A stretch of 64,000 bases of DNA, from the NCBI GenBank assembly GCA_022801715.1, contig JAAWSV010000009.1, positions 292 through 64,291 of the forward strand. Reading direction: 5' to 3'. The DNA is from Oscillospiraceae bacterium. GTDB lineage: Bacteria; Bacillota; Clostridia; Oscillospirales; Oscillospiraceae. Of this stretch, positions 1 to 64,000 are shown one piece after another. The translations under genes were made by a program, and so were the position numbers. The notes under the pieces are model-generated. The model was not told where the DNA came from, did not search any database, and worked only from the letters and a program-made list of their open reading frames with translations. Numbering within the stretch: position 1 is the first letter of the stretch; every line of letters begins with the position of its first letter.

Positions 1-99
1 TTTCTGTCATTCCACCATTGCAATGTATAAAAAATGTGATATACTGTAACATACTAAATTTTGTATGCGAAAAGGGGCCCCGCCCCTTGGAGGTGCTCT

Positions 100-867
100 G
101 TGGGTAAGGTCGTTGCAATTGTCAATCAAAAGGGCGGCGTGGGAAAAACCACCACCTGCGTGGATCTCACCGCCACACTGCGGGAGCTGGGGAAAAATGT
201 CCTCCTCTGCGACTTTGACCCGCAGGCCAACGCCACCTCCGGCATGGGCGTGGACAAGACCCTCTCCGCCGGCGTCTACGATGCTCTGATCAACGACGTG
301 CCCACGGAGAAGCTCATCGTCTCCACCCGCTACGGCGACGTGCTGCCCTCCAGCAAGGGCTTGGCCGGCGCCGGCGTGGAGATGATCGGGCTGGAAAACC
401 GGGAGTTCCTGCTCAAGGGCGTCTTGGACCAGGTCCGGGAGCGGTACGACTTCATCTTCATCGACTGCCCTCCCTCTCTGGAGCTGCTGACCCTCAACGG
501 CCTCTGCGCGGCGGACACCCTGCTGGTGCCGGTGCAGGGGGAATATTTCGCCTTGGAGGGGCTCAGCGACCTGATGACCACCGTGCGTCTGGTGAAGCGG
601 AACCTCAACAGTTCCCTGGAGCTGGAGGGGGTGCTGCTGACCATGTACGACAGCCGGACCAACCTCTCCCTCCAGGTGGCGGAGGAGGTCAAGCGGTACT
701 TCCCCGGCAAGGTCTACACCGCCGTGGTCCCCCGGAACGTGCGCCTCAGCGAGGCCCCCAGCCACGGCAAGCCCATCTGCGCCTACGACCGGACCTCCCG
801 GGGCGCCGAGGCCTACCGCCAGCTGGCGGAGGAGTTCCTGCGGAAAAACGGGGCCTCCGCCTCCTGA
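100..867 (+). CDS. soj: ParA/Soj-type chromosome partitioning ATPase
   Basis: Track ORF 61..867. Deviant Walker A VNQKGGVGKTTT, plus DFDPQANAT and IDCPPSL motifs. GGAGG at 88-92 followed by in-frame GTG at 100 favours 100 over ATG 61. parB follows directly. Confidence 0.92.
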   Translation: MGKVVAIVNQKGGVGKTTTCVDLTATLRELGKNVLLCDFDPQANATSGMGVDKTLSAGVYDALINDVPTEKLIVSTRYGDVLPSSKGLAGAGVEMIGLENREFLLKGVLDQVRERYDFIFIDCPPSLELLTLNGLCAADTLLVPVQGEYFALEGLSDLMTTVRLVKRNLNSSLELEGVLLTMYDSRTNLSLQVAEEVKRYFPGKVYTAVVPRNVRLSEAPSHGKPICAYDRTSRGAEAYRQLAEEFLRKNGASAS

Positions 868-931
868 GGCCCACCAACCATCTACATCTATACCGCGGTC
901 CCATACGACGGAACGGGAAAGGAGCGTTTCT

Positions 932-1807
932 ATGGCAAAGCCAACCGGTTTAGGCAAGGGCTTAGGTGCCCTGCTGGGGGAGGACTTCTCCTCCGACAGC
1001 GCGAACACCTCCACCCTGCCCCTGTCCCAGATTGAAAGCCACGCCAGCCAGCCCCGGAAGCACTTTGACGAGGCCGCCCTCAGCGAGCTGGCGGAGTCCA
1101 TCCGCTCCCACGGGGTGATCCAGCCCTTGACGGTGCGGCGCCTCAGCTCCGGCTACTACCAGATTATCGCCGGGGAGCGCCGCTGGCGGGCCGCCAAGCT
1201 GGCGGGCCTCAGCGAGATCCCCGTGGTGATTATCGAGGCCGACGACCGCAAGGCCATGGAGCTGGCCATGATCGAGAACCTACAGCGGGAGGATCTGAAC
1301 CCCATCGAGGAGGCGGAGGGCTACCGGGTCCTCATGGAGCAGTACGGCATGACCCAGGAGCAGGCCGCCCAGCGGGTGGGCAAATCCCGCAGCGCCGTGG
1401 CCAACGTGCTCCGTCTGCTGAACCTCTCCCCCGCTCTTCGGCAGCACCTGGAATCAGGCAGGCTCTCCGCCGGCCACGCCCGCGCCCTGCTCCCCCTATC
1501 CCCGGAGATCCAGGAGGCCGCGGCGGCAGAAATCCTCCGCTCGGACCTCTCCGTCCGCCAGACGGAGCAGCTGGTCAAGCGCCTCCAGCAGGAGAAGCAG
1601 GAGAAGCCCGCCAAAAAACACCCCACCGTGGACTACGTCGCCGAGGCCGAGCGCTCCCTCTCCGACACACTGGGCCGCGCCTGCCACATCGCCCACGGCC
1701 GCAAAAAGGGCCGCGTGGAGATCGAGTACTACGGCACCGACGACCTGAACGACCTGTTGGACGCCTTAGCCCTCTTAAAGCTGAAGCGCCGCGACACAGA
1801 AAAATAA
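932..1807 (+). CDS. parB: ParB/Spo0J chromosome partitioning protein
   Basis: 291 aa. ParB-box motifs GVIQPLTVRR and IIAGERRWRAAKLAGL. Directly downstream of soj. Confidence 0.93.
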   Translation: MAKPTGLGKGLGALLGEDFSSDSANTSTLPLSQIESHASQPRKHFDEAALSELAESIRSHGVIQPLTVRRLSSGYYQIIAGERRWRAAKLAGLSEIPVVIIEADDRKAMELAMIENLQREDLNPIEEAEGYRVLMEQYGMTQEQAAQRVGKSRSAVANVLRLLNLSPALRQHLESGRLSAGHARALLPLSPEIQEAAAAEILRSDLSVRQTEQLVKRLQQEKQEKPAKKHPTVDYVAEAERSLSDTLGRACHIAHGRKKGRVEIEYYGTDDLNDLLDALALLKLKRRDTEK

Positions 1808-1887
1808 AAGCTGTGTTTCACGTGAAACAGAAAATTCCTAACTTCTAACTCAAAATAATTCCTAATTCACAAAAGAGGTAAACCGCC

Positions 1888-3189
1888 ATGTTAGACATCA
1901 AATTTGTCCGCGACAACCCGGAAGCCGTCCGGGAGAACATCAAAAAGAAGTTCCAGGAGTCCAAGCTCCCCCTGGTGGACCAGGTTCTGGCCTTGGACGG
2001 CGAGAACCGCGCCGTGATGGCGGAGGCCAACGACCTGCGGGCCAAGCGAAACGCCCTCTCCAAGCAGGTGGGGATGCTGATGGGCCAGGCCAAGCGTGAC
2101 CCCTCCAAGCTGGAGGAGGCGGAGGCCGCCAAGGCCGCCGTGAAAGCCAACGCCGACCGCCTCGCCCAGCTGGAGCAGCGGGAGGAGGAGTTGGAGGAGG
2201 AGATCCGCACCATCATGATGACCCTCCCCAATATCATTGACCCCTCGGTGCCCATCGGCCCTGACGACAGCCACAACGTGGAGGCGGAGCGTTTCGGCGA
2301 GCCGAAAACCCCGGACTTCCCCATCCCCTACCACACGGAGATCATGGAGCGGTTCAACGGCATTGACATGGACAGCGCCGGCCGGGTCTCCGGCAACGGC
2401 TTTTACTACCTGATGGGCGACATCGCCCGGCTCCACAGCGCCGTCACCGCCTACGCCCGGGACTTCATGATCGGCAAGGGCTTTACCTACTGCATCCCCC
2501 CCTTCATGATCCGCTCCAACGTGGTTACCGGCGTCATGTCCTTCGCGGAGATGGACGCCATGATGTACAAGATCGAGGGGGAGGACCTGTACCTGATCGG
2601 TACCAGCGAGCACTCCATGATCGGCAAATTCATCGACCAGATCATCCCCGAGGAGGCGCTACCCCAGACCCTGACCTCCTACTCCCCCTGTTTCCGCAAG
2701 GAGAAGGGGGCCCACGGCATTGAGGAGCGGGGTGTCTACCGGATTCACCAGTTTGAGAAGCAGGAGATGATTGTGGTCTGCCGCCCGGAGGACTCCATGT
2801 CCTGGTACGAGAAGATGTGGCGCTACAGCGTGGAGCTGTTCCGCTCCCTGGATATCCCCGTGCGCCAGCTGGAGTGCTGCTCCGGCGACCTGGCGGACCT
2901 GAAGGTAAAGTCCTGCGATATCGAGGCCTGGTCCCCCCGGCAGCAGAAGTACTTCGAGGTCTGCTCCTGCTCCAACCTGGGAGACGCCCAGGCCCGCCGC
3001 CTGAAGATGCGCGTCAAGGGCGAGAAGGGCACCTACCTGCCCCACACCTTGAACAACACCGTGGTGGCACCCCCCCGGATGCTCATCGCCTTCCTGGAGA
3101 ACAACCTCCAAGCCGACGGCAGCGTCCTGATCCCGGAGGCCCTGCGCCCCTACATGGGCGGCATGGAAAAATTGACGCCCAAGGCGTAA
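1888..3189 (+). CDS. serS: Seryl-tRNA synthetase
   Basis: 433 aa. N-terminal coiled-coil arm (LRAKRNALSKQVG...EEELEEEIR) and class II core motifs FRKEKGAHG, RIHQFEKQE, NNTVVAPPRMLIAFLEN. AGAGG RBS before the ATG. Confidence 0.95.
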   Translation: MLDIKFVRDNPEAVRENIKKKFQESKLPLVDQVLALDGENRAVMAEANDLRAKRNALSKQVGMLMGQAKRDPSKLEEAEAAKAAVKANADRLAQLEQREEELEEEIRTIMMTLPNIIDPSVPIGPDDSHNVEAERFGEPKTPDFPIPYHTEIMERFNGIDMDSAGRVSGNGFYYLMGDIARLHSAVTAYARDFMIGKGFTYCIPPFMIRSNVVTGVMSFAEMDAMMYKIEGEDLYLIGTSEHSMIGKFIDQIIPEEALPQTLTSYSPCFRKEKGAHGIEERGVYRIHQFEKQEMIVVCRPEDSMSWYEKMWRYSVELFRSLDIPVRQLECCSGDLADLKVKSCDIEAWSPRQQKYFEVCSCSNLGDAQARRLKMRVKGEKGTYLPHTLNNTVVAPPRMLIAFLENNLQADGSVLIPEALRPYMGGMEKLTPKA

Positions 3190-3415
3190 AGGCGTAAAAA
3201 GGGGTCCTCCCCCTGGCTAAAATTTCCGCAAACGCGGTACAATGAACTACCGGGAGAGCACTCCGCCGAAGGCAGCGGACCTGCGGCCGTCCAACCCCAT
3301 GGACGGTACCCACCCACCTCCCCCCCCTCCCCGCAGGGCCCGCCGCCTTCGGGGGAGCGCCCTCCCGGCAGATCACAGGGGCCGCCGGCCCCGTCAAGAA
3401 ATCGGAGCACAGAAG

Positions 3416-3802
3416 ATGAAAAAATTTGTAGCGGAATTCAGGACCTTCGCCATGCGCGGAAACGTGATGGACCTGGCGGTGGGCGTCATCATCGGCGGCG
3501 CTTTCAGCGCCATCACCACCTCCCTGATCAACGACATCATCATGCCCATCTTGGGTATCTTCACCGACAGCATCTCCTTTGCCGATTTAGCGGTGGAGAT
3601 CGGCCCCGCCGTCATCACCTACGGAAACTTCATCCAGGCGGTGCTGAACTTCCTCATCATGGCCCTTGTGGTGTTCTGCCTCGTAAAGGCCATGAACCGC
3701 CTGTCCCACAAGAAGGAGCAGACCCCGCCTCCGGCTCCCCCGGCCCCCTCCAACGAGGAGAAGCTGCTGGCGGAGATCCGTGACCTGCTGAAAAACCGGT
3801 GA
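3416..3802 (+). CDS. mscL: Large-conductance mechanosensitive channel MscL
   Basis: In-frame ATG at 3416 inside track ORF 3242..3802. MKKFVAEFRTFAMRGNVMDLAVGVIIGGAF is the canonical MscL N-terminus. The upstream Pro/Arg-rich part of the ORF is read-through of a GC-rich spacer. Confidence 0.9.
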   Translation: MKKFVAEFRTFAMRGNVMDLAVGVIIGGAFSAITTSLINDIIMPILGIFTDSISFADLAVEIGPAVITYGNFIQAVLNFLIMALVVFCLVKAMNRLSHKKEQTPPPAPPAPSNEEKLLAEIRDLLKNR

Positions 3803-4497
3803 TGCGGGAGATACTGCGCCAGGGCCTCCCCGCCATAGGGGTCTCGGAGGCCTGTGTAGAGCCTTTGCTGTCCTTCGCGGATCTGCTCCTGAAAAAGAAC
3901 GAGGTGATGAACCTCACGGCCATCACGGACCCGAAGGACGTGGCCGCCCTGCACCTGCTGGACAGCCTCACCCTTCTCAGCGCGGCGGACTTCGCCAATA
4001 AGCGCCTGATCGACGTGGGCACCGGCGCCGGCTTCCCCGGCCTCCCTATTGCCATCGCCTGTCCGGACTGTCAGGTGACGCTCCTGGACAGCTTAGGCAA
4101 GCGCGTGGACTTCCTCAAGGAGGTCTGCGACGCCCTGTCCCTCTCCAACGTGACCTGCGTCCACGCCCGGGCGGAGGAGTACGTGCCGTCCTGCCGTGAG
4201 CAATACGACATTGCCGCCAGCCGCGCCGTAGCGGAGCTGCGCACCCTCAGCGAGCTGTGCCTCCCCTACGTCAAGCCCGGCGGTCTCTTCCTCGCCATGA
4301 AAAGCGTAGGCACCGAGGAGGAGCTCACCGCCGCCCAGCCCGCCATTCGCCTCTTAGGCGCCCAAACGGAGCGGATCTGGGACTACCCCCTCCCCTCTAC
4401 AGAGATCACCCACCGCCTCATCGTCCTGCGCAAGCGCACTTCCACCCCCAAAAAATACCCGCGCCGCTTCGCCGTCATCAAAAAGCAGCCGCTGTGA
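3802..4497 (+). CDS. rsmG: 16S rRNA (guanine527-N7)-methyltransferase RsmG/GidB
   Basis: Track ORF 3799..4497. SAM-binding DVGTGAGFPGLPIAI. ATG 3802 overlaps the mscL stop (TGATG). Confidence 0.92.
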   Translation: MREILRQGLPAIGVSEACVEPLLSFADLLLKKNEVMNLTAITDPKDVAALHLLDSLTLLSAADFANKRLIDVGTGAGFPGLPIAIACPDCQVTLLDSLGKRVDFLKEVCDALSLSNVTCVHARAEEYVPSCREQYDIAASRAVAELRTLSELCLPYVKPGGLFLAMKSVGTEEELTAAQPAIRLLGAQTERIWDYPLPSTEITHRLIVLRKRTSTPKKYPRRFAVIKKQPL

Positions 4498-4499
4498 CG

Positions 4500-4829
4500 A
4501 ATTAGGAATTTGGAGTTAGGAGCGAAGGAGTGGATTGGCTGGTAAAGGTGAACTATATCGGGGAAACATCCCCATTAGAGCTTACAAATTCAAAAATTTA
4601 CCCAGTCCTATCCATCGAAAAAGGCTGGTATAGAGTTGCTGATGATACAGGAGAGGACTATTGATACCCGTCAAATATCTTTGAGGTCGTGGATGAATCA
4701 CATGGATGAAAAGACGATTAAGGCGAATGTGTCCAGCAAGCTGGACGATTCCCTCGTCCCGGCAGAGGCACAGCCCTTCCTCTCTCCTGAAAACAGAGAG
4801 TCCCCTCCCCCGCTCCAAAATTCCTAATT
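4500..4829. mobile_element. Low-GC insert bounded by imperfect inverted repeats (MITE-like)
   Basis: The left end GAATTAGGAATTTGGAG (4499-4515) is matched by the reverse complement of the right end CTCCAAAATTCCTAATTC (4813-4830). The interior is visibly lower in GC than its flanks. It sits exactly between the rsmG stop and the next gene's RBS. Confidence 0.35.
4530..4709 (+). pseudogene. Decayed small ORF with in-frame TGA (...IYPVLSIEKGWYRVADDTGEDY*YPSNIFEVVDESHG*)
   Basis: My own translation of frame 4530+3n gives protein-like sequence. It is interrupted by TGA at 4662-4664 and then continues in frame to TGA at 4707-4709. There is no convincing start or RBS. Confidence 0.3.
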
Positions 4830-4864
4830 CCCAATTTCCAATTCACCCGAAAGGGGGTCCCCTA

Positions 4865-5605
4865 ATGGGCCAGAATATCGCCGTTGTCTCCGGCAAGGGG
4901 GGCACCGGCAAGACCTCCCTCGTGGCCCATGTGGGCCTGAACCTGGCAGCTCTGGGCAACCGTGTCCTCTGCCTGGACTGCGACGTGGGACTCCGAAATT
5001 TAGATATCGCCTTAGGCATGAGCGACTGCGGCTCCACCGACTTCACCGACGTCCTGGCGGGCCGCTGTACCTTGGAGGAGGGGGTGATCCCCCACCCCAT
5101 TCAGAAAAATTTGTTCCTGCTCACCGCCCCCCTCACCATACAGACGCCGGTGGACGTGGGGGCCTTCGGTGAGCTGATGGCCGCGGTGGAGGAGCAGTAT
5201 GACTACTGCTTGGTGGACGCGCCGGCGGGCCTGGGGGACGGGTTTCGCCTGTCCATCACCGGCTCCAGCCGGGCCATTGTTGTCACCACCACAGACCCCA
5301 CCAGCCTCCGGGATGCCCAGAGGACGGTGATGGAGCTGTCCCACCTGGGGGACGGAAAGGTACATTTAGTGGTAAACCGGTGCAAGAGGAAGCTCCTGCG
5401 GAGCCTGCACCAGACCATTGATGACGCCATAGACGCCGCCGGCCTGCCCCTGCTGGGGGTAATCCCGGAGGACGAGGACCTGCCGCTGGCCCTGGGCCGG
5501 GGCGTGCCTCTGACCTTTGTCTATAACCGGTGCGCCGGCGCGGCCTATGCCCATATTGCCCGCCGCCTCACCGGGGAGAAGGTGTCCCTCCTGCGCATCC
5601 GGTAG
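4865..5605 (+). CDS. MinD/ParA-family P-loop ATPase
   Basis: In-frame ATG 4865 within ORF 4706..5605. MGQNIAVVSGKGGTGKTS Walker A and CDVGLRNLDIALG match MinD-like proteins. The upstream part of the ORF crosses the IR-bounded insert. Confidence 0.8.
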   Translation: MGQNIAVVSGKGGTGKTSLVAHVGLNLAALGNRVLCLDCDVGLRNLDIALGMSDCGSTDFTDVLAGRCTLEEGVIPHPIQKNLFLLTAPLTIQTPVDVGAFGELMAAVEEQYDYCLVDAPAGLGDGFRLSITGSSRAIVVTTTDPTSLRDAQRTVMELSHLGDGKVHLVVNRCKRKLLRSLHQTIDDAIDAAGLPLLGVIPEDEDLPLALGRGVPLTFVYNRCAGAAYAHIARRLTGEKVSLLRIR

Positions 5606-5727
5606 CGCGGAGGCGCCCTGTACACAGAATCAAAAGGAAAATAATAGGCACCACGCCTTTCAGCGCCCTGTGACGGAGTTCACAGCCCCGCATATGGCCT
5701 GTATATAAGCAGAAAGGAGAAGCAGTT

Positions 5728-6162
5728 ATGTATATCGCCCTGATGGCCCACGACAATAAAAAGGATCTGATGGTCCAGTTCTGCTCCGCCTACGCCGGCA
5801 TTCTCAGTCGGCACAACCTGTGTGCCACCAACGCCACAGGCAAGCTGGTGGCTGCGGAGACCGGCCTGCACGTCCACCTGTTCATGTCCTGCCAGCACGG
5901 CGGCAGCCAGCAGATCGGCGCCCGCATTGCCTACAACGAGATGGACTTGGTGCTGTTTTTCGTAGACCCCAACGACTCCTCCATGGAGAAGGAGCTGCTC
6001 TATATTTCCCGTCTATGCGACCAGAACAACATCCCCTTCGCCAGCAACGTGGCCACAGCGGAGATGCTGGTATTCGGCTTAGACCGGGGCGACTTGGACT
6101 GGCGAAACATCGTCAACCCCAAGAACAAGCTGCGCAGCCAGAGCGGAAAGCCCGTATTCTAA
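5728..6162 (+). CDS. Methylglyoxal synthase-like (MGS-like) domain protein
   Basis: 144 aa. IALMAHDNKKDLM...ATNATG...GGSQQIG...DLVLFFVDP...NIPFASNVATAEML is colinear with MgsA. GGAGAAG RBS. Confidence 0.8.
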   Translation: MYIALMAHDNKKDLMVQFCSAYAGILSRHNLCATNATGKLVAAETGLHVHLFMSCQHGGSQQIGARIAYNEMDLVLFFVDPNDSSMEKELLYISRLCDQNNIPFASNVATAEMLVFGLDRGDLDWRNIVNPKNKLRSQSGKPVF

Positions 6163-6183
6163 AAGCCCGCCCTTACGCACCCG

Positions 6184-6205
6184 CTTGAAATCCAAAGATT
6201 TCAAG
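6184..6205 (+). repeat. TGAAATC-N4-GATTTCA hairpin (family member 1)
   Basis: CTTGAAATC caaa GATTTCAAG, a perfect 9-bp stem 22 nt after the MGS-like stop. No U-tract follows. Confidence 0.6.
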
Positions 6206-6728
6206 CAAAAAAGCCACGCCCCACAGCCGACCAAACGCAGGGGCGCCCACCTCCGCAGGGGCCAATGTCCCCATCGGCCCGCCCTCCCCCGGTGCGGTGA
6301 TTGTCGACAGAACAAACACACGCCTTACCAAACCGCCTTGGCCACCGAGCCCCGGCGCGCCGAGGTCGTCGCGCCCTACGGGGTTGGGTCATCGGAGATA
6401 GCTCACGAAAACAGATGTAGGGGCGCACATCGTGCGCCCGCCCTTCCCCAATGCGGCGGGTTTCGATAGAGGCAGGCGCACAATACCCGCAAGGGGCGCG
6501 CCGCATCCGTAAGGCGGCAAAGCCGCCAACGGCTGCGCTGTGTGCGCCCCTACACACGGTATTCCAAAACATTCCAGTTGACGGGGGACGGCGCGCCCTA
6601 CGGGTGATGTATTGGGGCGCGGAGGGAACGGGCCGGTGAGGACACCGACCCCTACGGAGGGGTTTGATGGACCATCCCAGTCGGGAGAGCCGGCGACCAC
6701 AGGCCGCCCCTACAACCGCTACTGGCAA
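6206..6728 (+). repeat. REP/BIME-like mosaic cluster R1
   Basis: Contains GGCGCGCCGAGGTCGTCGCGCC-CTACGG (6354-6381), inverted GTAG-GGGCGCACATCGTGCGCCC (6417-6439) and GGCCGGTGAGGACACCGACC-CCTACGG (6631-6657), plus degenerate units. The same modules recur at six other intergenic sites. Confidence 0.85.
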
Positions 6729-7198
6729 GCACGGCAGCCTTTGCGGCACCGCGCCAGCGAAACAACCATCAAGCTCCGGAGGCAAGTCGAAGCGAGGCAG
6801 GCAGAGCGGCAGCGGACGCCTACAGCATAGCTAAAGACGGGGGAACGCTCTCAAGATACCTTCTGCTTTGCAAGAGCCACCGCCGCCGCGTCCGAAGCGC
6901 CAAGCTGAAAATCAAGCACCGGTCTACCGAAGCAGCGCCGTAGCCTATGGTTCTTAGGGGGCAGCGAATAAGGGAGTTTGCCCGAGGGCAAACTCCCGCC
7001 TGAGCGGACACCTAAGCGCGCTTTTGCCTGCTTTTCTCGCGCGGGAGAAGGGAAAGGATGTGTGAAGGAAAACCGTATGGTTTTCCTTCACGTTCAATCA
7101 ACCCGCCGCAGCGACAGATTTTGGCAAAGTGCCAAAATCTGCTGGGTCTGGGGACCCTGTCCCCAGACCCAGTCGCCCGGGAGCGAAACCCCAGTCCC
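6729..7198 (+). repeat. Dispersed ~356-nt element, copy 1 (expanded to ~470 nt)
   Basis: Shares a 5' core (GCACGGC...CAAGCTCCGG.GGCAAGTCG..GCGAGG...AGAGCGGCAGCGG) and a 3' core (GGTTCTTAGGGGGCAGCGAATAAGG...CGCCTGAGCGGACACCTAAGC...GTCGCCCGGGAGCGAAACCCC) with copies at 11964, 34190 and 36973. Carries extra hairpins at 7061-7171. Confidence 0.85.
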
Positions 7199-7424
7199 GC
7201 GCCGAACGCGGCGCGAAAAAAGGGCATCGAAAGTGCCCCCGCACTTTCACCCCCCTCCCCCTCACAACACAAAAAAAGCAGTGTGCCCTGCCGGGCACCC
7301 CCACTCCACGTTGCACATTCCGATGCAATCCACCCCTCCAAAATCGCGGTTTTTTCTCATTTTTGAAGGGTTTTTCCCTATTTTTACCCCTATACAGTCA
7401 GGCAAAACAAAGGAGAATATAACT

Positions 7425-8783
7425 ATGGGTAGAGTATCACCCCGGACGCTGTCCGGATTTATGGAGCTGCTGCCGCCCCAGCAGCAGCAGATGGAGCGGA
7501 TCATGTCCGCCCTCCGGGAGACCTACTCCCTCTACGGTTTCACCCCCCTTGACACCCCTCTCATCGAGGCCAGCGAGGTCCTCTTAGCCAAGGGCGGCGG
7601 GGAGACCGAGAAGCAGATCTACCGCTTCCAAAAAGGCGACGCCGACCTAAGCCTCCGCTTCGATCTCACCGTCCCCTTGGCCAAATATGTGGCCCTCCAC
7701 TACGGGGAACTCTCCTTCCCCTTCCGGCGCTATCAGATCGGGAAGGTCTACCGGGGGGAGCGGGCCCAGCGGGGCCGGTTCCGGGAGTTCTACCAGGCGG
7801 ATATAGACGTCATTGGCGACGGGCAGTTGAGCATTGTCAACGAGGCGGAGATTCCCGCTATTATCTACTCCACTTTTACAAAATTGGGCCTGAAACGCTT
7901 CCAAATCCGCGTAAATAATCGAAAAATCCTCAACGGCTTCTATGCCATGCTGGGCCTCAGTGAGAAGGCCGGAGACGTGATGCGCACGGTGGACAAGCTG
8001 GATAAAATCGGCCGGTCGGGGGTGGAGAAGGTCCTCACCGGGGAGATCGGCCTCACCGGGGAGCAGTGCGGAGAGATTTTGAATTTCATCGCCATTCAGG
8101 GGGATAACACCGCCGTCCTCAGCGCCTTGGAGGGCTACCGGGGGCGCCACCAGCTCTTTGACACCGGGCTGGATGAGCTCAGAACCGTGGTGGGCTCCTT
8201 GGCGGGCTTCGGGGTGCCGGAGGAGAACTTCGCCGTGGACCTGACCATCGCCCGGGGCCTGGACTACTACACCGGCACGGTCTACGAGACCACGCTTTTG
8301 GACCACCCGGAGATCGGCTCCGTGTGCTCCGGGGGGCGATATGATAACTTAGCGGAATACTACACCAGCAAGCAGCTCCCCGGCGTGGGAATCTCCATCG
8401 GATTGACCCGTTTGTTCTACATTTTGCAGGAGCAGGGCATGTTGAGTGAGGAGATGAACACCGCCCCAGCCGATGTGCTGATCCTGCCCATGACCGAGGA
8501 CCTCTCCCCCGCTATCGAGCTGGCCACCAGCCTGCGGCAGTCAGAGATCCGGGTGCAGGTCTACGCTGAGGAGAAGAAGTTTAAGCAGCGGATGGCCTAC
8601 GGCAATAAGATCGGGGTTCCCTTTGTGATCTTCTTAGGCGAGGATGAGATTGGCCAAGGGAAGGTGACGCTGAAGAATATGCGCACCGGTGAGCAGGAGA
8701 CTATGCTGAAGGACGAGGCCCGAACGAAAATCATCCTCTTCCAAGGACAGGACGACGCTATAGCGCCCATCCGAGAGGCGTGA
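7425..8783 (+). CDS. hisS: Histidyl-tRNA synthetase
   Basis: In-frame ATG 7425 with AAAGGAGAA RBS inside track ORF 6978..8783. Class II HisRS motifs LRFDLTVPLAKY, FRRYQIGKVYRGERAQRGRFREFYQADIDVIG, GGRYDNL. The upstream 149 codons are read-through of the repeat element. Confidence 0.93.
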   Translation: MGRVSPRTLSGFMELLPPQQQQMERIMSALRETYSLYGFTPLDTPLIEASEVLLAKGGGETEKQIYRFQKGDADLSLRFDLTVPLAKYVALHYGELSFPFRRYQIGKVYRGERAQRGRFREFYQADIDVIGDGQLSIVNEAEIPAIIYSTFTKLGLKRFQIRVNNRKILNGFYAMLGLSEKAGDVMRTVDKLDKIGRSGVEKVLTGEIGLTGEQCGEILNFIAIQGDNTAVLSALEGYRGRHQLFDTGLDELRTVVGSLAGFGVPEENFAVDLTIARGLDYYTGTVYETTLLDHPEIGSVCSGGRYDNLAEYYTSKQLPGVGISIGLTRLFYILQEQGMLSEEMNTAPADVLILPMTEDLSPAIELATSLRQSEIRVQVYAEEKKFKQRMAYGNKIGVPFVIFLGEDEIGQGKVTLKNMRTGEQETMLKDEARTKIILFQGQDDAIAPIREA

Positions 8784-9357
8784 AGGGGATGACTGCGGTG
8801 CGGTGGAGGTGGCTCATAGGCGCCGGGGCGGTGCTGGCGGCGGTAATCGCCGCCGGATGCCTGTGGTACGCGCGGCCTATGACGCTGGAAAAGCTGATTC
8901 CGGGGTTTTCTCTGGAGTACTGCCATATGATCACCCTTGACGCCACGGAGATGCGCTTCAGCGGGCACGAGATGGAGGAGGCCCGCGTGGAGCTGACGCC
9001 GGAGGACCCGGAGTTTGACCAGCTCCTCGCTCTGCTGGAGGGCCGCACCTACCACCCTCCCCTCTCCGCCGTCTGCTGGAGTGGAACGGATACCGGGCTC
9101 AGGACTGGGAGGTGGGCGACTTCTGCTGGACGATGACCTTGAGCAGAGGGGAGCTTTGGGAACCCTACGTGCGGTTTCGGAACTATTTGGGGAAGCTGCG
9201 TATCACCAGCATCAACGACCAACGCCTTTTAGCCAGCACAACGGAGCAGGAGAAGTGGATGCGGGAGATTTTGAAGATCGCCCAGCGGGCGAACGAGAGA
9301 AGAGACCGCGAGACGGAGGTGGAGGCACATCAGCGCCGGGACAGGGCGGTCGGATGA
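8780..9357 (+). pseudogene. Hypothetical membrane-anchored protein apparently split by a frameshift
   Basis: ORFs 8780..9136 and 9112..9357 overlap in different frames. My translation of the second frame stays open back to 9019 and reads ...PPSPLRRLLEWNGYRAQDWEVGDFCWTM..., so one indel in the C-run near 9059-9062 would fuse them. N-terminal TM segment WLIGAGAVLAAVIAAG. Confidence 0.4.
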
Positions 9358-9367
9358 GGAGGTACCG

Positions 9368-9640
9368 ATTTCCAGAGCGTCCCGGTTGACGGGGAACAGC
9401 GCGCCGGGTCGTCGCGACCTATGGAGAATTGCGTTTTCGGATATGGTTTGTGAAAACGGGTGGAGGGGCAGGTATCACCCGCACGTCCCCAGTACGGTGA
9501 GTGTCGATGGAGCGGGCGCACAATGTGCGCCCCTACAGACGGGTTATCGGAACATTCCGGTTGACGAGGGGCAGGCCGGTGAGGACACCGGCCCCTACGG
9601 ATGGTTGCGTAGTAAGGCCACCAAAAAGCATCACCACCAA
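9368..9640 (+). repeat. REP/BIME-like mosaic cluster R2
   Basis: AGCGCGCCGGGTCGTCGCGACC-TATGG (9398-9424), GGGCGCACAATGTGCGCCC-CTACA (9514-9537), GGCCGGTGAGGACACCGGCC-CCTACGG (9574-9600). The linkers (GGTTTGTGAAAAC, ATTCCGGTTGACGAGGGG) are shared with the other clusters. Confidence 0.85.
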
Positions 9641-9678
9641 GCACGGCGGCCTCTGCCGTACTGGGTCAGCGAAACAAA
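9641..9678 (+). repeat. 5' fragment of the ~356-nt element (truncated copy)
   Basis: GCACGGCGGCCTCTGCCGTACTGGGTCAGCGAAACAA matches the first ~40 nt of the full copies. Similarity then stops ~75 nt before the aspS start. Confidence 0.6.
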
Positions 9679-9755
9679 CAGCCAAAAGATATCATTCCCA
9701 ATGGTAATATCCTATGGAAGCAATACACATTGTAATAGAAAAGAGGAGCAAATCT

Positions 9756-11534
9756 ATGATGCAGAACCGCACACACAACTGCAATGAGCTGCGCATGGAG
9801 CACGTGGGGCAGCACGTCACCTTGGTGGGGTGGATGGAGAATGTCCGGGAGGTGGGGCAGAATTTCGCCTTTGTCGTGCTCCGGGACTTCTACGGCACCA
9901 CACAGGTCGTGGTGGAGGACGAGGGGATGATGGCCAAGATCAAGGACATCAACAAGGAGTCCACCATCTCTGTCACCGGCACGGTCCGGGAGCGGGACAG
10001 CAAGAACCCCAAGCTCCCCACCGGTGACATTGAGGTGGTGCCGGAGAAAATTGAGATTTTGGGCCGCTGCCGGTACAATGAGCTCCCCTTCCCTATCAAC
10101 CGCAGCCGGGAGGCCGACGAGACCCAGCGGCTGAAGTACCGCTACTTGGACCTTCGGAATCCCGAGGTGAAAAAAAATATCATTCTCCGCTGCAACGTGA
10201 TCTTCGCCCTGCGGAAGGCCATGATCGAGCACGATTTCTTGGATATCACCACGCCGATCCTGACCGCCTCCTCCCCGGAGGGGGCCCGGGACTACTTGGT
10301 GCCCGCCCGGAAGCATCCGGGGAAGTTCTACGCCCTGCCGCAGGCGCCCCAGCAGTTCAAGCAGCTCCTGATGGTCTCCGGCTTTGACCGGTATTTTCAG
10401 ATCGCCCCCTGCTTCAGAGACGAGGATGCCCGGGGGGACCGCTCGCCGGGTGAGTTCTATCAGCTGGACATGGAGATGTCCTTCGCCGGACAGGACGATG
10501 TGTTCTCGGTGATCGAGGATGTGTTCCCACCGATCTTTGCCCAGTATGGTCTGTACAACACCGCCAGCACTGCGCCGTTTAAGAGAATCCCCTACTTGGA
10601 GTCCATGGAGACCTACGGCACGGACAAGCCGGACCTGCGGATTGATCTGACCGTGACAGACGCCACGGAGCTGCTCTCTGACTGCGGCTTTGAACCCTTC
10701 TCCGGGAACACGGTAAAGGCCGTGGTGGTCTCGGACTTTTCCGCCACAAGGAAGCAGATCGACAAGCTCTGCGCCGATGTGGAGGTGCAGTCCGGGAACA
10801 AGTGCTACTGGTTCCGCACCGATGAGCAGGGGCAAATCGTTGGCGGGATCGCCAAGTTTGTCTCCGAGAGGGCCGAGGAGATCAAAGCGGCCTTGGGAAT
10901 GGGGAACAACACCTTTGTGGGGCTCACCGCCGGGAAGCGGGAGACAGCCCAGAAGACCGCCGGCGTGCTGCGGAACAAGCTGGGTGCCCTGTGCCCCAAC
11001 CACATGGACAAGGAACGGTACGAGTTCTGCTGGATTGTTGATTTCCCCATGTATGAGATCGGTGAGGAGAGCGGCGAGCTGGAGTTCTGCCACAACCCCT
11101 TCTCCATGCCCAACGGCGGACTGGAGATTTTGAAGAAGGCCGCCGCGGGGGAGGTCGATCCCCTGAGCATCACGGCCTTCCAGTACGACTTGGTATGCAA
11201 CGGCGTGGAGCTGAGCTCCGGCGCGGTGCGAAACCACGATCCGGAGATTATGATCGAGGCCTTCCGCATGGTGCGCTTGGGGGAGGACGATGTGAAATCC
11301 AAGTTCCCCGCCATGTACAACGCCTTCTGCTACGGGGCGCCGCCCCACGCCGGGATTGCTCCCGGTGTGGACAGAATGGTGATGCTGTTGGCTGGGGAGG
11401 AGAGCATCCGGGAGATTATTCCCTTCCCCATGAACAAGAACGCGCAGGACTTGATGATGGGCGCGCCCAGCTTTGTGGAGCAGAAGCAGTTGGATGAGCT
11501 GCACATTGCGGTGACAGAGCAGGAGGAGGAGTAG
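9756..11534 (+). CDS. aspS: Aspartyl-tRNA synthetase
   Basis: In-frame ATG 9756 with AGAGGAG RBS inside ORF 9714..11534. N-terminal OB fold (VTLVGWMENVREVGQNFAFVVLRD) and class II motifs FFQIAPCFRDEDARGDRSPGEFYQLD, GVELSSGAVRNHD, GAPPHAGIAPGVDRMVMLL. Confidence 0.95.
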   Translation: MMQNRTHNCNELRMEHVGQHVTLVGWMENVREVGQNFAFVVLRDFYGTTQVVVEDEGMMAKIKDINKESTISVTGTVRERDSKNPKLPTGDIEVVPEKIEILGRCRYNELPFPINRSREADETQRLKYRYLDLRNPEVKKNIILRCNVIFALRKAMIEHDFLDITTPILTASSPEGARDYLVPARKHPGKFYALPQAPQQFKQLLMVSGFDRYFQIAPCFRDEDARGDRSPGEFYQLDMEMSFAGQDDVFSVIEDVFPPIFAQYGLYNTASTAPFKRIPYLESMETYGTDKPDLRIDLTVTDATELLSDCGFEPFSGNTVKAVVVSDFSATRKQIDKLCADVEVQSGNKCYWFRTDEQGQIVGGIAKFVSERAEEIKAALGMGNNTFVGLTAGKRETAQKTAGVLRNKLGALCPNHMDKERYEFCWIVDFPMYEIGEESGELEFCHNPFSMPNGGLEILKKAAAGEVDPLSITAFQYDLVCNGVELSSGAVRNHDPEIMIEAFRMVRLGEDDVKSKFPAMYNAFCYGAPPHAGIAPGVDRMVMLLAGEESIREIIPFPMNKNAQDLMMGAPSFVEQKQLDELHIAVTEQEEE

Positions 11535-11572
11535 TATCCCACGCCGCAGCATTTTTTGGGGGACCGCTCGGC

Positions 11573-11602
11573 GGGAGGCCGGCCCGGTAGGGCCGGCCTC
11601 CC
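11573..11602 (+). terminator. GC-rich hairpin downstream of aspS
   Basis: GGGAGGCCGGCCC ggta GGGCCGGCCTCCC, a perfect 13-bp stem. The T-tract after it is weak (TTAT). Confidence 0.5.
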
Positions 11603-11963
11603 TTATCCACAGTCAGGAGGACAGGCCGGTGAGGACACCGGCCCTACGGGTGGGCTTATTGAGAGTATCTGTGGGCCGCAACCTTTGGCAAGGGAGGTTA
11701 AGGCGCGAAACACCATAATTGCCCAGCCCGGTGATTGTCGGTAGAGCAGGCGCACAATGTGCGCCCCTACAAATGGTTTACCGAAGTACTCTGATTGACG
11801 AGGGACGGCGCGCCGAGGTCGTCGCGCCCTACGGAGGGGGTAACGGACCATCCCGTTGTCGGGGGGCGGGCCGGTGAGGACACCGGCCCCTACGGAGGGT
11901 TTTGGTGGATCATCCCAAGGAGAGTAGGCGGCCACAGGCCGCCCCTACAACCGTTACCGGCAG
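11603..11963 (+). repeat. REP/BIME-like mosaic cluster R3
   Basis: Family A at 11634 and 11868, family C at 11748-11771, family B at 11807-11834, each followed by CTAC. Confidence 0.85.
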
Positions 11964-12320
11964 GCACGGCGGCATTTGCTGCACTGGGCCAGCGCAGCAA
12001 CCATCAAGCTCCGGGGGCAAGTCGTGGCGAGGGAGGTAGAGCGGCAGCGGATGTTTACCACAAAACTAAAGACGGGGGTACGCTTTCAGGACACCTTCAT
12101 CTAAGCGAGAGCTACCGCCGCCGCGTCCGAAGCACTAAGCTGAAATCCCACACCAGTCTACCGAAGCGGCGCCGCGTCTTGGGGTTCTTAGGGGGTAGCG
12201 AATAAGGACTGTGCCCCCAAGGGGGGCTAAAGCCCGCCTGAGCGGACACCTAAGCAGCCTTTTGCTGACTTTTGGGCTGTGCCAAAAGTCAGTCGCCCCG
12301 GGGGGCGAAACCCCCGTCCC
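11964..12320 (+). repeat. Dispersed ~356-nt element, copy 2
   Basis: Colinear with copies 1, 3 and 4. Hairpins GCCCCC aa GGGGGC, CTGACTTTTGG gctgtg CCAAAAGTCAG (12265-12292) and CGGGGGG cgaaa CCCCCG at the 3' end. Confidence 0.85.
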
Positions 12321-12490
12321 TTCCCCGCGCCGGGGCGGCGCGGAAAAAGGGCATGGATCGTCCACTGCACTGTTAAAAGAAAACTTTTGCCCCTGTGGGA
12401 ACACTCACCACACATCACTGCATTTCAAACAAACTACAAAGCCAAAAACTCAAACCAATCAATTTTATAAACCTGATTTAACAAAAAACG

Positions 12491-13726
12491 ATGAAAACAC
12501 TTATTATTAAAACAATTTCCCTCCTTCTCCTCCTCCTTCTTCTGACCGGCTGCACCGTGCAGATGGCCCCGTTGGAGGAAGATCCTCCCCCCACTGGGAC
12601 AAATCAGCCCTCCACTCCGCCGGAAATACCCCCGGAGAGCAAGGACACGCCTGTCGCGCCGGCGCTCACACCCCGTGAGACACTGATCCGGAGCTGTCAG
12701 CAGTTTATGACAACAGAGGAAAAGGTCGGACAGCTGTTCTTTGTCCGATGCCCAGAGGTCAATGCCGCCCTGGATGTGGAGGAGTACCACTTAGGGGGAT
12801 TGCTGCTCTTCGGGCGGGACTTTAAGGATCGGACCGCCGAGGCGGTGACCGGCAATATTGAGAGCTATCAGCGGGCCGCAAGGTCCGAATTTCCCCTGCC
12901 TCTGCTGGTCGGTGTGGATGAGGAGGGGGGCAGCGTGGTCCGGGTCAGCTCCAACCGGAACCTGTGGGACCACACCTTCGCCTCCCCCCAGAAGCTCTAC
13001 GGCGAGGGCGGACTGGACCGGGTGCGGGAGGATGCGGCGGAGAAATGCCGGATGCTCAACACCTACGGGATCAATGTGAACTTCGCACCAGTGGCCGATG
13101 TGTCCACCAATCCGGGGGATTTTATTTACAAGCGGTCCCTTGGGCAGGACGCGGAAACCACCGCGGCGTACACTGCGGCGGTGGTTGGGGTGATGGATGA
13201 AAACGGGGTGGGGGCGGTGCTCAAGCACTTCCCCGGCTATGGGAACAATGCGGATACACATACCGGGATTGCCGTGGATTCGCGGGAATATGGGCAGTTT
13301 GTGGAGGAGGACTTCCTCCCCTTCCAGTCCGGAATGGCCGCGGGAAACGCCGCGATGCTGGTGAGCCATAACATTGTCACCTGCATGGACGACACCCTCC
13401 CCGCCTCCCTGTCGCCGGAGGTACACCGGGTGCTCCGGGAGGAACTGGGGTTTGACGGGGTGGTGCTCACCGACGACCTGGCGATGGGGGCCATCGACCA
13501 GTACACCAACGACGGCAGCGCCGCGGTGCTGGCGATTTTAGCCGGGAACGACATGGTGGTTACCACCGACTATCACCGGCAGATCCCCTTGGTGGTGGCT
13601 GCGGTGGAAACCGGGGAGATTCCCATGGAGATCATCGACGCCGCCTTGGGGCGGGTGATCGGGTGGAAATACGACCTAGGATTGATTGACGACGGGGATA
13701 TTGTGACACCGGAGGGTTTGACATGA
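12491..13726 (+). CDS. Glycoside hydrolase family 3 beta-N-acetylhexosaminidase-like lipoprotein
   Basis: 411 aa. Lipoprotein signal MKTLIIKTISLLLLLLLLTGC. GH3 motifs GVDEEGGSVVRV, KHFPGYGNNADTHTG, GFDGVVLTDDLAMGA. Confidence 0.85.
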   Translation: MKTLIIKTISLLLLLLLLTGCTVQMAPLEEDPPPTGTNQPSTPPEIPPESKDTPVAPALTPRETLIRSCQQFMTTEEKVGQLFFVRCPEVNAALDVEEYHLGGLLLFGRDFKDRTAEAVTGNIESYQRAARSEFPLPLLVGVDEEGGSVVRVSSNRNLWDHTFASPQKLYGEGGLDRVREDAAEKCRMLNTYGINVNFAPVADVSTNPGDFIYKRSLGQDAETTAAYTAAVVGVMDENGVGAVLKHFPGYGNNADTHTGIAVDSREYGQFVEEDFLPFQSGMAAGNAAMLVSHNIVTCMDDTLPASLSPEVHRVLREELGFDGVVLTDDLAMGAIDQYTNDGSAAVLAILAGNDMVVTTDYHRQIPLVVAAVETGEIPMEIIDAALGRVIGWKYDLGLIDDGDIVTPEGLT

Positions 13727-14886
13727 CGGAGAAGCTCTACTATAGCGACCCCTTTTTAATGGATTTCACCGCTGCCGTGTTGTCCTGTGAGATGGTGACA
13801 GACGCCTATCGGGTGGTGCTGGACCGCACCGCCTTCTATCCCGAGGGGGGTGGACAGCCGGCGGATGTCGGTATTCTGAACGGCGGCAGCTCAGGCGGCG
13901 TCAGCGTCCAGGATGTGCGGGAGAAGGACGGGGAGATCGTCCACTTCTGTGATCGGCCCATCCCTGTGGGGACGGAGGTGACGGGGCAGGTGGATGTCCC
14001 CGTCCGGTTCGACCACATGCAGCAGCACAGCGGGGAGCACATTGTCAGCGGCATAATCTGTAGACACTACAGCTGTGAGAATGTGGGATTCCACTTGGGG
14101 AAGGACACGGTAATGATCGACTTCAACGTGGTAATCCCCCCGGAGGACCTGCCCGAGATCGAACGGGAGGCCAACGGGTATATCTGGCGGGACCAAGCGG
14201 TGGAGATCGAGCTTCTCAGCGGGGAGGCACTGGCGAAAAAGCACTATCGGAGTAAGAAGGAGATCCCCGGTGAGGTGCGGATTGTCACCTTCCCCGGGGC
14301 GGACTGCTGCGCCTGCTGCGGTACGCACGTTCTCCGGGCGGGACAGGTGGGCCTTGTGAAGCTGCTCAGCTGTCAGAAGCTCCGGGAGGGGGTGCGGATC
14401 GAGCTCCTCTGCGGCGGGCGGGCGGTCAATTACTGCGCCGCTGTCATAGAGCAGAACACGGGCATCTCCCAGCTGCTGTCAGCCAAGCCTCTGGCCACCC
14501 TGTCGGCGGTGGAACGGCAGCAACAGGAGCTGAACACTCTGCGGGGGCGGGTCCTTGCCTTGGAGGAGGAGAGTTTTACACAGAAAGCGGCGGAGCACGC
14601 CGGGGCCGGGGATGTGGTGCTCTTTGAGGGTGACATGGCCCCGGACAGCCTCCGGCGGCTCTGCGACGCGGTACTCCGCGCCTGCGGCGGGCGGTGTGCG
14701 GTATTTGCCGGCGGGGAGACCTCTGGGTACAAGTACGCCATCGGCGATGGCGGGCGGGATGTACGGCCGTTGGTGCAGGAGCTCAACCGCCGGTTGGGGG
14801 GCCGCGGCGGCGGCAAGCCGCATTTTGCACAGGGGAGTGTTTTTGCTTCCAAGGAGGCGATTGAGAGGGCTTTGAGGGAGCTTTAA
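13723..14886 (+). CDS. AlaX-type alanyl-tRNA editing protein (AlaRS second additional domain plus DHHA1-like C-terminus)
   Basis: 387 aa. DRTAFYPEGGGQPADVG, zinc/editing motifs HSGEHIV and CCGTHV, C-terminal GGRGGGKPHFAQG. Its start overlaps the previous stop (ATGA). Confidence 0.85.
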   Translation: MTEKLYYSDPFLMDFTAAVLSCEMVTDAYRVVLDRTAFYPEGGGQPADVGILNGGSSGGVSVQDVREKDGEIVHFCDRPIPVGTEVTGQVDVPVRFDHMQQHSGEHIVSGIICRHYSCENVGFHLGKDTVMIDFNVVIPPEDLPEIEREANGYIWRDQAVEIELLSGEALAKKHYRSKKEIPGEVRIVTFPGADCCACCGTHVLRAGQVGLVKLLSCQKLREGVRIELLCGGRAVNYCAAVIEQNTGISQLLSAKPLATLSAVERQQQELNTLRGRVLALEEESFTQKAAEHAGAGDVVLFEGDMAPDSLRRLCDAVLRACGGRCAVFAGGETSGYKYAIGDGGRDVRPLVQELNRRLGGRGGGKPHFAQGSVFASKEAIERALREL

Positions 14887-14935
14887 GCAGTACGGTACTG
14901 TTGGAGGCTTTTATCGTGCCGCAGCGGCGCGGGAC

Positions 14936-14966
14936 AAGAGGACGGGGGTTTCACCCCCGTCCTCTT
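14936..14966. terminator. Hairpin between convergent genes
   Basis: AAGAGGACGGGGG tttca CCCCCGTCCTCTT, a 13-bp perfect stem between the AlaX stop (14886) and the LtaS-like stop (15012). No clear U-tract on either strand. Confidence 0.5.
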
Positions 14967-15011
14967 CCACGCTAAACACGGCGCGATAAAGCGGTGTGTC
15001 CCGCTGGGTAC

Positions 15012-16820
15012 TCAACTGTATGATGTCTGTCTCCAAAAATCGCTGGCCAGCAGGAGTGAGGAAATTTTTCTTCTCTTTACCGCTTCCTCTGTGCTCCCTC
15101 CCCCGTAACAGGTGTTATCATTGAAAAACACGTACCCTCCCCCATCGGAGAAGGCGTCATCCCCGGTGAGATAGGCATATTGGGCATCCAATCCAAAGAG
15201 ATTTGCGAGCGTGGGCAGCACATCTATGCTGGAGGTGATCTTTTCCACCTGCCGGGGAGGCAGATCCTTGGAGTAGATGAAGAAATCCGTGTGCTGAAGG
15301 AGGTCGAGGGTGTCCACACCCTTGATGTCCATATTCAGCGCATCATTCATCATGTAGTAGTTATAGTGGTCAGCGTAGAACACTACGGCGGTGTTCTCCA
15401 AGAGGCCGTCGGCCTCCAATTTCTCCATTAAGAGCCGAACGAACTCGTCCGTCTCCATGGCGTGGCCGACGGCGTAGACGTAGTTGCCGTCGGTACGGAG
15501 GGCGGCCTGTCGGGCGGCTGCGGCGTGGCGCTGGAAGATGGGATTCTCCTCTGTGTAGGGGCCGTGGCCGGAGTAGGTGATGATGAAGCTGAAGAAACGG
15601 TCGCCGGCGGTGATGGCATCGTAGGCGGAGAGGAGCTGGCTGTCCAAGGTGTGGTCCGCCATACCCATATTCTCACCGCTGTGGTAGGCCTCGTAGCCCA
15701 AGTTCTCATGGATGGGACCTCGGTTGTAGACCTCAGAACCGCTGCCGTGGAAGGAGTTGGCCGTGTAACCGGCGGCACGGAAGAGCTGAGGCAGGGCGTT
15801 GGGGAAGGCATTCTGGGTGTAGACGGACACCGAGGTCCCTGAGGCGGCCGGCAGGAGGCCGGTATTCACCATAAACTCCGTATTGAAGGTACCAGCGGTA
15901 ATATAGGCCGGGGTGTAATGGTTGGTAAACACCATACTCTGCTCCTTCACCGCCTGTAGGGCCGGCATGTAGTCCACCATCCATGTGTCAATGGCTTCCA
16001 ACTGCACTAAAATGAGATTTTTCCCCGCCAAGAGGCCGGTCATTTCGTTATCCGCATGGGGGCGGGCGGCGGCGAAGGCGGCGATCTCCTCCGCCTCGGC
16101 GTCAGTGAGCTGGGTACTGCGGGGCAGGAGGCGCTGGAGATCCCGGAAGGTGTACTGGTAGATGCCTAACATGGTGAGACAGGCGCGGCTGTCGGAGAAA
16201 TCGTCGTAGAGAAAGGCCGGGTCACCGGTCTGATCCCAGATGACCGCCTGAGAGGTGCCCAAGAGAAAAAAGCGGGCGCATAGAAGAAGTACAACAGAGA
16301 GCACCATCCCGGTGACACCGGGGAGCCAGCAGGGGCTGGCTGCTCTGGGGGACAGGGTCGCGGCAAAGAGCATCAGGGCGAGGCAGAGGAGAATCCAAGC
16401 CAGCAGGGCCCTGCGGATCACCAAATAACTCAGATCCGCGAAGGCGGCGCCATCCCCGGCAAATACCATGTCGGAGAAGGAGAAAAATTTGCGGAACATA
16501 TTGATATAGACCCCGTGGACAATGCAGAGGACTGAGGCGAGAATCCCCACAAGGGCCATATAGACCCGCCGGACCATCCCCGGCAGCAAGGCGGCAACAG
16601 CGGTGAGGAGCAGCGCCCAGAGGAAAGTGAAGGGCATCAGGCGCAGGACGTTGCGCAGCCCCACCGTCTGGGCAAAGCGGCAGCACCAGCGGAGGCCCAA
16701 GTCCAACAGCACTATGCCAGCGTAAAAGAGAATCAGATGGAGGCAGGGGGTCAGCCGGGGAAAACGGGCCGACAGGGCCTGATAGAGACGATGATCAGTC
16801 TTTCGGAAGGGGTGAGACAT
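15012..16820 (-). CDS. LTA synthase family protein (membrane-anchored sulfatase/phosphoglycerol transferase)
   Basis: Track ORF 15012..16829. ATG at 16820 has an AAAGGA RBS. N-terminal multi-TM region followed by a sulfatase-type domain (LVQLEAIDTW, AGTFNTEF, FHGSGSEVYNR, FYADHYNYY). Confidence 0.85.
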   Translation of the reverse strand: MSHPFRKTDHRLYQALSARFPRLTPCLHLILFYAGIVLLDLGLRWCCRFAQTVGLRNVLRLMPFTFLWALLLTAVAALLPGMVRRVYMALVGILASVLCIVHGVYINMFRKFFSFSDMVFAGDGAAFADLSYLVIRRALLAWILLCLALMLFAATLSPRAASPCWLPGVTGMVLSVVLLLCARFFLLGTSQAVIWDQTGDPAFLYDDFSDSRACLTMLGIYQYTFRDLQRLLPRSTQLTDAEAEEIAAFAAARPHADNEMTGLLAGKNLILVQLEAIDTWMVDYMPALQAVKEQSMVFTNHYTPAYITAGTFNTEFMVNTGLLPAASGTSVSVYTQNAFPNALPQLFRAAGYTANSFHGSGSEVYNRGPIHENLGYEAYHSGENMGMADHTLDSQLLSAYDAITAGDRFFSFIITYSGHGPYTEENPIFQRHAAAARQAALRTDGNYVYAVGHAMETDEFVRLLMEKLEADGLLENTAVVFYADHYNYYMMNDALNMDIKGVDTLDLLQHTDFFIYSKDLPPRQVEKITSSIDVLPTLANLFGLDAQYAYLTGDDAFSDGGGYVFFNDNTCYGGGSTEEAVKRRKISSLLLASDFWRQTSYS

Positions 16821-16907
16821 GGAAAACAAGTCCTTTCTCTGTGTTGTCCCCTATCATAGCACAGCGGTGGGAAAAATGCACAGGAAATGGGGAAAATTAA
16901 GAAAAAA

Positions 16908-16947
16908 TTAAAAAAGCGGTGCCTCCCAGTTAACAGGAGGCACCGCT
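16908..16947 (-). terminator. Intrinsic terminator of glyQS
   Basis: Minus strand reads AGCGGTGCCTCC tgttaactg GGAGGCACCGCT followed by TTTTTT. Confidence 0.85.
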
Positions 16948-17034
16948 ATAAAACAGAAACAAATCAAAAACAACAGGAACAGGCGGCGGTTTATCAAACT
17001 TAATTAACGAAATCCACCCCACAATTCCTAATTC

Positions 17035-18456
17035 TCAATACGTGAACTTCTCCTCCAGCCACGCCTTCAGCTCACTGATGGGCACACGCACCTGCTCCAT
17101 GGTGTCCCGGTTGCGGATGGTCACGGCGTTGTCCGCTGTCTCCGTGTCACTGCCCACGGTCTGGAAGTCCACGGTAACGCAATAGGGGGTGCCGATCTCG
17201 TCCTGACGGCGGTAACGCTTGCCGATGCTGCCGGCGTCGTCGTAGTCCACCATCCAGTACTTGCTCAGAAGCTGCTGCACCTCGCGGCCTTTCTCGGAGA
17301 GCTTCTTACTCAGGGGCAATACGGCCACCTTGAAGGGGGCTAAGGCCGGGTGGAGGTGGAGGACCACGCGGGTGTCGTTTTTCTCCGCGTCCACAACCTC
17401 CTCATCGTAGGCGTCAATGAGGAAGGCCAAGGTCACACGGTCAGCACCCAAGGAGGGCTCGATGACGTAAGGGACATAGTGCTCGTTGGCCTCTTGGTCG
17501 AAGTAGGTCTGATCCTTGCCGGAGGTGGTCTGGTGGGCAGTGAGATCGAAATCGGTGCGGCTGGCTACGCCCCAGAGTTCTCCCCAACCGAAGGGAAAGA
17601 CGAACTCAAAGTCCGTGGTGGCATTGGAGTAGTGGGAGAGCTCCTCCGGCTCGTGATCTCTAAGGCGCAGGTTCTCCTCCCGCATCCCCAGGTTCAGGAG
17701 CCAGTCCTTGCAGAACTGCTTCCAGTAGGCGAACCACTCCAACTCAGTGCCGGGCTTGCAGAAGAACTCCAGCTCCATCTGCTCGAATTCCCGGGTGCGG
17801 AAGGTGAAGTTGCCCGGGGTGATCTCGTTGCGGAAGGATTTACCCACTTGGCAGACGCCGAAGGGCAGCTTCCGGCGGGTGGTCCGCTGGACGTTCTGGA
17901 AGTTGACGAAGATGCCCTGCGCGGTCTCCGGGCGGAGGTAGACGGTGTTCTTGGCGTCCTCGGTGACGCCTTGAAAGGTCTTGAACATCAGGTTGAACTG
18001 GCGGATATCCGTCCAATTGTGCTTACCGCAGGTGGGGCAGGGAATCTGGTGGGCGGAAATGAAATCCTTCATCTCCTGCTGGCTGAGGGAGTCCACACTG
18101 TGACCTATATCGAAGTGGTTGGCCTCGCACCAGTCCTCAATGACCTTGTCGGCCCGAAAACGCTCCTTGCACTCCTTACAGTCCATGAGGGGATCGGAGA
18201 AGCCGCCCACATGGCCGCTGGCCACCCAAACCTGCGGGTTCATGAGGATGGCGGCGTCGAGCCCCACATTATAGGGGTTTTCTTGGACGAACTTTTTCCA
18301 CCAAGCCTTCTTGATGTTGTTCTTCAGCTCCACACCTAAGGGTCCGTAGTCCCAAGTGTTGGCAAGGCCGCCGTAGATCTCCGAGCCGGCGAAGATGAAG
18401 CCCCGGCCCTTACAGAGGGTGACGATTTTGTCCATGGTTTTGTCAGTGTTTTTCAT
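17035..18456 (-). CDS. glyQS: Glycyl-tRNA synthetase (alpha2 GlyQS type)
   Basis: In-frame ATG at 18456 with AAAGGAG RBS inside ORF 17035..18666. [41 protein letters not shown] is the canonical N-terminus. [25 protein letters not shown] is also present. The upstream 70 codons translate REP modules. Confidence 0.95.
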
Positions 18457-18477
18457 TTTTTGCTCCTTTATGATGAA

Positions 18478-18625
18478 AAATTTTGATGACTGTAGGGGAA
18501 TTCCGCCGCTGGGGGAGGACAGGCGCACGATGTGTGCCCATACATGTGTTCGGCCATGGCGCTCATAGGGCGCGACGGCCTTGGTGCACCGTCCCCCGTC
18601 AACTGGAATGATTGGATAAAACGTG
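18478..18625 (-). repeat. REP/BIME-like cluster R4 (minus-strand orientation)
   Basis: Minus strand reads ATTCCAGTTGACGGGGGACGGTGCACCAAGGCCGTCGCGCC-CTATG, then GTAT-GGGCACACATCGTGCGCC. These are the same units as the plus-strand clusters, here between the T-box terminator and the glyQS start. Confidence 0.8.
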
Positions 18626-18664
18626 CGTGAGGTAGATATTATTTGTACATTTGGTGGGCGAGGC

Positions 18665-18889
18665 AATTAAAAACGCCCTGAGCCTGCTGGCTCAGGGCGA
18701 ACGATTGTCCGCGGTTCCACCTGATTTCGCGCCTCTTGGCGCGCACTCTGCCCGGTAACGGCGGGATCCGGCGGGTATTTTCTTCCCGCGGCTCAGGAGG
18801 CGCCTCTCCCCTGCTCCGGCGGGGACTTGCACCGTCCGTCCCCTCTCTGCGGCCGAATCACAGGGTCTTTTCCTCCGTCTTTGCCTGTA
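18665..18889 (-). promoter_or_regulatory. T-box leader (glycine specifier GGC) controlling glyQS
   Basis: Minus strand shows an AGAGA bulge and a GGUGCAAG distal-loop motif. GGC (complement of 18802-18804) sits just 5' of the stem I closing strand CCUCC. T-box sequence AAUCAGGUGGAACCGCGG (18704-18721) is followed by terminator CGCCCUGAGCC agca GGCUCAGGGCG UUUUU (18665-18696). Confidence 0.85.
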
Positions 18890-18895
18890 GGAGGG

Positions 18896-18924
18896 AGTTT
18901 AACACGTTTTTCCCCCGTTGTCAA
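18896..18924 (-). promoter_or_regulatory. Sigma-A type promoter of the glyQS T-box leader
   Basis: Minus strand TTGACA (18919-18924), 17-nt spacer ending in TGt, TAAACT (18896-18901). Confidence 0.65.
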
Positions 18925-18976
18925 GACAGTGGGGGAAAACGTTTGAAACGGGAGTATATGCGGCCATAAAACAACC

Positions 18977-19345
18977 TCAGACACCGCGCCAAGCCAAGCC
19001 CGCCTCAAAGCCCCGGCGGAAAGCTGCCACGGAGGACAGCAGCAGGAGATTGGCAAGAGCGTAGCCAAAGAGAATCCCCGTTACAAGACGCCGGAAATTT
19101 CCACTCTCATACCTTGTACAAAGCTGCAGCATGCCGTCTGCAACTAAGGGGAGCAGAAGAACCAAGGAGCAGATGGCATCGGGGTGTCCTATCACCCAAG
19201 TTGGAAACAGCAGGGCCATTCCGATCAGCTCCCCTGTGCAGCGGGCGCAGACAGGGAGCTGCCGCCCTCTGAAAAAGAAGGAGCGATCCGGACGGCAGTG
19301 GCAGCCGAAGAGGATGGGCAGCCACTTATAGAACCATGCCGTCAC
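18977..19345 (-). CDS. DUF2085-like membrane protein
   Basis: 122 aa. The CHCRPDRSFFFRGRQLPVCARCTG motif plus TM helices is typical of DUF2085. Confidence 0.75.
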   Translation of the reverse strand: MTAWFYKWLPILFGCHCRPDRSFFFRGRQLPVCARCTGELIGMALLFPTWVIGHPDAICSLVLLLPLVADGMLQLCTRYESGNFRRLVTGILFGYALANLLLLSSVAAFRRGFEAGLAWRGV

Positions 19346-19626
19346 ATCATTGCTACGCCGAGGCCGATGACAAATATCACAATGTAATAGATCACCAAGC
19401 AGATGACACTGACCAGCGCACCGATGCCGGCCGCTTTACTGGTCTTAGGCTTGGTGTCTTTCCAGACCAAATAGAGAATCAGACCCACCAAGGGAATACA
19501 ACAGCCCAAAAGCCCCCACAGAAACCCGCCTTTATCCTCCACTTCCGGTGTCTGCTGTACGCCGCACTTGGGGCAGATGACCGCCTGATCATCAATTTCC
19601 GCGCCACACTTCTTGCAATACGCCAT
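19342..19626 (-). CDS. Zinc-ribbon domain membrane protein
   Basis: Track ORF 19342..19641. ATG at 19626 is preceded by GGAGG at 8-nt spacing. CKKCG...CPKCG zinc ribbon followed by two TM segments. Overlaps the next gene by 4 nt. Confidence 0.65.
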   Translation of the reverse strand: MAYCKKCGAEIDDQAVICPKCGVQQTPEVEDKGGFLWGLLGCCIPLVGLILYLVWKDTKPKTSKAAGIGALVSVICLVIYYIVIFVIGLGVAMM

Positions 19627-19761
19627 TCTTTCATCCTCCATAACATACGAATTGGGTAGACAATGCCCTCATGGAGGACTCGGCAAGGCCTGCAGCCTTC
19701 TGCCCCTTCCCCCACTCTTCTTCCAAAACTGAACTAAATAGTCTCGACAAAGTCCTACACC

Positions 19762-19790
19762 ATTTTACCCTTCTGAAAATTGCTTGTCAA
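19762..19790 (-). promoter_or_regulatory. Sigma-A type promoter for the zinc-ribbon/DUF2085 pair
   Basis: Minus strand TTGACA (19785-19790), 17-nt spacer, TAAAAT (19762-19767). Confidence 0.6.
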
Positions 19791-19793
19791 GGG

Positions 19794-19832
19794 ATAAAAA
19801 AACAGGGAGGGTCCAAAAGGAGCCTCCCTGTT
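19794..19832 (-). terminator. Intrinsic terminator after jag
   Basis: Minus strand AACAGGGAGG ctccttttggac CCTCCCTGTT followed by TTTTTTT. Confidence 0.85.
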
Positions 19833-19861
19833 CAGCATATTAACAGTACCGCACAAAGTGC

Positions 19862-20743
19862 TTATCGCTCATAGGCCACTACCACCCGCCGGTTAGGATC
19901 GGTTCCTGTGGAGTAGGTGGTGACATGGGCGTACTCTTGGAGGGCGGTATGGATTACATGGCGCTCATAGGCGTTCATGGGCTCCAAGGTTACGTTTTTC
20001 CGGTAACGCACCACTTTGCCAGCTACCTTCAGGGCCAAATTTTGCAGACTCTGCTCGCGCTTTTCCCGGTAGTTCTCCGCGTCTACGTGGACACGCACAC
20101 GCTTGTCACTGCCCCGGTTCACCGAGTAGTTGGTGAGCTGCTGGATGGCGTCCAGCGTCTCGCCCCGGCGGCCGATGAGCTGGCCCAGCTTTTCACCCTC
20201 TAAGTAGACCTTATAGCGGTCCTTCTCCGTCTGGTACACCTTGACACGGGCGGCACTGCCCATGTGCTCCATAAGGCCGGTGAGGAAGGTGCGGATCTGC
20301 TCCGCCTTGGCGTCTGTGGCCTCCTCCCCTAAGTCCACAGGGGCGGGACGGGGAGCGGCGGCGGGTTCCGGCTGCTCGATTTTTTCCGGGCGGGCGGGCT
20401 GCTCCGCTCTCTCGGGACGCTGGGTATGATCAGGACGGGGCTGACGGTCCTGGCGCTGGGGGGGCTCTGGACGCTCTCGGCGCTCCTGACGCTGAGGACG
20501 CTCTGTTCTCTGGGGGCGCTCCGCCGGGGGGGGCGTGACTTTAGATACGGGGACAGGGGTCTCCTCCGGGGCATCGTCATAGGTGACACGGACCTTGGCG
20601 GGGCTGGCACCGATGCCCAAAAAGCCGGACTTGGCCCGCTCTAAAATCTCCACGGATACATCATCCCGGTCCAGACCAAGCTGCTCTAAGGCCTTGGCGA
20701 TGGCCTCCGCCTCGGTCTTGCCTGTTACATCAATATATCGCAT
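19862..20743 (-). CDS. jag: Jag/KhpB RNA-binding protein (Jag_N, KH, R3H)
   Basis: 293 aa. N-terminal MRYIDVTGKTEAEAIAKALEQLG, C-terminal KH/R3H region (IGRRGETLDAIQQL...LEPMNAYERHVIHTAL). A long P/E/R/Q-rich linker lies between them. Downstream of yidC as usual. Confidence 0.9.
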   Translation of the reverse strand: MRYIDVTGKTEAEAIAKALEQLGLDRDDVSVEILERAKSGFLGIGASPAKVRVTYDDAPEETPVPVSKVTPPPAERPQRTERPQRQERRERPEPPQRQDRQPRPDHTQRPERAEQPARPEKIEQPEPAAAPRPAPVDLGEEATDAKAEQIRTFLTGLMEHMGSAARVKVYQTEKDRYKVYLEGEKLGQLIGRRGETLDAIQQLTNYSVNRGSDKRVRVHVDAENYREKREQSLQNLALKVAGKVVRYRKNVTLEPMNAYERHVIHTALQEYAHVTTYSTGTDPNRRVVVAYER

Positions 20744-20799
20744 AACCTGTGCTCCTCAATTTGATTTTTCAGGTTTTGATTGGGGTTTCAGGAGGAAAC

Positions 20800-21861
20800 C
20801 TACTCCTCCTCGCCGTAGCGATTCGGCACGTAGCTGCGGCCGCGGGCGTAGGGGCGCTCCCCTACACGGCCCGCCTCGTTGGTGGGATTCTTCTTCTTTT
20901 CCACAGGCTTGGGGGGCATCTTTTTCTTGGGCTTGGGGTGCTCCTTCTCCTCCAAAGCCTGACGCTTGGCCTCCTCCATGCGGAGCTGACGGGCGGCGGC
21001 CCGCTTGGCCTCCCGCTCATCCTCCTCAGCTTGAAGCTTCTTGTTGAAATACTTGCCCAAGGTGGCCTCCTGCAGGATAGAGAACACGCTGTTGGCAAGG
21101 AAATAGACACCTAAGGCCACGGGGAGGATGAAACCAAAATACACACTCATGAGGGGCATCATCAGCATCACGCCCTTCATGTTGGCCTGCTGCTGCTGGC
21201 CGTTGGAGGTATTGGTGACCTTGCTCATCAGGTAACTGAGAAGGCCGGAGAGCACCGGGATGGCCAAGACGCCGATGACGGGCCAAGTGGGCTGGAAATT
21301 CTTGATAAGATCCGTGGGCACAACAGTGAGGTCCAAACCCAAAAAGTCGAAGTCTACATTCATCAGACCATCGAACTTACCCTCGAAAGCACTCCAGTTC
21401 TCGGAGATGAAGCGGGTCATGCCGATCTGCTCGTACCCCACATTGCCGATGGTGTGGCCCATGGAGAGGGCCAGCTCCTTCACCTGCTCATAGGCACTGT
21501 CGCTCAGACGCATGAAATGGGTGATGGGCAGACGGATGATATAGTACAGGAAGATCATGATAGGCAGAGGGATCAGGCTCCACAGACATCCGCCCATGGG
21601 GTTGATCCCCTCGTCTGTATAGAGCTTTTGCAGCTCCTCTTGGTACTTCATCTTGTTGTTGGCGTACTTCTTCTCCAGCTCCTTCTGCTTGTCCGCCAAA
21701 CGGCCCATACGGACCATACTCTTCTTGCTCTTCATCTGGAAGGGCAGCATCACCAGCTTCACCACCAAGGTGAAGAGGATCAGGGCCACGCCGTAGGACC
21801 CGGTGAGGCTGTAGAACAGGCGCATCAGCCAAGCGAAAGGCGCGGTAATCAGTCTTATCAT
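20800..21861 (-). CDS. yidC: YidC/SpoIIIJ membrane protein insertase
   Basis: Track ORF 20800..21903. ATG 21861 has a GGAGG RBS. YidC/Oxa1 core (LILFTLVVKLVMLPFQMKSKKSM, MPLMSVYFGFILPVALGVYFLANSVFSILQE) and a basic C-terminal tail. Confidence 0.9.
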   Translation of the reverse strand: MIRLITAPFAWLMRLFYSLTGSYGVALILFTLVVKLVMLPFQMKSKKSMVRMGRLADKQKELEKKYANNKMKYQEELQKLYTDEGINPMGGCLWSLIPLPIMIFLYYIIRLPITHFMRLSDSAYEQVKELALSMGHTIGNVGYEQIGMTRFISENWSAFEGKFDGLMNVDFDFLGLDLTVVPTDLIKNFQPTWPVIGVLAIPVLSGLLSYLMSKVTNTSNGQQQQANMKGVMLMMPLMSVYFGFILPVALGVYFLANSVFSILQEATLGKYFNKKLQAEEDEREAKRAAARQLRMEEAKRQALEEKEHPKPKKKMPPKPVEKKKNPTNEAGRVGERPYARGRSYVPNRYGEEE

Positions 21862-22042
21862 CAGTTGAGTTCCTCCATCTATGGTAGATAGGGTTGGAAT
21901 CACAGGGCGTGATCACGGGGATCAGGGCGAGGAGGGATACGGCGTCCTGAGATCACCGTACCCTGCGGATTTTGCGTGATCGGACTTGGTACACACAGCA
22001 CGTCCCTACATCAGATTTTCCGTGTTCAGACAGCCCGTTTCC

Positions 22043-22255
22043 TTATGGGACCGGGTCGTAATAGCTTCCCTTGTGAAAGGGATGGCATCGCAGCAGACGT
22101 TTAAGTGCCAGAAAGCCGCCCTTCACCGCACCATACTTCTCCACCGCCTCTAAGGCATACTGGGAGCAGGTGGGGGTGAAACGGCAGCGGGGAGGAAAAT
22201 AGGGGGAGATGGCGAGCTGGTAGAAGCGGATCAGAAGCAGAAACACCCTCTTCAC
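22043..22255 (-). CDS. yidD: Membrane protein insertion efficiency factor YidD
   Basis: 70 aa. [30 protein letters not shown]...CHPF is the YidD signature. Confidence 0.9.
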
Positions 22256-22596
22256 GGCTGTTCCTCCCAGATGCTCAGCTTTTTGCAGCTCTTCTGAAAG
22301 GTCTCCAGCAGGCGGGAGAAGGGCAGATCCAAGGCACGGGAACGGCCCACCAACACCACATCGTACCCCGGCTTCAGGTGGGGCAGGGAGAGGCGGTAAA
22401 CCTCCCGCAGGCGGCGTTTGATCCGGTTGCGGACCACCGCCTTGCCCAGCTTGGTGGAGACGGTAATACCCAAACGGCTGCCACCTGTCTTACTGCGCCG
22501 GCAGTAGATCACCATGACCGGCGCCACGGCGCTCTTGCCATGCTGGTAGAGCCGGCGGAACTCCCAATTCTCTTTTAAGGTCACCGCGCGCTTCAT
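22252..22596 (-). CDS. rnpA: Ribonuclease P protein component
   Basis: In-frame ATG 22596 (GGAGGGGG RBS) inside ORF 22252..22635. [16 protein letters not shown]...[23 protein letters not shown]. Between rpmH and yidD. Confidence 0.9.
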
Positions 22597-22686
22597 GCCC
22601 AGCCCCCTCCGGTATAGCCGCTTAGGGACGGGCACTTCGGTACCCGTCCCTCACGCTGATCTATCTGCGATGCACGTTCCGCGCCC

Positions 22687-22821
22687 TCAATGGGTCAGAC
22701 GGGCGCGACCCTTGGCACGACGGCGGGCCAGCACCTTGCGGCCATTGGCAGTGCGCATTCTCTTGCGGAAGCCATGTTCCTTGGACCGCTGGCGCTTCTT
22801 GGGCTGATAGGTACGGATCAT
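22687..22821 (-). CDS. rpmH: 50S ribosomal protein L34
   Basis: 44 aa, [44 protein letters not shown], at the C-terminal end of track ORF 22687..23115. Confidence 0.95.
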
Positions 22822-23283
22822 GCAATACACCTCTTTCTTCCTTTGAATTTTCTGTGGGGTACTTCCCCACTGCACGACGACGGGGCCGGTCTGGCCACGC
22901 CGCAGCGGACAAAAAGCAGCCCCCCGCAACGGGAGGACAATGTACAAGGTATTATACGGGATTTTTAATGGGCTGTCAACAAAAATTTCGCGGCGCTGTG
23001 AAAAAAACAGGGGAAAAGGGAGGATTTTCCCCCGGGTGTCCACTGAAATTTCACCCTTTAGGTTCCCGGCGGTGTTACAGAGCGTGCAACAAATAAACAT
23101 TTGGGGATTGTACATGGGGGGATTTTCAGGAAAAGGAATGGGGTCAGCGGCAATTCTTTATATTTAGAATAGGTATATCTGAGTTTAGTATTGATTTCTC
23201 TTGATTTTTTTGATAGAATAAGAGTGGTATTTTTGTCTATTTTTACCGGCTTCCCCACTGGGAGAGAGAAAGGAGCCAGAGCA

Positions 23284-24603
23284 TTGAACTCTATTCATGA
23301 TATCTGGAAGATGGTGCTGGAACAGATGAAATCCGAGCTTTATGAGACCACCATCAACACTTGGTTTAACGAGACCGAGCCCGTGGCTTTGGACGGCAAT
23401 ACCCTGATCCTCCACTGTGGCAATGAGTTTAAGCGCAGCACCATTGAGGACCGCTTCTTAGGGAACATTGCCGCCGCTTTGAAGGATATCTTCTCTGTGG
23501 AGTTCACCGTGCGCATCCTCAGCGATCAGGCTCTCAGCGCCTACCGGGTGGGGGGAACCACCAAGCGGCCGGGGAGTATGTTTGAGAGCAATGAGTTCAC
23601 CTTTGAGAACTTCGTGGTGGGGCCCTCCAACAAGCTGGCCTTCGCCGCCGCCAAGGCGGTGGCCTCCCAGCCGGCGGAGCACTACAACCCCCTCTTTATT
23701 TACGGCGACAGCGGCTTGGGCAAAACCCACCTCATCTACTCCATCGCCCACGAGATCATGGAAAAGCGGCCGGAGGCCCGTATTGTCTACATCAAAGGTG
23801 ACGACTTCATCAACGAGTTTATTGAGACCGTCCGCAGCGGCAAGGGGCAGGACTTCCGCAGCAAGTACCGGGAGGCGGACCTGCTGCTGGTGGACGATAT
23901 CCAGTTTGTGGCGGGTAAGGAGGAGACACAAAACGAGTTTTTCCATACCTTCAACACCCTCTATGAGTCCCACCGGCAGATCGTCCTCACCTCCGACCGG
24001 CCTCCGCAGGAGATGAGCCGCCTGGATGACCGGCTCCGTACCCGGTTTGAGTGGGGGCTTCTGGTGGACGTGCAGCCGCCGGATCTGGAGACCCGTATTG
24101 CTATCGTGCAGAACAAGGCCGCTCAACTGGGGCTGGTGATCGACAAGGACATTGTGAACTATATCGCTGAGAATGTCACCGCTAACGTCCGGCAGCTGGA
24201 GGGCACGGTGAAGAAGGTAAAGGCCTATAAGGACCTCTTAGAGAAGGACGTGGACACGGAGAATGTGAACAAGGCCATCCAGGATATGCTCCGGAAGGAG
24301 AACGAGTATATTCCTACGGTGGAGGACATTATCGCGGAGATCTGTAAGGTCTATCGCATCGACCAGAAGGTTATCCGGGGCCAGCAGCGGGATCGGGACG
24401 CGGTGCGCAGCCGTCAGGTGGCCATGTACCTGATCCGCCGGCTCTGCAACTACTCCTACAAGGACATCGGCAAGGAGTTCGGCAACCGGGATCATACCAC
24501 TGTGATGCACTCCATCGAGCAGGTAGAACGGAGGATTGCCAAGGACGCCGCTTTCTCCGAGACCGTGAAGGCTATTACTACCAATATCAATAACCGGAAG
24601 TAG
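23284..24603 (+). CDS. dnaA: Chromosomal replication initiator protein DnaA
   Basis: Track ORF 23191..24603. TTG at 23284 lies 8 nt after AAGGAG and yields (M)NSIHDIWKMVLEQMKSEL, like DnaA N-termini. AAA+ motifs GDSGLGKTHL and LLLVDDIQF. Domain IV has RDHTTVMHS. Confidence 0.95.
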   Translation: MNSIHDIWKMVLEQMKSELYETTINTWFNETEPVALDGNTLILHCGNEFKRSTIEDRFLGNIAAALKDIFSVEFTVRILSDQALSAYRVGGTTKRPGSMFESNEFTFENFVVGPSNKLAFAAAKAVASQPAEHYNPLFIYGDSGLGKTHLIYSIAHEIMEKRPEARIVYIKGDDFINEFIETVRSGKGQDFRSKYREADLLLVDDIQFVAGKEETQNEFFHTFNTLYESHRQIVLTSDRPPQEMSRLDDRLRTRFEWGLLVDVQPPDLETRIAIVQNKAAQLGLVIDKDIVNYIAENVTANVRQLEGTVKKVKAYKDLLEKDVDTENVNKAIQDMLRKENEYIPTVEDIIAEICKVYRIDQKVIRGQQRDRDAVRSRQVAMYLIRRLCNYSYKDIGKEFGNRDHTTVMHSIEQVERRIAKDAAFSETVKAITTNINNRK

Positions 24604-24654
24604 TCAAAAAAGTGACAGATTCCAGCGAAACAGGTCAAAAGATTCACCCGCCGG

Positions 24655-24811
24655 TTTTCCACATTTCCCGACGTTTTCCCGTGGAAAAGCGGTGGATGAA
24701 ATGGGGATACTTGTGTGGATCGGAAAAGTGTGGATAAGGGGTGGGATGTATCCACAGCAGGTGTGGAGACGGGAAACCTTGCGCTATAAAGGGTAGGGGC
24801 GGTTTTCCACA
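24655..24811. promoter_or_regulatory. oriC DnaA-box cluster (dnaA-dnaN intergenic)
   Basis: Boxes are TTTTCCACA (24655-63), cGTGGAAAA (24680-88), TGTGGATcg (24714-22), TGTGGATAA (24729-37, a perfect complement of TTATCCACA), gTATCCACA (24748-56), TGTGGAgac (24762-70) and TTTTCCACA (24803-11). Confidence 0.8.
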
Positions 24812-24822
24812 AGGGCATGTGT

Positions 24823-24880
24823 CTACTACTGCTTCTGCTAAAAAAGATTATTTTATTCTCTCCATAAAAGAAAAATGCCT
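24823..24880. promoter_or_regulatory. DnaA-trio-like repeats plus AT-rich candidate unwinding element
   Basis: CTA CTA CTG CTT CTG CTA (24823-24840) gives 3'-GAT GAT GAC GAA GAC GAT-5' on the other strand. It starts 11 nt after the last DnaA box and is followed by AAAAAGATTATTTTATTCTCTCCATAAAAGAAAAAT. Confidence 0.6.
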
Positions 24881-25185
24881 CCTCCGCGAAAAAAATCCGG
24901 TGGGGGCGGCGGGAAAAGTAAAAACGCGGAAATATTCATAAATCCGCAGGGCCGCCTCCCCTCCCCTGCTACAGCTTCTCCGGGTCGATACAGGTGAAGG
25001 CGATTTGCATACCGAGGCGAAAGCCACGCTCAAAGGTGTACTGCGCGCAGGTCTTCATGGGATTATCGCGGAGATAGACCGGCACTATGTCTGGTGTGTA
25101 GCTGATACAATAGGTGTTGTAGAGGCGCTCAAAAATAACGTATCGCCACTCTAAAAATAATTTCCAATAGAAAGGAAAGCCCACT

Positions 25186-26298
25186 ATGAAATTCTCCTGT
25201 GAAAAAGCCATCCTTCTCTCCGCCATCAATACTGCCTCCCGCGCAGTATCCTCAAAGTCCTCCATTCCCGCTCTGGAGGGGCTTCTCCTTCAAGGCGAGG
25301 ACACTCTCACCGTCTCCGGTTATAACATGCAGACAGGGATTCGCACCAAGGTGGACGCAGAGGTGACACAGGGGGGCACCCTTGTGGTGAATGCCCGGCT
25401 CTTTGGTGACATCATCCGCCGGATGCCCGACGATGTGATCGTTTTTGATGCCGATGAGAAGTTAAATGTCCAGCTCTCCAGTGGTGACACCCGCTTTGAG
25501 ATTACCGCCCTCAGTGCCGATGATTATCCGGAACTGCCGGAGGTGGAGGATGAGTATAGCCTTTCCCTCCCTCAAAAGACCTTGAAAGCTATGATCAATC
25601 AGACCATCTTTGCCGTCTCCACTAATGAGGCCAGGCCGGTGCACACCGGTTCTCTCTTTGAGATTGAGGGGGATACCCTTACGGTGGTCAGTGTGGATGG
25701 GTTCCGTTTGGCTCTTCGGCGGGAGAAGATTGCACCAGCCCAGACTTTCCGATTTGTGGCCCCCGGCGGGGCGCTCAGTGAGACAGAGAAAATCTGCCAA
25801 GACAGTGATGACGAGGTAGTCATTACCATGGGAAATCGGCACCTGCTCTTTGAGATTGGCGGCACGCAGCTGATCTGCCGCCGTTTAGAGGGGGAGTTTT
25901 TGGATTACCGCAGTGCCATTCCCCGTTCCAATCCCGTTGTATTCACTGTGGAGGCCAAGGCTCTCATCACTGCTGTGGATCGGGTCAGTGTGGTGATCAG
26001 TGACAAGATGAAGAGCCCCGTCCGGTGTAAGTTTGAAAATGACTGTGTCACATTGACCGCCAAGACCGGCAGCGGGGAGGCCCGGGATGTGTGCCGTCTC
26101 AACGGGAATGGGGATGGGTTGGAGATAGGTTTCAATAACCGTTACCTTTTGGAGGCCCTGCGTTTTGCCCCGGCGGAGCAGCTGCGGCTGGAGATGAATA
26201 CCGGTATCTCGCCGGCGATTTTAGTGCCCACCGAGGGGGAGGAGAGCTTTCTTTATATGGTCCTTCCGGTGCGGCTGAAGGGGAGCGACCACGTATGA
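25186..26298 (+). CDS. dnaN: DNA polymerase III beta sliding clamp
   Basis: 370 aa. MKFSCEKAILLSAINTASRAV...IPALEGLLL start and three-domain length. Position after dnaA. Confidence 0.95.
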   Translation: MKFSCEKAILLSAINTASRAVSSKSSIPALEGLLLQGEDTLTVSGYNMQTGIRTKVDAEVTQGGTLVVNARLFGDIIRRMPDDVIVFDADEKLNVQLSSGDTRFEITALSADDYPELPEVEDEYSLSLPQKTLKAMINQTIFAVSTNEARPVHTGSLFEIEGDTLTVVSVDGFRLALRREKIAPAQTFRFVAPGGALSETEKICQDSDDEVVITMGNRHLLFEIGGTQLICRRLEGEFLDYRSAIPRSNPVVFTVEAKALITAVDRVSVVISDKMKSPVRCKFENDCVTLTAKTGSGEARDVCRLNGNGDGLEIGFNNRYLLEALRFAPAEQLRLEMNTGISPAILVPTEGEESFLYMVLPVRLKGSDHV

Positions 26299-26510
26299 CC
26301 ACGGTGATTATTAGCACGGAGTATATCAAGCTCCAGGATCTCTTGAAGTTTGAGAATCTGGTGGAGAGCGGCGGCATAGCCAAGCAGCACATTCAGGAGG
26401 GGGCTGTGATGGTGAATGGGGAGGTCTGCCTCCTCCGGGGGCGGAAGATCCGCCCGGGGGATGTGGTAGCCTTCAACGGTGGGGAATACACGGTGGCCTA
26501 TGCGGATTAA
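26295..26510 (+). CDS. yaaA: S4-domain RNA-binding protein YaaA
   Basis: 71 aa. IKLQDLLKFENLVESGGIAKQHIQEGAVMVNGEV...RGRKIRPGDVV. Conserved position between dnaN and recF. Confidence 0.85.
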   Translation: MTTVIISTEYIKLQDLLKFENLVESGGIAKQHIQEGAVMVNGEVCLLRGRKIRPGDVVAFNGGEYTVAYAD

Positions 26511-27600
26511 AAGCCTCCATCTGGAGGGATTTCGCAACTATCAGGTGCTGACAGCAAACTTCCACGGGGCAGTGAATGTGATCTGTGGGGATAATGCACA
26601 GGGAAAAACCAACCTGTTGGAGGCTGTCGCCTACCTCTCCGGGGCCTCCCACCGCACGCGGTTTGACCGGGAACTGATCTCCTTCGATGCGGACAGCGGC
26701 TTTTTGCGGGGAGAGGTGGAGTGCCGGGGGCGGGATTTTACCGTGGAGGCCCGCCTCTTTCGGGGGCGGGGACGGCAGCTCACCAGCAATGGAGTCAGGC
26801 TCAAGAGTATGGGAGAGCTGGGGAGTGTGCTGAATACGGTGCTGTTTTGCCCGGAGGATCTGTATTTGATCCGTTCGGGAGCGGCGGAGCGGCGGCGGTT
26901 TATCGACACGTGCATCTGTCAGCTCCGTCCAAGGTACGCCGAGGCCCTAGCGGAGTATAAGCGGCTCCATGAGCACAAGACCAGAATTCTGCGGGACAGC
27001 GGGGAGAAGCCCTCACTGTTGGATGCCTTGGATGAATTTTCCTATGGGATGGTTCGTTGGGGGGCGGTGGTGATCCATTACCGGGCCCACTTTGTTAAAA
27101 AGCTCCAAGAGACCGCGCCGGGGATCCACTTGGAATTCTCCGGCGGACGGGAGGAACTGCATTTGCAGTATGAGACAGTGTCATCGGTGTTGGACCCGGA
27201 GGCACCGGTGAAGGAGCTGGCGGAGCAGCTATGGGATCATATGCAGCGGCACAGAAGTGCGGAGATTGCTGGCCGGACTTGTCTCTCCGGTCCCCACAAG
27301 GACGATGTGGCGGTGGATATCAACGGGAAGGCCGCCAGAATTTATGGGTCGCAGGGGCAGACAAGGACGGCGGCGCTGTCGCTGAAGCTGGCGGAGCGGG
27401 AGATCTTTCGGGAGGATGCCGGGGAGTATCCCGTCCTGCTGCTGGATGATGTTTTGAGTGAGCTGGACCCCAAGAGACAGGAGTTCGTGCTGAATCGGAT
27501 CGCCGGGGGGCAGGTGTTTATTACCTGCTGTGAGGATGACCGGCTGAGCAGTCTTGCCGGGGGAAAAGTATTCCATGTGAGAAGCGGGGCACTGGTCTGA
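26500..27600 (+). CDS. recF: DNA replication and repair protein RecF
   Basis: In-frame ATG 26500 inside ORF 26479..27600. MRIKSLHLEGFRNYQ, Walker A GDNAQGKTNLLEA, signature GSQGQTRTAALSLKLAE, Walker B VLLLDDVLSELD. Confidence 0.93.
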   Translation: MRIKSLHLEGFRNYQVLTANFHGAVNVICGDNAQGKTNLLEAVAYLSGASHRTRFDRELISFDADSGFLRGEVECRGRDFTVEARLFRGRGRQLTSNGVRLKSMGELGSVLNTVLFCPEDLYLIRSGAAERRRFIDTCICQLRPRYAEALAEYKRLHEHKTRILRDSGEKPSLLDALDEFSYGMVRWGAVVIHYRAHFVKKLQETAPGIHLEFSGGREELHLQYETVSSVLDPEAPVKELAEQLWDHMQRHRSAEIAGRTCLSGPHKDDVAVDINGKAARIYGSQGQTRTAALSLKLAEREIFREDAGEYPVLLLDDVLSELDPKRQEFVLNRIAGGQVFITCCEDDRLSSLAGGKVFHVRSGALV

Positions 27601-27616
27601 GAGGGGCAGGAGGGCT

Positions 27617-27868
27617 ATGATAGGGGTTTTGATCATTATTGCACTTCCCTTTGCCCTTTTGCAGTATTTTCTCTGCCGCAGCAAATGGGGATGTTGGATT
27701 CTGCCGGTGTTATTGATTGTGTTTTTATACTGGCAATTTGGTATACCCCACCCGGAGTCCCTGTGCGGTGTGGGCGGTGGAGTAGCCTTGGTGTTCTTTA
27801 TGGGTGGTGGAGTTGGTACGGCTGCCGGCTGGATAATTGGTTTTAACCACCACTCATTGGAAAAATAG
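27617..27868 (+). CDS. Hypothetical small membrane protein
   Basis: 83 aa with three hydrophobic segments. Lower-GC, T-rich codons unlike the antisense artefacts. No recognisable family. Confidence 0.5.
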   Translation: MIGVLIIIALPFALLQYFLCRSKWGCWILPVLLIVFLYWQFGIPHPESLCGVGGGVALVFFMGGGVGTAAGWIIGFNHHSLEK

Positions 27869-27965
27869 TTGGCAGCATTGCCGTCTATAGATGTGGCATA
27901 TATCTTTTGGCTGTTGTATATGGGTTCTGTCAATGCCCAGCACGCCGAGGCAGGAGGAGGACTGT

Positions 27966-28241
27966 ATGTATCTGCATCTTGGTGGGACGGTTTCTGTGCC
28001 GGTGGCAGAGGTGGTGGGGATTTTTGACCTGGATAATACCTCTACCTCCCGCATCACACGGGATTTCCTTCACACCGCAGAGGTGGAGGGGATGGTGGTC
28101 AGTGTGGGAGAGGATCTGCCCAAGTCCGTGGTGCTCTGCTGTCCCCAAGGGAGCTGGCAGCGGGTCTATCTCTCCCCTGTCAACAGTGTTACCCTCTTCC
28201 ACCGGTGGGAGCATGGCTTGGGGGACATGCCGCAGGGATGA
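27966..28241 (+). CDS. DUF370 protein (RemB/YaaB-like)
   Basis: In-frame ATG 27966 after GGAGGAGGA inside ORF 27891..28241. MYLHLGGTVSVPVAEVVGIFDLD resembles DUF370. Conserved recF-remB-gyrB position. Confidence 0.8.
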   Translation: MYLHLGGTVSVPVAEVVGIFDLDNTSTSRITRDFLHTAEVEGMVVSVGEDLPKSVVLCCPQGSWQRVYLSPVNSVTLFHRWEHGLGDMPQG

Positions 28242-28303
28242 TTCAAGCGTGGAAATGGTTATAATTAACCAATTATTGAGATTTTTTAATACTTTTCTTC
28301 TGA

Positions 28304-30349
<2,046 letters not shown>

Positions 30350-30351
30350 TT

Positions 30352-30379
30352 TCGTTTGAAATTCGCGGATTTCAAACGA
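30352..30379 (+). repeat. TGAAAT...ATTTCA hairpin (family member 2)
   Basis: TCGTTTGAAAT tcgcgg ATTTCAAACGA, an 11-bp stem starting 3 nt after the gyrB stop. No U-tract. Confidence 0.6.
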
Positions 30380-30458
30380 GGGGGGATATTGGGACCAAGC
30401 CGAGCGCGGCGGTCCCTGCCGGCACACTGACAACGTTTGTAAAGGAGAATAGGATTGA

Positions 30459-32978
30459 ATGGCAAAGCATGACGACTATATGAGCCGGGACATCTCCTTC
30501 CCGGACCAGAAGATTGTGGAGATCGACCTGGAGCACGAGATGGAGACGGCGTACATTGAGTACGCCATGTCCGTTATCAAGGGCCGAGCTCTGCCCGATG
30601 TGCGGGACGGCCTGAAGCCCGTCCACCGGCGGATTTTGTACTCCATGTATGACACCGGTCTCACCAGTGACAAGCCCTACAAGAAGTCCGCCACCTGTGT
30701 GGGTGAGGTACTGGGTAAGTACCACCCCCATGGGGATCAGAGTGTCTATGACGCTTTGGTGCGTTTGGCTCAGGACTTCTCCATGCGCTATATGCTGGTG
30801 GACGGCCACGGAAACTTCGGTAGCGTGGACGGGGACCCCCCTGCCGCCTACCGTTATACTGAGGCCCGGATGAGTAAGATCGCCAATGAGATGCTCCGGG
30901 ACATCGACAAGGATACCGTGGACTGGGACCCCAACTTTGATGAGAGCCTAAAGGAGCCCCGGGTACTGCCCTCCCGGTTCCCAAACCTCTTGGTGAACGG
31001 ATCCAGCGGTATCGCCGTGGGTATGACCACCAATATTCCGCCCCACAATCTCCGGGAGGTCATCAACGCGGCGGTCTGCGTTATTGACAATCCGGAGGCG
31101 GATTTGAATGACTTGATGGAGCACATCAAGGGGCCGGACTTCCCCACCAAGGGTATCATCATGGGACGTTCCGGTATCCGGGCGGCCTACGCCACCGGCC
31201 GGGGGCACATCCGCCTCCGGGCACGGACGGAGATGGAGGAGTTCGGGCAGGGCCGGACAAGGATTATTGTCACGGAGCTGCCCTATCAGGTAAACAAGGC
31301 CCGCTTGGTGGAGAATATCGCCGAGCAGGTGAAGGACAAGCGGCTGGAGGGCATCTCCTATTTGCAGGACCACAGTGACGGCAAGAAGGGTATGCGGATT
31401 GTCATTGAGCTGAAGAAGGATGCCAATCCGCAGGTGGTGTTGAATCGGCTCTTTACACAGACCCAGATGCAGATTACCTTCGGCATCATCCTGCTGGCCT
31501 TGGTGGACAACCAGACCCAGCCCCGTGTGCTGACTCTGCGGCAGATCTTGGATGAGTATATCGCCTTTCAGATGGAGGTCATCACCCGGCGGACCATCTT
31601 TGACCGGAAGAAGGCCCAGGACCGGGCTCACCTGTTGGAGGGGCTGCTCATCGCCCAAGACAACATCGACGAGGTCATCAAGATCATCCGCTCCAGCTAC
31701 GACAATGCCAAGGACCGGCTGATGGAGCGTTTCGGATTGGACGATGTGCAGGCGCAGGCCATCTGTGACATGCGGCTCATCGCATTGCAGGGGCTCAATC
31801 GGGAGAAGCTGGAGAACGAGTACAAGGAGTTGGAGGAGCGGATCGCGTACTACACCAGTCTTTTGGAGGACAAGTCGAAGATGCAGGGTGTTCTGAAGGA
31901 TGAGCTCATCGAGATTCGGGACAAGTACGGCGACGAGCGCAAAACCGAGATCGGTATTGTGGAGGATGAGATCGACATTGAGGACTTGATCGAGGAGGAG
32001 CAGTGTGTCTTTACCCTGACAGCCAACGGCTATATCAAGCGCACCCCGGCCAGTGAGTACGCCGCACAGTCCAAGGGCGGCATGGGCAAGAAGGGCATCA
32101 CCACCCGGGAGGAGGACTATGTGGTGGATGTGTTCACCGCCTCCACACACGACTATATCTTCTTCTTTACCGATACCGGTAAGGTATACCGGAAAAAGGG
32201 ATATCAGATCCCTGAGAGCGGAAAGACCGCTAAGGGCACCAATATTGTCAACATCCTCCCTGTGGAGAGTGGTGAGCGAATCCAGACCATGATCCACACC
32301 CGTGAACTGAAGGAGGAGAATGTTGAGCTCTACCTCACTATGGTCACACGAAACGGCACGGTGAAGCGCCTGCCGGTAAACACCCTCCGGAACATCCGCA
32401 ACAACGGTATCCGGGCATTGACCTTGGAGGAGGGCGATCAGCTGATCACGGTACGGGAGACCGACGGCACCAAGCACATCCTCATCGCCACACACGATGG
32501 CATGGCGGTGTGTTTCCACGAGAGCGATGTCCGGCCCACCGGCCGGGGCAGCGTCGGTGTCCGGGGTATCCGGCTGAGAGAGGGTGACTATGTGGTGGGC
32601 GCCGCCCGTGTGACACCGGGACGGACGGTGCTGACCATCACCGAGAATGGCTACGGCAAGCGGACACCGGTGGAGGACTACCGTGTGACCAGCCGAGGGG
32701 GCCTTGGCATCAAGAACTACATGGTGACGGAAAAGACCGGAAAGGTCATGGGTATCAAGGTGGTGGACGGCGGTGAGGATCTGCTGCTGGTGACACAGAG
32801 CGGTATCCTCATCCGCACCCACGTGGACGCCATCCGTCTGGCTGGACGCGCTACACAGGGCGTCATCGTAATGCGGTTTAAGGAGGAGGGTGACCGGGTA
32901 ATCGCCTTGGCCTTGGCCCAGCGTGAGGAGGGTGAGGAGAGCTCTCCCACTGCAGAGTCTCTTTCAGAGGAGGAGTAG
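30459..32978 (+). CDS. gyrA: DNA gyrase subunit A
   Basis: 839 aa. [19 protein letters not shown], the QRDR-type stretch [17 protein letters not shown], the catalytic Tyr in [10 protein letters not shown] and C-terminal beta-pinwheel repeats. Confidence 0.97.
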
Positions 32979-32981
32979 GTT

Positions 32982-33188
32982 ATGGTTCGAGGATTGATCT
33001 CTCTTTTGATGAATTTTCTGCCTCAGTCTGTGGCCATCGCCCTGTTGTGCGCCGTCTGTATAGGCTTTTTTGGTGTTTTTATTCCACGGATGGAAAAAAA
33101 GAAGCAGCAGGAGGAGCAGGAGTGGTACCGTGCCCGCGAGCAGCAGCACCAAGAGAAATGTCAGCAGGAGAAGCAGGAGGAAGCATAA
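32982..33188 (+). CDS. Hypothetical small membrane protein with Q/E/K-rich tail
   Basis: 68 aa. One TM (VAIALLCAVCIGFFGVFI) then KKKQQEEQEWYRAREQQHQEK. Starts 4 nt after the gyrA stop. Confidence 0.45.
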   Translation: MVRGLISLLMNFLPQSVAIALLCAVCIGFFGVFIPRMEKKKQQEEQEWYRAREQQHQEKCQQEKQEEA

Positions 33189-33316
33189 GAGTGTCCACTT
33201 CCTTTGTACGCCGGTCAAGCCGCAGGGCGTCTTGGCGGATTTCGGTGAAAGGATATTGATTTTTCTCTGATAGTATGTACCCTTATAGAGGAAATGAATG
33301 GTGAAGGAAAAACAGC

Positions 33317-33754
33317 ATGAAACAAGTAACCATCTATACCGACGGGGCCTGCTCCGGGAATCCTGGGCCGGGGGGCTGGGGGGCGATCCTCCAGTATGGC
33401 CAGCATACACGGGAGCTCTCCGGCGGCGAGGCCCACACCACCAACAACCGTATGGAGCTCACCGGGGTCATAGAGGCGCTGTCTCTGCTCAAGGAGCCCT
33501 GTGAGGTGGAGTTGTATTCGGACAGCAAGTATGTCATCGACGCATTGAGCAAGGGCTGGGCCAAGGGCTGGCGGGCCAAGGGCTGGGTGAAGAGTGACAA
33601 GAAGCCGGCGCTGAATCCGGACCTGTGGGAGAAACTGCTGAAGTTGTGTGAGATTCACCAAGTCCACTGCCACTGGGTGAAGGGCCACGCGGACAACCCC
33701 TACAACAACCGCTGCGACCAGCTGGCGGTGGAGGAGCGGCAGAAATATCAATAA
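33317..33754 (+). CDS. rnhA: Ribonuclease HI
   Basis: 145 aa. [63 protein letters not shown] carry the DEDD catalytic pattern. Confidence 0.92.
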
Positions 33755-33890
33755 CGGGAGAGAAAATTTCCACGTTCATAGATTGTTTACAGTCAGGACA
33801 CGATTTTCTCATAATCCTATAGTAAAGTACAAGCATGCAAAGGGTAACACACAACCCGATGCGATTTCTCCCTCCTAAAACACACACAAC

Positions 33891-33934
33891 ACACACGTCT
33901 AAGGCCCGCCTTTTGGCGGGCCTTAGACGTGTGT
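33891..33934. repeat. Perfect 20-bp-stem palindrome
   Basis: ACACACGTCTAAGGCCCGCC tttt GGCGGGCCTTAGACGTGTGT, preceded by a CA-rich run. No U-tract. Possibly the rnhA terminator. Confidence 0.6.
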
Positions 33935-34004
33935 GCAGTCCGCTTGTTTGAGGTGCAGTGGGGGGTGGGAAAGCAATGGTTATATGGATGGGTTGTTGGA
34001 ACGT

Positions 34005-34189
34005 TCGGGCGGACGGGAGACGTCGCGCCGGGGTCGTCGCGCCCTACGGGGTTAGGTCATCGGACATGGTTCGTGAAAACAGATATAGAGGTGCACAGCG
34101 TGCGCCCGTCCTTCTCCAGTGCGGTGGGTGTCGAGAGAGCGGGCGCACGCTGTGCGCCCCTACAGGTGTATGACCAATACCACCAGAAA
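34005..34189 (+). repeat. REP/BIME-like mosaic cluster R5
   Basis: Family B variant at 34022-34049 (..CGCGCC-CTACGG), a degenerate inverted family C unit near 34085-34110 and a forward family C unit GGGCGCACGCTGTGCGCCC-CTACA at 34141-34164. The GGTTCGTGAAAAC linker is conserved. Confidence 0.85.
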
Positions 34190-34545
34190 GCACGGCGGCC
34201 TTTACTGCACAACGAACAGCGCAACAACCATCAAGTTTCGGGGGCAAGTCGTGGCGAGGGTGGCAGAGCGGCAGTGGCGGTTTGCCACAAAGCTATAGAC
34301 GGGGGGACGCTCTCAGGACACCTTCTGCTTTGCGAGAGCTACCGCCGCCGCGTTGGGTGTGCCAAGGTTGGACGAGCACTGGCCTGTCGAAGGAGCGCGC
34401 AGCTTGGGACTCTTAGGGGGGAGCGAATAAGGGCTGTGCCCCCCTGCGGGGGCTAAGGCCCGCCTGAGCGGACACCTAAGCGCGCTTTTGCCTACTTTTC
34501 TCGCGTGAGAAAAGTAGGTCGCCTGGGGGTGAAACCCCCGTCCCC
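34190..34545 (+). repeat. Dispersed ~356-nt element, copy 3
   Basis: Colinear with the other copies. The H2 hairpin here is CCTACTTTTCTC gcgt GAGAAAAGTAGG (34491-34518). The 3' end is GGGGG tgaaa CCCCC. Confidence 0.85.
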
Positions 34546-34858
34546 ATAGCCAAACAGAAAAATTGTGTGTACAAACCGATTCTTTTGTGTTATACTATCC
34601 ACAGCCGCCGGACATTCCGGCTTTTATAGACTGTTTGTTTCGCGGAGGCGTTGTGGGCGCCGCTGCGACAAAATAGATACAATAGAGAAAAAGGGAAAGC
34701 ATCGACAGGGAGGTTCCCCCATCGCAGCCGCGCACGAATCGGGGTGCGCAGCTGGGGACGCCTCTCTATGTCGGCGCGCGGTTTTTGTGCGCCTTCATCC
34801 CCCTAAAGGGGGTTCACTCTTTCCCTACATAGCCATGATGAAAAAGGAGTGAAACTAT

Positions 34859-36517
34859 TTGGCAGAAAAAATGAAAATTATCCCCTTGGGAGGCTTAGAC
34901 GAGATTGGGAAGAACATGACCGTCTATGAGTACGGCGGGGAGCTGATTGTGGTGGACTGCGGCATGGGTTTCCCCGGCGACGACATGTACGGCGTGGACT
35001 TGGTGATCCCCGATGTGACCTACCTTGTCAAGCAGCGCAGCCGCATCCGGGGCATGTTTATTACCCACGGACATGAGGACCACATCGGTTCTATCCCCTA
35101 TGTGCTCAAGCAGGTCAACATGCCCATCTATTGTACCCGCCTTACCGCCGGCCTTATCAAGCTGAAGCTGGAGGAGCACGGCCTCCTCAAGCAGACCAAG
35201 CTCATCACCGTGGAGGCCGGGGAGATGATCCGGGTGGGGAAGTTCTATGTGGAATTTATCCACGTGAACCACTCCATTGCCGACTCCGTGGCCTTCGCCA
35301 TCCACACCGATATGGGCGTCATCGTCCACACCGGTGACTTCAAGATCGACTCCACCCCCATTGATGGGGATGTAATCGACTTGGGCCGCTTCGGTGAGCT
35401 GGGCCGGGAGGGAGTGCTGGCACTGCTGGCGGACTCCACCAACGTGGAGCGGCCGGGGTACACCATGAGTGAGAGAACTGTGGGCAAGACCTTCGACCGG
35501 CTTTTCACCGGCTGCAAGCAGCGGATCATCGTCACTACCTTTGCCTCCAACATCCACCGCATCCAGCAGGTCATTGACGCCGCCGCCGCCAATAAACGGA
35601 AGGTGGCTGTCACCGGCCGGAGCATGGAGAACATCATGCGAGTCTCCACAGAGCTGGGGTATATGAAGGTGCCCAAGGGCGTGGTGGTGGACTTAAACAA
35701 GATCAAGAACGTGCCCAAGGAGCAGCAAGTGATCATCACCACCGGCTCCCAAGGGGAGGAGATGAGCGCCCTGTACCGCATGGCCTTCTCCACCCACAAG
35801 CAGATCGACTTGGGCCCCGGGGACAAGGTGATCATCTCCGCCAGCGCCATCCCCGGCAATGAAAAGACCGTGGGCCGGGTGATCAACGAGCTGTTCCGCA
35901 AGGGGGTGGAGGTGGTCTACGACCGGGCCGATGCCCTCCACGTCTCCGGACACGCCTGTCAGGAGGAGCTGAAGATCATCCACGCCTTGGTGCGTCCCCG
36001 GTTCTTTATCCCTGTCCACGGTGAGCAGCGGCACCTGCGCCGCCACATCGCCTTGGCGCTGGAGATGGGTATGGACCGGCGGAACATTGTTCTGCCGGAG
36101 ATCGGCAACGTGATCGAGCTGACCGCGAGGACCGTTAAGGTCAACGGCAGCGTCCCCTGCGGTGAGGTGATGGTGGACGGCAGCGGCGTGGGCGATGTTG
36201 GCGCTGTGGTGCTCCGGGACCGGAAGATTCTGGCCGAGGACGGCATGGTGGTGGTGATTCTGAACATCTCCAGCCACAATAACCAGCTGATCGGCGAGCC
36301 GGAGATCATCACACGGGGCTTTATTTACGTGAAGGAGAACGAGGCCATGCTCAAGGAGCTCAGTCACGTGGCCATGACCGCCGCCGGCAGCGTGGGTGTC
36401 AAGCGCATCCGTGATTTGGGTGAGGTCCGCAGTGCTGTGAAGTCCGCAGTGAGCAACTATCTGTATAAGAACACCCGGAGGAGTCCGATGATTATTCCGG
36501 TGATCAATAGAGTGTAG
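34859..36517 (+). CDS. rnj: Ribonuclease J
   Basis: 552 aa. The metallo-beta-lactamase/beta-CASP order IIPLGGLDEIGKNM, FITHGHEDHIG, HTGDFK, DSTN, HVSGHA is diagnostic. TTG 34859 is 10 nt after AAGGAG, and ATG 34871 is an alternative start. Confidence 0.93.
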   Translation: MAEKMKIIPLGGLDEIGKNMTVYEYGGELIVVDCGMGFPGDDMYGVDLVIPDVTYLVKQRSRIRGMFITHGHEDHIGSIPYVLKQVNMPIYCTRLTAGLIKLKLEEHGLLKQTKLITVEAGEMIRVGKFYVEFIHVNHSIADSVAFAIHTDMGVIVHTGDFKIDSTPIDGDVIDLGRFGELGREGVLALLADSTNVERPGYTMSERTVGKTFDRLFTGCKQRIIVTTFASNIHRIQQVIDAAAANKRKVAVTGRSMENIMRVSTELGYMKVPKGVVVDLNKIKNVPKEQQVIITTGSQGEEMSALYRMAFSTHKQIDLGPGDKVIISASAIPGNEKTVGRVINELFRKGVEVVYDRADALHVSGHACQEELKIIHALVRPRFFIPVHGEQRHLRRHIALALEMGMDRRNIVLPEIGNVIELTARTVKVNGSVPCGEVMVDGSGVGDVGAVVLRDRKILAEDGMVVVILNISSHNNQLIGEPEIITRGFIYVKENEAMLKELSHVAMTAAGSVGVKRIRDLGEVRSAVKSAVSNYLYKNTRRSPMIIPVINRV

Positions 36518-36615
36518 GGCAGTTTGCTTGGCAAAAACGGAAGCAAAAGAGATGAAGTTTTTCAGATACCATCCTATAGCAATTTAAAAATCCCGATATT
36601 TTTCCCACAAACGAG

Positions 36616-36648
36616 AGAGGAGTGCGATATTCGCACTCCTCTTTTTTT
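36616..36648 (+). terminator. Intrinsic terminator of rnj
   Basis: AGAGGAGTGCGA tat TCGCACTCCTCT followed by TTTTTT. Confidence 0.9.
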
Positions 36649-36660
36649 GTATGGTGTTTT

Positions 36661-36972
36661 GTAGGAAGATTTCGGTGGAGGAGGGATGGCGCGCCCTACG
36701 GACGGTCTATCGGGAGTGCGATGGGCATCGGGGGATGGGCCGGTGAGGACACCGGCCCCTACGGGGTTGGGCCACCGGACATGGTTCGTGAAAATGTTTG
36801 CAGGGGCGCACAATGTGTACCTGTCCTTCCCCAGTACGGCGAGCACCAACAGAAGGGGCGCACAATGTGCACCCCTACAAACGGTATACCGAAGCATTCC
36901 GATTGACGAGGGATGGCGCGCCGAGGCCGTCGCTCCCTACGGAGATTTATATAACAACAGCATTGCTGGCAA
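36661..36972 (+). repeat. REP/BIME-like mosaic cluster R6
   Basis: Collapsed family B at 36688-36701, family A at 36737-36764, degenerate inverted C near 36800, forward C at 36855-36879, family B at 36915-36942. Confidence 0.85.
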
Positions 36973-37328
36973 GTACGGCGGCATTTGCCGCACCGGGCCA
37001 GCGAAGCAACCTTCAAGCTCCGGGGGCAAGTCGTGGCGAGGGTGGCAGAGCGGCAGCGGACGCCTACAGCATGGCTACAGACGGGAGGATGCTCTCAAGA
37101 TACCATCCACTAAGCAAGAACAACCGCCGCCGCGTTGGGGGCACCAAGGTTGGACGAGCGCCGGTCTGTCGAGGGGGAATGCGTCCTGGGGTTCTTAGAG
37201 GGTAGCGAATAAGGGCTGTGTCCCCAAGGGGGGCTAAAGCCCACCTGAGCGGACACCTAAGCAGCCTTTTGCTGACTTTTGAGCTGCACCAAAAGTCAGT
37301 CGCCCGGGGGGCGAACCCCCTGTCCCCT
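36973..37328 (+). repeat. Dispersed ~356-nt element, copy 4
   Basis: Colinear with the other copies. H2 is CTGACTTTTG agctgcac CAAAAGTCAG (37272-37299). The 3' hairpin abuts the stop codon of the convergent ECF gene at 37327. Confidence 0.85.
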
Positions 37329-37902
37329 ACGCCACGGTGCCCAGCAGGTGGGCCCTGCGCAGGGCCGGGCTCATCGCCAGGTACAGCAGCGCTGCGCAGA
37401 TGGTGGCAATAATCCCATTGGCCAGTGATATCGGCAGCTTCACACCTAGCGTATACGTCAGAGCTACATCCCAAGTAAATCCCTTAACAAAATGCCCGGA
37501 AATAATGTTCTTTGTCAGATACAGCACCACATAGGTCATCGCCCCAGCGGCGCCAGCCAGCCAGATGCGTACTCTCTCGCTGCCAAAGCGCACCACGTGC
37601 ATCAAAAGTCCCGCCACCATGGCCATGGCAAACTTATTGATGAAGGTGATCCAGAACTCCGGTGCCCAAGCCGGGTCCGTCAAATCCACCATCGCCGAGC
37701 CGATGCCCGCTGCCAGAGAGCCGGTAATGGGCCCGAAAAGCAGCGCAGAGAGGATGCACATGGTGTTCCCCAGCTGAATTGCCGTCTTGCCCAAGGGACT
37801 GGGGATGGGGATGCTGGCAAACTTAGTCAGTGCAAACACCATCGCCGAGAGGACGCCGATGAGGGTGATCCTCTGTACGGTAAAAAACTTCTTCTTCTCC
37901 AT
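37327..37902 (-). CDS. ECF transporter S component (substrate unknown)
   Basis: 191 aa, six TM segments. LIGVLSAMVFALTKFASIPIPSPLG...LLFGPITGSLAAGIGSAMVDL is typical of ECF S units. Confidence 0.8.
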   Translation of the reverse strand: MEKKKFFTVQRITLIGVLSAMVFALTKFASIPIPSPLGKTAIQLGNTMCILSALLFGPITGSLAAGIGSAMVDLTDPAWAPEFWITFINKFAMAMVAGLLMHVVRFGSERVRIWLAGAAGAMTYVVLYLTKNIISGHFVKGFTWDVALTYTLGVKLPISLANGIIATICAALLYLAMSPALRRAHLLGTVA

Positions 37903-37946
37903 AGGTAACGCCTCCTGTTGTATTTTGATAGGGTATAAAATGCTCT

Positions 37947-38480
37947 CTATAGAGAGCGGGACTGGCTCCAGCGGTCAAAAAGAGGTGCCAAGCGGCAGGG
38001 GAAGCAGAGTACGACGCCGCACACGGCCCCCAAGGCGGCCTGCAGGATCTGGAAGGGCAGCTTCAGAATGGCGTACTCCGGCGTGCTGTAGAGGAAAGCC
38101 CGGCCCAAGGAGTAGCCCACCACCATGATAACCGCACCCAGCGTTACACCGACGACGGACCCGCCCAGCCGATGCTCTCGGGAGCGGTGGGCACAGAGGG
38201 AGATTACCACCGCCTGCAGCCCGTGTGTGACCAGTGAGACAAACATGGGTGCGGGATAGAAGAAGAAATCCCCCAGAAACGCACCAATCCCTCCCACCGC
38301 GAAGGCCCCCACCGGGTCCAGCAAAATGCCGGCGGTGCAGATCACAATGTCATTCAAATAGAGGTGTCCCCCCGGCACGGGCATCCCGAAGGAGCTGAGG
38401 GCGATATTCATCGCCATCAAAACAGCGGTTATTGTCAGCCACAGCACCGGGGCACGTCTCCGCAGTGATTCTGATTTCAT
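37947..38480 (-). CDS. ECF transporter S component (substrate unknown)
   Basis: 177 aa polytopic protein. LTITAVLMAMNIALSSFGMPVPGGHLYLNDIVICTAGILLDPVGAFAVGGIGAFLGD. Lies 44 nt upstream of the second S unit. Confidence 0.7.
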   Translation of the reverse strand: MKSESLRRRAPVLWLTITAVLMAMNIALSSFGMPVPGGHLYLNDIVICTAGILLDPVGAFAVGGIGAFLGDFFFYPAPMFVSLVTHGLQAVVISLCAHRSREHRLGGSVVGVTLGAVIMVVGYSLGRAFLYSTPEYAILKLPFQILQAALGAVCGVVLCFPCRLAPLFDRWSQSRSL

Positions 38481-38538
38481 GTCGCAGGCCTCCCAACCTC
38501 AAGCTATTCCTAACGCCTATTAAGCAAATCCTTTCCTC

Positions 38539-38567
38539 TTGACAGCCAAGCTCCTTTCCTGTATGCT
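38539..38567 (+). promoter_or_regulatory. Candidate sigma-A promoter of the MocR-family gene
   Basis: TTGACA (38539-44), 17-nt spacer, TATGCT (38562-67). Confidence 0.45.
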
Positions 38568-38654
38568 TCCATTATACCGATAACTGACCCTATTAAAATA
38601 TCCAGAACATATATTTTTTATAGGATCAGTTTTTCAAAAAGGAGGGAATCACCC

Positions 38655-40076
38655 ATGTACCGCCTGCCCTTGACCCTGCGCAGTGGTGATGGTGCGCCGC
38701 TGTATGAACAGCTCTATTCCAGCATCCTCGGCCAGATCCGCGCCGGGGAGCTGCCCGCCGGGACCCGTCTGCCGGGAAAGCGGTCATTGTCCCAGCAGCT
38801 CTCTGTGGGGGTGAATACGGTGGACACCGCCTACCAGATGCTGGTGGCGGAGGGCTATTTGGAGGCACGGCCCCGCAGCGGCTTCTTCGTGCTGGAGACG
38901 GTGGAGACCGTGGCGCCGGGAGGGGCGGCGGCGGTGTCCATCCCTGAGGAGGCGTCCCCTCCCCCCTGCCGGTTTGATCTGTCCACTGGGTCGGTGGACA
39001 CGGAGCTCTTCCCCTTCCGCACTTGGGGGCGAATCCAGAAGGAGCTGCTCTACGATGCGCCGGAGCTTCTGAGCCACGGACCCCGGCAGGGAGAACGGGT
39101 CTTACGGCAGGCGGTGGGGGAGTATTTGGCCACCTACCGGGGGGTGGTGTGCAGCCCGGAACAGATTGTGGTGGGGGCGGGAACGGAGTACCTGCTGGGT
39201 CTGGTGGCCCATCTGCTCCAAGGGCAGACGGCGGCGGTGGAGAATCCGGGGTACCAGAGACTGTCCACCATCCTGCAGAATAACGGCGTGGTCTGCCGCT
39301 TTGTGGACATCGACAGCGCCGGCCTCAGCCTGGAGGCCTTGGAGCGGAGCGGGGCGGAGCTGTGCTGTGTCACCCCCAGCCACCACTTCCCTACCGCTGT
39401 CACCATGCCCGCCGGCCGGCGAAGCCAGCTTCTCCGCTGGGCGCGGGAGCGGCCAGGGCGGTACATCATCGAGGATGACTATGACGCAGAGTTTCGCTTT
39501 GACACCCGTCCCCTGCCCAGCTTGCAGGGCATGGGGGGACAGCTGGGGCCGGTGATTTACCTCTCCACCTTTTCCAAGAGTTTGGCGCCCAGCATCCGTG
39601 TTGCCTGTATGGTGCTGCCGCCGGAGCTGTTAGAGCGGTACCGGGAGACCTACGGCAGCTACGCCAACACCGTGAGCCGCTTTGAGCAGCAGACCCTGTA
39701 CCGCTTCATGGAGGGCGGATACTTTACCCGCCACCTCTCCCGGATGCGCAGCGCCTACAAGGCCCGGATGGAGCGGCTTTGTGAGGCCCTCAGCACCACC
39801 TTGGGGCCGGAGAATATCCACCTGCAGGGCCGTCACACAGGGCTTCACCTGCTGCTGACGCTGAAAACCGGCCTCAGTGAGGAGGAGATGGTGCGCCGGG
39901 CCGGCGAGGCCGGGGTGGGGCTGCAGGGGCTCAGTGCCTATTACATGGAGCACCGGTCAACCTGCCCGGCGAGTACGGTAATCTTAGGGTATGCGGCCCT
40001 CCGGGACGCCGACATCCCGCCGCTGGCCGGCGTGCTGCGGGAGGCGTGGCAGAGGCGGGATGTCGGCTCCCGCTGA
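38655..40076 (+). CDS. MocR/GabR/PdxR-family PLP-dependent transcriptional regulator
   Basis: 473 aa. GntR-type wHTH (LPGKRSLSQQLSVGVNTVDTAYQMLVAEGYL) fused to a fold-type I aminotransferase-like domain (YLSTFSKSLAPSIRVA with the PLP lysine). Confidence 0.9.
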   Translation: MYRLPLTLRSGDGAPLYEQLYSSILGQIRAGELPAGTRLPGKRSLSQQLSVGVNTVDTAYQMLVAEGYLEARPRSGFFVLETVETVAPGGAAAVSIPEEASPPPCRFDLSTGSVDTELFPFRTWGRIQKELLYDAPELLSHGPRQGERVLRQAVGEYLATYRGVVCSPEQIVVGAGTEYLLGLVAHLLQGQTAAVENPGYQRLSTILQNNGVVCRFVDIDSAGLSLEALERSGAELCCVTPSHHFPTAVTMPAGRRSQLLRWARERPGRYIIEDDYDAEFRFDTRPLPSLQGMGGQLGPVIYLSTFSKSLAPSIRVACMVLPPELLERYRETYGSYANTVSRFEQQTLYRFMEGGYFTRHLSRMRSAYKARMERLCEALSTTLGPENIHLQGRHTGLHLLLTLKTGLSEEEMVRRAGEAGVGLQGLSAYYMEHRSTCPASTVILGYAALRDADIPPLAGVLREAWQRRDVGSR

Positions 40077-40176
40077 GGGGAGTGCTTCGGTGAAAAAAAC
40101 CATTGCATGGCGGGGCGGGAGCTGATAAAATAGAAAAACCACGAAAAACAGCGAAAAATCCGCCGGAGGTGTTGCT

Positions 40177-40671
40177 ATGCAGCGTATCAGCAAGGAAAAC
40201 TACTACTTGGACATTGCCCAGACTGTCATTGAGCGGGCCACCTGCCTGCGGCGGTGCTATGGGGCGATTATTGTCAAAAATGATGAGATCATCTCTACCG
40301 GCTACAACGGCGCCCCCCGAGGCCGGCGGAACTGCGTGGACTTGGGTTACTGCACCAGAGCCGCGCTGAAAATCCCCTCCGGACAGCGGTATGAGCTGTG
40401 CCGCAGTGTCCACGCCGAGGCCAACGCCATCATCTCCGCCGCCCGGCGGGACATGGTGGGGGGTACGCTGTACTTGGCCGGGAAGGACGCTGCCACCGGG
40501 GAGGTGCTGGGGGACGCCACCTCCTGCTCCATGTGCCGGCGTCTGATTATCAACGCGGGCCTTGAGAAAGTGGTGATCCGCAACACGCCCACCGAGTACA
40601 GCGTGGTGGATGTGAAGCGGGACTGGGTAGACGAGGACGACACCCTTCCCGAGACGCTGGGGGAGGCGTAA
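40177..40671 (+). CDS. dCMP deaminase (ComEB-like)
   Basis: 164 aa. Zinc motifs HAEANAI and CSMCRRLIINAG, plus NYYLDIAQTVIERATC. Confidence 0.88.
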   Translation: MQRISKENYYLDIAQTVIERATCLRRCYGAIIVKNDEIISTGYNGAPRGRRNCVDLGYCTRAALKIPSGQRYELCRSVHAEANAIISAARRDMVGGTLYLAGKDAATGEVLGDATSCSMCRRLIINAGLEKVVIRNTPTEYSVVDVKRDWVDEDDTLPETLGEA

Positions 40672-40719
40672 GGCCCTTTTCCGCCTCCTTGGCACACCAA
40701 TAGCAGACCATCACCATAA

Positions 40720-40758
40720 AATGGGGTGTGGCAGAGTGATTCTCTGCCGCACCCCATT
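40720..40758 (+). terminator. 17-bp hairpin after the dCMP deaminase gene
   Basis: AATGGGGTGTGGCAGAG tgatt CTCTGCCGCACCCCATT (one G-T pair). The T-tract is weak. Confidence 0.55.
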
Positions 40759-40782
40759 CTGCTTGACGTGAAGGAGCTGTCT

Positions 40783-41814
40783 ATGAAACGTTATCAAGCT
40801 ACTGATTGGGAGCAGTACTGCCGGAGCTGCTGTCCTCCGCCCTGCCCCCCGGGGCCGCCGCCCTGTCCTCCCGGGCCGCCGCCCCGCCCGCCTCATCCGC
40901 CGCGGCCGCCCCATCCGGTACCGCCCATGCCGCCCCGTCCGGGTGTGATGGGCCCCACAGGCCCCACCGGTCCGACCGGCCCCACTGGCCCTGCCGGTGC
41001 GGGGCTGGACAGTGTGGCCCCCTTTGTTCCCGGTGCCTACTACGCCATGGGGGATCTTGTCTACTATGACGGCAGTCTCTACCGCGCCAACCGCAATGGC
41101 GCGGCAGGGGTCCCCGGTACTTCCCCGGATTTTGATTTGGTGACTGTGACAGGGCCCCAAGGCCCCACCGGGCCTATGGGTCCCATGGGCCCGGCCGGCG
41201 CCACCGGTGCGACTGGTGCCCCGGGTGCCACAGGTGCAACAGGTGCGGTGGGCCCCACCGGTCCTGTCGGCCCTGCTGGTGCTGCCGGCGCTACCGGCCC
41301 CGCCGGTGCGATAGGCCCCACCGGCCCTGCTGGTGCGGCTGGTCCCGCTGGTGCAGAAGGTCCTACTGGCCCCGCCGGTCCTGCTGGTGCGGCAGGCCCC
41401 GCTGGTGCGGAGGGCCCCACCGGCCCCGCCGGCCCTGCTGGTGTAGCAGGCCCCGCCGGTGCGGAGGGCCCCACCGGCCCCGCTGGCCCTGCTGGTGCAG
41501 CAGGCCCCGCCGGTGCGGAGGGCCCCACCGGCCCCGCCGGCCCTGCTGGTGCGACTGGCCCCGCCGGCGCAGAGGGTCCTACCGGTCCCGCCGGCCCTGC
41601 TGGTGCGGCAGGCCCCGCTGGCGCGGAGGGTCCTACCGGCCCCGCTGGCCCTGCTGGCCCTATTGGCCCCACCGGTCCTACTGGGCCTGCCGGTACCATC
41701 ACACCGGGACCCGCTATAGCGGACTTGGAGCCTTCCGCAGACCTGGGCGCCATCGTGACGGAGATCAATCAGCTCTTAGCTGCTCTCCGGGCTGCTGGCA
41801 TTATTGCAACCTGA
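40783..41814 (+). CDS. Collagen-like triple-helix repeat protein with Cys/Pro-rich N-terminus
   Basis: In-frame ATG 40783 after [37 protein letters not shown], a short G-X-Y run (40942-41004), a ~50-aa aromatic-rich globular insert ([21 protein letters not shown]), about 60 uninterrupted G-X-Y triplets (41152-41694) and a 39-aa C-terminal tail. Confidence 0.85.
41341..41664 (+). repeat. Tandem 54-bp repeat (about 6 units) inside the collagen-like gene
   Basis: Unit encodes [18 protein letters not shown]. Units start at 41341, 41395, 41449, 41503, 41557 and 41611 and differ only by synonymous or near-synonymous changes. Confidence 0.85.
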
Positions 41815-41847
41815 TCCCACCTAACAGGCTTAGCCTGTCGGAAAGCT

Positions 41848-41880
41848 GGGGGACCGCCACAGAGCGGTCCCCCGCTTTTC
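41848..41880 (+). terminator. Intrinsic terminator of the collagen-like gene
   Basis: GGGGGACCGC cacaga GCGGTCCCCC followed by GCTTTTCC. Confidence 0.75.
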
Positions 41881-41900
41881 CCTATAGAAAGGAGTGTCGT

Positions 41901-42986
41901 ATGACAAAACCTCGCATCTGCGTCTATGCCATTGCCAAAAATGAGGAGCAGTTTGTGGATCGCTGGATGGATGCCATGTCCGAGGCGGACCACATTGTTG
42001 TACTGGACACCGGCTCCAGCGATGCCACTGTGGAGCACCTGCGCCGCCGGGGAGCGGAGGTGACAGTGGAGGAGATCGTCCCTTGGCGCTTTGATACCGC
42101 CCGAAACCGCTCCTTGGAACTGGTGCCCCAAGAGATGGATCTCTGTGTCTGCACCGACTTGGACGAGGTGTTTCACCCCGGCTGGCGGGCCGCGATAGAT
42201 GGGGCTTGGGACAGCGGTGTCAGCCAGATGAGCTACCGCTACACTTGGAGTTTTACCGAAGACGGCCGGGAGGGCGTGGTATTCTGGCCGGAGAAGATCC
42301 ACAGCCGCCAGGGCTGGCGGTGGGTCCACCCGGTCCATGAGGTGCTCCAGTGGGTGGGACCGGGGACGCCGGGGCGCAAGGTCGCCGTCCAAGGTGTCCA
42401 GCTGGACCATCACCCGGACCCCAGCAAATCCCGCGGGCAGTATTTGCCGCTGCTGGAACTCTCTGTGGCCGAGGATCCGGAGGATGACCGGAATCTGCAC
42501 TACTTGGGCCGGGAATACCTCTACTACGGCCAGTACGACCGGTGCATCGAGACGCTGCAGCGGCATCTGAGCCTGCCCAAGGCCCGCTGGGCTGATGAGC
42601 GGGCCGCCTCCATGCGCTACATCGCCCGGGCCCTGACGGAGAAGGGGGAGCGGAGAGCCGCCCGGGGCTGGTACCTCCGGGCGGTGGCTGAGGCCCCCCA
42701 CCTGCGGGAACCCTACATAGACTTGGCCATGCTTCTCTATCAGGAGGAGGCTTGGGAGGGGGTGCTGTATTTTACCGATTGCGCCCTGTCCCTGCGGGAG
42801 CGGCCCGGCAGCTATATCTGTGAGGCGGCGGCGTGGGGAAGCCTGCCCTATGATCTGCAGGCGATGGCGTTTTGGCATACCGGGAGAACGCGGGAGGCCC
42901 TTCAAGCGGCGGAGGCGGCGCTGGAACTGGAACCGGGAAATGAAAGGCTGCGGGCAAATGTGGAGGTAATCAGGGAAAAGGTATAG
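41901..42986 (+). CDS. Glycosyltransferase (GT2-like N-terminal domain) with TPR-like C-terminal repeats
   Basis: 361 aa. ICVYAIAKNEEQFVDRWMDAMSEADHIVVLDTGSSD and CTDLDEVF (DxD-like). The C-terminal half is helical-repeat-like (HYLGREYLYYGQYDRCIETLQRHL, AMAFWHTGRTREALQAAEAALELEPGN). Confidence 0.7.
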   Translation: MTKPRICVYAIAKNEEQFVDRWMDAMSEADHIVVLDTGSSDATVEHLRRRGAEVTVEEIVPWRFDTARNRSLELVPQEMDLCVCTDLDEVFHPGWRAAIDGAWDSGVSQMSYRYTWSFTEDGREGVVFWPEKIHSRQGWRWVHPVHEVLQWVGPGTPGRKVAVQGVQLDHHPDPSKSRGQYLPLLELSVAEDPEDDRNLHYLGREYLYYGQYDRCIETLQRHLSLPKARWADERAASMRYIARALTEKGERRAARGWYLRAVAEAPHLREPYIDLAMLLYQEEAWEGVLYFTDCALSLRERPGSYICEAAAWGSLPYDLQAMAFWHTGRTREALQAAEAALELEPGNERLRANVEVIREKV

Positions 42987-43064
42987 GGGGCGGCAGCGGC
43001 GCACTCCGCAGCATGTCCCAAAACCAGCACTTTCATAAAACTCCGGCAATTTGGAGAAAATCCC

Positions 43065-43095
43065 TTGACATGGAGTGCACTCCAAGGTGTAAGAT
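43065..43095 (+). promoter_or_regulatory. MerR-type promoter with 19-nt spacer and palindromic operator
   Basis: TTGACA (43065-70), a 19-nt spacer containing the perfect palindrome TGGAGTGCACTCCA (43071-84), then TAAGAT (43090-95). Confidence 0.7.
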
Positions 43096-43164
43096 AGAAC
43101 CAATAGCGCAGATAATGCCCGGAATTGACCAAAAATGGAATCTTTCAAAGGGAGGAACCCAACT

Positions 43165-44046
43165 ATGACAAAGGCAAAGGTCTATTTCAGCAAGGAAATC
43201 ACCCCTGAGAGCCTCATCAAAATCTACGACGCCTTGGGTGTCACACTGAAGGGCAAGGTGGCGGTGAAACTGTCCACCGGGGAGAAGGGGAACCACAACT
43301 TCCTCCAGCCCGCTCTGATCGCCGCGCTGGTCAAAAAGCTGAATGGTACCATCGTGGAGTGCAACACCGCCTACGCCGGCGCCCGGGATACCAACGAGGC
43401 CCACTGGCAGCTCATCCGCGACCACGGCTTCGCCGCCATCGCCCCCTGCGACCTGATGGACGAGGAGGGGGACATGTCCCTGCCGGTGGCTGGAGGCTTC
43501 CATCTGAAGGAGAACTTCGTGGGCAAAAACCTATCTAATTACGATTCCATGCTGATGCTCTCCCACTTCAAGGGCCATCCCATGGGGGGCCTTGGCGGGG
43601 CGCTGAAGAACATGTCCATCGGCGTGGCCAGCGGCCGGGGCAAGGCATGGATTCACACCGCCGGTCAGGCGGATGCCGGCTTTGAGAACATCATGAATGC
43701 CGACCACGACTCCTTCCTCCGCTCCATGGCCGACGCGGACAGGGCGGTGATAGATTACATGGGTGCGGAGAACATCGTCTATATCAACGTAGCCAACCGC
43801 CTCAGTGTGGACTGCGACTGCTGCGCGGTGGCGGCGGAGCCGGAGATGATGGACATCGGCATCTTCGCCTCCTTGGACCCGGTGGCCATTGACCAAGCCT
43901 GCGTAGACGCGGTATACGCCTCCCCCGACCCGGGCAAGGCGGCCCTCATCCAGCGCATGGAGTCCCGCAACGGTATCCTCACCATCCAGTCTGCCGAGAA
44001 GCTGGGCTTGGGGAGCAGGGAGTACGAGATCGTAAGCCTCGACTGA
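43165..44046 (+). CDS. DUF362 domain protein
   Basis: In-frame ATG 43165 after GGGAGG. KVYFSKEITPESLIKIYDAL...VKLSTGEKGNHNFLQP...ECNTAYAGARDT...LSHFKGHPMGGLGGALKNMSIG is DUF362-like. Confidence 0.75.
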   Translation: MTKAKVYFSKEITPESLIKIYDALGVTLKGKVAVKLSTGEKGNHNFLQPALIAALVKKLNGTIVECNTAYAGARDTNEAHWQLIRDHGFAAIAPCDLMDEEGDMSLPVAGGFHLKENFVGKNLSNYDSMLMLSHFKGHPMGGLGGALKNMSIGVASGRGKAWIHTAGQADAGFENIMNADHDSFLRSMADADRAVIDYMGAENIVYINVANRLSVDCDCCAVAAEPEMMDIGIFASLDPVAIDQACVDAVYASPDPGKAALIQRMESRNGILTIQSAEKLGLGSREYEIVSLD

Positions 44047-44059
44047 CAACCGAATGAGA

Positions 44060-44182
44060 AATTAGGAATTAGAAATGCAGGAGAGGAATTAGGAATGGTT
44101 GTGTTCCGCCTTTGGCGGAACGATTTGAAACTGTCTGGCGGAATACAATCCATTCCTTCTTTTTCTAAAAATATTCCTAATT
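44060..44182. repeat. Imperfect inverted-repeat structure bounded by AATTAGGAAT / ATTCCTAATT
   Basis: The left arm AATTAGGAATTAGAAATGCAGGAGAGGAATTAGGAATGG pairs with the right arm CCATTCCTTCTTTTTCTAAAAATATTCCTAATT. The ends and the GGAATGG/CCATTCC inner ends match. The arms enclose hairpin GTTCCGCC ttt GGCGGAAC (44102-44120). Confidence 0.6.
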
Positions 44183-44198
44183 TGAAAGGGAGGAAGCT

Positions 44199-45347
44199 AT
44201 GAATTACCGTACATTAGGCCGTACCGGGCTTTCCGTCAGCGAGATCGGCATGGGGTGCGAGGGCTTTGTGGGCAAGAGTGCTGATGAGGTCCGCTTGCTG
44301 GTGGACGCGATGGAGCGTTTTGGTGTCAACTGCATCGACCTGTACAGCCCCGATCCGGAGCTGCGCCGGAATCTGGGGGAGGCGCTGAGGGGCCGGCGGG
44401 AGAAGTTTGTCCTCCAGACACACCTTTGCAGTGTGTGGAGGGATGGACAGTATAAGCGGACACGGGACATGGACGAGGTGAAGACCGGCTTTGCCGACGC
44501 CCTGCGCCTGCTGGGCACCGACCGTGTGGAGATCGGCATGATCCATTACTCCGACGCGCTGGACGACTGGCGCTCCATTGAGAGCGGGCCGGTTTTGGCC
44601 TATGCCAAGGAGCTGAAGGCGGCGGGGGTTATCGGACATATCGGCCTCTCCAGCCACAATCCAGAGGTGGCTCTGGCCGCTGTGGAGAGCGGGGACATTG
44701 ACGTGTTGATGTTCAGCGTGAACCCCTGCTACGACCTCCAGCCCGCGGGTGAGGACGTGGAGGAGCTGTTTAAGGAGCAGAACTACCGGCAGGAGCTGGT
44801 GAACATGGACCCCCAGCGGCAGACCCTCTATGAGACCTGCCAGCGCCTTGGGGTGGGCATCACGGTGATGAAGGCCTTCGGCGGCGGGGATCTCCTCAGC
44901 GACACCCTGTCCCCGGCGGGACGGGCCATGACGCCCTATCAGTGCCTCCACTACGCCCTCACCAGGCCGGCGGTGGCCTCCATCATGTGTGGCGCCAGGA
45001 CCTTGGCGGAGCTGGAGGACTGCGCCGGCTACGAGACCGCGCCGGAGGAGGAGCGGGACTACGCCGCCGCCTTCGCCGCCCTGCCGAAGATCAGCTGGCA
45101 GGGCCACTGCATGTACTGCGGCCACTGTGCCCCCTGCCCGGTGGGGATCAGCGTGGCGGAGGTGACCAAGTTCCTGAACCTCTCCCGGGCCCAGGGGAGC
45201 GTGCCGGAGACCGTGCGGGAGCACTACGCCCTGCTGCCCCATACCGCCTCGGAGTGCCTGTTCTGCGGCCAGTGTGAGGAGCGGTGCCCCTTTGGCGTGC
45301 CGGTGGTGGAGAACATGCGCCAAGCGGCAGAGCTCTTTGGAAGGTAG
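44199..45347 (+). CDS. Aldo/keto reductase fused to a 2x[4Fe-4S] ferredoxin-like C-terminus
   Basis: 382 aa. MNYRTLGRTGLSVSEIGMGCEGF, GHIGLSSHN, and C-terminal CMYCGHCAPCP and CLFCGQCEERCP cluster motifs. Confidence 0.85.
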   Translation: MNYRTLGRTGLSVSEIGMGCEGFVGKSADEVRLLVDAMERFGVNCIDLYSPDPELRRNLGEALRGRREKFVLQTHLCSVWRDGQYKRTRDMDEVKTGFADALRLLGTDRVEIGMIHYSDALDDWRSIESGPVLAYAKELKAAGVIGHIGLSSHNPEVALAAVESGDIDVLMFSVNPCYDLQPAGEDVEELFKEQNYRQELVNMDPQRQTLYETCQRLGVGITVMKAFGGGDLLSDTLSPAGRAMTPYQCLHYALTRPAVASIMCGARTLAELEDCAGYETAPEEERDYAAAFAALPKISWQGHCMYCGHCAPCPVGISVAEVTKFLNLSRAQGSVPETVREHYALLPHTASECLFCGQCEERCPFGVPVVENMRQAAELFGR

Positions 45348-45356
45348 GGGCGCGAC

Positions 45357-45713
45357 ATGACCATTGCGGAGGTAAGCCGGCGCTACGGCCTCACCGCCGA
45401 CACTCTGCGCTACTACGAGCGCATCGGCCTGATCCCTCCGGTGCCCCGGAGCAGCGGCGGCGTCCGGTGCTACGACGAGGTCTCCTGCCGGTGGGTGGAG
45501 CTGATGAAGTGCATGCGTGCTGCCGGGGTGCAGATTGACGCGCTGATCGACTATGTGGCCCTGTACCAGCGGGGTGCAGAGACGCTGGAGGCCCGGAAGA
45601 ACCTCCTGATCGAGCAGCGCCGTCAGCTCCAGGCGCGTATGGCGGAGATGCAGGAGTCCTTGGAGCGGCTGGACTACAAAATCGAACTGTACGAGCAGGG
45701 CAAGATGAAATAG
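45357..45713 (+). CDS. MerR-family regulator (AdhR/NmlR-like)
   Basis: 118 aa. MTIAEVSRRYGLTADTLRYYERIGLIPPV HTH, the conserved Cys in ELMKCMRAAG and a C-terminal coiled coil. Confidence 0.88.
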   Translation: MTIAEVSRRYGLTADTLRYYERIGLIPPVPRSSGGVRCYDEVSCRWVELMKCMRAAGVQIDALIDYVALYQRGAETLEARKNLLIEQRRQLQARMAEMQESLERLDYKIELYEQGKMK

Positions 45714-45724
45714 GGCGCAAAAAA

Positions 45725-45754
45725 GCGGAGACGGCAGTGCCGCCTCCGCTTTTG
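45725..45754 (+). terminator. Intrinsic terminator after the MerR gene
   Basis: GCGGAGACGGC agt GCCGCCTCCGC (one mismatch) followed by TTTT. Confidence 0.8.
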
Positions 45755-45864
45755 ACAGTCCCAATTTGAATCTTGGGCAAGCCACCCCACCCTGTATAGG
45801 GGGCAAAAGTTCCCTTTCACCCCCAAATTTTTTACGGTGAGGGAATTTTTAGCGGAATTGTACA

Positions 45865-45893
45865 TTGACAGGAGGGGAAAAATCAGGTATATA
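45865..45893 (+). promoter_or_regulatory. Near-consensus sigma-A promoter
   Basis: TTGACA (45865-70), 17-nt spacer, TATATA (45888-93). Confidence 0.65.
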
Positions 45894-45899
45894 TGAACC

Positions 45900-46249
45900 T
45901 GTACAAAGGGAGTAGCCTGCACAGGCCCGTCTGTGTTTGCCAAGCCGTCAGTACGGTCGATAGACCCGGCTTTGTGAGTAAGTGGCGAGACTTTGTCGTT
46001 CTCTGGAGATCGCGGAATCAAATGAATCAAGCGTATCTTGCGTGGAGGCCCTCTGGCAGCGCAGTATCATGGAATTCCCCGCAGCTTCTGTGATACTGCC
46101 GTGCAGTCGCACGCAAAAGGCCCTAAACACGCCGCATTGATTTGGTTCCACATCTTTCCGGGCGGCAAGGTCTCGCCTTTTTCGGCCCTTTTACAATCCA
46201 CCGCTTTGGGAAAGAATACGGTTATACAGAGAAATAAAGGAGGCATGAC
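45900..46249 (+). other. Long (~350 nt) lower-GC leader or candidate structured RNA upstream of the Na/Pi cotransporter gene
   Basis: Starts just after the promoter at 45865-45893. Contains hairpin GCAGTATCA-N18-TGATACTGC (about 46061-46096). GGCGAGAC (about 45994-46001) is complementary to GTCTCGCC (about 46170-46177). No convincing ORF. Confidence 0.3.
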
Positions 46250-47872
46250 ATGACACCTGCGGAGCTGAGTCTCTTTTTGGTCCGGCTGCTGGCCGGCACC
46301 GGGGTCTTTTTGGTGGGGGTCCACCTGCTTACCGCCAACATCGAACAGCTGGCCACCGGGAAGATCCGGGAACTCTTCGGCCGGACGGCGGATAAGCGCC
46401 TTGTGAATGTGGGCATCGGTGCGGCGGCCACCGCTCTGATCCAGAGCTCCGGCGTGACCACGGTGCTGATTGTGGGCTTTGTCAACGTGGGGGTGATGAA
46501 CCTCTACCAAGCGGCGGCCATGATCATGGGCGCCAACATCGGTACCACCGTCACCGCCCAGATTGCTGCCCTCAGCGCCTTCCCCATCACCACCTATATT
46601 CAGGTGTTGGTCTTTGTCGGTATCCTCCTCAGCATGGCTGGGAAGCGGGACACCGTAAAAAAGACCGGCCTCATCCTCGCCGGCTTGGGCCTCATCTTCA
46701 TCGGACTCGCCTTGATGTCCGACGCTATGAAGGCCAGCCGGGACGCTGTGCAGGCCATCTTTGAGACGGTCCACAGCCCCCTCCTCCTCTTCCTCCTGGG
46801 CATTTTTCTGACCGCCATCGTCCAGTCCAGCTCCGCCACCACCTCGGTGATCATCGCCATGTCCGTGGCCGGGCTCACCGTGGGCTCCGGCGGCAATGAG
46901 GTGCTCTATATCATCCTTGGCACCAACATCGGCTCCTGTGTCACGGCGCTGATGTCCTCCGCCACCGCGGGGACCAACGCCCGGCGGGCGGGGCTGATCC
47001 ACCTGATGTTCAACACCTTGGGCTCGGTGCTCTTCTTCGTCATCTTAGCCCTGTGGCCTACCTTTATGGCGGACACCTTCCGCCGCTGGTTCCCCGCGCT
47101 GGCCACTCAGATTGCCATGTTCCACACCTTCTTCAACGTGGCCTGCACGGTGATGTTCCTGCCCTTCTGCGGGGCCTTTGTCCGTGTCTCGGAACTGCTG
47201 ATCCGGGAGAAGAAGACGGAGGAGCCCCTCTCCTTCTTGGACGAGCGTATGCTCTCCTCCTCCTCCTTGGCCATCGCCCAGTTGGAGAAGGAGCTGCTGC
47301 GCCTCTCCGACACGGCTATGGAGGCCTTCCGCACAGGCTTCCGCTCCTTCCAGACCCGTGACAGATCCCTGATTGCCCCCACGCAGGAGTTGATCGAGCG
47401 CACCGGCGGCATCAGTCAGGGGATGGTGGGCTATATGATCCGCCTCTCCGCCAAGAGCAAGGTGGCCGAGGAGCGGAGCATCACCAACCTCCACAGCAAC
47501 TTGGGGGACATCATGCGTATCGCTGAGATCGCGGATAACTGCACCAAGTACACCCAAAAGGTTATGGACCAGGAGCTGGTTTTCTCCGAGACCGTCCAAG
47601 AGGACCTGACAAGAATGGCGGGCCGTGTGGAGGCGCTGTACCAGCTGACCAAGCGGGCCATTTTGGAGAAGGATCAGGCCCTGCTGCCCCAGGTGGCGGC
47701 GGTAGAGGACGAGATCGACGCCATGCGCAAGGAGCTGATCGACGGCCACATCCGCCGCCTCAACGCCGGCGAGTGCCGGGCGGAGTCCAGCGGCGTGTTT
47801 ATCAACCTGGTGTCCAATCTGGAGAGACTGGGGGATCATTTGACATACATTGCGGATACGGTTCAAAATTAG
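46250..47872 (+). CDS. Na/Pi cotransporter family protein with PhoU-like C-terminal domain
   Basis: 540 aa. Duplicated Na/Pi motifs (ALIQSSGVTTVLIVGF, AIVQSSSATTSVIIAM, GTNIGSCVTAL) and a C-terminal PhoU-like helical repeat (LERLGDHLTYIAD). Confidence 0.88.
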   Translation: MTPAELSLFLVRLLAGTGVFLVGVHLLTANIEQLATGKIRELFGRTADKRLVNVGIGAAATALIQSSGVTTVLIVGFVNVGVMNLYQAAAMIMGANIGTTVTAQIAALSAFPITTYIQVLVFVGILLSMAGKRDTVKKTGLILAGLGLIFIGLALMSDAMKASRDAVQAIFETVHSPLLLFLLGIFLTAIVQSSSATTSVIIAMSVAGLTVGSGGNEVLYIILGTNIGSCVTALMSSATAGTNARRAGLIHLMFNTLGSVLFFVILALWPTFMADTFRRWFPALATQIAMFHTFFNVACTVMFLPFCGAFVRVSELLIREKKTEEPLSFLDERMLSSSSLAIAQLEKELLRLSDTAMEAFRTGFRSFQTRDRSLIAPTQELIERTGGISQGMVGYMIRLSAKSKVAEERSITNLHSNLGDIMRIAEIADNCTKYTQKVMDQELVFSETVQEDLTRMAGRVEALYQLTKRAILEKDQALLPQVAAVEDEIDAMRKELIDGHIRRLNAGECRAESSGVFINLVSNLERLGDHLTYIADTVQN

Positions 47873-47923
47873 GAGTTAGGAACTTTCTGTTGTTTGAGGG
47901 GATAGACCCTGCCGTTGCAAAAA

Positions 47924-47954
47924 AGCTCTGTGGTAAAAGCACAGGGCTTTTTTG
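47924..47954 (+). terminator. Intrinsic terminator of the Na/Pi cotransporter gene
   Basis: AGCTCTGTG gtaaaag CACAGGGCT followed by TTTTTT. Confidence 0.85.
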
Positions 47955-47959
47955 CAGGA

Positions 47960-48112
47960 AGGCGGAGGCTCCGCCGGTGACGGGAACAGCGCGCCGAGGC
48001 CGTCACACCCTACGGAATATGGAGGATCAGAACCACACAATCAGCGAAGTATGGAGGATCGAAGCTGCGCGGTTAAGCCCGTAGGGCGGGACGACCTCGG
48101 CCCGCCGTCCCC
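47960..48112. repeat. REP doublet (cluster R7): two family-B units in inverted orientation
   Basis: AGCGCGCCGAGGCCGTCACACC-CTACGG (47988-48015) and CCGTAG-GGCGGGACGACCTCGGCCCGCC (48078-48105). They enclose a direct repeat TATGGAGGATC at 48018-28 and 48050-60. Confidence 0.8.
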
Positions 48113-48275
48113 CTTGTTTTTGCCGCACATAAAAAGAGAGGCATCTAATTAAAATAGTAACATGAACCTATTATAGCTAATCAGAATAAATATTTCAAGT
48201 CAAACATATAATTTAACCGAATAATTATCCCATTCCTATATAGTACAATCTTATACGAGTGGGGTGATAGCTGAT

Positions 48276-48587
48276 ATGGAAAAAGACGCCTTTTCTAAAC
48301 GCCTGACAGAACTGCGACTGGCGAAGAATGTCTCTGCAAGAGATATGAGCCTGTCCCTGGGGCAGAGTCCCGGATATATCAACAACATCGAAAACGGCAT
48401 CAACTACCCCTCTATGACCATATTTTTCTACATCTGCGACTATTTCGGCATCACGCCGGAGGAATTTTTCGTGGTGGAGAACAAGGACCCGGTAAAGACC
48501 CGGGCGCTGCTGTCGGCGGTGAAGGGGCTGAATCCTGAGCAGATGGACCATTTGATTGCCATTGCCAAGGATTTGCAGAGAAAATGA
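48276..48587 (+). CDS. XRE-family helix-turn-helix transcriptional regulator
   Basis: Track ORF 48264..48587. ATG 48276 is preferred. FSKRLTELRLAKNVSARDMSLSLGQSPGYINNIENG is a Cro/C1-type HTH. Lower-GC segment. Confidence 0.8.
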   Translation: MEKDAFSKRLTELRLAKNVSARDMSLSLGQSPGYINNIENGINYPSMTIFFYICDYFGITPEEFFVVENKDPVKTRALLSAVKGLNPEQMDHLIAIAKDLQRK

Positions 48588-48620
48588 GGACATGACCGGT
48601 TGGTCATGTCCTCATTTTTA
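48581..48620. terminator. Bidirectional terminator between convergent genes
   Basis: AAAATGAGGACATGACC ggtt GGTCATGTCCTCATTTT, a perfect 17-bp stem with A/T runs on both sides. It overlaps the XRE stop codon. Confidence 0.85.
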
Positions 48621-48626
48621 TATCCC

Positions 48627-49733
48627 TCAGTCCTCGGCCACATTCTCGCAGAAGCGCATCAAAATCGTAGCCACTTGGGCGCGGGTAGCCCGGCCGGTGG
48701 GGCTGATGGTGCCGTCGTCCATGCCGGAGATCAGCCCCGTGCCGACGGCCCAGCGGATGGGCTCCACGGCGTAGTCGTTCACCATGGCGGCATCGCGGAA
48801 GCCGTCGAGACTCCCGCGGGCGCTGGTGTCATAGCCCTTGCTCTCCGCGTAGCGGTACAGGATAGCCGCCAGCTGCTGCCGGGTGATGGGGTCCTCCGGG
48901 CCGAAGCCGCCGGTGTCGTAGCCGTTGACCAGCCCTTGGGCGCTGGCCCAGGCGATGGGGGCGGCGTAGTAGAGGCTCTGATCCACGTCGGGGAAGACCT
49001 TGCTCCCCCCGGCGGGGTTCCCCTCCAAGCGGTGGAGGATGGTGACGATCATCCCCCGCGTGGTGGGGGTATTGGGGGAGAAGCTGTCGCCGGTGGTGCC
49101 GGACATCATGCGGTTGGCGTAGACGAACTGCACGGCGGTGTAGTACCAGTCGCCTCTGCCGGCGTCCGAGAAGGGCAGCACGACATCGGTGTAATCAGGC
49201 TTTTCCTCCGGCTTGTCGTCCTTGTCATTCTTGTCGTCCTTATCGTCCTTTCCGCCGCTGGGACGGCTGCCGCCGGAGCCGCTGCTCCCGCCGCTGGAGG
49301 CGGCGCGCAGGGTGACGGTGGCGTCCGCGGAGACGTTGAGGCCCCGATCCAGCAGCTTCAGCTCCCCGGAGGAGGGGAGGGACGCGCCGCCCAAATTCAG
49401 GGTGCCAAGGGACAGGGAGGCGCCGATGTTCATGGGGGTGTCCGCGGTGAGATAGATGGTGATCTTCGTACTGCCGCCGCTCTCCTCCACCGTGCAGCCG
49501 GGGCTGTACACATCCTTCCCGGCGGGCGTGAAGGAGGGATTGGGGCAGCTTCCGGGGACGGTGACTGTCAGCTGGGCGCCATAGACACCGCCGTTGACCC
49601 CGCTGACAGAGAGGCTGGCGCCGCCGCTGCCGTTGCGGTAGGTGACGGAGGGGGCGGAGGCCCCCCATGCCGCCGGAGCGGCACAGGAGAGCACCGTCAG
49701 AATGGACAGGAGGGTGCAGAGAGTCCTTCTCAT
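48627..49733 (-). CDS. Cell-wall anchored protein: signal peptide, beta-sandwich (possibly cohesin-like) module, K/D-rich linker, three SLH repeats
   Basis: In-frame ATG 49733 inside ORF 48627..49790. Signal MRRTLCTLLSILTVLSCAAPAAWG. C-terminal SLH repeats (FSDAGRGDWYYTAVQFVYANRMMSG, FPDVDQSLYYAAPIAWASAQGLVNG, FRDAAMVNDYAVEPIRWAVGTGLISG). Its start overlaps the upstream stop as ATGA. Confidence 0.8.
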   Translation of the reverse strand: MRRTLCTLLSILTVLSCAAPAAWGASAPSVTYRNGSGGASLSVSGVNGGVYGAQLTVTVPGSCPNPSFTPAGKDVYSPGCTVEESGGSTKITIYLTADTPMNIGASLSLGTLNLGGASLPSSGELKLLDRGLNVSADATVTLRAASSGGSSGSGGSRPSGGKDDKDDKNDKDDKPEEKPDYTDVVLPFSDAGRGDWYYTAVQFVYANRMMSGTTGDSFSPNTPTTRGMIVTILHRLEGNPAGGSKVFPDVDQSLYYAAPIAWASAQGLVNGYDTGGFGPEDPITRQQLAAILYRYAESKGYDTSARGSLDGFRDAAMVNDYAVEPIRWAVGTGLISGMDDGTISPTGRATRAQVATILMRFCENVAED

Positions 49734-52700
49734 ACCTCGCCCTCCAACACGATGGTGGGCAGGGCGTCGCCGCCGGGGGTGGTCAGCCACATGGTCTCCG
49801 CCGTCTTGCGCTTGCTGCTGGCGTCATTTGGCTTGTCGGTGCGGTAGAACTCCAGCATCATTTGGCCGGGCAGCAAACTCTCCGCGCCGCAGTTGCTGAC
49901 GCCTTGGAGTGCCTCCTCGGCCTTCAGGTTGGGTACAAAGATGAAGATACCGTTGCTGATATCGCTGACCTCACCGTCGGCAGGCAGCTCCGCGAAGAGG
50001 TAGCAGTCGCCGGAGAGCGCCCGCTCCACCACTTGGTTCTCGCCCTTCTCATCGGGGGCGGTGGCAAAGCGGCCCTTCACCTCCACAAAGTTGTACAGCG
50101 GGTCGCCCCGATAGGTGCCGGTGATCACAATCGTGTCAGCGGCGATCTTCTCGCCGTCTCCCAAGTCGTAGTCCGCGTCCAAGCGGCCCACCGCGCCGTC
50201 GGCCATGAAGGCCACGTCGTCTCCGGCGTAGCTGATGGGCAGTACCGTGACACCCTCACCCACGCCGGTGATCACGATAGTCTTGGCGTCATAGGTCCAG
50301 ATGCGGCTGTCCTCCGCGGCGGTCTCGGGCTTGTTGAAGTAGAGGAGGTAGCAGTCCATATCGTCACGGGCCTCGTTCAGGGCCGGATCGAAGGTGCTGT
50401 CCTTGGCCACAGTCTCCTTGTCCTTGCCGTCGGTGATGGTGACAGTATAAGCCCCACCCTCCGCCACCGCTCCGGTGAGCTTCAAACCGGAGACGGCGGT
50501 CTCATTGTGCAGGGTGATGGTCACGGTATCACCCTCCCGGGTGCTGCTGTAGGTGCTGGAATCCAGCACCGCATCATAGGCGATACGGATACTGCCGGCA
50601 CCCACTTGGGTGCTCTCGCCCACCGTCAGCGCCGTACCCAAGGTGCTGTAGGCCACCACCGCATAGTTAAACACCCGGTGGTTGGCGGAGCCGATCAGGT
50701 CGGTGTAGACGGCGCTCTTGCTGCCACTCTCAGGCACCACAAAGTCGATGCTCTGGCCGTTGCGCAGAATCTCATAGCCCTGGAGGCTGCCGGTAAGGCC
50801 GCTGCCGTCGATGGTCAGCGTCACCTTATTGGTCGTGCCTGCTGTCAGAGCCGCGGAGGCGGTAAAGCTGCCGGAGAGCGTCCCGGTCCCTGCCAAGCGG
50901 TCCCGGCGGCTCTGGTCGCTGAGGTACCAGACCGCCCGGTCCTCCTTGTCATAGGAGGCCAGCTGATCCTTCGTTTGGGGGCTGAGGGCCATACCCCAGC
51001 GGGTGAAGAACTCGGTCAGGTCCTTCCCGGCCACACCGGCGGCGGTGAGAGCCACTTTGTCATCATAGCTGGAACCCATATCCTTGGTGTAGGTCCCGGC
51101 CTTCCAAGCCTTGAAGAAGCGGTTGTAGAAGTCCATGGGCTTCTCGCCGCTGTCGTAGGCCAAGTGGAGCTGCCAGTACATGCCCAGCTGGGTGAACACG
51201 TCGCCGGAGGTGCCGAGGGTGGCCTGCGCGGTCTTGGTGAAGATGCTGGGGTACTTATTGCTCTTCTCCAAGCGGGAGGACAGGGTGTTCTGCTTCCCGT
51301 CGAAGGTCTGAACCATAATGGAGTAGATGTTGTTGGTGATCTCCGCCTTGCCCAGCTTATCCATGTTGTGCCCGATCTCATGGGCGATACCCCAGCCAAA
51401 GAGGTTGTTGGCGGTGGCCCCGGCGGGCAGGTCCTTGATGGGCGTACCGCCTACCATACCGGAGCAGGAGCCGAAGCCGATGCCGATGTGGCTCCCGGCG
51501 GCGTACATGAACGCACCGGTAAACATCTGCATGCACCGGATATTCTGCCGGGTCTCCATATCGTTCTTCTCATAGGTGTTGTCGATGCCCTGCGTGGTCT
51601 TGCAGATGTGCAGCAGGTCCTCCCAAGCCAGCACGGAGTTGGTCAGCTGACGGACCTTTCCATCGGTGTCCGCGTTGCCGAGGCCCGCCAGCGCGGCGGA
51701 GGCCGGGAGGGAGAGGAGCACCGTGGGTGTGGCGATCTCGGTGACATTCTGCCAGTTGGTCTGGGCTGTAGAGGCGTTGGCGGCGGGGGTGTAGGCCGTC
51801 AGCTCCTCCACATAGGCCCGGATGGCATCACTGCGCTGGGTCTCCGTCATGGTGTACCAGTCGGACAGATCCAGCAGGGGGATATCCGTGGCCCGGCGGA
51901 CATGGAGGGAGATGTCCTCAGGACCGCTCCCGCTGTAGGTCACATACAGACTGCCGCCTCGGGGGGTGTCCTGGCTGCCGATCTTGGGGACGGTAAACAC
52001 ATTCCGTCCGTTCTGAATCTCCCCCACCTTGGCCAGCCATGTGTTGGCCTCGGCGTTGTACTGGCTGGCATGGAGCGTGACTGTCTCCCCCTCCGGAATG
52101 CCGGCGGCGTAGATGGTAACCTCGCTGAGGGCCCCGGCGGCGGCGCCAATGGGCTGGAGGACGCTTCCGCCCTGGCTGTACTTGGCGCTGTCGCTGCCGC
52201 CGTCACGGGAGTCGATGCCGGTGAGGAGGATCTTGTGGGTCTCCTTCTTCAGCAGGGACTCCGCCAAAGCCAGCTCGTCATCGAGCATAGCGGTGCGCAG
52301 ATAGTACTTGCCCTCTTCGCTGTTCAGGCGTGTCCGCAGCGCGTCAATCGTCTCCTGTGTAACACCGGAGACCAGCTCCGTGTGGAGGCCGTCCTGACCG
52401 CCCACAAACAAGGCGTCAATATCGGCGGGCAGGCTGTGGGCCGGGTCGTACTCCATAAACAGCAGCTCCGAGAGGCTGACGGTTTCGTAGTCGTACTGCT
52501 CCACAGCGATGCTGACCTTCACCACATTCTCCACCGGCCCAAAGGGCAGCACGGCGAAGCGGTCCGCGGCGCAGGAGCTGTAGTTAGCCACATTGGGCCA
52601 AGTGTCCACGTCCCGGCCGGTGCCGCCGTTGTCCACACCGCCCTTCTCCGGATCGGGGACAATCAGATGGCCCGCGCTGTTCAGCTCCTCCCCCTCATAC

Positions 52701-54685
52701 CAGATGCGGACGCTGTAGGCCCGGAGGTATCTGGGATAGTTCCCCTCCAGACGGGGCACCCAGAAGGCGGCGGTGAGGTCCACCGGCTCTTTGAAGGTGG
52801 TGACTACATGCTCATTCCGGCTCCAGTTGGAGCTGGCAGTCCAGTGGGTGGTGTAGTCATCATCCCACATATTCTTGCTGTTCCAAGGCCGGCTGGCGGA
52901 GTAGGAGGCGGAGTCATAATTGCCTTTATCCACCAGCTCCATGCTGGCAATCTTGTCATAGCTGAGGAGGCCGGCCTCCGGAATTCCCTCAGGCCGCTTG
53001 TCCTCCATGCCCTTGGGAGTGCCCTCGGCAATGCGGGACTTGCCGCTCTCGCCCAAGGCATTCCCGGCGATGATGTAGATCGAGTAGGTGGTGTCGTTTG
53101 TCAGATCGTTGATGGTGATGCCGGTCCCGGTGAGGGTTCCGCCGGCCTGAGTCCAAGTGGAGGCACCCTTCACCTGATAGAACACCTTGTAGTACGTGGC
53201 GTTTTCGCTCTTCTTCCAAGAGACGGTGAGGGCGCTGTCCAGCACGCCCACATTCACCATATCCGGGGCGGCGGGAACCTTCGCCGGCTGGGGCACAGCG
53301 TACACCGGCTGGGAGGCCTTCCCCGTCCAGCTGCCGTCGGTGGGAGTAACGGTGAAGGCGTACTCGATCAAATTCTCCAGCCCGGTTACCGTGGCGCTGT
53401 TCACTGTGGTGCGCAGCTCCTTAACCTTGGAGCTGTCGCTCTGGGGCCAGTAGTGGACGGTGTAGCCGGACACATTGGGCAGAGTCTGCCAAGTGAGTGC
53501 CACCTGCTCATGGCCCGCCTTGGCGGCAAGGCCCTTGATGGTGCTGTTGGGGGGTGTGGGATTTTCGGGGACGATATCCTTGAGGAAGCGGATTGTCTCC
53601 ACCGTGGCATATTCGTCGCCGGTCTTGATCACGGTAATAGTGACCTTCTTCACCGCCACCCGCTTTCCCAAGTTGATGGTGACAACGCTGCTCCCCGCCA
53701 TACGGCCTACAGCGTGAATGCCCGCAGGCAGGGTGTGGTCAAAGGGAACCTCAATGGTCTCGCCGCTCTGGGTCTCCACGGTGATAGTGCCCTTCTCCAC
53801 CTCGCCGCTGCCCACAGGGGTGACGATCTCCAGCTCGCTGACCTCCACGGGATTGGTCAGCACCAGCGGGATCACAATATTGCTGTCATTCTCCGAGGTA
53901 AAGGTGACGGCGTTGCCCTCCTCGGTGAAGAGGTTGTTCAGCTCACCGCTCGCGGTAGTCTTGGCCGCCTTTAAGGCTGCCTCGGTGTCATCTGCCTTTA
54001 CCGGATTGCCCAGCAACGCCGTCTCCAAATACTCCGCATCGCCCTGGGCCTTCAGCTGACGGTTGATATAGCTGAGGTCGATGATGTCTACCTTGCCGTC
54101 GCCATTGAGGTCACACTGGGCGATGTCCGCCTTATTGGAGGTGCCAAGGGCGGCGGAGATCTTCGCGCGGTCGGCCTCCGTGACCTGTTTGTCGCCGTCC
54201 ACATCACCCAAGGTGAAGGTGGCGTCGCCGGTGCCCACCGTCACCTGCCGGGCGTAGTCCTGCACCTCGATGGTGCCGGTGGTATAGGGCTTATACCCTG
54301 TGCCCTCGAAGGTCAGGGTGTAGCTCCCTTGGGGCAGGCCGCCAAAGGTCACATCCAGATAGCCGGGCCATTTCCCGCCGTCCAGAGGCGCCCCCTCGCC
54401 GTTGCGCAGGGAGACCACGGCGGTATAGCCGCCGGACAGCGTGGTGGCGGTTTCCTTGGTCAAAGCCACGAAGCCCAAGGAGGACCCGCCGTCCTTTTTC
54501 AGCACCGCCCGCAAATCCCGCCGGGCCAGCTCGTCCAAGGTCTGGGCGTAGTCGATCCGCACCGTGGCGGAGATACTGCCGGTGACGGCGGGTGCGTCCT
54601 CCGCCGCGGCCGTCACCGGCAGCAGGGAGGCCAGCATCACCGCCGCAAGCAGCAGCGATAGAAGGCGGACACGCACATGTTTCAT
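49730..54685 (-). CDS. Secreted 1651-aa multidomain protein: dockerin, Fn3 repeats, discoidin/CBM-like module, M60-like zinc peptidase
   Basis: Signal MKHVRVRLLSLLLAAVMLASLLPVTAAAE. Dockerin duplication GDVDGDKQVTEADRAKISAAL / CDLNGDGKVDIIDLSYINRQL (nt 54056-54215). Fn3-like segments (VALTWQTLPNVSGYTVHYW, LTVSWKKSENATYYKVFYQ). Zincin motif WGIAHEIGHNMD (HEIGH at 51368-51382) in an M60/enhancin-like context. Confidence 0.85.
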   Translation of the reverse strand: MKHVRVRLLSLLLAAVMLASLLPVTAAAEDAPAVTGSISATVRIDYAQTLDELARRDLRAVLKKDGGSSLGFVALTKETATTLSGGYTAVVSLRNGEGAPLDGGKWPGYLDVTFGGLPQGSYTLTFEGTGYKPYTTGTIEVQDYARQVTVGTGDATFTLGDVDGDKQVTEADRAKISAALGTSNKADIAQCDLNGDGKVDIIDLSYINRQLKAQGDAEYLETALLGNPVKADDTEAALKAAKTTASGELNNLFTEEGNAVTFTSENDSNIVIPLVLTNPVEVSELEIVTPVGSGEVEKGTITVETQSGETIEVPFDHTLPAGIHAVGRMAGSSVVTINLGKRVAVKKVTITVIKTGDEYATVETIRFLKDIVPENPTPPNSTIKGLAAKAGHEQVALTWQTLPNVSGYTVHYWPQSDSSKVKELRTTVNSATVTGLENLIEYAFTVTPTDGSWTGKASQPVYAVPQPAKVPAAPDMVNVGVLDSALTVSWKKSENATYYKVFYQVKGASTWTQAGGTLTGTGITINDLTNDTTYSIYIIAGNALGESGKSRIAEGTPKGMEDKRPEGIPEAGLLSYDKIASMELVDKGNYDSASYSASRPWNSKNMWDDDYTTHWTASSNWSRNEHVVTTFKEPVDLTAAFWVPRLEGNYPRYLRAYSVRIWYEGEELNSAGHLIVPDPEKGGVDNGGTGRDVDTWPNVANYSSCAADRFAVLPFGPVENVVKVSIAVEQYDYETVSLSELLFMEYDPAHSLPADIDALFVGGQDGLHTELVSGVTQETIDALRTRLNSEEGKYYLRTAMLDDELALAESLLKKETHKILLTGIDSRDGGSDSAKYSQGGSVLQPIGAAAGALSEVTIYAAGIPEGETVTLHASQYNAEANTWLAKVGEIQNGRNVFTVPKIGSQDTPRGGSLYVTYSGSGPEDISLHVRRATDIPLLDLSDWYTMTETQRSDAIRAYVEELTAYTPAANASTAQTNWQNVTEIATPTVLLSLPASAALAGLGNADTDGKVRQLTNSVLAWEDLLHICKTTQGIDNTYEKNDMETRQNIRCMQMFTGAFMYAAGSHIGIGFGSCSGMVGGTPIKDLPAGATANNLFGWGIAHEIGHNMDKLGKAEITNNIYSIMVQTFDGKQNTLSSRLEKSNKYPSIFTKTAQATLGTSGDVFTQLGMYWQLHLAYDSGEKPMDFYNRFFKAWKAGTYTKDMGSSYDDKVALTAAGVAGKDLTEFFTRWGMALSPQTKDQLASYDKEDRAVWYLSDQSRRDRLAGTGTLSGSFTASAALTAGTTNKVTLTIDGSGLTGSLQGYEILRNGQSIDFVVPESGSKSAVYTDLIGSANHRVFNYAVVAYSTLGTALTVGESTQVGAGSIRIAYDAVLDSSTYSSTREGDTVTITLHNETAVSGLKLTGAVAEGGAYTVTITDGKDKETVAKDSTFDPALNEARDDMDCYLLYFNKPETAAEDSRIWTYDAKTIVITGVGEGVTVLPISYAGDDVAFMADGAVGRLDADYDLGDGEKIAADTIVITGTYRGDPLYNFVEVKGRFATAPDEKGENQVVERALSGDCYLFAELPADGEVSDISNGIFIFVPNLKAEEALQGVSNCGAESLLPGQMMLEFYRTDKPNDASSKRKTAETMWLTTPGGDALPTIVLEGEV

Positions 54686-54750
54686 AGATCTTCCTCTCTT
54701 TCCCTTTGCCGCCCTGTGTAGCGGAGAGCGGCGTCGAAGTTCAGGGCCTT

Positions 54751-54779
54751 ATTATAACAATTATGTCAACCGCTGTCAA
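54751..54779 (-). promoter_or_regulatory. Full-consensus extended -10 sigma-A promoter of the M60-like gene
   Basis: Minus strand TTGACA (54774-79), a 17-nt spacer ending TGt, TATAAT (54751-56). It lies about 65 nt upstream of ATG 54685. Confidence 0.75.
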
Positions 54780-54867
54780 CTTCATAACGCCCTTTTCCCG
54801 CAGGATTTTACCCCCCCTCAATCCCCTGTTCCCTGCCACCGCCGCCTGTTGTTCAAGGGGACCTTAA

Positions 54868-54903
54868 AGCAAAAGAGGGCCGGTCCTGCGGAACCGGCCC
54901 TCT
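54868..54903 (-). terminator. Intrinsic terminator of pyrE
   Basis: Minus strand AGAGGGCCGGT tccgcagg ACCGGCCCTCT followed by TTTTGC. Confidence 0.8.
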
Positions 54904-54912
54904 CTGCTGATT

Positions 54913-55551
54913 TTACTTGATCCAGCTCTCGTCGGAGGGATTGTCGCGGAAGGCGATCAGCCTCGCCACGTCCTCGGGCTTGATGTAGCCCTCCTCGGCG
55001 GCCACCTTGGCAATGGCGTCGAAGTTGGAGAGGCTCACATTGCGCACATTGGCAGCGGCCATACGATCCAGCCCCTTCTTCATGCCGTAGGTGAAGATGC
55101 TGGCGATGCCCAATACCTCCGCCCCGGCCTGACGCAGGGCCTCCACCACCTCCAAAACGCTGCCGCCGGTGGAGATCAGATCCTCAATGACCACCACCTT
55201 CTGCCCCTTCTCCAGCCGGCCCTCGATCCGGTTCTCCCGGCCGTGGTCCTTGGACCCGGAGCGGACATAGCCCATAGGCAGGCCCAGCAGATGTCCCACG
55301 ATGGCGGCGTGGGGAATACCGGCGGTGCTGGTGCCCATCAGTACCTCGCAGTCCGGATACTCCCGGCGGATGGTCTCCGCCAGGGCCTTCTCCACGATGT
55401 CCCGGGCGGCGGGAGCGGTTAAGATCAGGCGGTTGTCGCAGTAGATGGGACTTTTAATCCCGCTGGCCCACACAAAGGGCTCCTCCGGCCGCAGAAATAC
55501 GGCCTTAATCGCCAGCAGCTCCTTGGCAACTGTCATCTGGATGTTCTCCAT
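54913..55551 (-). CDS. pyrE: Orotate phosphoribosyltransferase
   Basis: 212 aa. KSPIYCDNR and PRPP-binding VVVIEDLISTGGS motifs. An alternative start lies 5 codons downstream. Confidence 0.93.
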   Translation of the reverse strand: MENIQMTVAKELLAIKAVFLRPEEPFVWASGIKSPIYCDNRLILTAPAARDIVEKALAETIRREYPDCEVLMGTSTAGIPHAAIVGHLLGLPMGYVRSGSKDHGRENRIEGRLEKGQKVVVIEDLISTGGSVLEVVEALRQAGAEVLGIASIFTYGMKKGLDRMAAANVRNVSLSNFDAIAKVAAEEGYIKPEDVARLIAFRDNPSDESWIK

Positions 55552-55656
55552 AGTAAAAATCCTTTCTCAGAATAAATATCACAAAGTCCTTATTGCAGCC
55601 GGCAGGTGTGCCAGCGTCAGCGGGCGCGGCGCCAAGCGGCTGCAAGCCCTCTTTTC

Positions 55657-56352
55657 TCAGATAAATTCCTTGACGCAGCGCCGATAGGCCGCAATGGGGT
55701 CCTCGGCTCTGGTGATGGGACGGCCCACCACGATGTAGTCGGAGCCAATCTCCTTGGCCTTGGCGGGGCTGGTGACGCGGACCTGATCCTGCACCGGACC
55801 GTCGGCAAAGCGGATGCCGGGGGTGACGGTGAGGAAGTTCTTCCCGCAGGCCTCATGGACGGCGGCGGCCTCCAAGGGGGAGCAGACCACGCCGTCCAGC
55901 CCCGCCCGGCGGGCGTTCTCCGCGTAGTGGAGCACCACCTCGTTCATGGGGTGGTCGATGAGCAGCTCCCGGCGCATCCGGTCCTCGCTGGTGGAGGTGA
56001 GCTGGGTGACGGCGATGAGCAGGGGCCGGGACCCGTCGGGACGGGTAAGGCCCTCCAGCGCGGCCTCCATCATGGTGATGGTGCCGGCGGCGTGGAGGTT
56101 GCACATGTCCACGTCCAAGCGGGAAAGCACCGCCATGGCGCTCTTCACCGTGTTGGGGATGTCGTGGAGCTTTAAGTCCAGAAAGATCTTGTGTCCCCGG
56201 GCCTTGATCTCCCGGCAGATGTCCGGTCCCTCGGCGTAGTAGAGCTCCTTGCCGATCTTCACATAGGGCTTCTCCTCGGTGAACCTGTCCAAAAAGCTGA
56301 GGGCCTCCTCCTTGCAGCCAAAGTCGCAGGCGATGATAACATCCTTACCCAT
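55657..56352 (-). CDS. pyrF: Orotidine 5'-phosphate decarboxylase
   Basis: In-frame ATG 56352 after AGGAGG inside ORF 55657..56379. [28 protein letters not shown] motifs. Confidence 0.92.
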
Positions 56353-56725
56353 CTCTGTGCTCCTCCTTTTATCATACAAAATTTTTGTTACTCCTTCGTT
56401 TGACCCGCTCCGGGCAAAAAAAATACCCGGCCGCCGGATGCCTCACAAAACAGCACCGACGCCGGAAACAAAACGTCCTTTGAAAACGGAAAGCCCAATA
56501 GAAACAGTGATCCCCACCCGCTGAAACAGATATTTTGCCTTGGCCATCATGTTCACTGCGCAGCCCATGGGTGCCCTCCATCTCACCAAAATTCCGTACT
56601 TCAAACTATCCCATTTTACGTCTGATCATTCTGTTTGTCAAGGTGTCATTTCCGACAAAACTCTCCCTCTCTCCGCAGACATTTTTTGTCGAAGAGGGTC
56701 CTGCTCCCGCCGGCGCCGCCAGCCA

Positions 56726-56777
56726 AAAACCGTCGCCGGAAGCGGTAAACCCGCTTCCGGCGACGGTTTTCTTTTTT
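56726..56777. terminator. Terminator downstream of the large SLH protein gene
   Basis: AAAACCGTCGCCGGAAGCGG taaac CCGCTTCCGGCGACGGTTTT, a 20-bp perfect stem with A/T runs on both sides. Confidence 0.85.
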
Positions 56778-56798
56778 GAAAGTCTTTAGATTTCAAAA
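56774..56798. repeat. TGAAA(G)TC-N4-GATTTCA hairpin (family member 3, imperfect)
   Basis: TTTTGAAAGTC ttta GATTTCAAAA with one bulged G, just downstream of the stop at 56803. Confidence 0.45.
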
Positions 56799-56802
56799 GA
56801 AA

Positions 56803-59112
56803 TCATTTTCCAACCTCCACCCCGCGAACCACATTGTTGTCATCCACGTAGATGGTCAGCCGACCGCCGTAGGCGATGGCCGCATTGAGGTTGCGCAGCC
56901 AGACGCCACCGTCCTTGTTGTAGCAGCAGTTGTCGATGCCCTTGCCCACGGTGTAGAGTTCACCATTGTGGTAGACGCTCTCGCCGTCCCGCCAAGCACT
57001 GGCGGGGATATCCCGCACCGGCGTCAGCTGGAACATGGTGGTGATCATCTGGTCGTTGCCGGCCTTGGCAGAGAAGCCAACCCACTGCCCGGTGGAGAGT
57101 CCACGGTTGACCTCGAACTCGACAAGCTTACCGGTGCTGTTTTCAACACGGGTCTTGGTCGTGGTGGTCTCGGTGTACTGCTCGTTCCCGTCCTTATCCA
57201 GCACGGGATTCCCCTTGTCGTCCGTGACCAGATCGCGCCTTGTATCCACATCCGCAAACACGCGGCCATACTTGTAGCCCTCGCCGGTGACGTCCTCCAG
57301 CACAAGGATATCCACCTTACCGGCGTAGTTCTTGTGGGTATAGGTAATCTCGCCGCTCTTGATCTCATCGGCCTCGATGTCCCCCCAGGCAATCTCCCGC
57401 AGTTCACTGCCCTTGACGGTTTCATACAGACGCACATCAGGGGCCACGTCGGTGCTGCCTACAGTCTTTCGTCTCACATTCAAATCGCCGTGGACACCCT
57501 TGCCGCTCACCTTGCTGACATTGATAGAGGTCTTGCTGCTGGAGGATACCGTGACAATCTGTCCCTTGAGCTTATCCAAGTCCTTGGCCCCGGTGACCTT
57601 CAGGCCGTTGAACAGCTCCAAATTCCCGCTCTCATCCACAAAGCCCATAGCGTTGCCCCGGGCCGTATTGCTGGTGGAGACACCGGCCACCTTGTTGTTC
57701 TCCGTCAGCAGCAGGGTGATGGCCTGCCCCACCTTGACTTGGGAGATGGTGTCGATGGCGCAGGGAAGCACCTCCAGACTGCCCTCGATGCCGGTGACCT
57801 CAATGGTGGTGGGAGCTGCCGGGTTGGGGTAGGCGTCCTTATAGTACATGGTGATGCGGTTGTCGCTGACATAGATGGTATTGTTGGAGGAACTGTAGGT
57901 GGCCACATCGAACTCCTTCAGTGCCTTGGAGCTGACATTTTCACCGTGCTTGAAGATCTTGTAGTCGGTGCGGTCGGTGAGCAGGGCGAAGCCAGCGGTG
58001 CTGCCGTCCTTGGCAATAATCACCGCGTCATCGGAGGTAGTGGTGCCTACAAACACGCTCTCCACCCGGCCGGCGGCATTGATGTAGATGGTGGCCAAAG
58101 TACCCGCCCGCAGAGCGGTGAAGCCATCCACATAGTCGCTGTCCTTGCCGTCCCGCAGGAGCTTGGCGCTGCTGGCTACCGTGTACTTCATGCCGGTGGA
58201 ATCTGTGATGGCGTTGGTCTCCGCCAAGGAGATGGTAATATTTTTGCTGCTGCCCTCGCTGGAGGGGATAAAGGCGATAGCCTTCTCCTCCTTGGTCACC
58301 ACGCGGCCCTTCCGCCCGGAGAGCAGACCGGCACCGGGGTTCCCCTCAAAGAGATAGTCACCCTGCGTGGTGCGCATAATCCGCTCACCGGCATCATTTT
58401 TGGCGTTGGCATCTAAGAGCACCGCTTCCACGGAGCCGCCCAAAGAATTGTAGTAGTAGCCGCCGCTTTTCGTCTTGCAGTTAAGCAAATTCACAAACAG
58501 CCGCACTGCCTGCCCGCGGTTAATCGGACTGCTGCCGGAGAGCTTCACGCCGTCACTGAGGCCGATCGCCATAGCCTGATCAATATACCCGTCGGGCCAC
58601 ACCACGCTGACATCGCTGTCGCTGTAGCCCAGCATCCGCATGAGGATGGTAATCGCCTGCCCGTAGGTCACGGTGCGGTCGGGACCGAAGGTGCCGTCGG
58701 AGAAGCCGGAGATCAGGCGTGTCCCCTTGCCCTCGCCGCCCTCGCTGCCGTTGACGGTGAGGCGGGAGGCCAGATTTACATACCCTGCCGCCCAGTGTCC
58801 GGGCCTCACATCGGGAAAGATGGTGTAATTCTTATAGATATTTACCCGATCCCCCTGCCCCATAGCCGCCACGGCCATCTTGCAGAACTGGGCCCGGGTC
58901 AGGGTGCCCGAGGGGTCAAAGCTGCTGCCGGACATGCCGTCCACCACGCCCATCAGCTGCAAAACCTCAATATTCTGGGCCATGACCAGATCGCTGACAT
59001 CGCTGAAGGTTCCCGCGGCCTCCGCCTGAGGCACCATCAGCCCCGGTGCCGCCCCAAGGAGCAGCACCGCCGCCAGCACCAGCGAAGCGGCCCGTTTCAT
59101 GAACTGTCTCAT
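56803..59112 (-). CDS. Large SLH-domain cell-surface protein (candidate S-layer or wall-associated protein)
   Basis: In-frame ATG 59112 after GGAGGAG inside track ORF 56803..59958. Signal MRQFMKRAASLVLAAVLLLGAAPGLMVPQAEA. Three N-terminal SLH repeats (FSDVSDLVMAQNIEVLQLMGVVDG, FPDVRPGHWAAGYVNLASRL, WPDGYIDQAMAIGLSDG). About 550 aa of beta-rich sequence with no recognised motif follow. Confidence 0.8.
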   Translation of the reverse strand: MRQFMKRAASLVLAAVLLLGAAPGLMVPQAEAAGTFSDVSDLVMAQNIEVLQLMGVVDGMSGSSFDPSGTLTRAQFCKMAVAAMGQGDRVNIYKNYTIFPDVRPGHWAAGYVNLASRLTVNGSEGGEGKGTRLISGFSDGTFGPDRTVTYGQAITILMRMLGYSDSDVSVVWPDGYIDQAMAIGLSDGVKLSGSSPINRGQAVRLFVNLLNCKTKSGGYYYNSLGGSVEAVLLDANAKNDAGERIMRTTQGDYLFEGNPGAGLLSGRKGRVVTKEEKAIAFIPSSEGSSKNITISLAETNAITDSTGMKYTVASSAKLLRDGKDSDYVDGFTALRAGTLATIYINAAGRVESVFVGTTTSDDAVIIAKDGSTAGFALLTDRTDYKIFKHGENVSSKALKEFDVATYSSSNNTIYVSDNRITMYYKDAYPNPAAPTTIEVTGIEGSLEVLPCAIDTISQVKVGQAITLLLTENNKVAGVSTSNTARGNAMGFVDESGNLELFNGLKVTGAKDLDKLKGQIVTVSSSSKTSINVSKVSGKGVHGDLNVRRKTVGSTDVAPDVRLYETVKGSELREIAWGDIEADEIKSGEITYTHKNYAGKVDILVLEDVTGEGYKYGRVFADVDTRRDLVTDDKGNPVLDKDGNEQYTETTTTKTRVENSTGKLVEFEVNRGLSTGQWVGFSAKAGNDQMITTMFQLTPVRDIPASAWRDGESVYHNGELYTVGKGIDNCCYNKDGGVWLRNLNAAIAYGGRLTIYVDDNNVVRGVEVGK

Positions 59113-59276
59113 AAGTCTCTCCTCCTTATCATTCCCCCCGCGGTTCCGCCGCAAGCCCTCCGCAGGAGTTTGCGCCTCCGGCGCAAATAAATTGAAATCG
59201 TTTTTCCGGAAACCGCTTTCCTTGGGACAACAAGCAGTCCCAAGGAAAAAATCGTCCCCCCGTCCTATCCCTAAAT

Positions 59277-59304
59277 TCGCGTGAAATCCGCAGATTTCAC
59301 GCGA
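59277..59304. repeat. TGAAATC-N4-GATTTCA hairpin (family member 4)
   Basis: TCGCGTGAAATC cgca GATTTCACGCGA, a 12-bp perfect stem downstream of the permease stop at 59322. Confidence 0.6.
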
Positions 59305-59321
59305 GCACTTCGTGTGGAGTA

Positions 59322-60536
59322 TCACTCCGCACGAAGTGCAACAACCGGCTGCAAACCGGAGGCCTTGATTGCCGGATACATGCCGAAGATGACCCCCAGC
59401 ACCACCGAGAACGCCAGCGCCCCCACCGTGATGGAGAACGAGGGCCAGATGACCATCTGTAGGAGCAGCTTCCCGCCCACTAAGGTCAGGATGGTCCCCA
59501 GCGTCACGCCGAAGATGCCGCCGATGCCGCAGATCATGCCGGCCTCGATCAGAAACTGGCTGACGATAGACTTCCGCTCGGCCCCGATGGCCCGGCGGAT
59601 GCCGATCTCCCTCGTCCGCTCGGTCACCGTCACCAACATGATATTCATAATGCCGATGCCGCCCACCAGCAGGGAGATGGCGGCGATACCGCCCAACACC
59701 AAGCTCATCATCTTGGCGTACTCGTTGCCGCTCTCCGACCACTGGTTGGCATTCTCGACGTAGAAGTAGCCCTTCTGGTTGTTCCAGTCGTTGCGGTCGC
59801 CGCAGATACCGGTGAGAAAGCCGTTGATCAGCGTGGTGGCCTCGGTGGCGGCGGAGGCGGTCTTGGCCTTTACATAGAACTCGTTCATATCCCGGGTATC
59901 CTGCTGCAGCGCCCGGGCGGCGGTGTAGGGAAATACGATCACATTGTCCAGCGACCAAGAAATATTGTCCGCGTCCTTTTCCGCATAGACGCCGATGACG
60001 GTGAAGGGCACGCCGTTGACACGGACCTCCTTCCCCACCGGGTCGGTGGCGTCGAAGAAATTCCGGGCCGCCCGGCCGCCCATGACGCAGACGTTGGCGT
60101 AGTTGTCTATGTCGATCTTGCTCAGGTCCCGTCCCTTCTCGATCTGGAAGTTGTTGACCACGCCGTACTGGTCACTGCCGAAGTACATGTCGGGCCGCTG
60201 ATCCATGCTGTCGCTGGTTTTGTTTCCATAGGTCACGGTGGCGCTCACATAGGCGTTGGGTGTCACCCCGTCCACCTGCTCGGTGAGGTAGAGGCAGTAG
60301 TCATAGAGGTCCTCGAAGACGCTGACCCCGTCGTAGCGGTAGGCGTAGACCTGGATGCGGTTGCTGCCCATCTTCTCGTACATCTCCAGGGACTTCTTGT
60401 TCATGCCCATGAGCACCGAGACAATGGCCATCACCGACGCCACACCGATGATGATGCCCAGCATGGTGAGAAAGGACCGCCCCTTGTTGCCGCCGATGGA
60501 CTTGAAGGCCATCTTGAAGGCCTGCCCCAGTTTCAT
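59322..60536 (-). CDS. ABC transporter permease, MacB/FtsX type
   Basis: 404 aa. N-terminal TM, a large extracytoplasmic domain, then the FtsX-type C-terminal 3-TM bundle (LLVGGIGIMNIMLVTVTERTREIGIRRAIGA). Confidence 0.88.
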   Translation of the reverse strand: MKLGQAFKMAFKSIGGNKGRSFLTMLGIIIGVASVMAIVSVLMGMNKKSLEMYEKMGSNRIQVYAYRYDGVSVFEDLYDYCLYLTEQVDGVTPNAYVSATVTYGNKTSDSMDQRPDMYFGSDQYGVVNNFQIEKGRDLSKIDIDNYANVCVMGGRAARNFFDATDPVGKEVRVNGVPFTVIGVYAEKDADNISWSLDNVIVFPYTAARALQQDTRDMNEFYVKAKTASAATEATTLINGFLTGICGDRNDWNNQKGYFYVENANQWSESGNEYAKMMSLVLGGIAAISLLVGGIGIMNIMLVTVTERTREIGIRRAIGAERKSIVSQFLIEAGMICGIGGIFGVTLGTILTLVGGKLLLQMVIWPSFSITVGALAFSVVLGVIFGMYPAIKASGLQPVVALRAE

Positions 60537-61228
60537 AGCCAGTCCACCTCCTGCTCCTTGTCCTCAATGATCCGCCCGTCGCTGATGCGCACGCACCGGC
60601 GGGCGGTGGCGGCGATGCCGTTGTCGTGGGTGATGAGGATGACGGTACTTCCCTCCTTGTTGAGCTCCTGCAAGAAGTGGAGCACCTCCTGCCCGGTGCG
60701 GCTGTCCAAGGCGCCGGTGGGCTCGTCGGCCATGATGATGGGGGGCCGTGTGGCGATGGCCCGGGCGATGGCCACACGCTGCTGCTGGCCGCCAGACATC
60801 TCCGAGGGGTGGTGCTTGTACCGGTCCGCCACCCCCACCCGCTCCATGGCGTCCATCACCATATCCCGCCGCTTGAAGGGGGAGATATTCTGGTAGATCA
60901 GGGGCAGCTCCACATTCTCATAGGCTGTCAGGGCCTGAATCAGGTTGTAGCCCTGAAAAATAAAGCCGATCTGCTTGTTGCGGATGTGGGAGAGCTGCAC
61001 ATCGTCCAGCTCCTTCACATCCTCCCCGTCAATGAGGTAGGTGCCCCGTGTGGGGATATCTAAGCACCCTAAAATATTCATCAGCGTGGACTTGCCGGAC
61101 CCCGACTGGCCCACCACCGCCACAAACTCCCCCCGGTCAATCCGGAGGTTCACCCCGTCCAGGGCCCGGACCTCGGCATCGGTGTCCTCGTTGTAGATCT
61201 TATATACGCCCCGAATGTCAATCAGCAT
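60533..61228 (-). CDS. ABC transporter ATP-binding protein (MacB/LolD-like)
   Basis: 231 aa. Walker A GQSGSGKST, Q-loop, signature MSGGQQQRVAIARA, Walker B IIMADEPTGALD. Overlaps the permease gene by 4 nt. Confidence 0.93.
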   Translation of the reverse strand: MLIDIRGVYKIYNEDTDAEVRALDGVNLRIDRGEFVAVVGQSGSGKSTLMNILGCLDIPTRGTYLIDGEDVKELDDVQLSHIRNKQIGFIFQGYNLIQALTAYENVELPLIYQNISPFKRRDMVMDAMERVGVADRYKHHPSEMSGGQQQRVAIARAIATRPPIIMADEPTGALDSRTGQEVLHFLQELNKEGSTVILITHDNGIAATARRCVRISDGRIIEDKEQEVDWL

Positions 61229-61246
61229 CGGTTATCACCTCGCCTG

Positions 61247-62962
61247 TCAGCCCCAGGAGTTGTTCTGGAGCTTCTGCATGAACACGATGTCCCCCTCGTT
61301 GACGCCGGACAGGATCTCCACGTTGTACTTGTCGGAGATGCCCGTCTCCACCGGCACGGCAAAGAAGCCCTCCTCAGGGACGTTGAGGGAGGAGATGTCC
61401 ACGTCCACCGCGTTCTCCGGCCGCTCGGCGGTCTCCACAAAGACCACGCTGAGGTTCTCCCCGGTCTCCGGATCGGGGACGTACTTCACGCACTGGATAG
61501 GCAGCACCAGACAGTTCTCGCTCTCACTGGCCACCAAGCTGTAGGTGACGGAGCCGCCGGTGTACATCTGGCCCTCGGTGTTGTCCACCAGAATGGTGGC
61601 CGGATACATGGCCGCGCCGTTGACGTACTCCGGGTTCAGGCTCACCGTCTCCACAAAGCCGCTGTAGGTGTTGCCCCACTGGTTGATGTCCACAAACATC
61701 CCCGCCTTGATATAGGAGATATTCCGCTCGTCCACCTGGGCGGTGACCTGGATGGTGGTGGTGTCGGCGATGGAGATCACGGCGGTGTTGGCCTGGATCT
61801 CCATCCCCGGTGTGATGGCAAGGCCGATGACGGTGCCGGAGATGGGGGCCACGGCGTTGAGGTTGGCCAGGTTCTCCTCCGCCTTCTTCAGGTCCTCCTC
61901 CGCGGTTTTCAAAGCCTCCCGGGCGTTATAGAGCTCCACATCGTTCTTGTCGCCGGTGATGCGCATCAGCTCCTGGCCGGCGGAGACATCCATGTAGTTT
62001 AAGATGTGTTCCCACTCCACTTTGCCGCTGACCTTGGTCGCCACGTCGATGGAGCGGTTATATTTCAGCGTCCCCTGCTCATAGGGGTAGATGGTCTGTC
62101 CATTGGCCTCAATGACGGCGCTGGCGGCCATGTCCGCCCCCAGCGTGCCGGGGTTTGTCAGCTCGATCATCACCTGAAAGAGCCGGGACCCCTCCGGGGA
62201 GATGCGGCTGACCTTGTTCACCTCCGCCACCCGACCGGGAAGCTGCTCCATCACCGCGGGGATGGAGACGGTGACGCTCTGCCCCGGATAGATGTCGCTC
62301 TCATAGGCGTAGCTGTAGTACTGCTCCAGCTTCAGCGTCCGGTCGTCCACCAAAGTGGCCAGAGGAGTGCCGCTGCCGATCTCCTCCCCCACCTCGGGGA
62401 TGTCCTTCACCTCAATAAGCTTCCCAGCAAACTCCGCCCGGACCGTGAGGTTGTCCCCGGCCTCGATGAGCTGGTCCACCTCCTTTTGTCTGGCCTCCAC
62501 GTCCTGCCTGGCCTTGTCCACCGCCGTGCGGGCATTGGGGCTGTCGATGGTGAAGAGCTTGGTGCCCGCCTGCACCTGATCGCCCTCATTGACGAACACG
62601 TCCAAGACGGTGCCGGCGGTGGTGATATTGATGGCCTTGGACTCCTTGGCCTTGGCGGTGCCCGAGCCCTCCACCGTGCTGGTGATGGACCCATAGCCCA
62701 CCGGCTGGGTCATGATCTCGGCCTCCCCCTCCCCGCCGCTGAGGAACTTGGACAGGGCGGTGACGATGGCCGCCGCCACCGCCAGCACCACGACCAAGGT
62801 GATGATCCGCTTCTGCTTTTTCGACAGCTTCTTGCGCTGCTTCTTTTTCTTCTCCGGCTTCTGCTCGCTCTCCGGCGGAGGGGCCGGCGTGCCGCCCCCC
62901 TGTTCCGCCAAGGCTGCCGCCTGCTGCTCCTCCGCGGCGGGGGTGATGACCGATTCACTCAT
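61247..62962 (-). CDS. HlyD/efflux periplasmic-adaptor family protein (YknX/MacA-like)
   Basis: In-frame ATG 62962 inside ORF 61247..63031. K-rich cytoplasmic segment, one TM (IITLVVVLAVAAAIVTAL), a lipoyl/barrel-sandwich hybrid motif (GDQVQAGTKLFTID), coiled-coil hairpins, and beta-barrel domains. Confidence 0.8.
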   Translation of the reverse strand: MSESVITPAAEEQQAAALAEQGGGTPAPPPESEQKPEKKKKQRKKLSKKQKRIITLVVVLAVAAAIVTALSKFLSGGEGEAEIMTQPVGYGSITSTVEGSGTAKAKESKAINITTAGTVLDVFVNEGDQVQAGTKLFTIDSPNARTAVDKARQDVEARQKEVDQLIEAGDNLTVRAEFAGKLIEVKDIPEVGEEIGSGTPLATLVDDRTLKLEQYYSYAYESDIYPGQSVTVSIPAVMEQLPGRVAEVNKVSRISPEGSRLFQVMIELTNPGTLGADMAASAVIEANGQTIYPYEQGTLKYNRSIDVATKVSGKVEWEHILNYMDVSAGQELMRITGDKNDVELYNAREALKTAEEDLKKAEENLANLNAVAPISGTVIGLAITPGMEIQANTAVISIADTTTIQVTAQVDERNISYIKAGMFVDINQWGNTYSGFVETVSLNPEYVNGAAMYPATILVDNTEGQMYTGGSVTYSLVASESENCLVLPIQCVKYVPDPETGENLSVVFVETAERPENAVDVDISSLNVPEEGFFAVPVETGISDKYNVEILSGVNEGDIVFMQKLQNNSWG

Positions 62963-63041
62963 GGCTATGTACTTCCTTTCCAAACCGTAGGGGATTTCTC
63001 GGGTCGGCGCCGCCGTCCCCGTACTGCGCACTGTATGAATG

Positions 63042-63070
63042 ATAGTAATACAGTTTGGCAGTTACGTCAA
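63042..63070 (-). promoter_or_regulatory. Candidate promoter of the ABC efflux operon
   Basis: Minus strand TTGACG (63065-70), 17-nt spacer, TACTAT (63042-47). Direct repeats ATTGTAA lie immediately upstream (63082-88 and 63094-63100). Confidence 0.5.
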
Positions 63071-63375
63071 CTACAAAAGAGTTACAATCCCGGTTACAAT
63101 TTTTTCCGCCATCCCCAGAGGAGACCGCGTCTTTCCCAATTATAGCAGAAAAAAGCAACGAAACGAAGGCAAATCCGCTGTCGGATTTTTACGCCGCCAT
63201 CCTGCCGCCGTCCCTTCGGCACTTTTTTATAGAGACGAAGAAGAGGGGGAAAATGTTCCGATCTTTTCTTGATTTTTTCCCTCCGGTGGGGTAAGCTATG
63301 GAGGACCCCCATATCCTTTCGTTTGTTTGTACAAAATCGACCCTGGTTTTTTTGCGGTGCCCCAGCTTTTTGTGC

Positions 63376-63404
63376 TTGCAATGTCCGGAAATTTGGGGTA
63401 TAGT
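63376..63404 (+). promoter_or_regulatory. Candidate sigma-A promoter of the His-rich protein/CooT-like operon
   Basis: TTGCAA (63376-81), 17-nt spacer, TATAGT (63399-404). Confidence 0.6.
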
Positions 63405-63430
63405 AGTATTAGTTAAAATTATGTCAAAAT

Positions 63431-63449
63431 GTGGACAAATTATGTCCAC
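63431..63449. promoter_or_regulatory. Palindromic operator candidate
   Basis: GTGGACA aatta TGTCCAC between the -10 element and the RBS. AAATTATGTC also occurs as a direct repeat at 63416-25 and 63437-46. Confidence 0.5.
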
Positions 63450-63466
63450 GGATAGGAGCGATTGCC

Positions 63467-63796
63467 ATGGAGCACAGCCACGAGCACACCCATGTCCACA
63501 GCCACGACGGCGTAGAGCATACCCACACCCATACCCACCCCCACGGCCATGACCATGACCACGGCCCCCACGACCATCCACACACCCATGACCACGGCCA
63601 CGACCTGCCGGAGGGTGCGGACCGGACGCTGGCGGTGCTGACGTATATGCTGGACCACAACGTGCACCACTGCGCGGAGCTCAAGGAGATGGCCGCCTCC
63701 CTCACCGGCGAGGCCCAGCACCAGCTTCTCCACGCCGTGGAGGCCTTTGAGGAGGCCAACAGCCACTTGGCAAAGGCTGTGGCGGAGCTCAAGTGA
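63467..63796 (+). CDS. Histidine-rich putative metal-binding protein
   Basis: In-frame ATG 63467 after AGGAG. MEHSHEHTHVHSHDGVEHTHTHTHPHGHDHDHGPHDHPHTHDHGHD is followed by a helical domain (LTYMLDHNVHHCAELKEMAASL). Confidence 0.7.
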   Translation: MEHSHEHTHVHSHDGVEHTHTHTHPHGHDHDHGPHDHPHTHDHGHDLPEGADRTLAVLTYMLDHNVHHCAELKEMAASLTGEAQHQLLHAVEAFEEANSHLAKAVAELK

Positions 63797-63850
63797 AGCG
63801 CCCCTTGGCCGCTTCATGAAGGGCCTGATTTTTGAGAGGAGAGAACAATT

Positions 63851-64000
63851 ATGTGTCTTTCTACCGTATACCGTGACACCAAGGCGGAGGAGAATGTCTG
63901 CGCCAAGTTCGTGGCCCAGATCGACGTGAAGGGGGATACCCTCACCTTTACCGATGTAATGGGTCTTGTCACCACCGTGGAGGGGAAGCTTCTCTCCGCC
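63851..64000 (+). CDS. CooT-like small nickel-binding protein (partial, runs off the window)
   Basis: ATG 63851 after GAGAGGAGAG. The MCLSTVYRDTKAEENVCAKFVAQIDVKGDTLTFTDVMG pattern (Cys2, then beta-strands) resembles the CooT family (MC..N.Y...). Truncated by the window end. Confidence 0.55.
   Translation, partial: MCLSTVYRDTKAEENVCAKFVAQIDVKGDTLTFTDVMGLVTTVEGKLLSA

Follow-up and report, generated by a model that had tools for sequence, protein, structure and literature searches.

Hairpin clusters in the window

The window, i.e., the whole 64-kb stretch of DNA analyzed here, has a GC content of 59.6% and is a replication-origin-type region that contains the parB, dnaN, recF, gyrB, and gyrA genes. 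It also contains a T-box leader upstream of a class II tRNA synthetase ORF, labeled glyQS in the original prediction. Seven intergenic sites carry about 28 short hairpins of the form GGGC-N4-loop-N4-GCCC followed by CTAC, referred to below as REPs. Families A, B, and C, proposed initially, were confirmed at or beside the positions given for them, and a fourth family, D, was added. The REP clusters occupy ~1.7 kb and a long element adjoining them another ~1.7 kb, in agreement with the earlier estimate of ~3.5 kb of repeats. The features are as follows.

6255..6280, minus strand: degenerate A'-type REP (GGGCCGATGGGGACATTGGCCC + CTGC), inverted copy, cluster 1
6354..6379, plus strand: family B REP (GGCGCGCCGAGGTCGTCGCGCC + CTAC), cluster 1
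6417..6439, minus strand: family C REP, inverted, GTAG-first on the plus strand, cluster 1
6476..6549, plus strand: family C REP, loop interrupted by a ~52-nt insert, ends in GTGCGCCCCTACA
6589..6602, plus strand: collapsed family B copy (GGCGCGCC-CTACGG)
6630..6655, plus strand: family A REP with one stem mismatch, + CTAC, cluster 1
6692..6713, plus strand: family D REP (GGCGACCACAGGCCGCC + CCTAC; family D, GGCGRCCACAGGCCGCC + CCTAC), abuts the long element
6715..7225, plus strand: long structured multi-copy element, long variant of ~510 nt, adjoining the 3' side of cluster 1, with hisS downstream
9398..9422, plus strand: degenerate family B REP, tag CTAT, cluster 2
9514..9536, plus strand: family C REP + CTAC, cluster 2
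9574..9598, plus strand: family A REP + CCTAC, cluster 2
9632..9680, plus strand: 5' stub of the long element, 45-50 nt (repeat family D11); the element is complete here in other strains
11624..11647, plus strand: family A REP, cluster 3, left edge of a 245-nt strain-polymorphic segment
11748..11770, plus strand: family C REP, cluster 3
11807..11832, plus strand: family B REP, cluster 3
11868..11893, plus strand: family A REP, cluster 3, right edge of the 245-nt polymorphic segment
11924..11948, plus strand: family D REP with GTAG 5' and CTAC 3' (GTAGGCGGCCACAGGCCGCCCCTAC)
11950..12345, plus strand: long structured element, short variant, upstream of a GH3 gene
18521..18543, plus strand: degenerate family C REP with tag ATAC, oriented opposite to cluster 4
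18565..18590, minus strand: family B REP, tag CTAT, cluster 4, between the T-box terminator and the synthetase start codon
34022..34047, plus strand: family B REP, cluster 5
34085..34107, minus strand: family C REP, inverted, degenerate tag ATAG (plus strand), cluster 5
34141..34163, plus strand: family C REP + CTAC, cluster 5
34176..34545, plus strand: long structured element, short variant, upstream of an RNase J gene
36688..36701, plus strand: collapsed family B copy (GGCGCGCC-CTACGG), cluster 6
36737..36762, plus strand: family A REP, cluster 6
36800..36822, minus strand: family C REP, inverted, degenerate tag GCAG (plus strand), cluster 6
36856..36878, plus strand: family C REP + CTAC, cluster 6
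36915..36940, plus strand: family B REP, cluster 6
36960..37335, plus strand: long structured element, short variant, abutting a convergent ECF-S gene 3' end to 3' end
47988..48013, plus strand: family B REP, half 1 of an inverted pair (GTAG tags inward), cluster 7
48081..48106, minus strand: family B REP, half 2 of the inverted pair, cluster 7; spacer invariant in 10 strains

Family A (GGCCGGTGAGGACACCGGCC + C/CCTACGG) starts at 6631, 9574, 11624, 11869, and 36738; four of these starts coincide with or lie next to those listed originally, but the remaining one had been placed at 11634 instead of 11624. The family A 20-mer occurs five times in the window at no more than one mismatch. The intact and collapsed family B copies listed originally were all found, but the inverted copy at 48081-48106 (minus strand) and the degenerate one at 9398-9422 had been missed. 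Likewise, the three inverted family C copies are present, but only the one at 6417-6439 has a true GTAG, the others having ATAG (34085-34107) and GCAG (36800-36822). Where the family C REP at 6476-6549 is interrupted in the window, a syntenic relative (L117) has an intact GTAGGGGCGCACAATGTGCGCCCCTAC.

Structure of the repeat unit

A unit consists of a 19-22-nt GC-rich hairpin and the CTAC tag, and the stems fall into families A, A', B, C, and D. Stems are 7-9 bp long, with loops of 3-4 nt, and are perfect in 150 of 180 copies. In family B, a C/T mismatch is fixed at stem position 7 (17 copies). Compensatory stem variants include CCGGTG/CACCGG, CCGATG/CATCGG, GCGCAC/GTGCGC, and GCGGCC/GGCCGC. 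The tag follows the family A 20-mer in the Oscillospiraceae copies, and it also follows families B, C, and D; matches to the 20-mer from other phyla lack it. Within 2 nt after a perfect hairpin with a stem of at least 7 bp, CTAC is found in 9 of 66 cases in the window, while about one such case is expected by chance according to our own estimate.

REPs of the GTAG superfamily are GC-rich palindromes of 20-40 bp with an unpaired GTAG at one end; they are dispersed, extragenic, and located mostly between co-directional or convergent genes, typically in more than 100 copies per genome, and form subfamilies with complementary stem changes (Di Nocera 2013, PMC3733652). The originally proposed REP/BIME architecture, in which GC-rich hairpins of several families carry a conserved CTAC/GTAG tag and are joined by conserved linkers, agrees with this description. 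Structurally, the units are members of the GTAG-tagged REP superfamily, here in a Firmicute family.

Several other readings of the hairpins were rejected. They are not intrinsic terminators: they are followed by CTACGG or CTACA without T runs, and the terminator scan calls none of them. Nor do they form a CRISPR array, as the hairpins are of several different kinds, the spacing is irregular, and the linkers are conserved. The TTGACG linker, considered as a promoter, has no matching -10 box. Scanning the window against Rfam at gathering scores, and the clusters at E of up to 5, yielded only the T-box (18690-18890) at threshold level; the tRNA/tmRNA scan of the window gave no match.

Distribution and gene context in Oscillospiraceae

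The exact family A 20-mer with CTAC was found in at least 28 species-level genomes of Oscillospiraceae/Clostridia, including the isolate Pseudoflavonifractor capillosus An827, at 55 loci among the matches listed, in unrelated flanks. The whole 26-nt unit is identical across at least 28 species. The modules, found with the same tagged family A hairpin in unrelated intergenic flanks, are not local duplications. The ~28 units of the 64-kb window compare with at least 9-14 loci per MAG in relatives.

Most copies are intergenic (157 of 169, ~93%), with 78 located between co-directional, 22 between convergent, and 10 between divergent genes. Several copies lie within operons, in the gap that separates a stop codon from the ribosome-binding site following it. 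The original prediction that the clusters share the polarity of local transcription does not hold as a rule: orientations relative to flanking genes in relatives are balanced (26:26 and 14:12), and one composite locus in the close relative CANPBB01 (L074) lies antisense between two minus-strand genes. In the window's species, the polarity of the arrays tracks the long structured element that they precede. A dependence of orientation on replication was set aside, the GC skew of the window being too noisy to locate the origin switch. The arrays of the window lie downstream of strong terminator-like hairpins, and transcription into them may therefore be low.

The REP surveys consulted cover eight phyla, and Firmicutes are absent from them, as they are from Di Nocera 2013 (PMC3733652). 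We found no relevant literature on REP or RAYT for either Firmicutes or Oscillospiraceae, and REPs seem to be undescribed in this family.

Arrangement and strain variation

Dimers in relatives comprise 30 head-to-head, 30 tail-to-tail, and 17 head-to-tail cases, with preferred REP spacings of 15, 22-28, and ~33 nt; inverted doublets frequently combine an A and an A' copy, and arrays of alternating orientation occur at two loci (L048 and L110). By strict calls, the window itself has six head-to-tail dimers and one inverted dimer. Inversion is limited there to the C'/C pairs and the pair at 47988/48081, and the C'-C pairs, with spacers of 33-35 nt, are the sole arrangement in the window that fits a hairpin-folding inverted doublet. 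The alternating orientation proposed initially is found in the relatives; the window has mostly head-to-tail mosaics. Its REPs are joined by the linkers ATTCCRGTTGACGRGGG, GGTTCGTGAAAAC, and CCTTCCCCAGTRCGG; the conserved linkers reported earlier are real and correspond to repeat families D5, D6, D9, and D13.

Strains differ in their mosaics because whole modules have been gained or lost, with hairpin-defined boundaries. A 245-nt segment running between two consecutive A modules is present in some strains and absent from others, and both junctions of the indel lie 3' of the CTACGG..GGG motif, outside the 20-nt identical core. A second strain indel joins two B modules. Recombination between direct repeats, or slippage between them during replication, could account for such indels as well. 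The inverted pair at 47988-48106 is fixed, with an invariant spacer in all 10 strains retrieved. In orthologous doublets of sister species, the cores are perfect and the spacers have diverged. One candidate empty site (L119) proved to be an assembly chimera broken inside an A module; as no clean single-REP insertion paired with an empty site was obtained, transposition itself is putative.

A long structured element behind the arrays

At five of the seven window clusters, the REPs are followed by a 370-510-nt element or a stub of it, whose orientation is constant; clusters 4 and 7 lack it. At least 13 copies of the element are available in all. The MAG CANPBB01 has five copies, likewise located behind REP arrays and in the same orientation. 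Families A, B, C, and D all occur as the REP abutting the element, which would be expected of an element that sits beside any REP, and CTAC is separated from the element's conserved start by ~6 to 40 nt. On the plus strand, the element has a conserved multi-branch fold that includes seven compensatory pairs as well as numerous G-U pairs. A more distant relative keeps the copy that precedes hisS, with different REPs in front of it. At one orthologous site, copies from different strains differ by ~20%, although their flanks are nearly identical.

The element was found only in this lineage, whereas the REP families are abundant in ~28 species. A search of other collections with its motif gave no viral matches and four metagenome matches, all from the same lineage. 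Rfam contains no credible match to it, and no recombinase or transposase gene was found beside any copy.

Search for a transposase

No ORF for a RAYT or an IS200-type Y1 transposase was found in the 0.98 Mb formed by the window and the REP-bearing loci, which make up less than 1% of the genomes concerned. The queries were the E. coli RayT (phmmer), a profile of 120 enterobacterial RayTs, the TnpA proteins of IS608 and Sulfolobus, and a profile of 109 diverse representatives; none gave a match below E = 0.7 in these 0.98 Mb. The IS608 query sequence was verified against PDB. The sensitivity of the broad RAYT profile is adequate, since it detected a distant archaeal TnpA at 4e-9. RayT homologs among the matches listed come from Enterobacteriaceae only. 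A Pfam batch for 82 REP-neighboring ORFs gave only housekeeping functions among the 25 commonest families listed, where a single transposase could be missed, and 20 neighboring genes examined singly were all housekeeping or of unknown function. IS200-type (subclass 1.1) Y1 transposases are strongly represented in Clostridia, and the taxa named for the RAYT class (class 2) include no Firmicutes (Quentin 2018, PMC6006769).

Possible origins of the repeats

We favor, with a probability of about 0.55, the explanation that the repeats form a GTAG/CTAC-tagged REP superfamily native to Oscillospiraceae, which would have spread in trans by the action of a Y1 transposase. The units would be non-autonomous elements, spread originally when single-stranded DNA hairpins were cut beside the GTAG tag by an HUH Y1 enzyme acting in trans, putatively RAYT-like or of the IS200/IS605 type common in Clostridia. 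The remainder may be due to recombination at the sites themselves and, now and then, to transport inside DDE-type MITEs. In the window's species, the units form head-to-tail mosaics with linkers, located 5' of the long element and sharing its polarity. The conservation of the core at orthologous sites suggests that the host or a binding protein also constrains the units.

A different explanation, possible but doubtful, is that the mosaics are not independent mobile REPs but the variable 5' domain of a composite repeat formed by a REP array and the 370-510-nt element. The latter would probably be either a non-coding RNA present in multiple copies or a mobile, non-autonomous element targeting REP-CTAC, with arrays resized by unequal recombination. 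Polarity, position, and copy number of the mosaics would follow the long element. The constant orientation at five of seven clusters and in CANPBB01, the varying type of the abutting REP, the conserved fold, and the persistence of the hisS copy behind changed REPs all fit a composite, as does the ~20% divergence between near-identical flanks. A comparison with IS110-family elements such as IS621, which target the CT of REP ...CCTAC, always integrate in one direction, and contain a structured RNA, is a lead only. However, two clusters have no element at all, REPs extend to ~28 species while the element is confined to one lineage, and the absence of an adjoining recombinase or transposase gene, the variable distance from CTAC, and the lack of an Rfam match speak against it. 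A further scenario appears unlikely: a REP/BIME system without a classical RAYT, served by another enzyme (an IS200-type TnpA or a REP-targeting recombinase) and coupled in at least one lineage to an undescribed 370-510-nt RNA that docks or inserts at REP-CTAC.

The hairpins may also be mainly functional RNA or DNA structures, i.e., stabilizers of mRNA 3' ends, processing sites, or protein-binding sites, inherited vertically, kept uniform by selection or gene conversion, and with little or no present transposition. This would agree with the perfect cores and changed spacers of sister-species doublets, the identity of the 26-nt unit in at least 28 species, the invariant pair at 47988-48106, and the copies located within operons or inside the synthetase ORF's 5' UTR. 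E. coli REPs have been reported as mRNA stabilizers, and many REPs have been argued to act as RNA (Di Nocera 2013, PMC3733652). Nevertheless, we regard such an origin as rather improbable: orientation relative to genes is unbiased in relatives, the stems show no excess of G-U over A-C combinations (3 vs. 4) that would be a sign of RNA-level selection, the window arrays lie behind terminator-like hairpins, and identical units in unrelated flanks still require a spreading mechanism. Finally, the hairpins could be cargo of ordinary MITEs mobilized by a DDE transposase, their REP appearance being incidental. In an Oscillibacter MAG (JAAVHD01) and other Oscillospiraceae MAGs, an A/A' doublet occupies the center of a 158-281-nt element that has terminal inverted repeats (CACGCCYGTCTCATAAA) and is flanked by target-site duplications; the one at L046 is a perfect 10 bp (ATAACTGTCT), and the one at L082 measures 7-8 bp. 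Terminal inverted repeats with a 7-10-bp duplication are a signature of a DDE transposase rather than of Y1. But the terminal inverted repeat has no match in the window at up to three mismatches, no MITE-type ends were found on the window modules, the exact repeat is present at only 5 of 136 REP-bearing loci, and for most REPs and doublets the flanking sequence is unrelated as far as the edge of the hairpin. MITE cargo is thus a very unlikely general explanation.

Comparison with known systems

To our knowledge, REP, BIME, and REPIN biology has been worked out almost wholly in Proteobacteria. The REP/BIMEs of E. coli and other enterobacteria (GTAG-3, substrates of TnpA_REP/RayT) share with the present repeats a GC-rich imperfect palindrome with GTAG at one end, an extragenic location mostly between co-directional or convergent genes, conserved linker motifs, and a family-specific stem mismatch, here that of family B. 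In both, two REP types are inverted at preferred spacers, so that the A + A' combination resembles Y + Z. The differences are the Firmicute host, the short and mostly perfect stems with 3-4-nt loops, the identity of the core across dozens of species, the head-to-tail instead of alternating units of the window, and the lack of a RayT gene in the 0.98 Mb searched.

Pseudomonas REPIN-RAYT systems (Bertels & Rainey 2011) are similar in having several REP families per genome and inverted doublets with variable spacers, which outnumber other arrangements in the relatives. Here, however, no RAYT was seen in a flanking position, some doublets of relatives lie inside a MITE, and the window's species is mostly devoid of symmetric doublets. 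The SMAG repeats of Stenotrophomonas and other GTAG families (GTAG-6 to GTAG-9) likewise have stem subfamilies with compensatory changes and form head-to-head, tail-to-tail, and head-to-tail dimers and larger clusters, but they come from another phylum, have other sequences, and are not fused to a long element. The likeness to IS621 and its bridge RNA, again a lead only, lies in a structured non-coding element in fixed orientation right after REP ...CCTAC; here there is no adjacent recombinase gene, neither the sequence nor Rfam gives a match, the spacing after CTAC varies, and the element is 370-510 nt long. Among dispersed repeats of Firmicutes, the pneumococcal BOX, RUP, and SPRITE and the Enterococcus EFAR are also multi-copy, intergenic, and structured, and some are modular; they are AT-rich, longer, lack the GTAG tag, and are not of the REP type.

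These data extend the range of REPs to a GTAG-tagged family conserved at the nucleotide level across dozens of abundant gut Clostridia. They also make the supposedly obligatory link between REP and RAYT testable in a lineage without reported RAYT-class enzymes, and they expose the multi-copy structured element, always located behind a REP, as a lead that merits a separate study. In addition, the repeats account for false ORF predictions and broken contigs in Oscillospiraceae MAGs. Several loci terminate inside repeats, and an A module is the point at which one syntenic contig is chimeric.

Hairpin inventory of the window

The window has a GC content of 59.6% and contains genes of the replication-origin type (parB, serS, dnaN, recF, gyrB, and gyrA), as well as hisS, aspS, and an ORF for a class II tRNA synthetase (named glyQS in the original prediction) that is preceded by a T-box leader. 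Syntenic contigs come from gut metagenomes, mouse gut among them, and from uncultured Oscillospiraceae-like MAGs. Pattern searches, together with scanning for perfect hairpins, recovered all the predicted modules of three GC-rich hairpin families (A, B, and C), each tagged with CTAC. Corrections were small; one family A module starts at 11624 rather than at 11634. The following features were added:

48081-48106, minus strand: family B hairpin missing from the initial list, forming an inverted pair with the copy at 47988
9398-9422: degenerate family B hairpin
6255-6280, inverted: degenerate hairpin of the stem type A'
6692 and 11924: fourth hairpin family, D (GGCGRCCACAGGCCGCC followed by CCTAC)
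6476-6549: family C copy with an insert of about 52 nt inside the loop; a relative has an intact hairpin at this place
6201-6785 (minus), 11795-12205 (plus), 33929-34456 (plus), and 36686-37198 (plus): ORFs of 136-194 aa

The last four ORFs lie wholly inside the REP arrays and the long element described below; they are almost certainly spurious, and may be mis-annotated as hypothetical proteins. The window has 66 perfect hairpins whose stems reach 7 bp or more; in nine of these CTAC follows within 2 nt, against about one expected by chance according to our own estimate. The linkers between hairpins also form recurrent repeat families (D5, D6, D9, and D13, distinct from hairpin family D). Neither hairpins nor linkers matched an Rfam family or a tRNA. 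Terminators and CRISPR arrays were considered as identities for them, again with no match. Elsewhere in the window, a long run of 9-nt periodic repeats (GGNCCNNCN-type, at least 31 copies) occupies positions 41145-41700 inside a 362-aa ORF (40726-41814), whose product resembles a collagen-like protein with Gly-X-Y repeats.

Distribution and arrangement of the hairpin unit

The exact family A 20-mer, scanned against a collection with one genome per species, occurs at no fewer than 111 loci. In at least 55 of them it takes the form (C)G-GGGCCGGTGAGGACACCGGCCC-CTAC(G/A), the remaining flanks being unrelated. Among the matches listed, the tagged loci belong to Oscillospiraceae or unclassified Clostridia, plus a few other contigs that are probably mis-binned, and the tag is absent from the matches in Streptomyces and other phyla. 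A tally by record title yields at least 28 species-level genomes with the tagged 20-mer, including Oscillibacter, Intestinimonas, and Pseudoflavonifractor MAGs and the isolate P. capillosus An827. Hence, the modules are not confined to the window.

A de novo search for a GC-rich hairpin followed by CTAC gave, for the loci listed, the superfamily consensus GGGC-N4-loop-N4-GCCC plus CTAC, with many stem variants that differ through compensatory changes. Stems are perfect in 150 of 180 copies; family B has a constant C/T mismatch at stem position 7. Most copies at the listed loci are intergenic (157/169), chiefly between co-directional or convergent genes.

In relatives, inverted dimers prevail at the listed loci: in 30 of them the tags point outward and in another 30 inward, versus 17 dimers that run head-to-tail. 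Spacings of 15, 22-28, and about 33 nt are preferred, the partners are often A (CCGGTG) and A' (CCGATG), and two loci (L048 and L110) carry arrays in which 11-15 units alternate in orientation. BIMEs, REPINs, and the GTAG superfamily of Di Nocera et al. (PMC3733652) have the same architecture; the text of that paper nowhere mentions Firmicutes, and our literature search found nothing connecting REPs with these Oscillospiraceae genera. The initial REP/BIME interpretation is structurally right and reaches well beyond the window. The window units are mostly head-to-tail, with conserved linkers between them. Two local features are unusual: these head-to-tail mosaics and their coupling to an undescribed structured element.

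An identical hairpin, GGCCGGTGAGGACACCGGCC, also occurs in AT-rich Bacteroidota (Chitinophagaceae/Ferruginibacter and related) as GT-hairpin-ACGGCGG (loci L005, L007, L025, L028, L030, L035, L037, L054, L059, L075, L089, L095, L099, L106, and L111). There it is usually paired with inverted GGTTGGTGTCCTCACCAACC, a REPIN-like doublet of their own, and L111 contains a tandem array of it. A 20-mer common to two phyla may reflect shared ancestry, transfer, or an identical constraint on binding. One of these loci, from a Ferruginibacter MAG (L028, 5571-5699), also has two adjoining Acido-Lenti-1 RNA matches on opposite strands, unrelated to the hairpin.

Long structured element and polarity

Five of the seven intergenic hairpin clusters of the window lead directly into a long multi-copy element:

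6715-7225, 11950-12345, 34176-34545, and 36960-37335: full copies
9632-9680: stub of 45-50 nt; other strains have the complete element here
L009, L011, L055, L060, L074, L113-L118, and L123-L126: copies at other loci

The element measures 370-510 nt and has a short and a long variant. An alignment of thirteen copies (window, its strains, and MAG CANPBB01) covers 360-510 nt, and in it invariant blocks (e.g., GGTTCTTAGGGGGNAGCGAAT and CCTGAGCGGACACCTAAGC) alternate with variable hairpins. For seven short-variant copies, RNAalifold predicts a multi-branch fold closed by a long-range helix, with seven compensatory pairs and many G-U pairs on the plus strand. The element had no Rfam match, its copies have no adjacent transposase, and motif searches of other sequence collections found it in this lineage only. 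The element always follows a REP, which shares its orientation and may belong to any of the types A, B, C, and D. Probably, the element is a structured non-coding RNA or a non-autonomous element docking at REP-CTAC.

The neighboring genes are housekeeping (hisS, a GH3 hydrolase gene, RNase J, rplU, cbiJ, and mreC). In Firmicutes, hisS-aspS commonly carries a T-box. For the site at 7225-7424 upstream of hisS, an Rfam search of positions 6150-7420 revealed no T-box or other leader; what lies ahead of hisS is a copy of the long element together with a C-rich stretch, and in other strains aspS is preceded by a second copy of the element.

The clusters had been proposed to share the polarity of local transcription. 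This rule is not general, as REP orientation relative to genes is 26:26 and 14:12 at the listed loci of relatives. At three sites (L074, L055, and copy 4 of the window) the composite of REPs and long element differs in orientation from its downstream gene, so the uniform polarity in the window tracks the long element and not transcription.

Variation among strains

Contigs encoding an identical MGS-like protein yielded ten syntenic strains. The aspS-GH3 spacer comes in two lengths, 956 nt (window and L115) and 704 nt (L113, L114, L116, and L118). A 245-nt segment that spans the distance between two successive A modules is missing from the aligned short strains. The short allele has the first A module's own 3' flank (CTACGGGTGGG) followed by the downstream flank of the second module; thus, the junctions lie at an equal offset 3' of each hairpin, outside the 20-nt identical core. 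The indel fits cutting and joining at a constant distance from the REP; a microhomology-mediated deletion is a possible alternative. In the hisS-aspS spacer, where array composition varies among strains, one indel fuses halves of two B modules and looks like plain recombination.

At one orthologous site the long element differs between strains by about 20%, with nearly identical flanks, which suggests exchange among paralogous copies. The 47988-48106 pair is unchanged in all ten strains, and orthologous doublets of sister species keep their cores with diverged spacers. One syntenic contig (L119, 8250-8330) is chimeric: precisely within a family A hairpin, its sequence jumps to a different aspS-like gene, at the 3' end of that gene; hence, the repeats cause assembly breaks and mis-joins.

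Candidate routes of spread

Because identical units occur in unrelated flanks, a spreading mechanism is required. The classical candidate is a RAYT, a Y1 transposase linked to REPs. No Y1 transposase ORF was found in the 0.98 Mb of the window and loci, which constitute less than 1% of the genomes concerned; the sensitivity was adequate, since the last RAYT profile picked up a distant archaeal TnpA at 4e-9. According to Quentin et al. (PMC6006769), IS200-type enzymes are strongly represented in Clostridia, and Firmicutes are not among the taxa they name for RAYT-class enzymes. The RAYT link of the Oscillospiraceae hairpins is unproven.

Another route is provided by an element of 158-281 nt that contains an A/A' doublet in the Oscillibacter MAG JAAVHD01 and other Oscillospiraceae MAGs (L033, L034, L043, L046, L050, L063, L069, L080, and L082). 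Inverted repeats (CACGCCYGTCTCATAAA) form its termini, and its target site is duplicated, perfectly over 10 bp (ATAACTGTCT) in L046 and over 7-8 bp in L082. These features make it a DDE-type MITE, the ends of which are absent from the window. Several contigs of JAAVHD01 terminate within this MITE.

Follow-up and report, generated by a model that had tools for sequence, protein, structure and literature searches.

A non-coding, hairpin-bearing repeat joined to GTAG-type REP arrays in mouse-gut Oscillospiraceae as candidate selfish DNA

The 64-kb stretch of Oscillospiraceae DNA analysed here (the window) contains four co-oriented copies of an element of about 360 nt, and the question raised by this locus is whether they represent a family of non-coding RNAs or a non-autonomous mobile element, the two alternatives left by the original prediction. 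Of the two, the second, a mobile or selfish element, is better supported, on the basis of presence and absence between genomes, remnants, synteny breaks, divergence of orthologues and neutral substitutions. We consider it probable that the element is selfish repeat DNA. The best explanation as a whole, a lineage-restricted, non-coding, non-autonomous, selfish hairpin-mosaic repeat tied to GTAG-type REPs, is given about an even chance.

The copies were located by direct-repeat search, MAFFT alignment and an nhmmer profile, and all four predicted positions on the plus strand were recovered with nhmmer E-values of 1e-94 to 1e-116, which are far beyond chance; pairwise identity between them is 72-87% (MAFFT, nhmmer). 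Copy 1 (6722-7198), upstream of hisS, belongs to an expanded subfamily with an insertion of ~115 nt. Copy 2 (11957-12320, E 7e-116) comprises the element body and the terminal hairpin T1, and its 3' domain was matched at 12178-12322 with 172 bits by CM R1, a covariance model of that domain. Copy 3 (34183-34545, E 2e-111) is located between the genes for RNase H and RNase J, and copy 4 (36966-37328) follows the RNase J terminator (36613-36645) and abuts the stop of a convergent ECF S-component gene (37327-37902, minus strand), with no plus-strand gene downstream.

In addition to the copies, the window contains a remnant of the 5' end, another of the 3' end and a relic in inverted orientation. 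The first ~45 nt of the body are present upstream of aspS, where a fragment had been proposed at 9641-9678 and nhmmer detected 44 nt at 9637-9680 on the plus strand (E 2e-5). Solo T1-T2 hairpins without the body lie between alaX and a sulfatase gene (14916-14965, minus strand). The inverted relic (11558-11613, minus strand), with the form ACUGUGGAUAAGG-hairpin-CCCGCCGAGCGGUCCCCC, is placed head-to-head with copy 2 and corresponds to a related family sharing the 3' domain; its intact counterpart is found outside the window in locus L017 (2453-2599, minus strand; CM R1 E 4e-9). The neighbours of the collected copies are unrelated housekeeping genes (hisS, aspS, GH3, rnj, dnaB, argG, mreC, ffh and others). 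Co-orientation with the element is seen for the gene upstream in 10 of 14 copies and for the gene downstream in 12 of 15, and the copies at L007 and L013 are antisense to both neighbours. GC skew was ambiguous as a gauge of replication-strand bias.

Directly 5' of every copy, and of the 5' fragment, an array of GTAG-type REPs was found, reading ...CCCCTAC on the element strand, in agreement with the predicted position of each copy at the 3' end of a REP mosaic. No REP cluster was detected elsewhere in the 64-kb window. The array preceding copy 2 (11719-11944, plus strand) consists of four units of ~55-61 nt from repeat families D4 and D5, each with a G/C hairpin and ending in CCCTAC, and similar arrays precede copy 1 (6346-6713), the 5' remnant (9485-9602), copy 3 (34014-34164) and copy 4 (36691-36944). 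The arrays contain one to five direct units in one constant orientation relative to the element, and the flanking unit is formed by GTAG and a G/C hairpin, for example GTAGGGGCGCACATTGTGCGCCC on the opposite strand. The distance between the REP CTAC and the first hairpin of the body varies among copies from 10 to 40 nt, and T1 ends in GTCCCCTAC in only two or three copies.

On the element strand, the REP array is followed by a 5' body of ~230 nt, a long hairpin of ~70 nt, the hairpins H2 and T1 and, often, a further hairpin, T2. The 5' body carries the invariant blocks GGCAAGTCG, CAGAGCGGCAGCGG, AGACGGGGG and ACCGCCGCCGCG, and blocks of 10-25 nt do not vary between paralogues whose overall difference is 20%. 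All the conserved strings quoted originally were present, but conservation turned out to be patchy rather than concentrated in the 5' 90 nt and the 3' 130 nt. Two motifs, GAGCGG and GGAYACC, are found repeatedly at unpaired positions.

In copy 2, the long irregular hairpin (12187-12254, plus strand) is formed by a closing helix CUUAGG...CCUAAG, a purine-rich internal region and H1, which is made up of GGACU/AGCCC and GCCCCC/GGGGGC. It is followed by the 12-bp hairpin H2 (12264-12293, plus strand; GCUGACUUUUGG / CCAAAAGUCAGU) and by T1 (12300-12320, plus strand), GGGGG-CGAAA-CCCCC with a GUCCC tail, as defined in alignments of 16 and 27 copies. In the same alignments the 3' boundary of homology is sharp, the flanks diverging directly after GTCCCC. 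Sequence and alignment also bore out the claim of a GGGGG-GAAA-CCCCC hairpin, with no T-run, at the end of each copy; this hairpin is dissimilar to that of the 5' end, GCGGC-AUUU-GCUGC. Downstream of copy 2, T2 (12325-12350, plus strand) has the form CCGCGCC-GGGG-CGGCGCGG and is followed by AAAAAGG; T2 plus AAAAAGG is found after about half of the copies and occurs also without the body, and the T1-T2 pair occurs alone as well.

In copy 1, three perfect hairpins make up the insertion, which lies between H2 and T1. It is common to copy 1, L010, L017a, L029, L031 and L032, and its hairpins show compensatory changes. In L017, L033 and L034, a standard copy is found head-to-head with a divergent 3' domain, whose 5' part is different or absent; full inverted 3' domains are present in the last two loci. 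Together with the relic in the window, these arrangements indicate that the 150-nt three-hairpin domain is a separable module, common to at least two element families.

Pair counting in 22 copies revealed covariation in the 3' domain alone. In H1, pairs changed on both sides were found three times in the outer stem and once in the inner stem; in H2, 4 of the 12 pairs show such changes and no pair is broken among 15 copies. H2 has at least four alleles (CCUAC/GUAGG, CUGAC/GUCAG, GGUAC/GUACC and CUUAC/GUAAG). Those reported for the window were read correctly: copies 2 and 4 have CTGAC/GTCAG, and copy 3 has CCTAC/GTAGG. The two forms of H1 were also correct; copies 2-4 share GCCCCC/GGGGGC, and copy 1 has GGGAGTTTGCCC/GGGCAAACTCCC, a variant that makes a perfect 12-bp stem. 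The predicted compensatory changes are hence genuine in H1 and H2, and were strengthened by the further variants, but they are confined to the 3' 150 nt, and those of H2 represent a few discrete alleles shuffled among copies rather than many independent events. In the same 22 copies, the 5' 230 nt showed no covariation and are conserved in sequence only. Long-range helices drawn by RNAalifold for this 5' domain never change on both sides and contain many broken pairs, and these helices were not relied upon. When folded as a single sequence, copy 2 was no more stable than its shuffles (z = -0.86).

The large internal region between CUUAGG/CCUAAG and H1 differs among copies, and in all variants one of its strands pairs with the other. 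The central helix of this region measures 8 bp in variant V5 (GGGACCGC/GCGGUCCC), 6 bp in V4a (GGCGUG/CACGCC), 5 bp in V4b (GGCGC/GCGCC) and 4 bp in V2 (GGGC/GCCC), and is reduced to GC/GC with flanking G-A pairs in V1, the majority form. The five variants share one architecture, and each folds alone into the same long hairpin, except that the isolated segment of copy 2 misfolds. The variants of L029 and L025 had prompted the idea of a programmable loop of the bridge-RNA type, which was dropped because L033 and L034 show the two strands of the loop pairing together.

In every allele, and in 20 of 21 copies, the apical loop of H2 is complementary to the five bases that precede this hairpin (GCAGC/GCUGU, GCGCG/CGCGC), those of copy 2 being the GCAGC at 12255-12259; the proposed pairing would be either a pseudoknot or an alternative fold. 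The wobble pairs of H2 are G-U in 18 cases and A-C in one, a bias that is weak outside this hairpin; because of it, the plus strand is favoured, though not proven. Judged by the substitutions, formation of the hairpins has clearly been selected, be it in RNA or in single-stranded DNA.

About 27 distinct copies were collected, all of them from one narrow clade of mouse-gut Oscillospiraceae. A two-part pattern of the conserved core, of a kind that detects only the majority loop variant, matched one species representative among 185,579 genomes, the uncultured Clostridia MAG CANPBB01, which carries at least 12 copies in 10 loci, and matched a single locus or contig in metagenomes. Pattern scans of viral contigs and blastn searches of phages and plasmids gave no match. 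The window is part of a 134-kb JGI metagenome contig. Its RNase J is 89% identical to that of Dysosmobacter; in relatives with RNase J identities of 91% and 88%, no copy was detected within 10 kb of the RNase J gene with nhmmer and the 3'-domain covariance model. One related contig came from mouse gut. Since gene callers often translate the G+C-rich element, a search was run with an alignment of its open plus frame as a pseudo-protein. It brought up short ENA contigs with at least 26 spurious ORFs, and their DNA provided further copies and new variants. Copies recur in independent JGI, ENA, NCBI and Logan assemblies.

Turnover of the element was followed by comparing the window with MAG CANPBB01, a genome of ~92% DNA identity, whose coding DNA is 91-95% identical and whose RNase J protein is 99% identical. 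Upstream of aspS, the MAG has a full copy and the window only the first 45 nt, with a deletion that extends into the flank. As the copy at the orthologous site is of the full expanded type, the remnant at 9637-9680 is the product of an internal deletion. Downstream of alaX, the MAG contains REPs and a full inverted copy where the window has T1-T2 only, whereas upstream of the GH3 gene copy 2 of the window is matched in the MAG by T1-T2-like hairpins alone, next to a different upstream gene. Collinearity between the two genomes stops at element copies, and a clean empty site with identical flanks on both sides was not recovered.

Positional orthologues are no closer to each other than paralogues, and may carry different H2 alleles: copy 3 and L011a are 83% identical and copy 4 and L011b 75%, compared with up to 90% for paralogues. 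Within one genome no pair of copies exceeds ~90% identity, so that nothing suggests a burst in the recent past. Between orthologues of the same species, identity is 96-98%. Copy 4 is separated from its same-species orthologue by a 20-nt tract in which one hairpin variant is swapped for another, a mark of gene conversion. Within species, substitutions affect ~3% of the columns that are invariant in the family and ~3% of the variable ones (~25 substitutions, some of them in contigs of 2-5x coverage). On this count, drift of the resident copies within species looks neutral, and the pattern fits a constraint on the source copies that are propagated and not on each locus.

The element was also compared with known families. 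In the scan with the Rfam 15 covariance models no family, T-box, HEARO, IS605-orfB, group I/II introns, OLE, ROOL, raiA and others included, matched it, neither at gathering score over the window nor at E<=10 on copies 1 and 2, where hits were at chance level and far below gathering, in keeping with the original statement that it resembled no known RNA; the only match at threshold in the window was an unrelated T-box at 18690-18890 (minus strand). Clear TIRs and TSDs, which would have made of it a simple MITE, were sought as well. The two ends of copy 2 have no terminal inverted repeat in common, and no duplicated bases are shared by the flanks of 27 copies, which sets the element apart from classical MITEs. 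In ~240 kb of sampled DNA, the search for transposases of any type came out empty; genes for Y1/RAYT proteins, DEDD recombinases (PF01548/PF02371), TnpB, IscB or TnpA were absent from the sampled loci, where neighbouring ORFs are ordinary genes.

Other candidates were tried and rejected. An IS608-like geometry (CTAC, 19 nt and a hairpin) fits copy 1, copy 2 and L018 and fails in the others. Complementarity between the ends and the internal loops was limited to matches of G-runs with C-runs, for example GACGGGGG with CCCCCGUC, without covariation. A role as a CsrA sponge through GGA motifs was discarded, only two such motifs being conserved.

Could the element be a gene, or a part of one? In most copies one plus frame is open for 73-91 codons, and at least 26 such "proteins" have been deposited, as expected from a family of small protein-coding genes or pseudogenes; this explanation, taken together with that of a metagenome-assembly artefact, has a negligible probability. 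Substitutions among copies show no 3-nt periodicity and no third-position excess, for which reason the element is regarded as non-coding and the open frame as a by-product of G+C content and common descent. Indels between copies also shift the frame, the ORFs have no Pfam match, and an artefact would not be expected to recur in independent assemblies. The non-coding nature claimed originally was thus upheld, with the correction that one plus frame is open in most copies. It is very improbable, too, that the element is a cis-regulatory 5' leader (a riboswitch, a T-box-like element or an attenuator), as could be suggested by the co-oriented gene that follows three of the four copies in the window (hisS, GH3, rnj) and most copies overall. 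Sites resembling sigma-70-type promoters of downstream genes lie 3' of the element, TTGACT-17-TATGAT before ylxM-ffh in L029 and TGTACA-17-TATACT with the TG of an extended -10 before rnj at copy 3 (34568-34596), which argues against a leader, as do the convergent genes faced by copy 4, L007 and L013, the unrelated functions of the downstream genes and the orthologous GH3 gene that lacks the element in the sister MAG.

A multicopy structured RNA with a host function is a more serious proposal, although an unlikely one. Such an RNA would be transcribed from a promoter of its own or processed out of the upstream gene's 3' UTR, and its role would be to bind proteins, to act as a sponge, or to serve mRNAs as a module for stabilisation or termination. 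The invariant blocks among divergent paralogues, the covarying hairpins, the recurrent unpaired motifs, the terminator-like G/C hairpin at the end of every copy, the prevalent co-orientation with the upstream gene and the G-U wobbles of H2, as a hint of the plus strand, are all consistent with it. However, no conserved promoter was found 5' of the body, a canonical terminator separates rnj from copy 4, L007 and L013 are antisense to both neighbours, and the G-U bias is weak outside H2. Furthermore, no constraint is visible in the way sister genomes lose, truncate or replace copies, within-species substitutions do not spare the invariant blocks, and the family is limited to one small clade. Another rival, which we consider quite improbable, is an ORF-less derivative of an RNA-guided insertion sequence, either an IS110-type end encoding a bridge RNA that targets REPs, like ISPpu9 ssr9, or an IS200/IS605 PATE that keeps its omega-RNA end, with the nuclease or recombinase gene elsewhere. 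Constant location at REPs, lack of TIR and TSD, a long structured non-coding body with a sharp end after a hairpin, and a separable 3' domain that is common to a second family and found in inverted pairs would all agree with this origin. There are precedents in IS110 elements, whose targets are REPs and whose non-coding ends are long and structured (PMC11208160), and in ISPpu9, whose transposase moves into REPs the ORF-less, RNA-encoding module ssr9, of which extra copies are found there (PMC12288879). Against it, the sole large loop that looked programmable is an irregular helix whose strands covary with each other and not with the flanks; there is no second guide loop, no core dinucleotide shared by the junctions and no convincing complementarity between loops and ends; and the sampled DNA lacks DEDD, TnpB, IscB and TnpA genes, just as Rfam gave no match to HEARO or IS605-orfB families.

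For the preferred explanation, a selfish repeat, the following mechanism is proposed. The conserved hairpins and blocks would serve as cis signals for copying or moving the element, as single-stranded DNA or RNA, and an enzyme encoded elsewhere would probably move it in trans. The candidate machinery is of the HUH/Y1 type (RAYT or IS200/IS605-like), the same that is thought to move the adjacent GTAG-tagged REPs, and the body would be carried between REP-type hairpins. Once established, copies are read as drifting neutrally and decaying by deletion, as overwritten by gene conversion from other copies and as acting as recombination breakpoints. The multicopy state, the non-coding nature, the structured 3' domain, the turnover and the neutral drift have been shown, whereas transposition itself, the enzyme, the strand and the form of nucleic acid are inferred. 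The main points against the explanation are that the ~240 kb sampled contained no mobilising gene, that no near-identical recent copies exist and that no clean empty site was recovered.

The most specific part of this proposal, that a RAYT or an IS200-like HUH enzyme moves the element as single-stranded DNA together with the REPs, is tentative, and we rate it as possible but on the whole unlikely. The dissimilar end hairpins do not fit IS200/IS605, the distance from CTAC to the hairpin is variable (10-40 nt), and the long conserved 5' body exceeds what an HUH transposase would be expected to need and is not explained by known transposase requirements. It should also be kept in mind that metagenome assemblers can generate chimeric repeats. 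A bolder and improbable alternative is that the element is the RNA or single-stranded DNA component of an undescribed mobile system, a structured molecule of ~360 nt that would replicate and home to REP or terminator hairpins with a trans-acting enzyme, its 3' domain being a shared recognition module; in one variant, it would be the partner RNA of a new RNA-guided recombinase or nuclease.

Among the closest known repeats are the mosaics of REP/BIME sequences and the REPINs mobilised by RAYTs, with their GTAG-tagged REPs. Composites of a REP and an unrelated stem-loop have been described in Pseudomonas, as has the mobilisation of REPs by RAYTs (PMC3733652). Like these repeats, the element is intergenic, lies mostly downstream of genes, differs in abundance among close relatives and has no TIR or TSD, and it shares with them G/C hairpins with compensatory sub-families and the organisation in arrays of units, which here are GTAG-tagged flanking units. 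The GTAG-tagged palindromes are present in those flanking units, whereas the ~360-nt body is not itself such a palindrome and has a long non-palindromic 5' part; REPs measure 20-40 nt and REPINs ~100 nt. Unlike in REPINs, the REPs 5' of the body are direct and not inverted, no RAYT is encoded in the sampled loci and the host belongs to the Bacillota.

The ssr9 module and IS110 bridge RNAs resemble the element in being ORF-less and structured non-coding sequences of a few hundred nucleotides, located at REPs and without TIR (PMC12288879, PMC11208160). The position at REPs, the lack of TIR and TSD and the long structured non-coding end of IS110 members are all found here; in contrast, there is no recombinase nearby, no A/B boxes or core dinucleotide were recognised, and the pair of guide loops that pair with target and donor is missing. 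With IS200/IS605 PATEs the element has in common its non-autonomous nature, the lack of TIR and TSD, sub-terminal hairpins, a 3' end a few nucleotides past a hairpin and possibly an action as a single strand. It differs from them in that its two end hairpins are not related, no target tetra- or pentanucleotide abuts the left end or lies at a fixed distance, no relative of tnpA or tnpB was found in the sampled DNA and Rfam gave no IS605-orfB or HEARO match.

In kind, the element resembles the BOX and RUP repeats of pneumococci and the bcr repeats of Bacillus cereus, which are modular, hairpin-forming intergenic repeats of 100-400 nt, confined to one species group in tens of diverged copies, and whose function is debated between mobile DNA and RNA element. 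To our knowledge, they have no sequence similarity to it, and we know of no description in them of a union with GTAG REPs or of the three-hairpin 3' domain. The element belongs to no described family, differing from REP/BIME sequences, REPINs, PATEs and the repeats of Firmicutes in size, modular layout and fixed union with GTAG REPs.

The element has practical consequences for sequence data, as contigs end at it, indicating that it breaks metagenome assemblies, and it is the source of at least 26 spurious ORFs that have entered public protein databases. If the preferred explanation is true, it would constitute a new family of structured non-autonomous repeats in abundant and little-studied gut Clostridia, and GTAG-type REP arrays would exist in the Bacillota, contrary to a survey of GTAG REPs that found none in this phylum (Firmicutes/Bacillota; PMC3733652). 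It would also offer a natural case of how hairpin-based selfish DNA persists, through selection of source copies, neutral decay, gene conversion and rearrangement at copies. If, instead, the element is the RNA partner of an enzyme, the search for this enzyme could start from the element's modular 3' domain.

Arrays of GTAG-tagged REPs were located in the window at positions 6346-6713, 9485-9602, 11719-11944, 34014-34164 and 36691-36944, and also in L009, a collected sequence from outside the window (L009:5420-5550). Their units, of approximately 55-61 nt, are directly oriented and carry compensatory stem variants. At least one array, that in L009, is not adjoined by the element. The genome hosting these arrays belongs to the Bacillota (Oscillospiraceae); a published survey reports GTAG REPs from Proteobacteria, Cyanobacteria, Chloroflexi and PVC only (PMC3733652).

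The stretch that separates the RNase H gene from copy 3's REP array contains, at 33889-33936, a palindrome with perfect 20-bp pairing, CACACACGTCTAAGGCCCGCC AAAA GGCGGGCCTTAGACGTGTGTG. Its arm is similar to the 3' strand of the long hairpin of the element (GCTAAGGCCCGCC).

Among the aminoacyl-tRNA synthetase genes of the window, the glycyl-tRNA synthetase gene (17035-18666, minus strand) is preceded by a T-box leader at 18690-18890 on the same strand (Rfam RF00230, 95.1 bits). No T-box was found at hisS or aspS; a copy of the repeat element lies upstream of hisS, and only an element remnant upstream of aspS.

The long ORFs at 37492-37908 (plus strand) of the window and at L019:11753-12277 in another collected sequence are spurious: such ORFs overlap either the element or the strand opposite a genuine gene. 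At least 26 element-derived 'proteins' (P0121-P0146) are present in public protein collections, and the interior of the element is the end point of many public contigs.

A long tandem array of 9-nt units, with at least 31 registers (41152-41700, plus strand), encodes a 3-residue repeat within a hypothetical protein (ORF 40726-41814) with no recorded Pfam domain. A cluster of large surface proteins on the minus strand (49730-54685, 56803-59958 and 48627-49790), in which a 1651-aa protein combines peptidase M60, FN3, dockerin and F5/8-type-C domains while others carry SLH domains, is unrelated to the repeat element finding.

Within positions 1-23200, an rpmH-rnpA-yidD-yidC-jag block on the minus strand and dnaA on the plus strand mark the presumed replication origin, near 22.7-23.2 kb. 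The genes at 1-14.9 kb, on the plus strand, are head-on to this presumed origin, and near 7 kb the sign of the GC skew switches. Combined with the breaks in synteny with the sister MAG at element copies, these features suggest a rearrangement. In that MAG, an element copy separates two tandem paralogous genes (HTH/cupin plus AMP-binding enzyme; L015:3-5447, minus strand); this copy may sit at the junction of a duplication.

What the first reader, a model, noticed from the sequence alone, without database searches (positions are those of the whole stretch)
48627..54685. Putative cohesin-dockerin surface display of an M60-like (mucinase-type) peptidase, translationally coupled to an SLH anchor
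The 1651-aa secreted protein has a canonical duplicated dockerin near its N-terminus. Both Ca-loop patterns are D-x-D/N-x-D-x-x-x-x-x-x-D (GDVDGDKQVTEAD..., DLNGDGKVDIID...; nt 54056-54215). It also has an M60/enhancin-like zincin domain (HEIGH at 51368-51382). Its stop overlaps the start of the next gene (ATGA, 49730-49733). That gene encodes a signal peptide, a ~125-aa beta-rich module, a K/D-rich linker and three C-terminal SLH repeats. The beta-rich module reads SLSVSGVNGGVYGAQLTVTVPG...TKITIYLTADTPMNIGASLSLGTLNLGG...ATVTL, and its strand pattern resembles cohesins. Dockerin plus a neighbouring SLH-anchored putative cohesin implies a cellulosome-style tether. Here the cargo is a glycoprotein/mucin-type protease rather than a glycoside hydrolase. 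M60-like domains are associated with mucin degradation in host-associated microbes. The cohesin assignment is my inference from the sequence pattern only.
Basis: partly seen in the sequence, partly recalled or inferred. Interest (0 to 1): 0.7.

Follow-up and report, generated by a model that had tools for sequence, protein, structure and literature searches.

The report
Dockerin-tagged mucinase with dedicated surface anchor
A gut Oscillospiraceae bacterium has a conserved two-gene operon: a large secreted M60-type (mucin-cutting) protease with a dockerin tag, followed by a cell-wall-anchored protein whose unannotated, cohesin-like module probably holds the enzyme on the cell surface.

Summary
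ORF 49730-54685(-) encodes a 1651-aa secreted protein with Dockerin_1, two fn3 domains and Peptidase_M60 with an intact HEIGH motif. Its closest solved relatives are the C. perfringens ZmpB/ZmpC O-glycopeptidases. Its stop overlaps (ATGA) the start of a 368-aa protein made of a signal peptide, a ~120-aa beta module, a K/D linker and three SLH repeats.

The cohesin call is only partly borne out. No Pfam, PDB-sequence or profile-profile test links the module to cohesins. An MSA-based AlphaFold model (pLDDT 92.5) is a nine-strand beta-sandwich. Its best PDB neighbours are mostly cohesins, but weakly (E 1e-3 to 4e-2, TM 0.36-0.43).

Comparative genomics gives the strongest evidence:
- The dockerin is present in 69 of 69 related metagenome loci that include the M60 N-terminus.
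- The module gene is the next gene in 71 of 72 loci with room, usually overlapping or within 50 nt.
- All 7 look-ups that started from the module found an M60 gene upstream.
- The module is kept while the anchor changes (SLH, or a C-terminal TM helix).

Best reading: a minimal, dedicated dockerin/receptor surface tether. It is a new variant of a known principle, and binding is untested.

The parts
54751..54779 (-). Promoter-like site TTGACA-17 nt-TATAAT, 12 of 12 matches with an extended TG, about 66 nt upstream of the M60 ATG. It follows a GC-rich hairpin plus T-run read by eye just after pyrE (about 54870-54905), which the terminator scan did not list.
49730..54685 (-). Gene 1: a 1651-aa secreted dockerin-bearing M60-like metallopeptidase. 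Public annotation is 'hypothetical protein', MCI9587061.1, Oscillospiraceae MAG.
54602..54685 (-). Signal peptide, aa 1-28: MKHVRVRLLSLLLAAVMLASLLPVTAAA.
   Evidence: Read from the translation. Conserved in orthologues. No signal-peptide predictor was run.
54236..54601 (-). N-terminal beta module (aa ~29-150) directly before the dockerin. It gives a weak CarboxypepD_reg-like hit at aa 113-143, the same weak family flagged on CipA alongside its C-terminal dockerin.
   Evidence: Resemblance only, not tested further.
54053..54211 (-). Dockerin (aa 159-211) with two F-hand Ca loops, DVDGDKQVTEAD and DLNGDGKVDIID.
   Evidence: Pfam 34.0 bits, above the 22.9 cut-off. PDB dockerin hits include C. perfringens NagH 2jnk/2ozn at E 0.003, R. 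flavefaciens 5lxv_B and CelS 1daq. Present in 69 of 69 related loci.
53021..53533 (-). Two fibronectin type III domains (aa ~385-555).
   Evidence: fn3, 53.2 bits, 2 stretches
52451..52909 (-). F5/8 type C (CBM32-like) region, aa ~593-745. It scores below the Pfam threshold.
   Evidence: 21 bits, cut-off 28.2. The alignment to ZmpB 7jfs starts at aa 694.
50726..52246 (-). M60-like catalytic region (aa ~814-1320), homologous to C. perfringens ZmpB/ZmpC O-glycopeptidases.
   Evidence: 7jfs 5.7e-25, 6xsz 1.2e-24, 5kdj 8e-24. (Peptidase_M60, 69.8 bits).
51368..51382 (-). Zinc-binding motif HEIGH (aa 1102-1106), followed by E1115 in the conserved GKAEITNN segment.
   Evidence: aligned with HELGHNFD...VEVTNN of ZmpB
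49733..50725 (-). C-terminal ~330 aa of unknown fold, conserved in all relatives up to the stop codon.
49730..49733 (-). ATGA stop/start overlap between gene 1 and gene 2. The RBS-like GGAGGG lies at 49741-49746.
   Evidence: The same -4 overlap occurs in 17 related loci and a -1 overlap in 8.
48627..49733 (-). Gene 2: a 368-aa surface-anchor protein. Public annotation is 'S-layer homology domain-containing protein', MCI9587060.1.
49662..49733 (-). Signal peptide of gene 2, aa 1-24: MRRTLCTLLSILTVLSCAAPAAWG.
   Evidence: Read from the translation.
49302..49661 (-). Unannotated ~120-aa nine-strand beta-sandwich module (aa 25-144), the putative dockerin receptor ('cohesin-like').
   Evidence: Family of ~78 representatives. 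AF2 pLDDT 92.5. Foldseek top hits are cohesins at TM 0.36-0.43. No sequence link to cohesins.
49164..49301 (-). G/S-rich then K/D-rich linker, aa ~145-190.
   Evidence: Read from the translation.
48630..49163 (-). Three SLH repeats (aa ~191-368), a non-covalent cell-wall anchor.
   Evidence: SLH, 102.7 bits, 3 stretches

Best explanation
The region is a self-contained bicistronic operon of a gut Oscillospiraceae bacterium.

Gene 1 encodes a secreted, multi-domain M60-like zinc metallopeptidase. It is probably an O-glycopeptidase or mucinase like C. perfringens ZmpB/ZmpC. It carries a canonical Ca-binding dockerin near its N-terminus.

Gene 2 is translationally coupled to gene 1. It encodes a surface anchor made of a signal peptide, a ~120-aa nine-strand beta-sandwich module, a flexible linker and three SLH repeats that bind the cell-wall polymer.

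The proposed mechanism is that the beta-sandwich module acts as the dedicated receptor for the dockerin. It would be functionally a single-cohesin anchoring scaffoldin of the SdbA/OlpA type. Each enzyme molecule would then be held non-covalently on the cell surface at roughly 1:1 stoichiometry, keeping glycoprotein degradation products close to the cell.

Shown here: the domain identities, the operon structure, the fold class of the module, and the near-absolute co-inheritance of dockerin and module.

Inferred: that the module binds the dockerin, that binding is Ca-dependent, that the substrate is mucin-type glycoprotein, and that the module descends from cohesins rather than only resembling them.
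For: 1. Domain calls are above curated thresholds: Dockerin_1, fn3, Peptidase_M60 and SLH x3. ZmpB/ZmpC are the best solved relatives, with HEXXH and the downstream Glu aligned.
2. Operon structure: a perfect sigma-70 consensus promoter lies upstream of gene 1, the two genes overlap as ATGA, and an RBS sits inside gene 1.
3. The module forms a coherent family. It is always N-terminal after a signal peptide in 340-450-aa proteins.
4. The MSA-based AF2 model has pLDDT 92.5 and nine strands. Thirteen of the top 35 Foldseek PDB hits are cohesins, with estimated probability 0.94-1.00: A. fulgidus 2xdh; C. perfringens 2vo8, 2jh2, 2w1n, 2o4e; C. acetobutylicum 6kgc/6kgf; 4fl4, 3ghp, 2bm3.
5. In 80 metagenome loci found with the M60 protein (34-60% identity), the dockerin is present in 69 of 69 with the N-terminus. 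The module gene is the next gene in 71 of 72 with room. Gaps run from -14 to +48 nt in nearly all.
6. In the reverse direction, 7 of 7 look-ups starting from module proteins find an M60-family gene upstream. Two show Dockerin_1 + fn3 + Peptidase_M60 in full.
7. The anchor is interchangeable while the module is kept. Most loci have SLH x3, and human-gut loci L064/L065/L067 have a C-terminal TM helix. In L075 a different beta-rich module, with only a weak match to the family motif, sits in the same position and ends in a sortase-like AAKTGD + TM tail. This is what one expects if the module is the cargo-binding part.
8. No second dockerin or module occurs in the 64-kb window or in up to 10 kb of flank at each locus. 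This points to a dedicated pair.
9. The architecture (signal peptide, receptor, linker, SLH x3) matches known SLH-anchored scaffoldins. That comparison rests on established knowledge of C. thermocellum SdbA/OlpA/OlpB.
Against: - There is no sequence evidence that the module is a cohesin. Pfam Cohesin is absent at E<=10 in 69 family members and at E<=1 for the window protein. The PDB profile search found nothing at E<=10. hhalign gives probability 0.1% against type I/II cohesins, against 65% for the type I versus type II control.
- The structural similarity is marginal. No Foldseek hit reaches E<=1e-3, TM is 0.36-0.43 and rmsd 6-8 A. CBM2, YcnI, integrin and p53 beta-sandwiches score similarly.
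- A mirror-tree test found no dockerin-module co-evolution beyond the control: partial r 0.10 versus 0.28 for dockerin-SLH.
- No complex prediction or binding assay was possible.
- The rest of the genome could not be surveyed for canonical cohesins.
- The dockerin is N-proximal rather than C-terminal, which is less usual.
Confidence: 0.6

Rival explanations
1. The SLH protein is a co-expressed accessory but not the dockerin receptor. Its module might bind substrate glycans, the cell wall or another surface component, like a small CBM. The dockerin would bind a canonical cohesin encoded elsewhere in the genome, or have no protein partner.
For: The module shows no sequence similarity to any cohesin. 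Foldseek scores a CBM2 (6qfs) as high as the cohesins, with TMq 0.43 and TMt 0.51. No dockerin-module co-evolution signal rose above the control. Many non-cellulosomal dockerins have no known partner (general knowledge).
Against: - Dockerin and module are co-inherited in 69 of 69 and 71 of 72 loci, with translational coupling.
- The module is retained while the anchor is swapped.
- No other dockerin or cohesin-like ORF is in the window or flanks.
- Reading the family alignment, the module has no conserved Trp; the exposed aromatic platform typical of CBM2 is general knowledge.
- The proteins are otherwise only linker plus anchor, with no other candidate function.
Confidence: 0.2
2. The module does tether the M60 enzyme to the surface, but it binds a part other than the dockerin. 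Candidates are the highly conserved C-terminal ~330 aa or the N-terminal beta module. The dockerin would serve as a Ca-dependent stabiliser, or bind a third partner.
For: The C-terminal region is conserved to the very last residues in all relatives. The gene pairing by itself does not say which part of gene 1 is bound. The mirror-tree test does not single out the dockerin.
Against: The dockerin is the only domain of gene 1 with a known protein-docking function. It is invariably present with both Ca loops intact. The module's nearest structural neighbours are dockerin receptors.
Confidence: 0.12
3. The adjacency has no functional meaning: two unrelated surface or secreted proteins happen to be neighbours.
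For: None beyond the lack of a direct interaction test.
Against: The pair is conserved across 34-60% identity relatives in about 70 loci with different flanking genes, with overlapping or nearly abutting reading frames. The pairing is also found in the reverse direction in 7 of 7 look-ups.
Confidence: 0.02

Closest known systems
SLH-anchored single-cohesin anchoring scaffoldins of Acetivibrio (Clostridium) thermocellum (SdbA, OlpA; also OlpB/Orf2p) with their dockerin-bearing partners
   Same: The architecture is the same: signal peptide, N-terminal receptor module, linker, three C-terminal SLH repeats. The partner carries a two-F-hand dockerin. The result is non-covalent display on the cell wall. 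A weak CarboxypepD_reg-like beta module sits directly before the dockerin here, and the same weak family is flagged on CipA alongside its C-terminal dockerin.
   Different: - The receptor module has no detectable sequence similarity to type I or type II cohesins and is shorter (~120 aa versus ~140-165 aa).
- The cargo is one protease, not a scaffoldin or a glycoside hydrolase.
- Receptor and cargo are encoded as a dedicated 1:1 translationally coupled pair.
- The dockerin is N-proximal.
Clostridium perfringens cohesin (X82)-dockerin toxin/glycosidase complexes (NagH-NagJ etc.; PDB 2ozn, 2jh2, 2vo8, 2w1n) and its M60-like O-glycopeptidases ZmpA/B/C
   Same: This is a host-glycan or mucin-targeting enzyme in a non-cellulolytic Firmicute that uses a dockerin. 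C. perfringens cohesins are among the best structural matches to the module. The NagH dockerin is among the best PDB matches to this dockerin. ZmpB/ZmpC are the closest solved relatives of the catalytic region.
   Different: In C. perfringens, the five cohesin-containing proteins described in PMC12997984 all carry a glycoside hydrolase domain; they are not SLH anchors. No dockerin was seen in the solved Zmp chains matched here. Here the M60 enzyme itself carries the dockerin, and the receptor is a non-catalytic wall anchor.
Limousia 'mucinolysome' (Akresi et al., Gut Microbes 2026, PMC12997984; bioRxiv 2025)
   Same: It is a cohesin-dockerin-type organisation of mucin-degrading enzymes, including dockerin-bearing peptidases, on the surface of gut Clostridia.
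   Different: The mucinolysome is a multi-enzyme system. It has Pfam-detectable cohesins, multi-cohesin scaffoldins, up to 22 Doc-CAZymes and an LPXTG anchor. It was found by requiring Pfam Coh + Doc. The system here has a single pair, an SLH (or TM) anchor and a receptor invisible to the Pfam Cohesin model, so that screen would have missed it. M60 and SLH are not mentioned in that paper's main text.
M60-like/PF13402 domain architectures catalogued by Nakjang et al. 2012 (PMC3267712)
   Same: That survey already lists PF13402 together with Dockerin type 1 (2 proteins) and with SLH (1 protein), as well as with CBM32 and fn3.
   Different: No partner protein, operon or receptor module was described, and the co-occurrence was only tabulated.

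Membership tests
Dockerin (Pfam PF00404 Dockerin_1) | Profile match above the curated threshold | tested here: met
   34.0 bits against a cut-off of 22.9, aa 159-211, profile positions 1-56 of 57. PDB dockerins are matched.
Dockerin (Pfam PF00404 Dockerin_1) | Two tandem F-hand Ca-binding loops (D-x-[DN]-x-D ... D at position 12), each followed by a helix | tested here: met
   DVDGDKQVTEAD and DLNGDGKVDIID. Both are conserved in 56 non-redundant dockerin-module pairs, including the window's own.
Dockerin (Pfam PF00404 Dockerin_1) | Ca-dependent binding to a cohesin partner | not testable with these tools
Peptidase M60-like / O-glycopeptidase (PF13402; ZmpB/ZmpC type) | Profile match above the curated threshold, and homology to solved members | tested here: met
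   69.8 bits against a cut-off of 25.8. 7jfs, 6xsz and 5kdj match at E about 1e-24 over aa ~700-1320.
Peptidase M60-like / O-glycopeptidase (PF13402; ZmpB/ZmpC type) | HEXXH zinc motif with a downstream Glu ligand | tested here: met
   HEIGHNMDKLGKAE aligns with HELGHNFDTGGRTIVE of ZmpB. It is invariant in the three aligned orthologues.
Peptidase M60-like / O-glycopeptidase (PF13402; ZmpB/ZmpC type) | O-glycan-dependent cleavage of mucin-type glycoproteins | not testable with these tools
   Needs an enzymatic assay.
Cohesin (Pfam PF00963) | Sequence or profile match to the cohesin family | tested here: not met
   - No Pfam Cohesin hit at E<=1 for the window protein, nor at E<=10 for 59 family members and 10 divergent members.
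- No PDB hit for the single sequence or the 59-sequence profile at E<=10.
- hhalign probability 0.05-0.1% against C. thermocellum type I/II cohesins, with a type I versus type II control at 65% and E 6e-5.
- Caveat: the cohesin profiles were narrow, and type III (Ruminococcus) cohesins were not tested.
Cohesin (Pfam PF00963) | Nine-stranded beta-sandwich (jelly-roll) fold | tested here: inconclusive
   The AF2 model (pLDDT 92.5) has nine strands. Cohesins are 13 of the top 35 Foldseek PDB hits, with probability 0.94-1.00. But E is 1e-3 to 4e-2, TM 0.36-0.43 and rmsd 6-8 A, and other beta-sandwiches score similarly.
Cohesin (Pfam PF00963) | Binds a dockerin | not testable with these tools
   Only indirect support: dockerin and module are co-inherited in 69 of 69 and 71 of 72 loci. 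The mirror-tree test was uninformative.
SLH-anchored surface protein | Three SLH repeats above the Pfam threshold, with a signal peptide | tested here: met
   SLH 102.7 bits, 3 stretches. The signal peptide was read from the sequence.
Cellulosome / mucinolysome (multi-enzyme complex) | Scaffoldin with several cohesins and several dockerin-bearing enzymes | tested here: not met
   There is one dockerin and one module in the 64-kb window, and one of each in the ±10-kb flanks of about 80 loci. The whole genome was not surveyed.

The most novel reading that the evidence does not exclude
The ~120-aa module is a previously unrecognised class of dockerin receptor. It could be a fourth, extremely divergent cohesin type, or an independently evolved beta-sandwich that binds dockerins. 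It defines a minimal 'one enzyme, one anchor' display cassette, widespread in gut Oscillospiraceae, that all Pfam-based cohesin/dockerin surveys miss. That includes the screen that defined mucinolysomes.
Probability: 0.35. Interest if true: 0.7.

Novelty: new variant of a known kind. Interest (0 to 1): 0.55.

Why it matters
- **Surveys may undercount.** Cohesin-dockerin systems outside plant-fibre degradation are only now being recognised in gut bacteria. If this module is a dockerin receptor, current surveys, which require a Pfam Cohesin hit, undercount such systems.
- **Mucus-layer ecology.** A cell-bound O-glycopeptidase in abundant but poorly cultured Oscillospiraceae would bear on who attacks the mucus layer, and on how degradation products are kept private to the cell.
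- **A possible tool.** A small (~120 aa) receptor with a ~55-aa tag, evolving as a dedicated 1:1 pair with many natural variants, could also serve as an orthogonal protein-display pair.
- **Annotation.** Both genes are currently uninformative in public records ('hypothetical protein' and 'S-layer homology domain-containing protein').

Tried and rejected
1. Word-indexed homologue searches with the module, alone and as a profile, found only 1 hit each. The exhaustive search was needed.
2. Single-sequence AF2 of the module gave pLDDT 55 and was discarded.
3. PDB sequence searches with the module, as a single sequence and as a 59-sequence profile, found nothing at E<=10.
4. Pfam was run on 59 family members and on 10 divergent members taken from metagenome loci, to look for a bridging sequence that hits Cohesin. 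None did.
5. hhalign against cohesin profiles was negative. The profiles came from a CipA Coh2 search and from a C. thermocellum-like cipA/olpB contig. They are narrow; the last protein search returned only 11 close CipA relatives.
7. A mirror-tree / partial Mantel test for dockerin-module co-evolution gave partial r 0.10, below the dockerin-SLH control of 0.28. It is uninformative because everything shares one phylogeny. Residue-level covariation was not pursued: there are about 42 non-redundant pairs and strong clade structure, and two loci (L037, L038) look chimeric.
8. The idea that the N-terminal beta module plus dockerin is a type II 'X-Doc' was checked by PDB sequence search. Only the dockerin part matched, so this remains a resemblance.
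9. The CBM2-like reading of the module was considered because of the 6qfs hit. It was ranked low because the module lacks conserved Trp and because of the genomic linkage.
10. Chance adjacency was rejected.

Full report
**1. What is in the sequence**

On the minus strand, ORF 49730-54685 encodes 1651 aa. It is followed by an ORF whose ATG at 49733 overlaps the upstream TGA as ATGA, giving 368 aa ending at 48627.

Pfam places these domains on the large protein:
- Dockerin_1 at aa 159-211 (34.0 bits, curated cut-off 22.9).
- Two fn3 stretches (53.2 bits).
- A sub-threshold F5/8 type C segment.
- Peptidase_M60 at aa 1042-1231 (69.8 bits, cut-off 25.8).

The best solved relatives are the C. perfringens O-glycopeptidases ZmpB and ZmpC (7jfs, 6xsz, 5kdj; E about 1e-24 over aa ~700-1320). 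HEIGH (aa 1102-1106, nt 51368-51382) and the downstream Glu are aligned in them.

The small protein has three SLH repeats (102.7 bits). The ~130 residues between its signal peptide and the K/D-rich linker match nothing.

A 12-of-12 sigma-70 consensus (TTGACA-17-TATAAT with TG) sits at 54779-54751. By eye, a GC-rich hairpin followed by a T-run lies just after the upstream pyrE gene. GGAGGG lies 8-13 nt before the second ATG. The two genes therefore form their own bicistronic operon, in a housekeeping neighbourhood of gyrB/gyrA, RNase J, pyrF/pyrE and a MacB-type exporter.

The exact proteins are in public records as 'hypothetical protein' and 'S-layer homology domain-containing protein' of an Oscillospiraceae MAG.

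**2. Is the module a cohesin?**

By sequence, no.
- The window protein has no Pfam hit in this region at E<=1.
- The module alone has no PDB sequence hit at E<=10.
- The exhaustive search of 1.84 billion representatives found 82 hits. About 78 form a coherent family; four are repeat proteins matched through a short stretch. In family members the module always sits directly after a signal peptide, mostly in 340-450-aa proteins.
- A 59-sequence alignment (A1) still finds nothing in the PDB.
- None of the 59 members, nor 10 further divergent members taken from metagenome loci, hits Pfam Cohesin even at E<=10.
- Profile-profile comparison with C. thermocellum type I and type II cohesins gives probability about 0.1%. 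The same narrow profiles recognise each other at 65%, E 6e-5.

By predicted structure, the answer is 'cohesin-like, weakly'. With the alignment, AlphaFold2 gives pLDDT 92.5 and nine beta strands. The single-sequence model was unreliable. Foldseek against the PDB finds no hit at E<=1e-3. Even so, 13 of the 35 best hits are cohesins, with Foldseek probability 0.94-1.00:
- A. fulgidus 2xdh.
- C. perfringens 2vo8, 2jh2, 2w1n, 2o4e.
- C. acetobutylicum 6kgc/6kgf.
- 4fl4, 3ghp, 2bm3.

TM-scores are only 0.36-0.43. A CBM2, YcnI, integrin and p53 domains score in the same range. I therefore do not file the module as a cohesin. It is an unannotated beta-sandwich family whose nearest solved neighbours are cohesins.

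**3. Comparative genomics**

This is the strongest evidence.

The close relative in GTDB genomes (L001, uncultured Clostridia MAG) has the same pyrE / M60 / SLH arrangement.

A metagenome scan with an alignment of three M60 orthologues returned 80 loci with full-length or partial relatives at 34-60% identity. Six-frame HMM searches on these loci gave the following:
- A two-loop dockerin in 69 of 69 loci that contain the N-terminus.
- The A1 module in the very next gene in 71 of 72 loci with at least 300 nt after the M60 stop.
- Gaps of -14 to +48 nt in almost all cases: 17 with the same 4-nt overlap and 8 with a 1-nt overlap.
- No second dockerin or module anywhere in the flanks or in the 64-kb window.

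The association also holds in reverse. Seven look-ups that started from module proteins all found an M60-family gene directly upstream. These were P0007, P0005, P0010, P0040, P0079, P0071 and P0046, at 32-45% identity to the window module. In two of them the complete Dockerin_1 + fn3 + Peptidase_M60 protein is present with overlapping reading frames.

The anchor varies while the module stays:
- Most partners end in three SLH repeats, often with an extra Flg_new_2 domain.
- Human-gut loci L064/L065/L067 replace SLH with a long linker and a C-terminal transmembrane helix.
- In the single exception, L075, the next gene encodes a signal peptide, a different beta-rich module, a weak FIVAR-like segment, and an AAKTGD motif followed by a hydrophobic tail, which looks sortase-like. 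That module has only a weak match to the family's core motif.

A constant cargo-side tag, a constant N-terminal module and an exchangeable wall or membrane anchor are what a dedicated tether would look like.

**4. Mechanism proposed**

Both proteins are exported by the Sec pathway. This is inferred from signal peptides read in the sequence. The SLH repeats would bind the secondary cell-wall polymer, which is established SLH function. The module would bind the dockerin of the M60 enzyme, probably in a Ca-dependent way. Translational coupling would give near-equimolar synthesis. The enzyme would then be displayed on a flexible linker at the cell surface, where fn3 spacers and a CBM32-like region present the M60 catalytic domain to O-glycosylated substrates.

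Shown: domains, operon structure, fold class and co-inheritance. Inferred: the binding itself, its Ca dependence and the substrate.

A mirror-tree test did not add support. The partial correlation of dockerin and module distances given the catalytic domain is 0.10, lower than the dockerin-SLH control at 0.28. The module is the fastest-evolving part, with mean pairwise distance 0.71, against 0.48 for the dockerin and 0.34 for the catalytic core.

**5. Relation to what is known**

Functionally the pair works like an SLH-anchored single-cohesin scaffoldin (SdbA/OlpA type) with a dockerin-bearing partner. In biological theme it resembles the C. perfringens cohesin-dockerin glycosidase complexes and the recently described Limousia 'mucinolysome' (PMC12997984).

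It differs in four ways:
- The receptor is not recognisable as a cohesin.
- It is a 1:1 dedicated operon rather than a multi-enzyme scaffold.
- The cargo is an M60-like peptidase.
- The anchor is SLH or a TM helix.

Nakjang et al. 2012 already tabulated two PF13402 + dockerin proteins and one PF13402 + SLH protein, without follow-up (PMC3267712). A full-text search for dockerin together with M60-like found only that paper.

**6. Verdict**

Its interpretation is partly supported: the tether idea is strongly supported by conservation, while the 'cohesin' label is not met by sequence and only weakly by fold.

I rate it a new variant of a known kind, with interest 0.55. My confidence that the module is the dockerin's receptor is about 0.6. 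The decisive tests are complex prediction for several natural pairs and an EDTA-sensitive binding assay.

Noticed in passing
window 54751-54779 (-): A perfect 12-of-12 sigma-70 consensus promoter, TTGACA-17-TATAAT with an extended TG, lies about 66 nt upstream of the M60 start. It directly follows a GC-rich hairpin plus T-run, read by eye after pyrE (about 54870-54905).
   Followed up: partly
window 56803-~59100 (-); L001 634-2928: A second, unrelated SLH protein of about 765 aa, starting MRQFMKRAAS.... SLH is at its N-terminus and the rest is a large beta-rich region with no Pfam hit. It lies two genes upstream (beyond pyrF/pyrE) and is syntenic in the close relative L001.
   Followed up: partly
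window 54236-54601 (-), aa ~29-150 of the M60 protein: A conserved beta module sits immediately before the dockerin and gives a weak CarboxypepD_reg hit. Pfam flags the same weak family on CipA alongside its C-terminal dockerin (L090). This may be an X-Doc-like dyad. A PDB sequence search matched only the dockerin part.
   Followed up: partly
L064 8494-9951, L065 5559-6890, L067 14921-16435 (human gut metagenome contigs): In these relatives the module protein has no SLH repeats. It carries a long Ser/Asn/Gln-rich linker, an unassigned ~200-aa domain and a C-terminal transmembrane helix followed by KRR. The second dockerin loop of the partner is degenerate (DITKDNQVDIED).
   Followed up: partly
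L075 4808-5743: This is the only locus without a recognisable A1 module. The next gene encodes a signal peptide, a different beta-rich module (GISTFSLSLMLEP...LNIYVAG...), a sub-threshold FIVAR hit, and a C-terminal AAKTGD motif followed by a hydrophobic tail, which looks sortase-like.
   Followed up: partly
L037 and L038: The dockerin belongs to one clade (as in L049 and L045) but the downstream module is identical to another clade (as in L028 and L029). This is either metagenome assembly chimerism inside the conserved M60 gene or natural recombination of the cassette.
   Followed up: no
Module family (A1); window aa 39 and 56 of the module (nt ~49545 and ~49494): Two cysteines (GSCPNP...SPGC) recur in many but not all family members. 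They may form a disulfide or a metal site in an extracellular protein of an anaerobe.
   Followed up: no
Homologues P0005, P0007, P0010, P0040, P0071 (L002-L009, L092-L093): Most family members carry an extra Flg_new_2 (PF18998) domain between the module and the SLH repeats. The window protein has only a short K/D-rich linker there.
   Followed up: no
window 40001-42000: There is a local GC maximum of 0.669, against about 0.60 for the neighbourhood. It was not examined.
   Followed up: no
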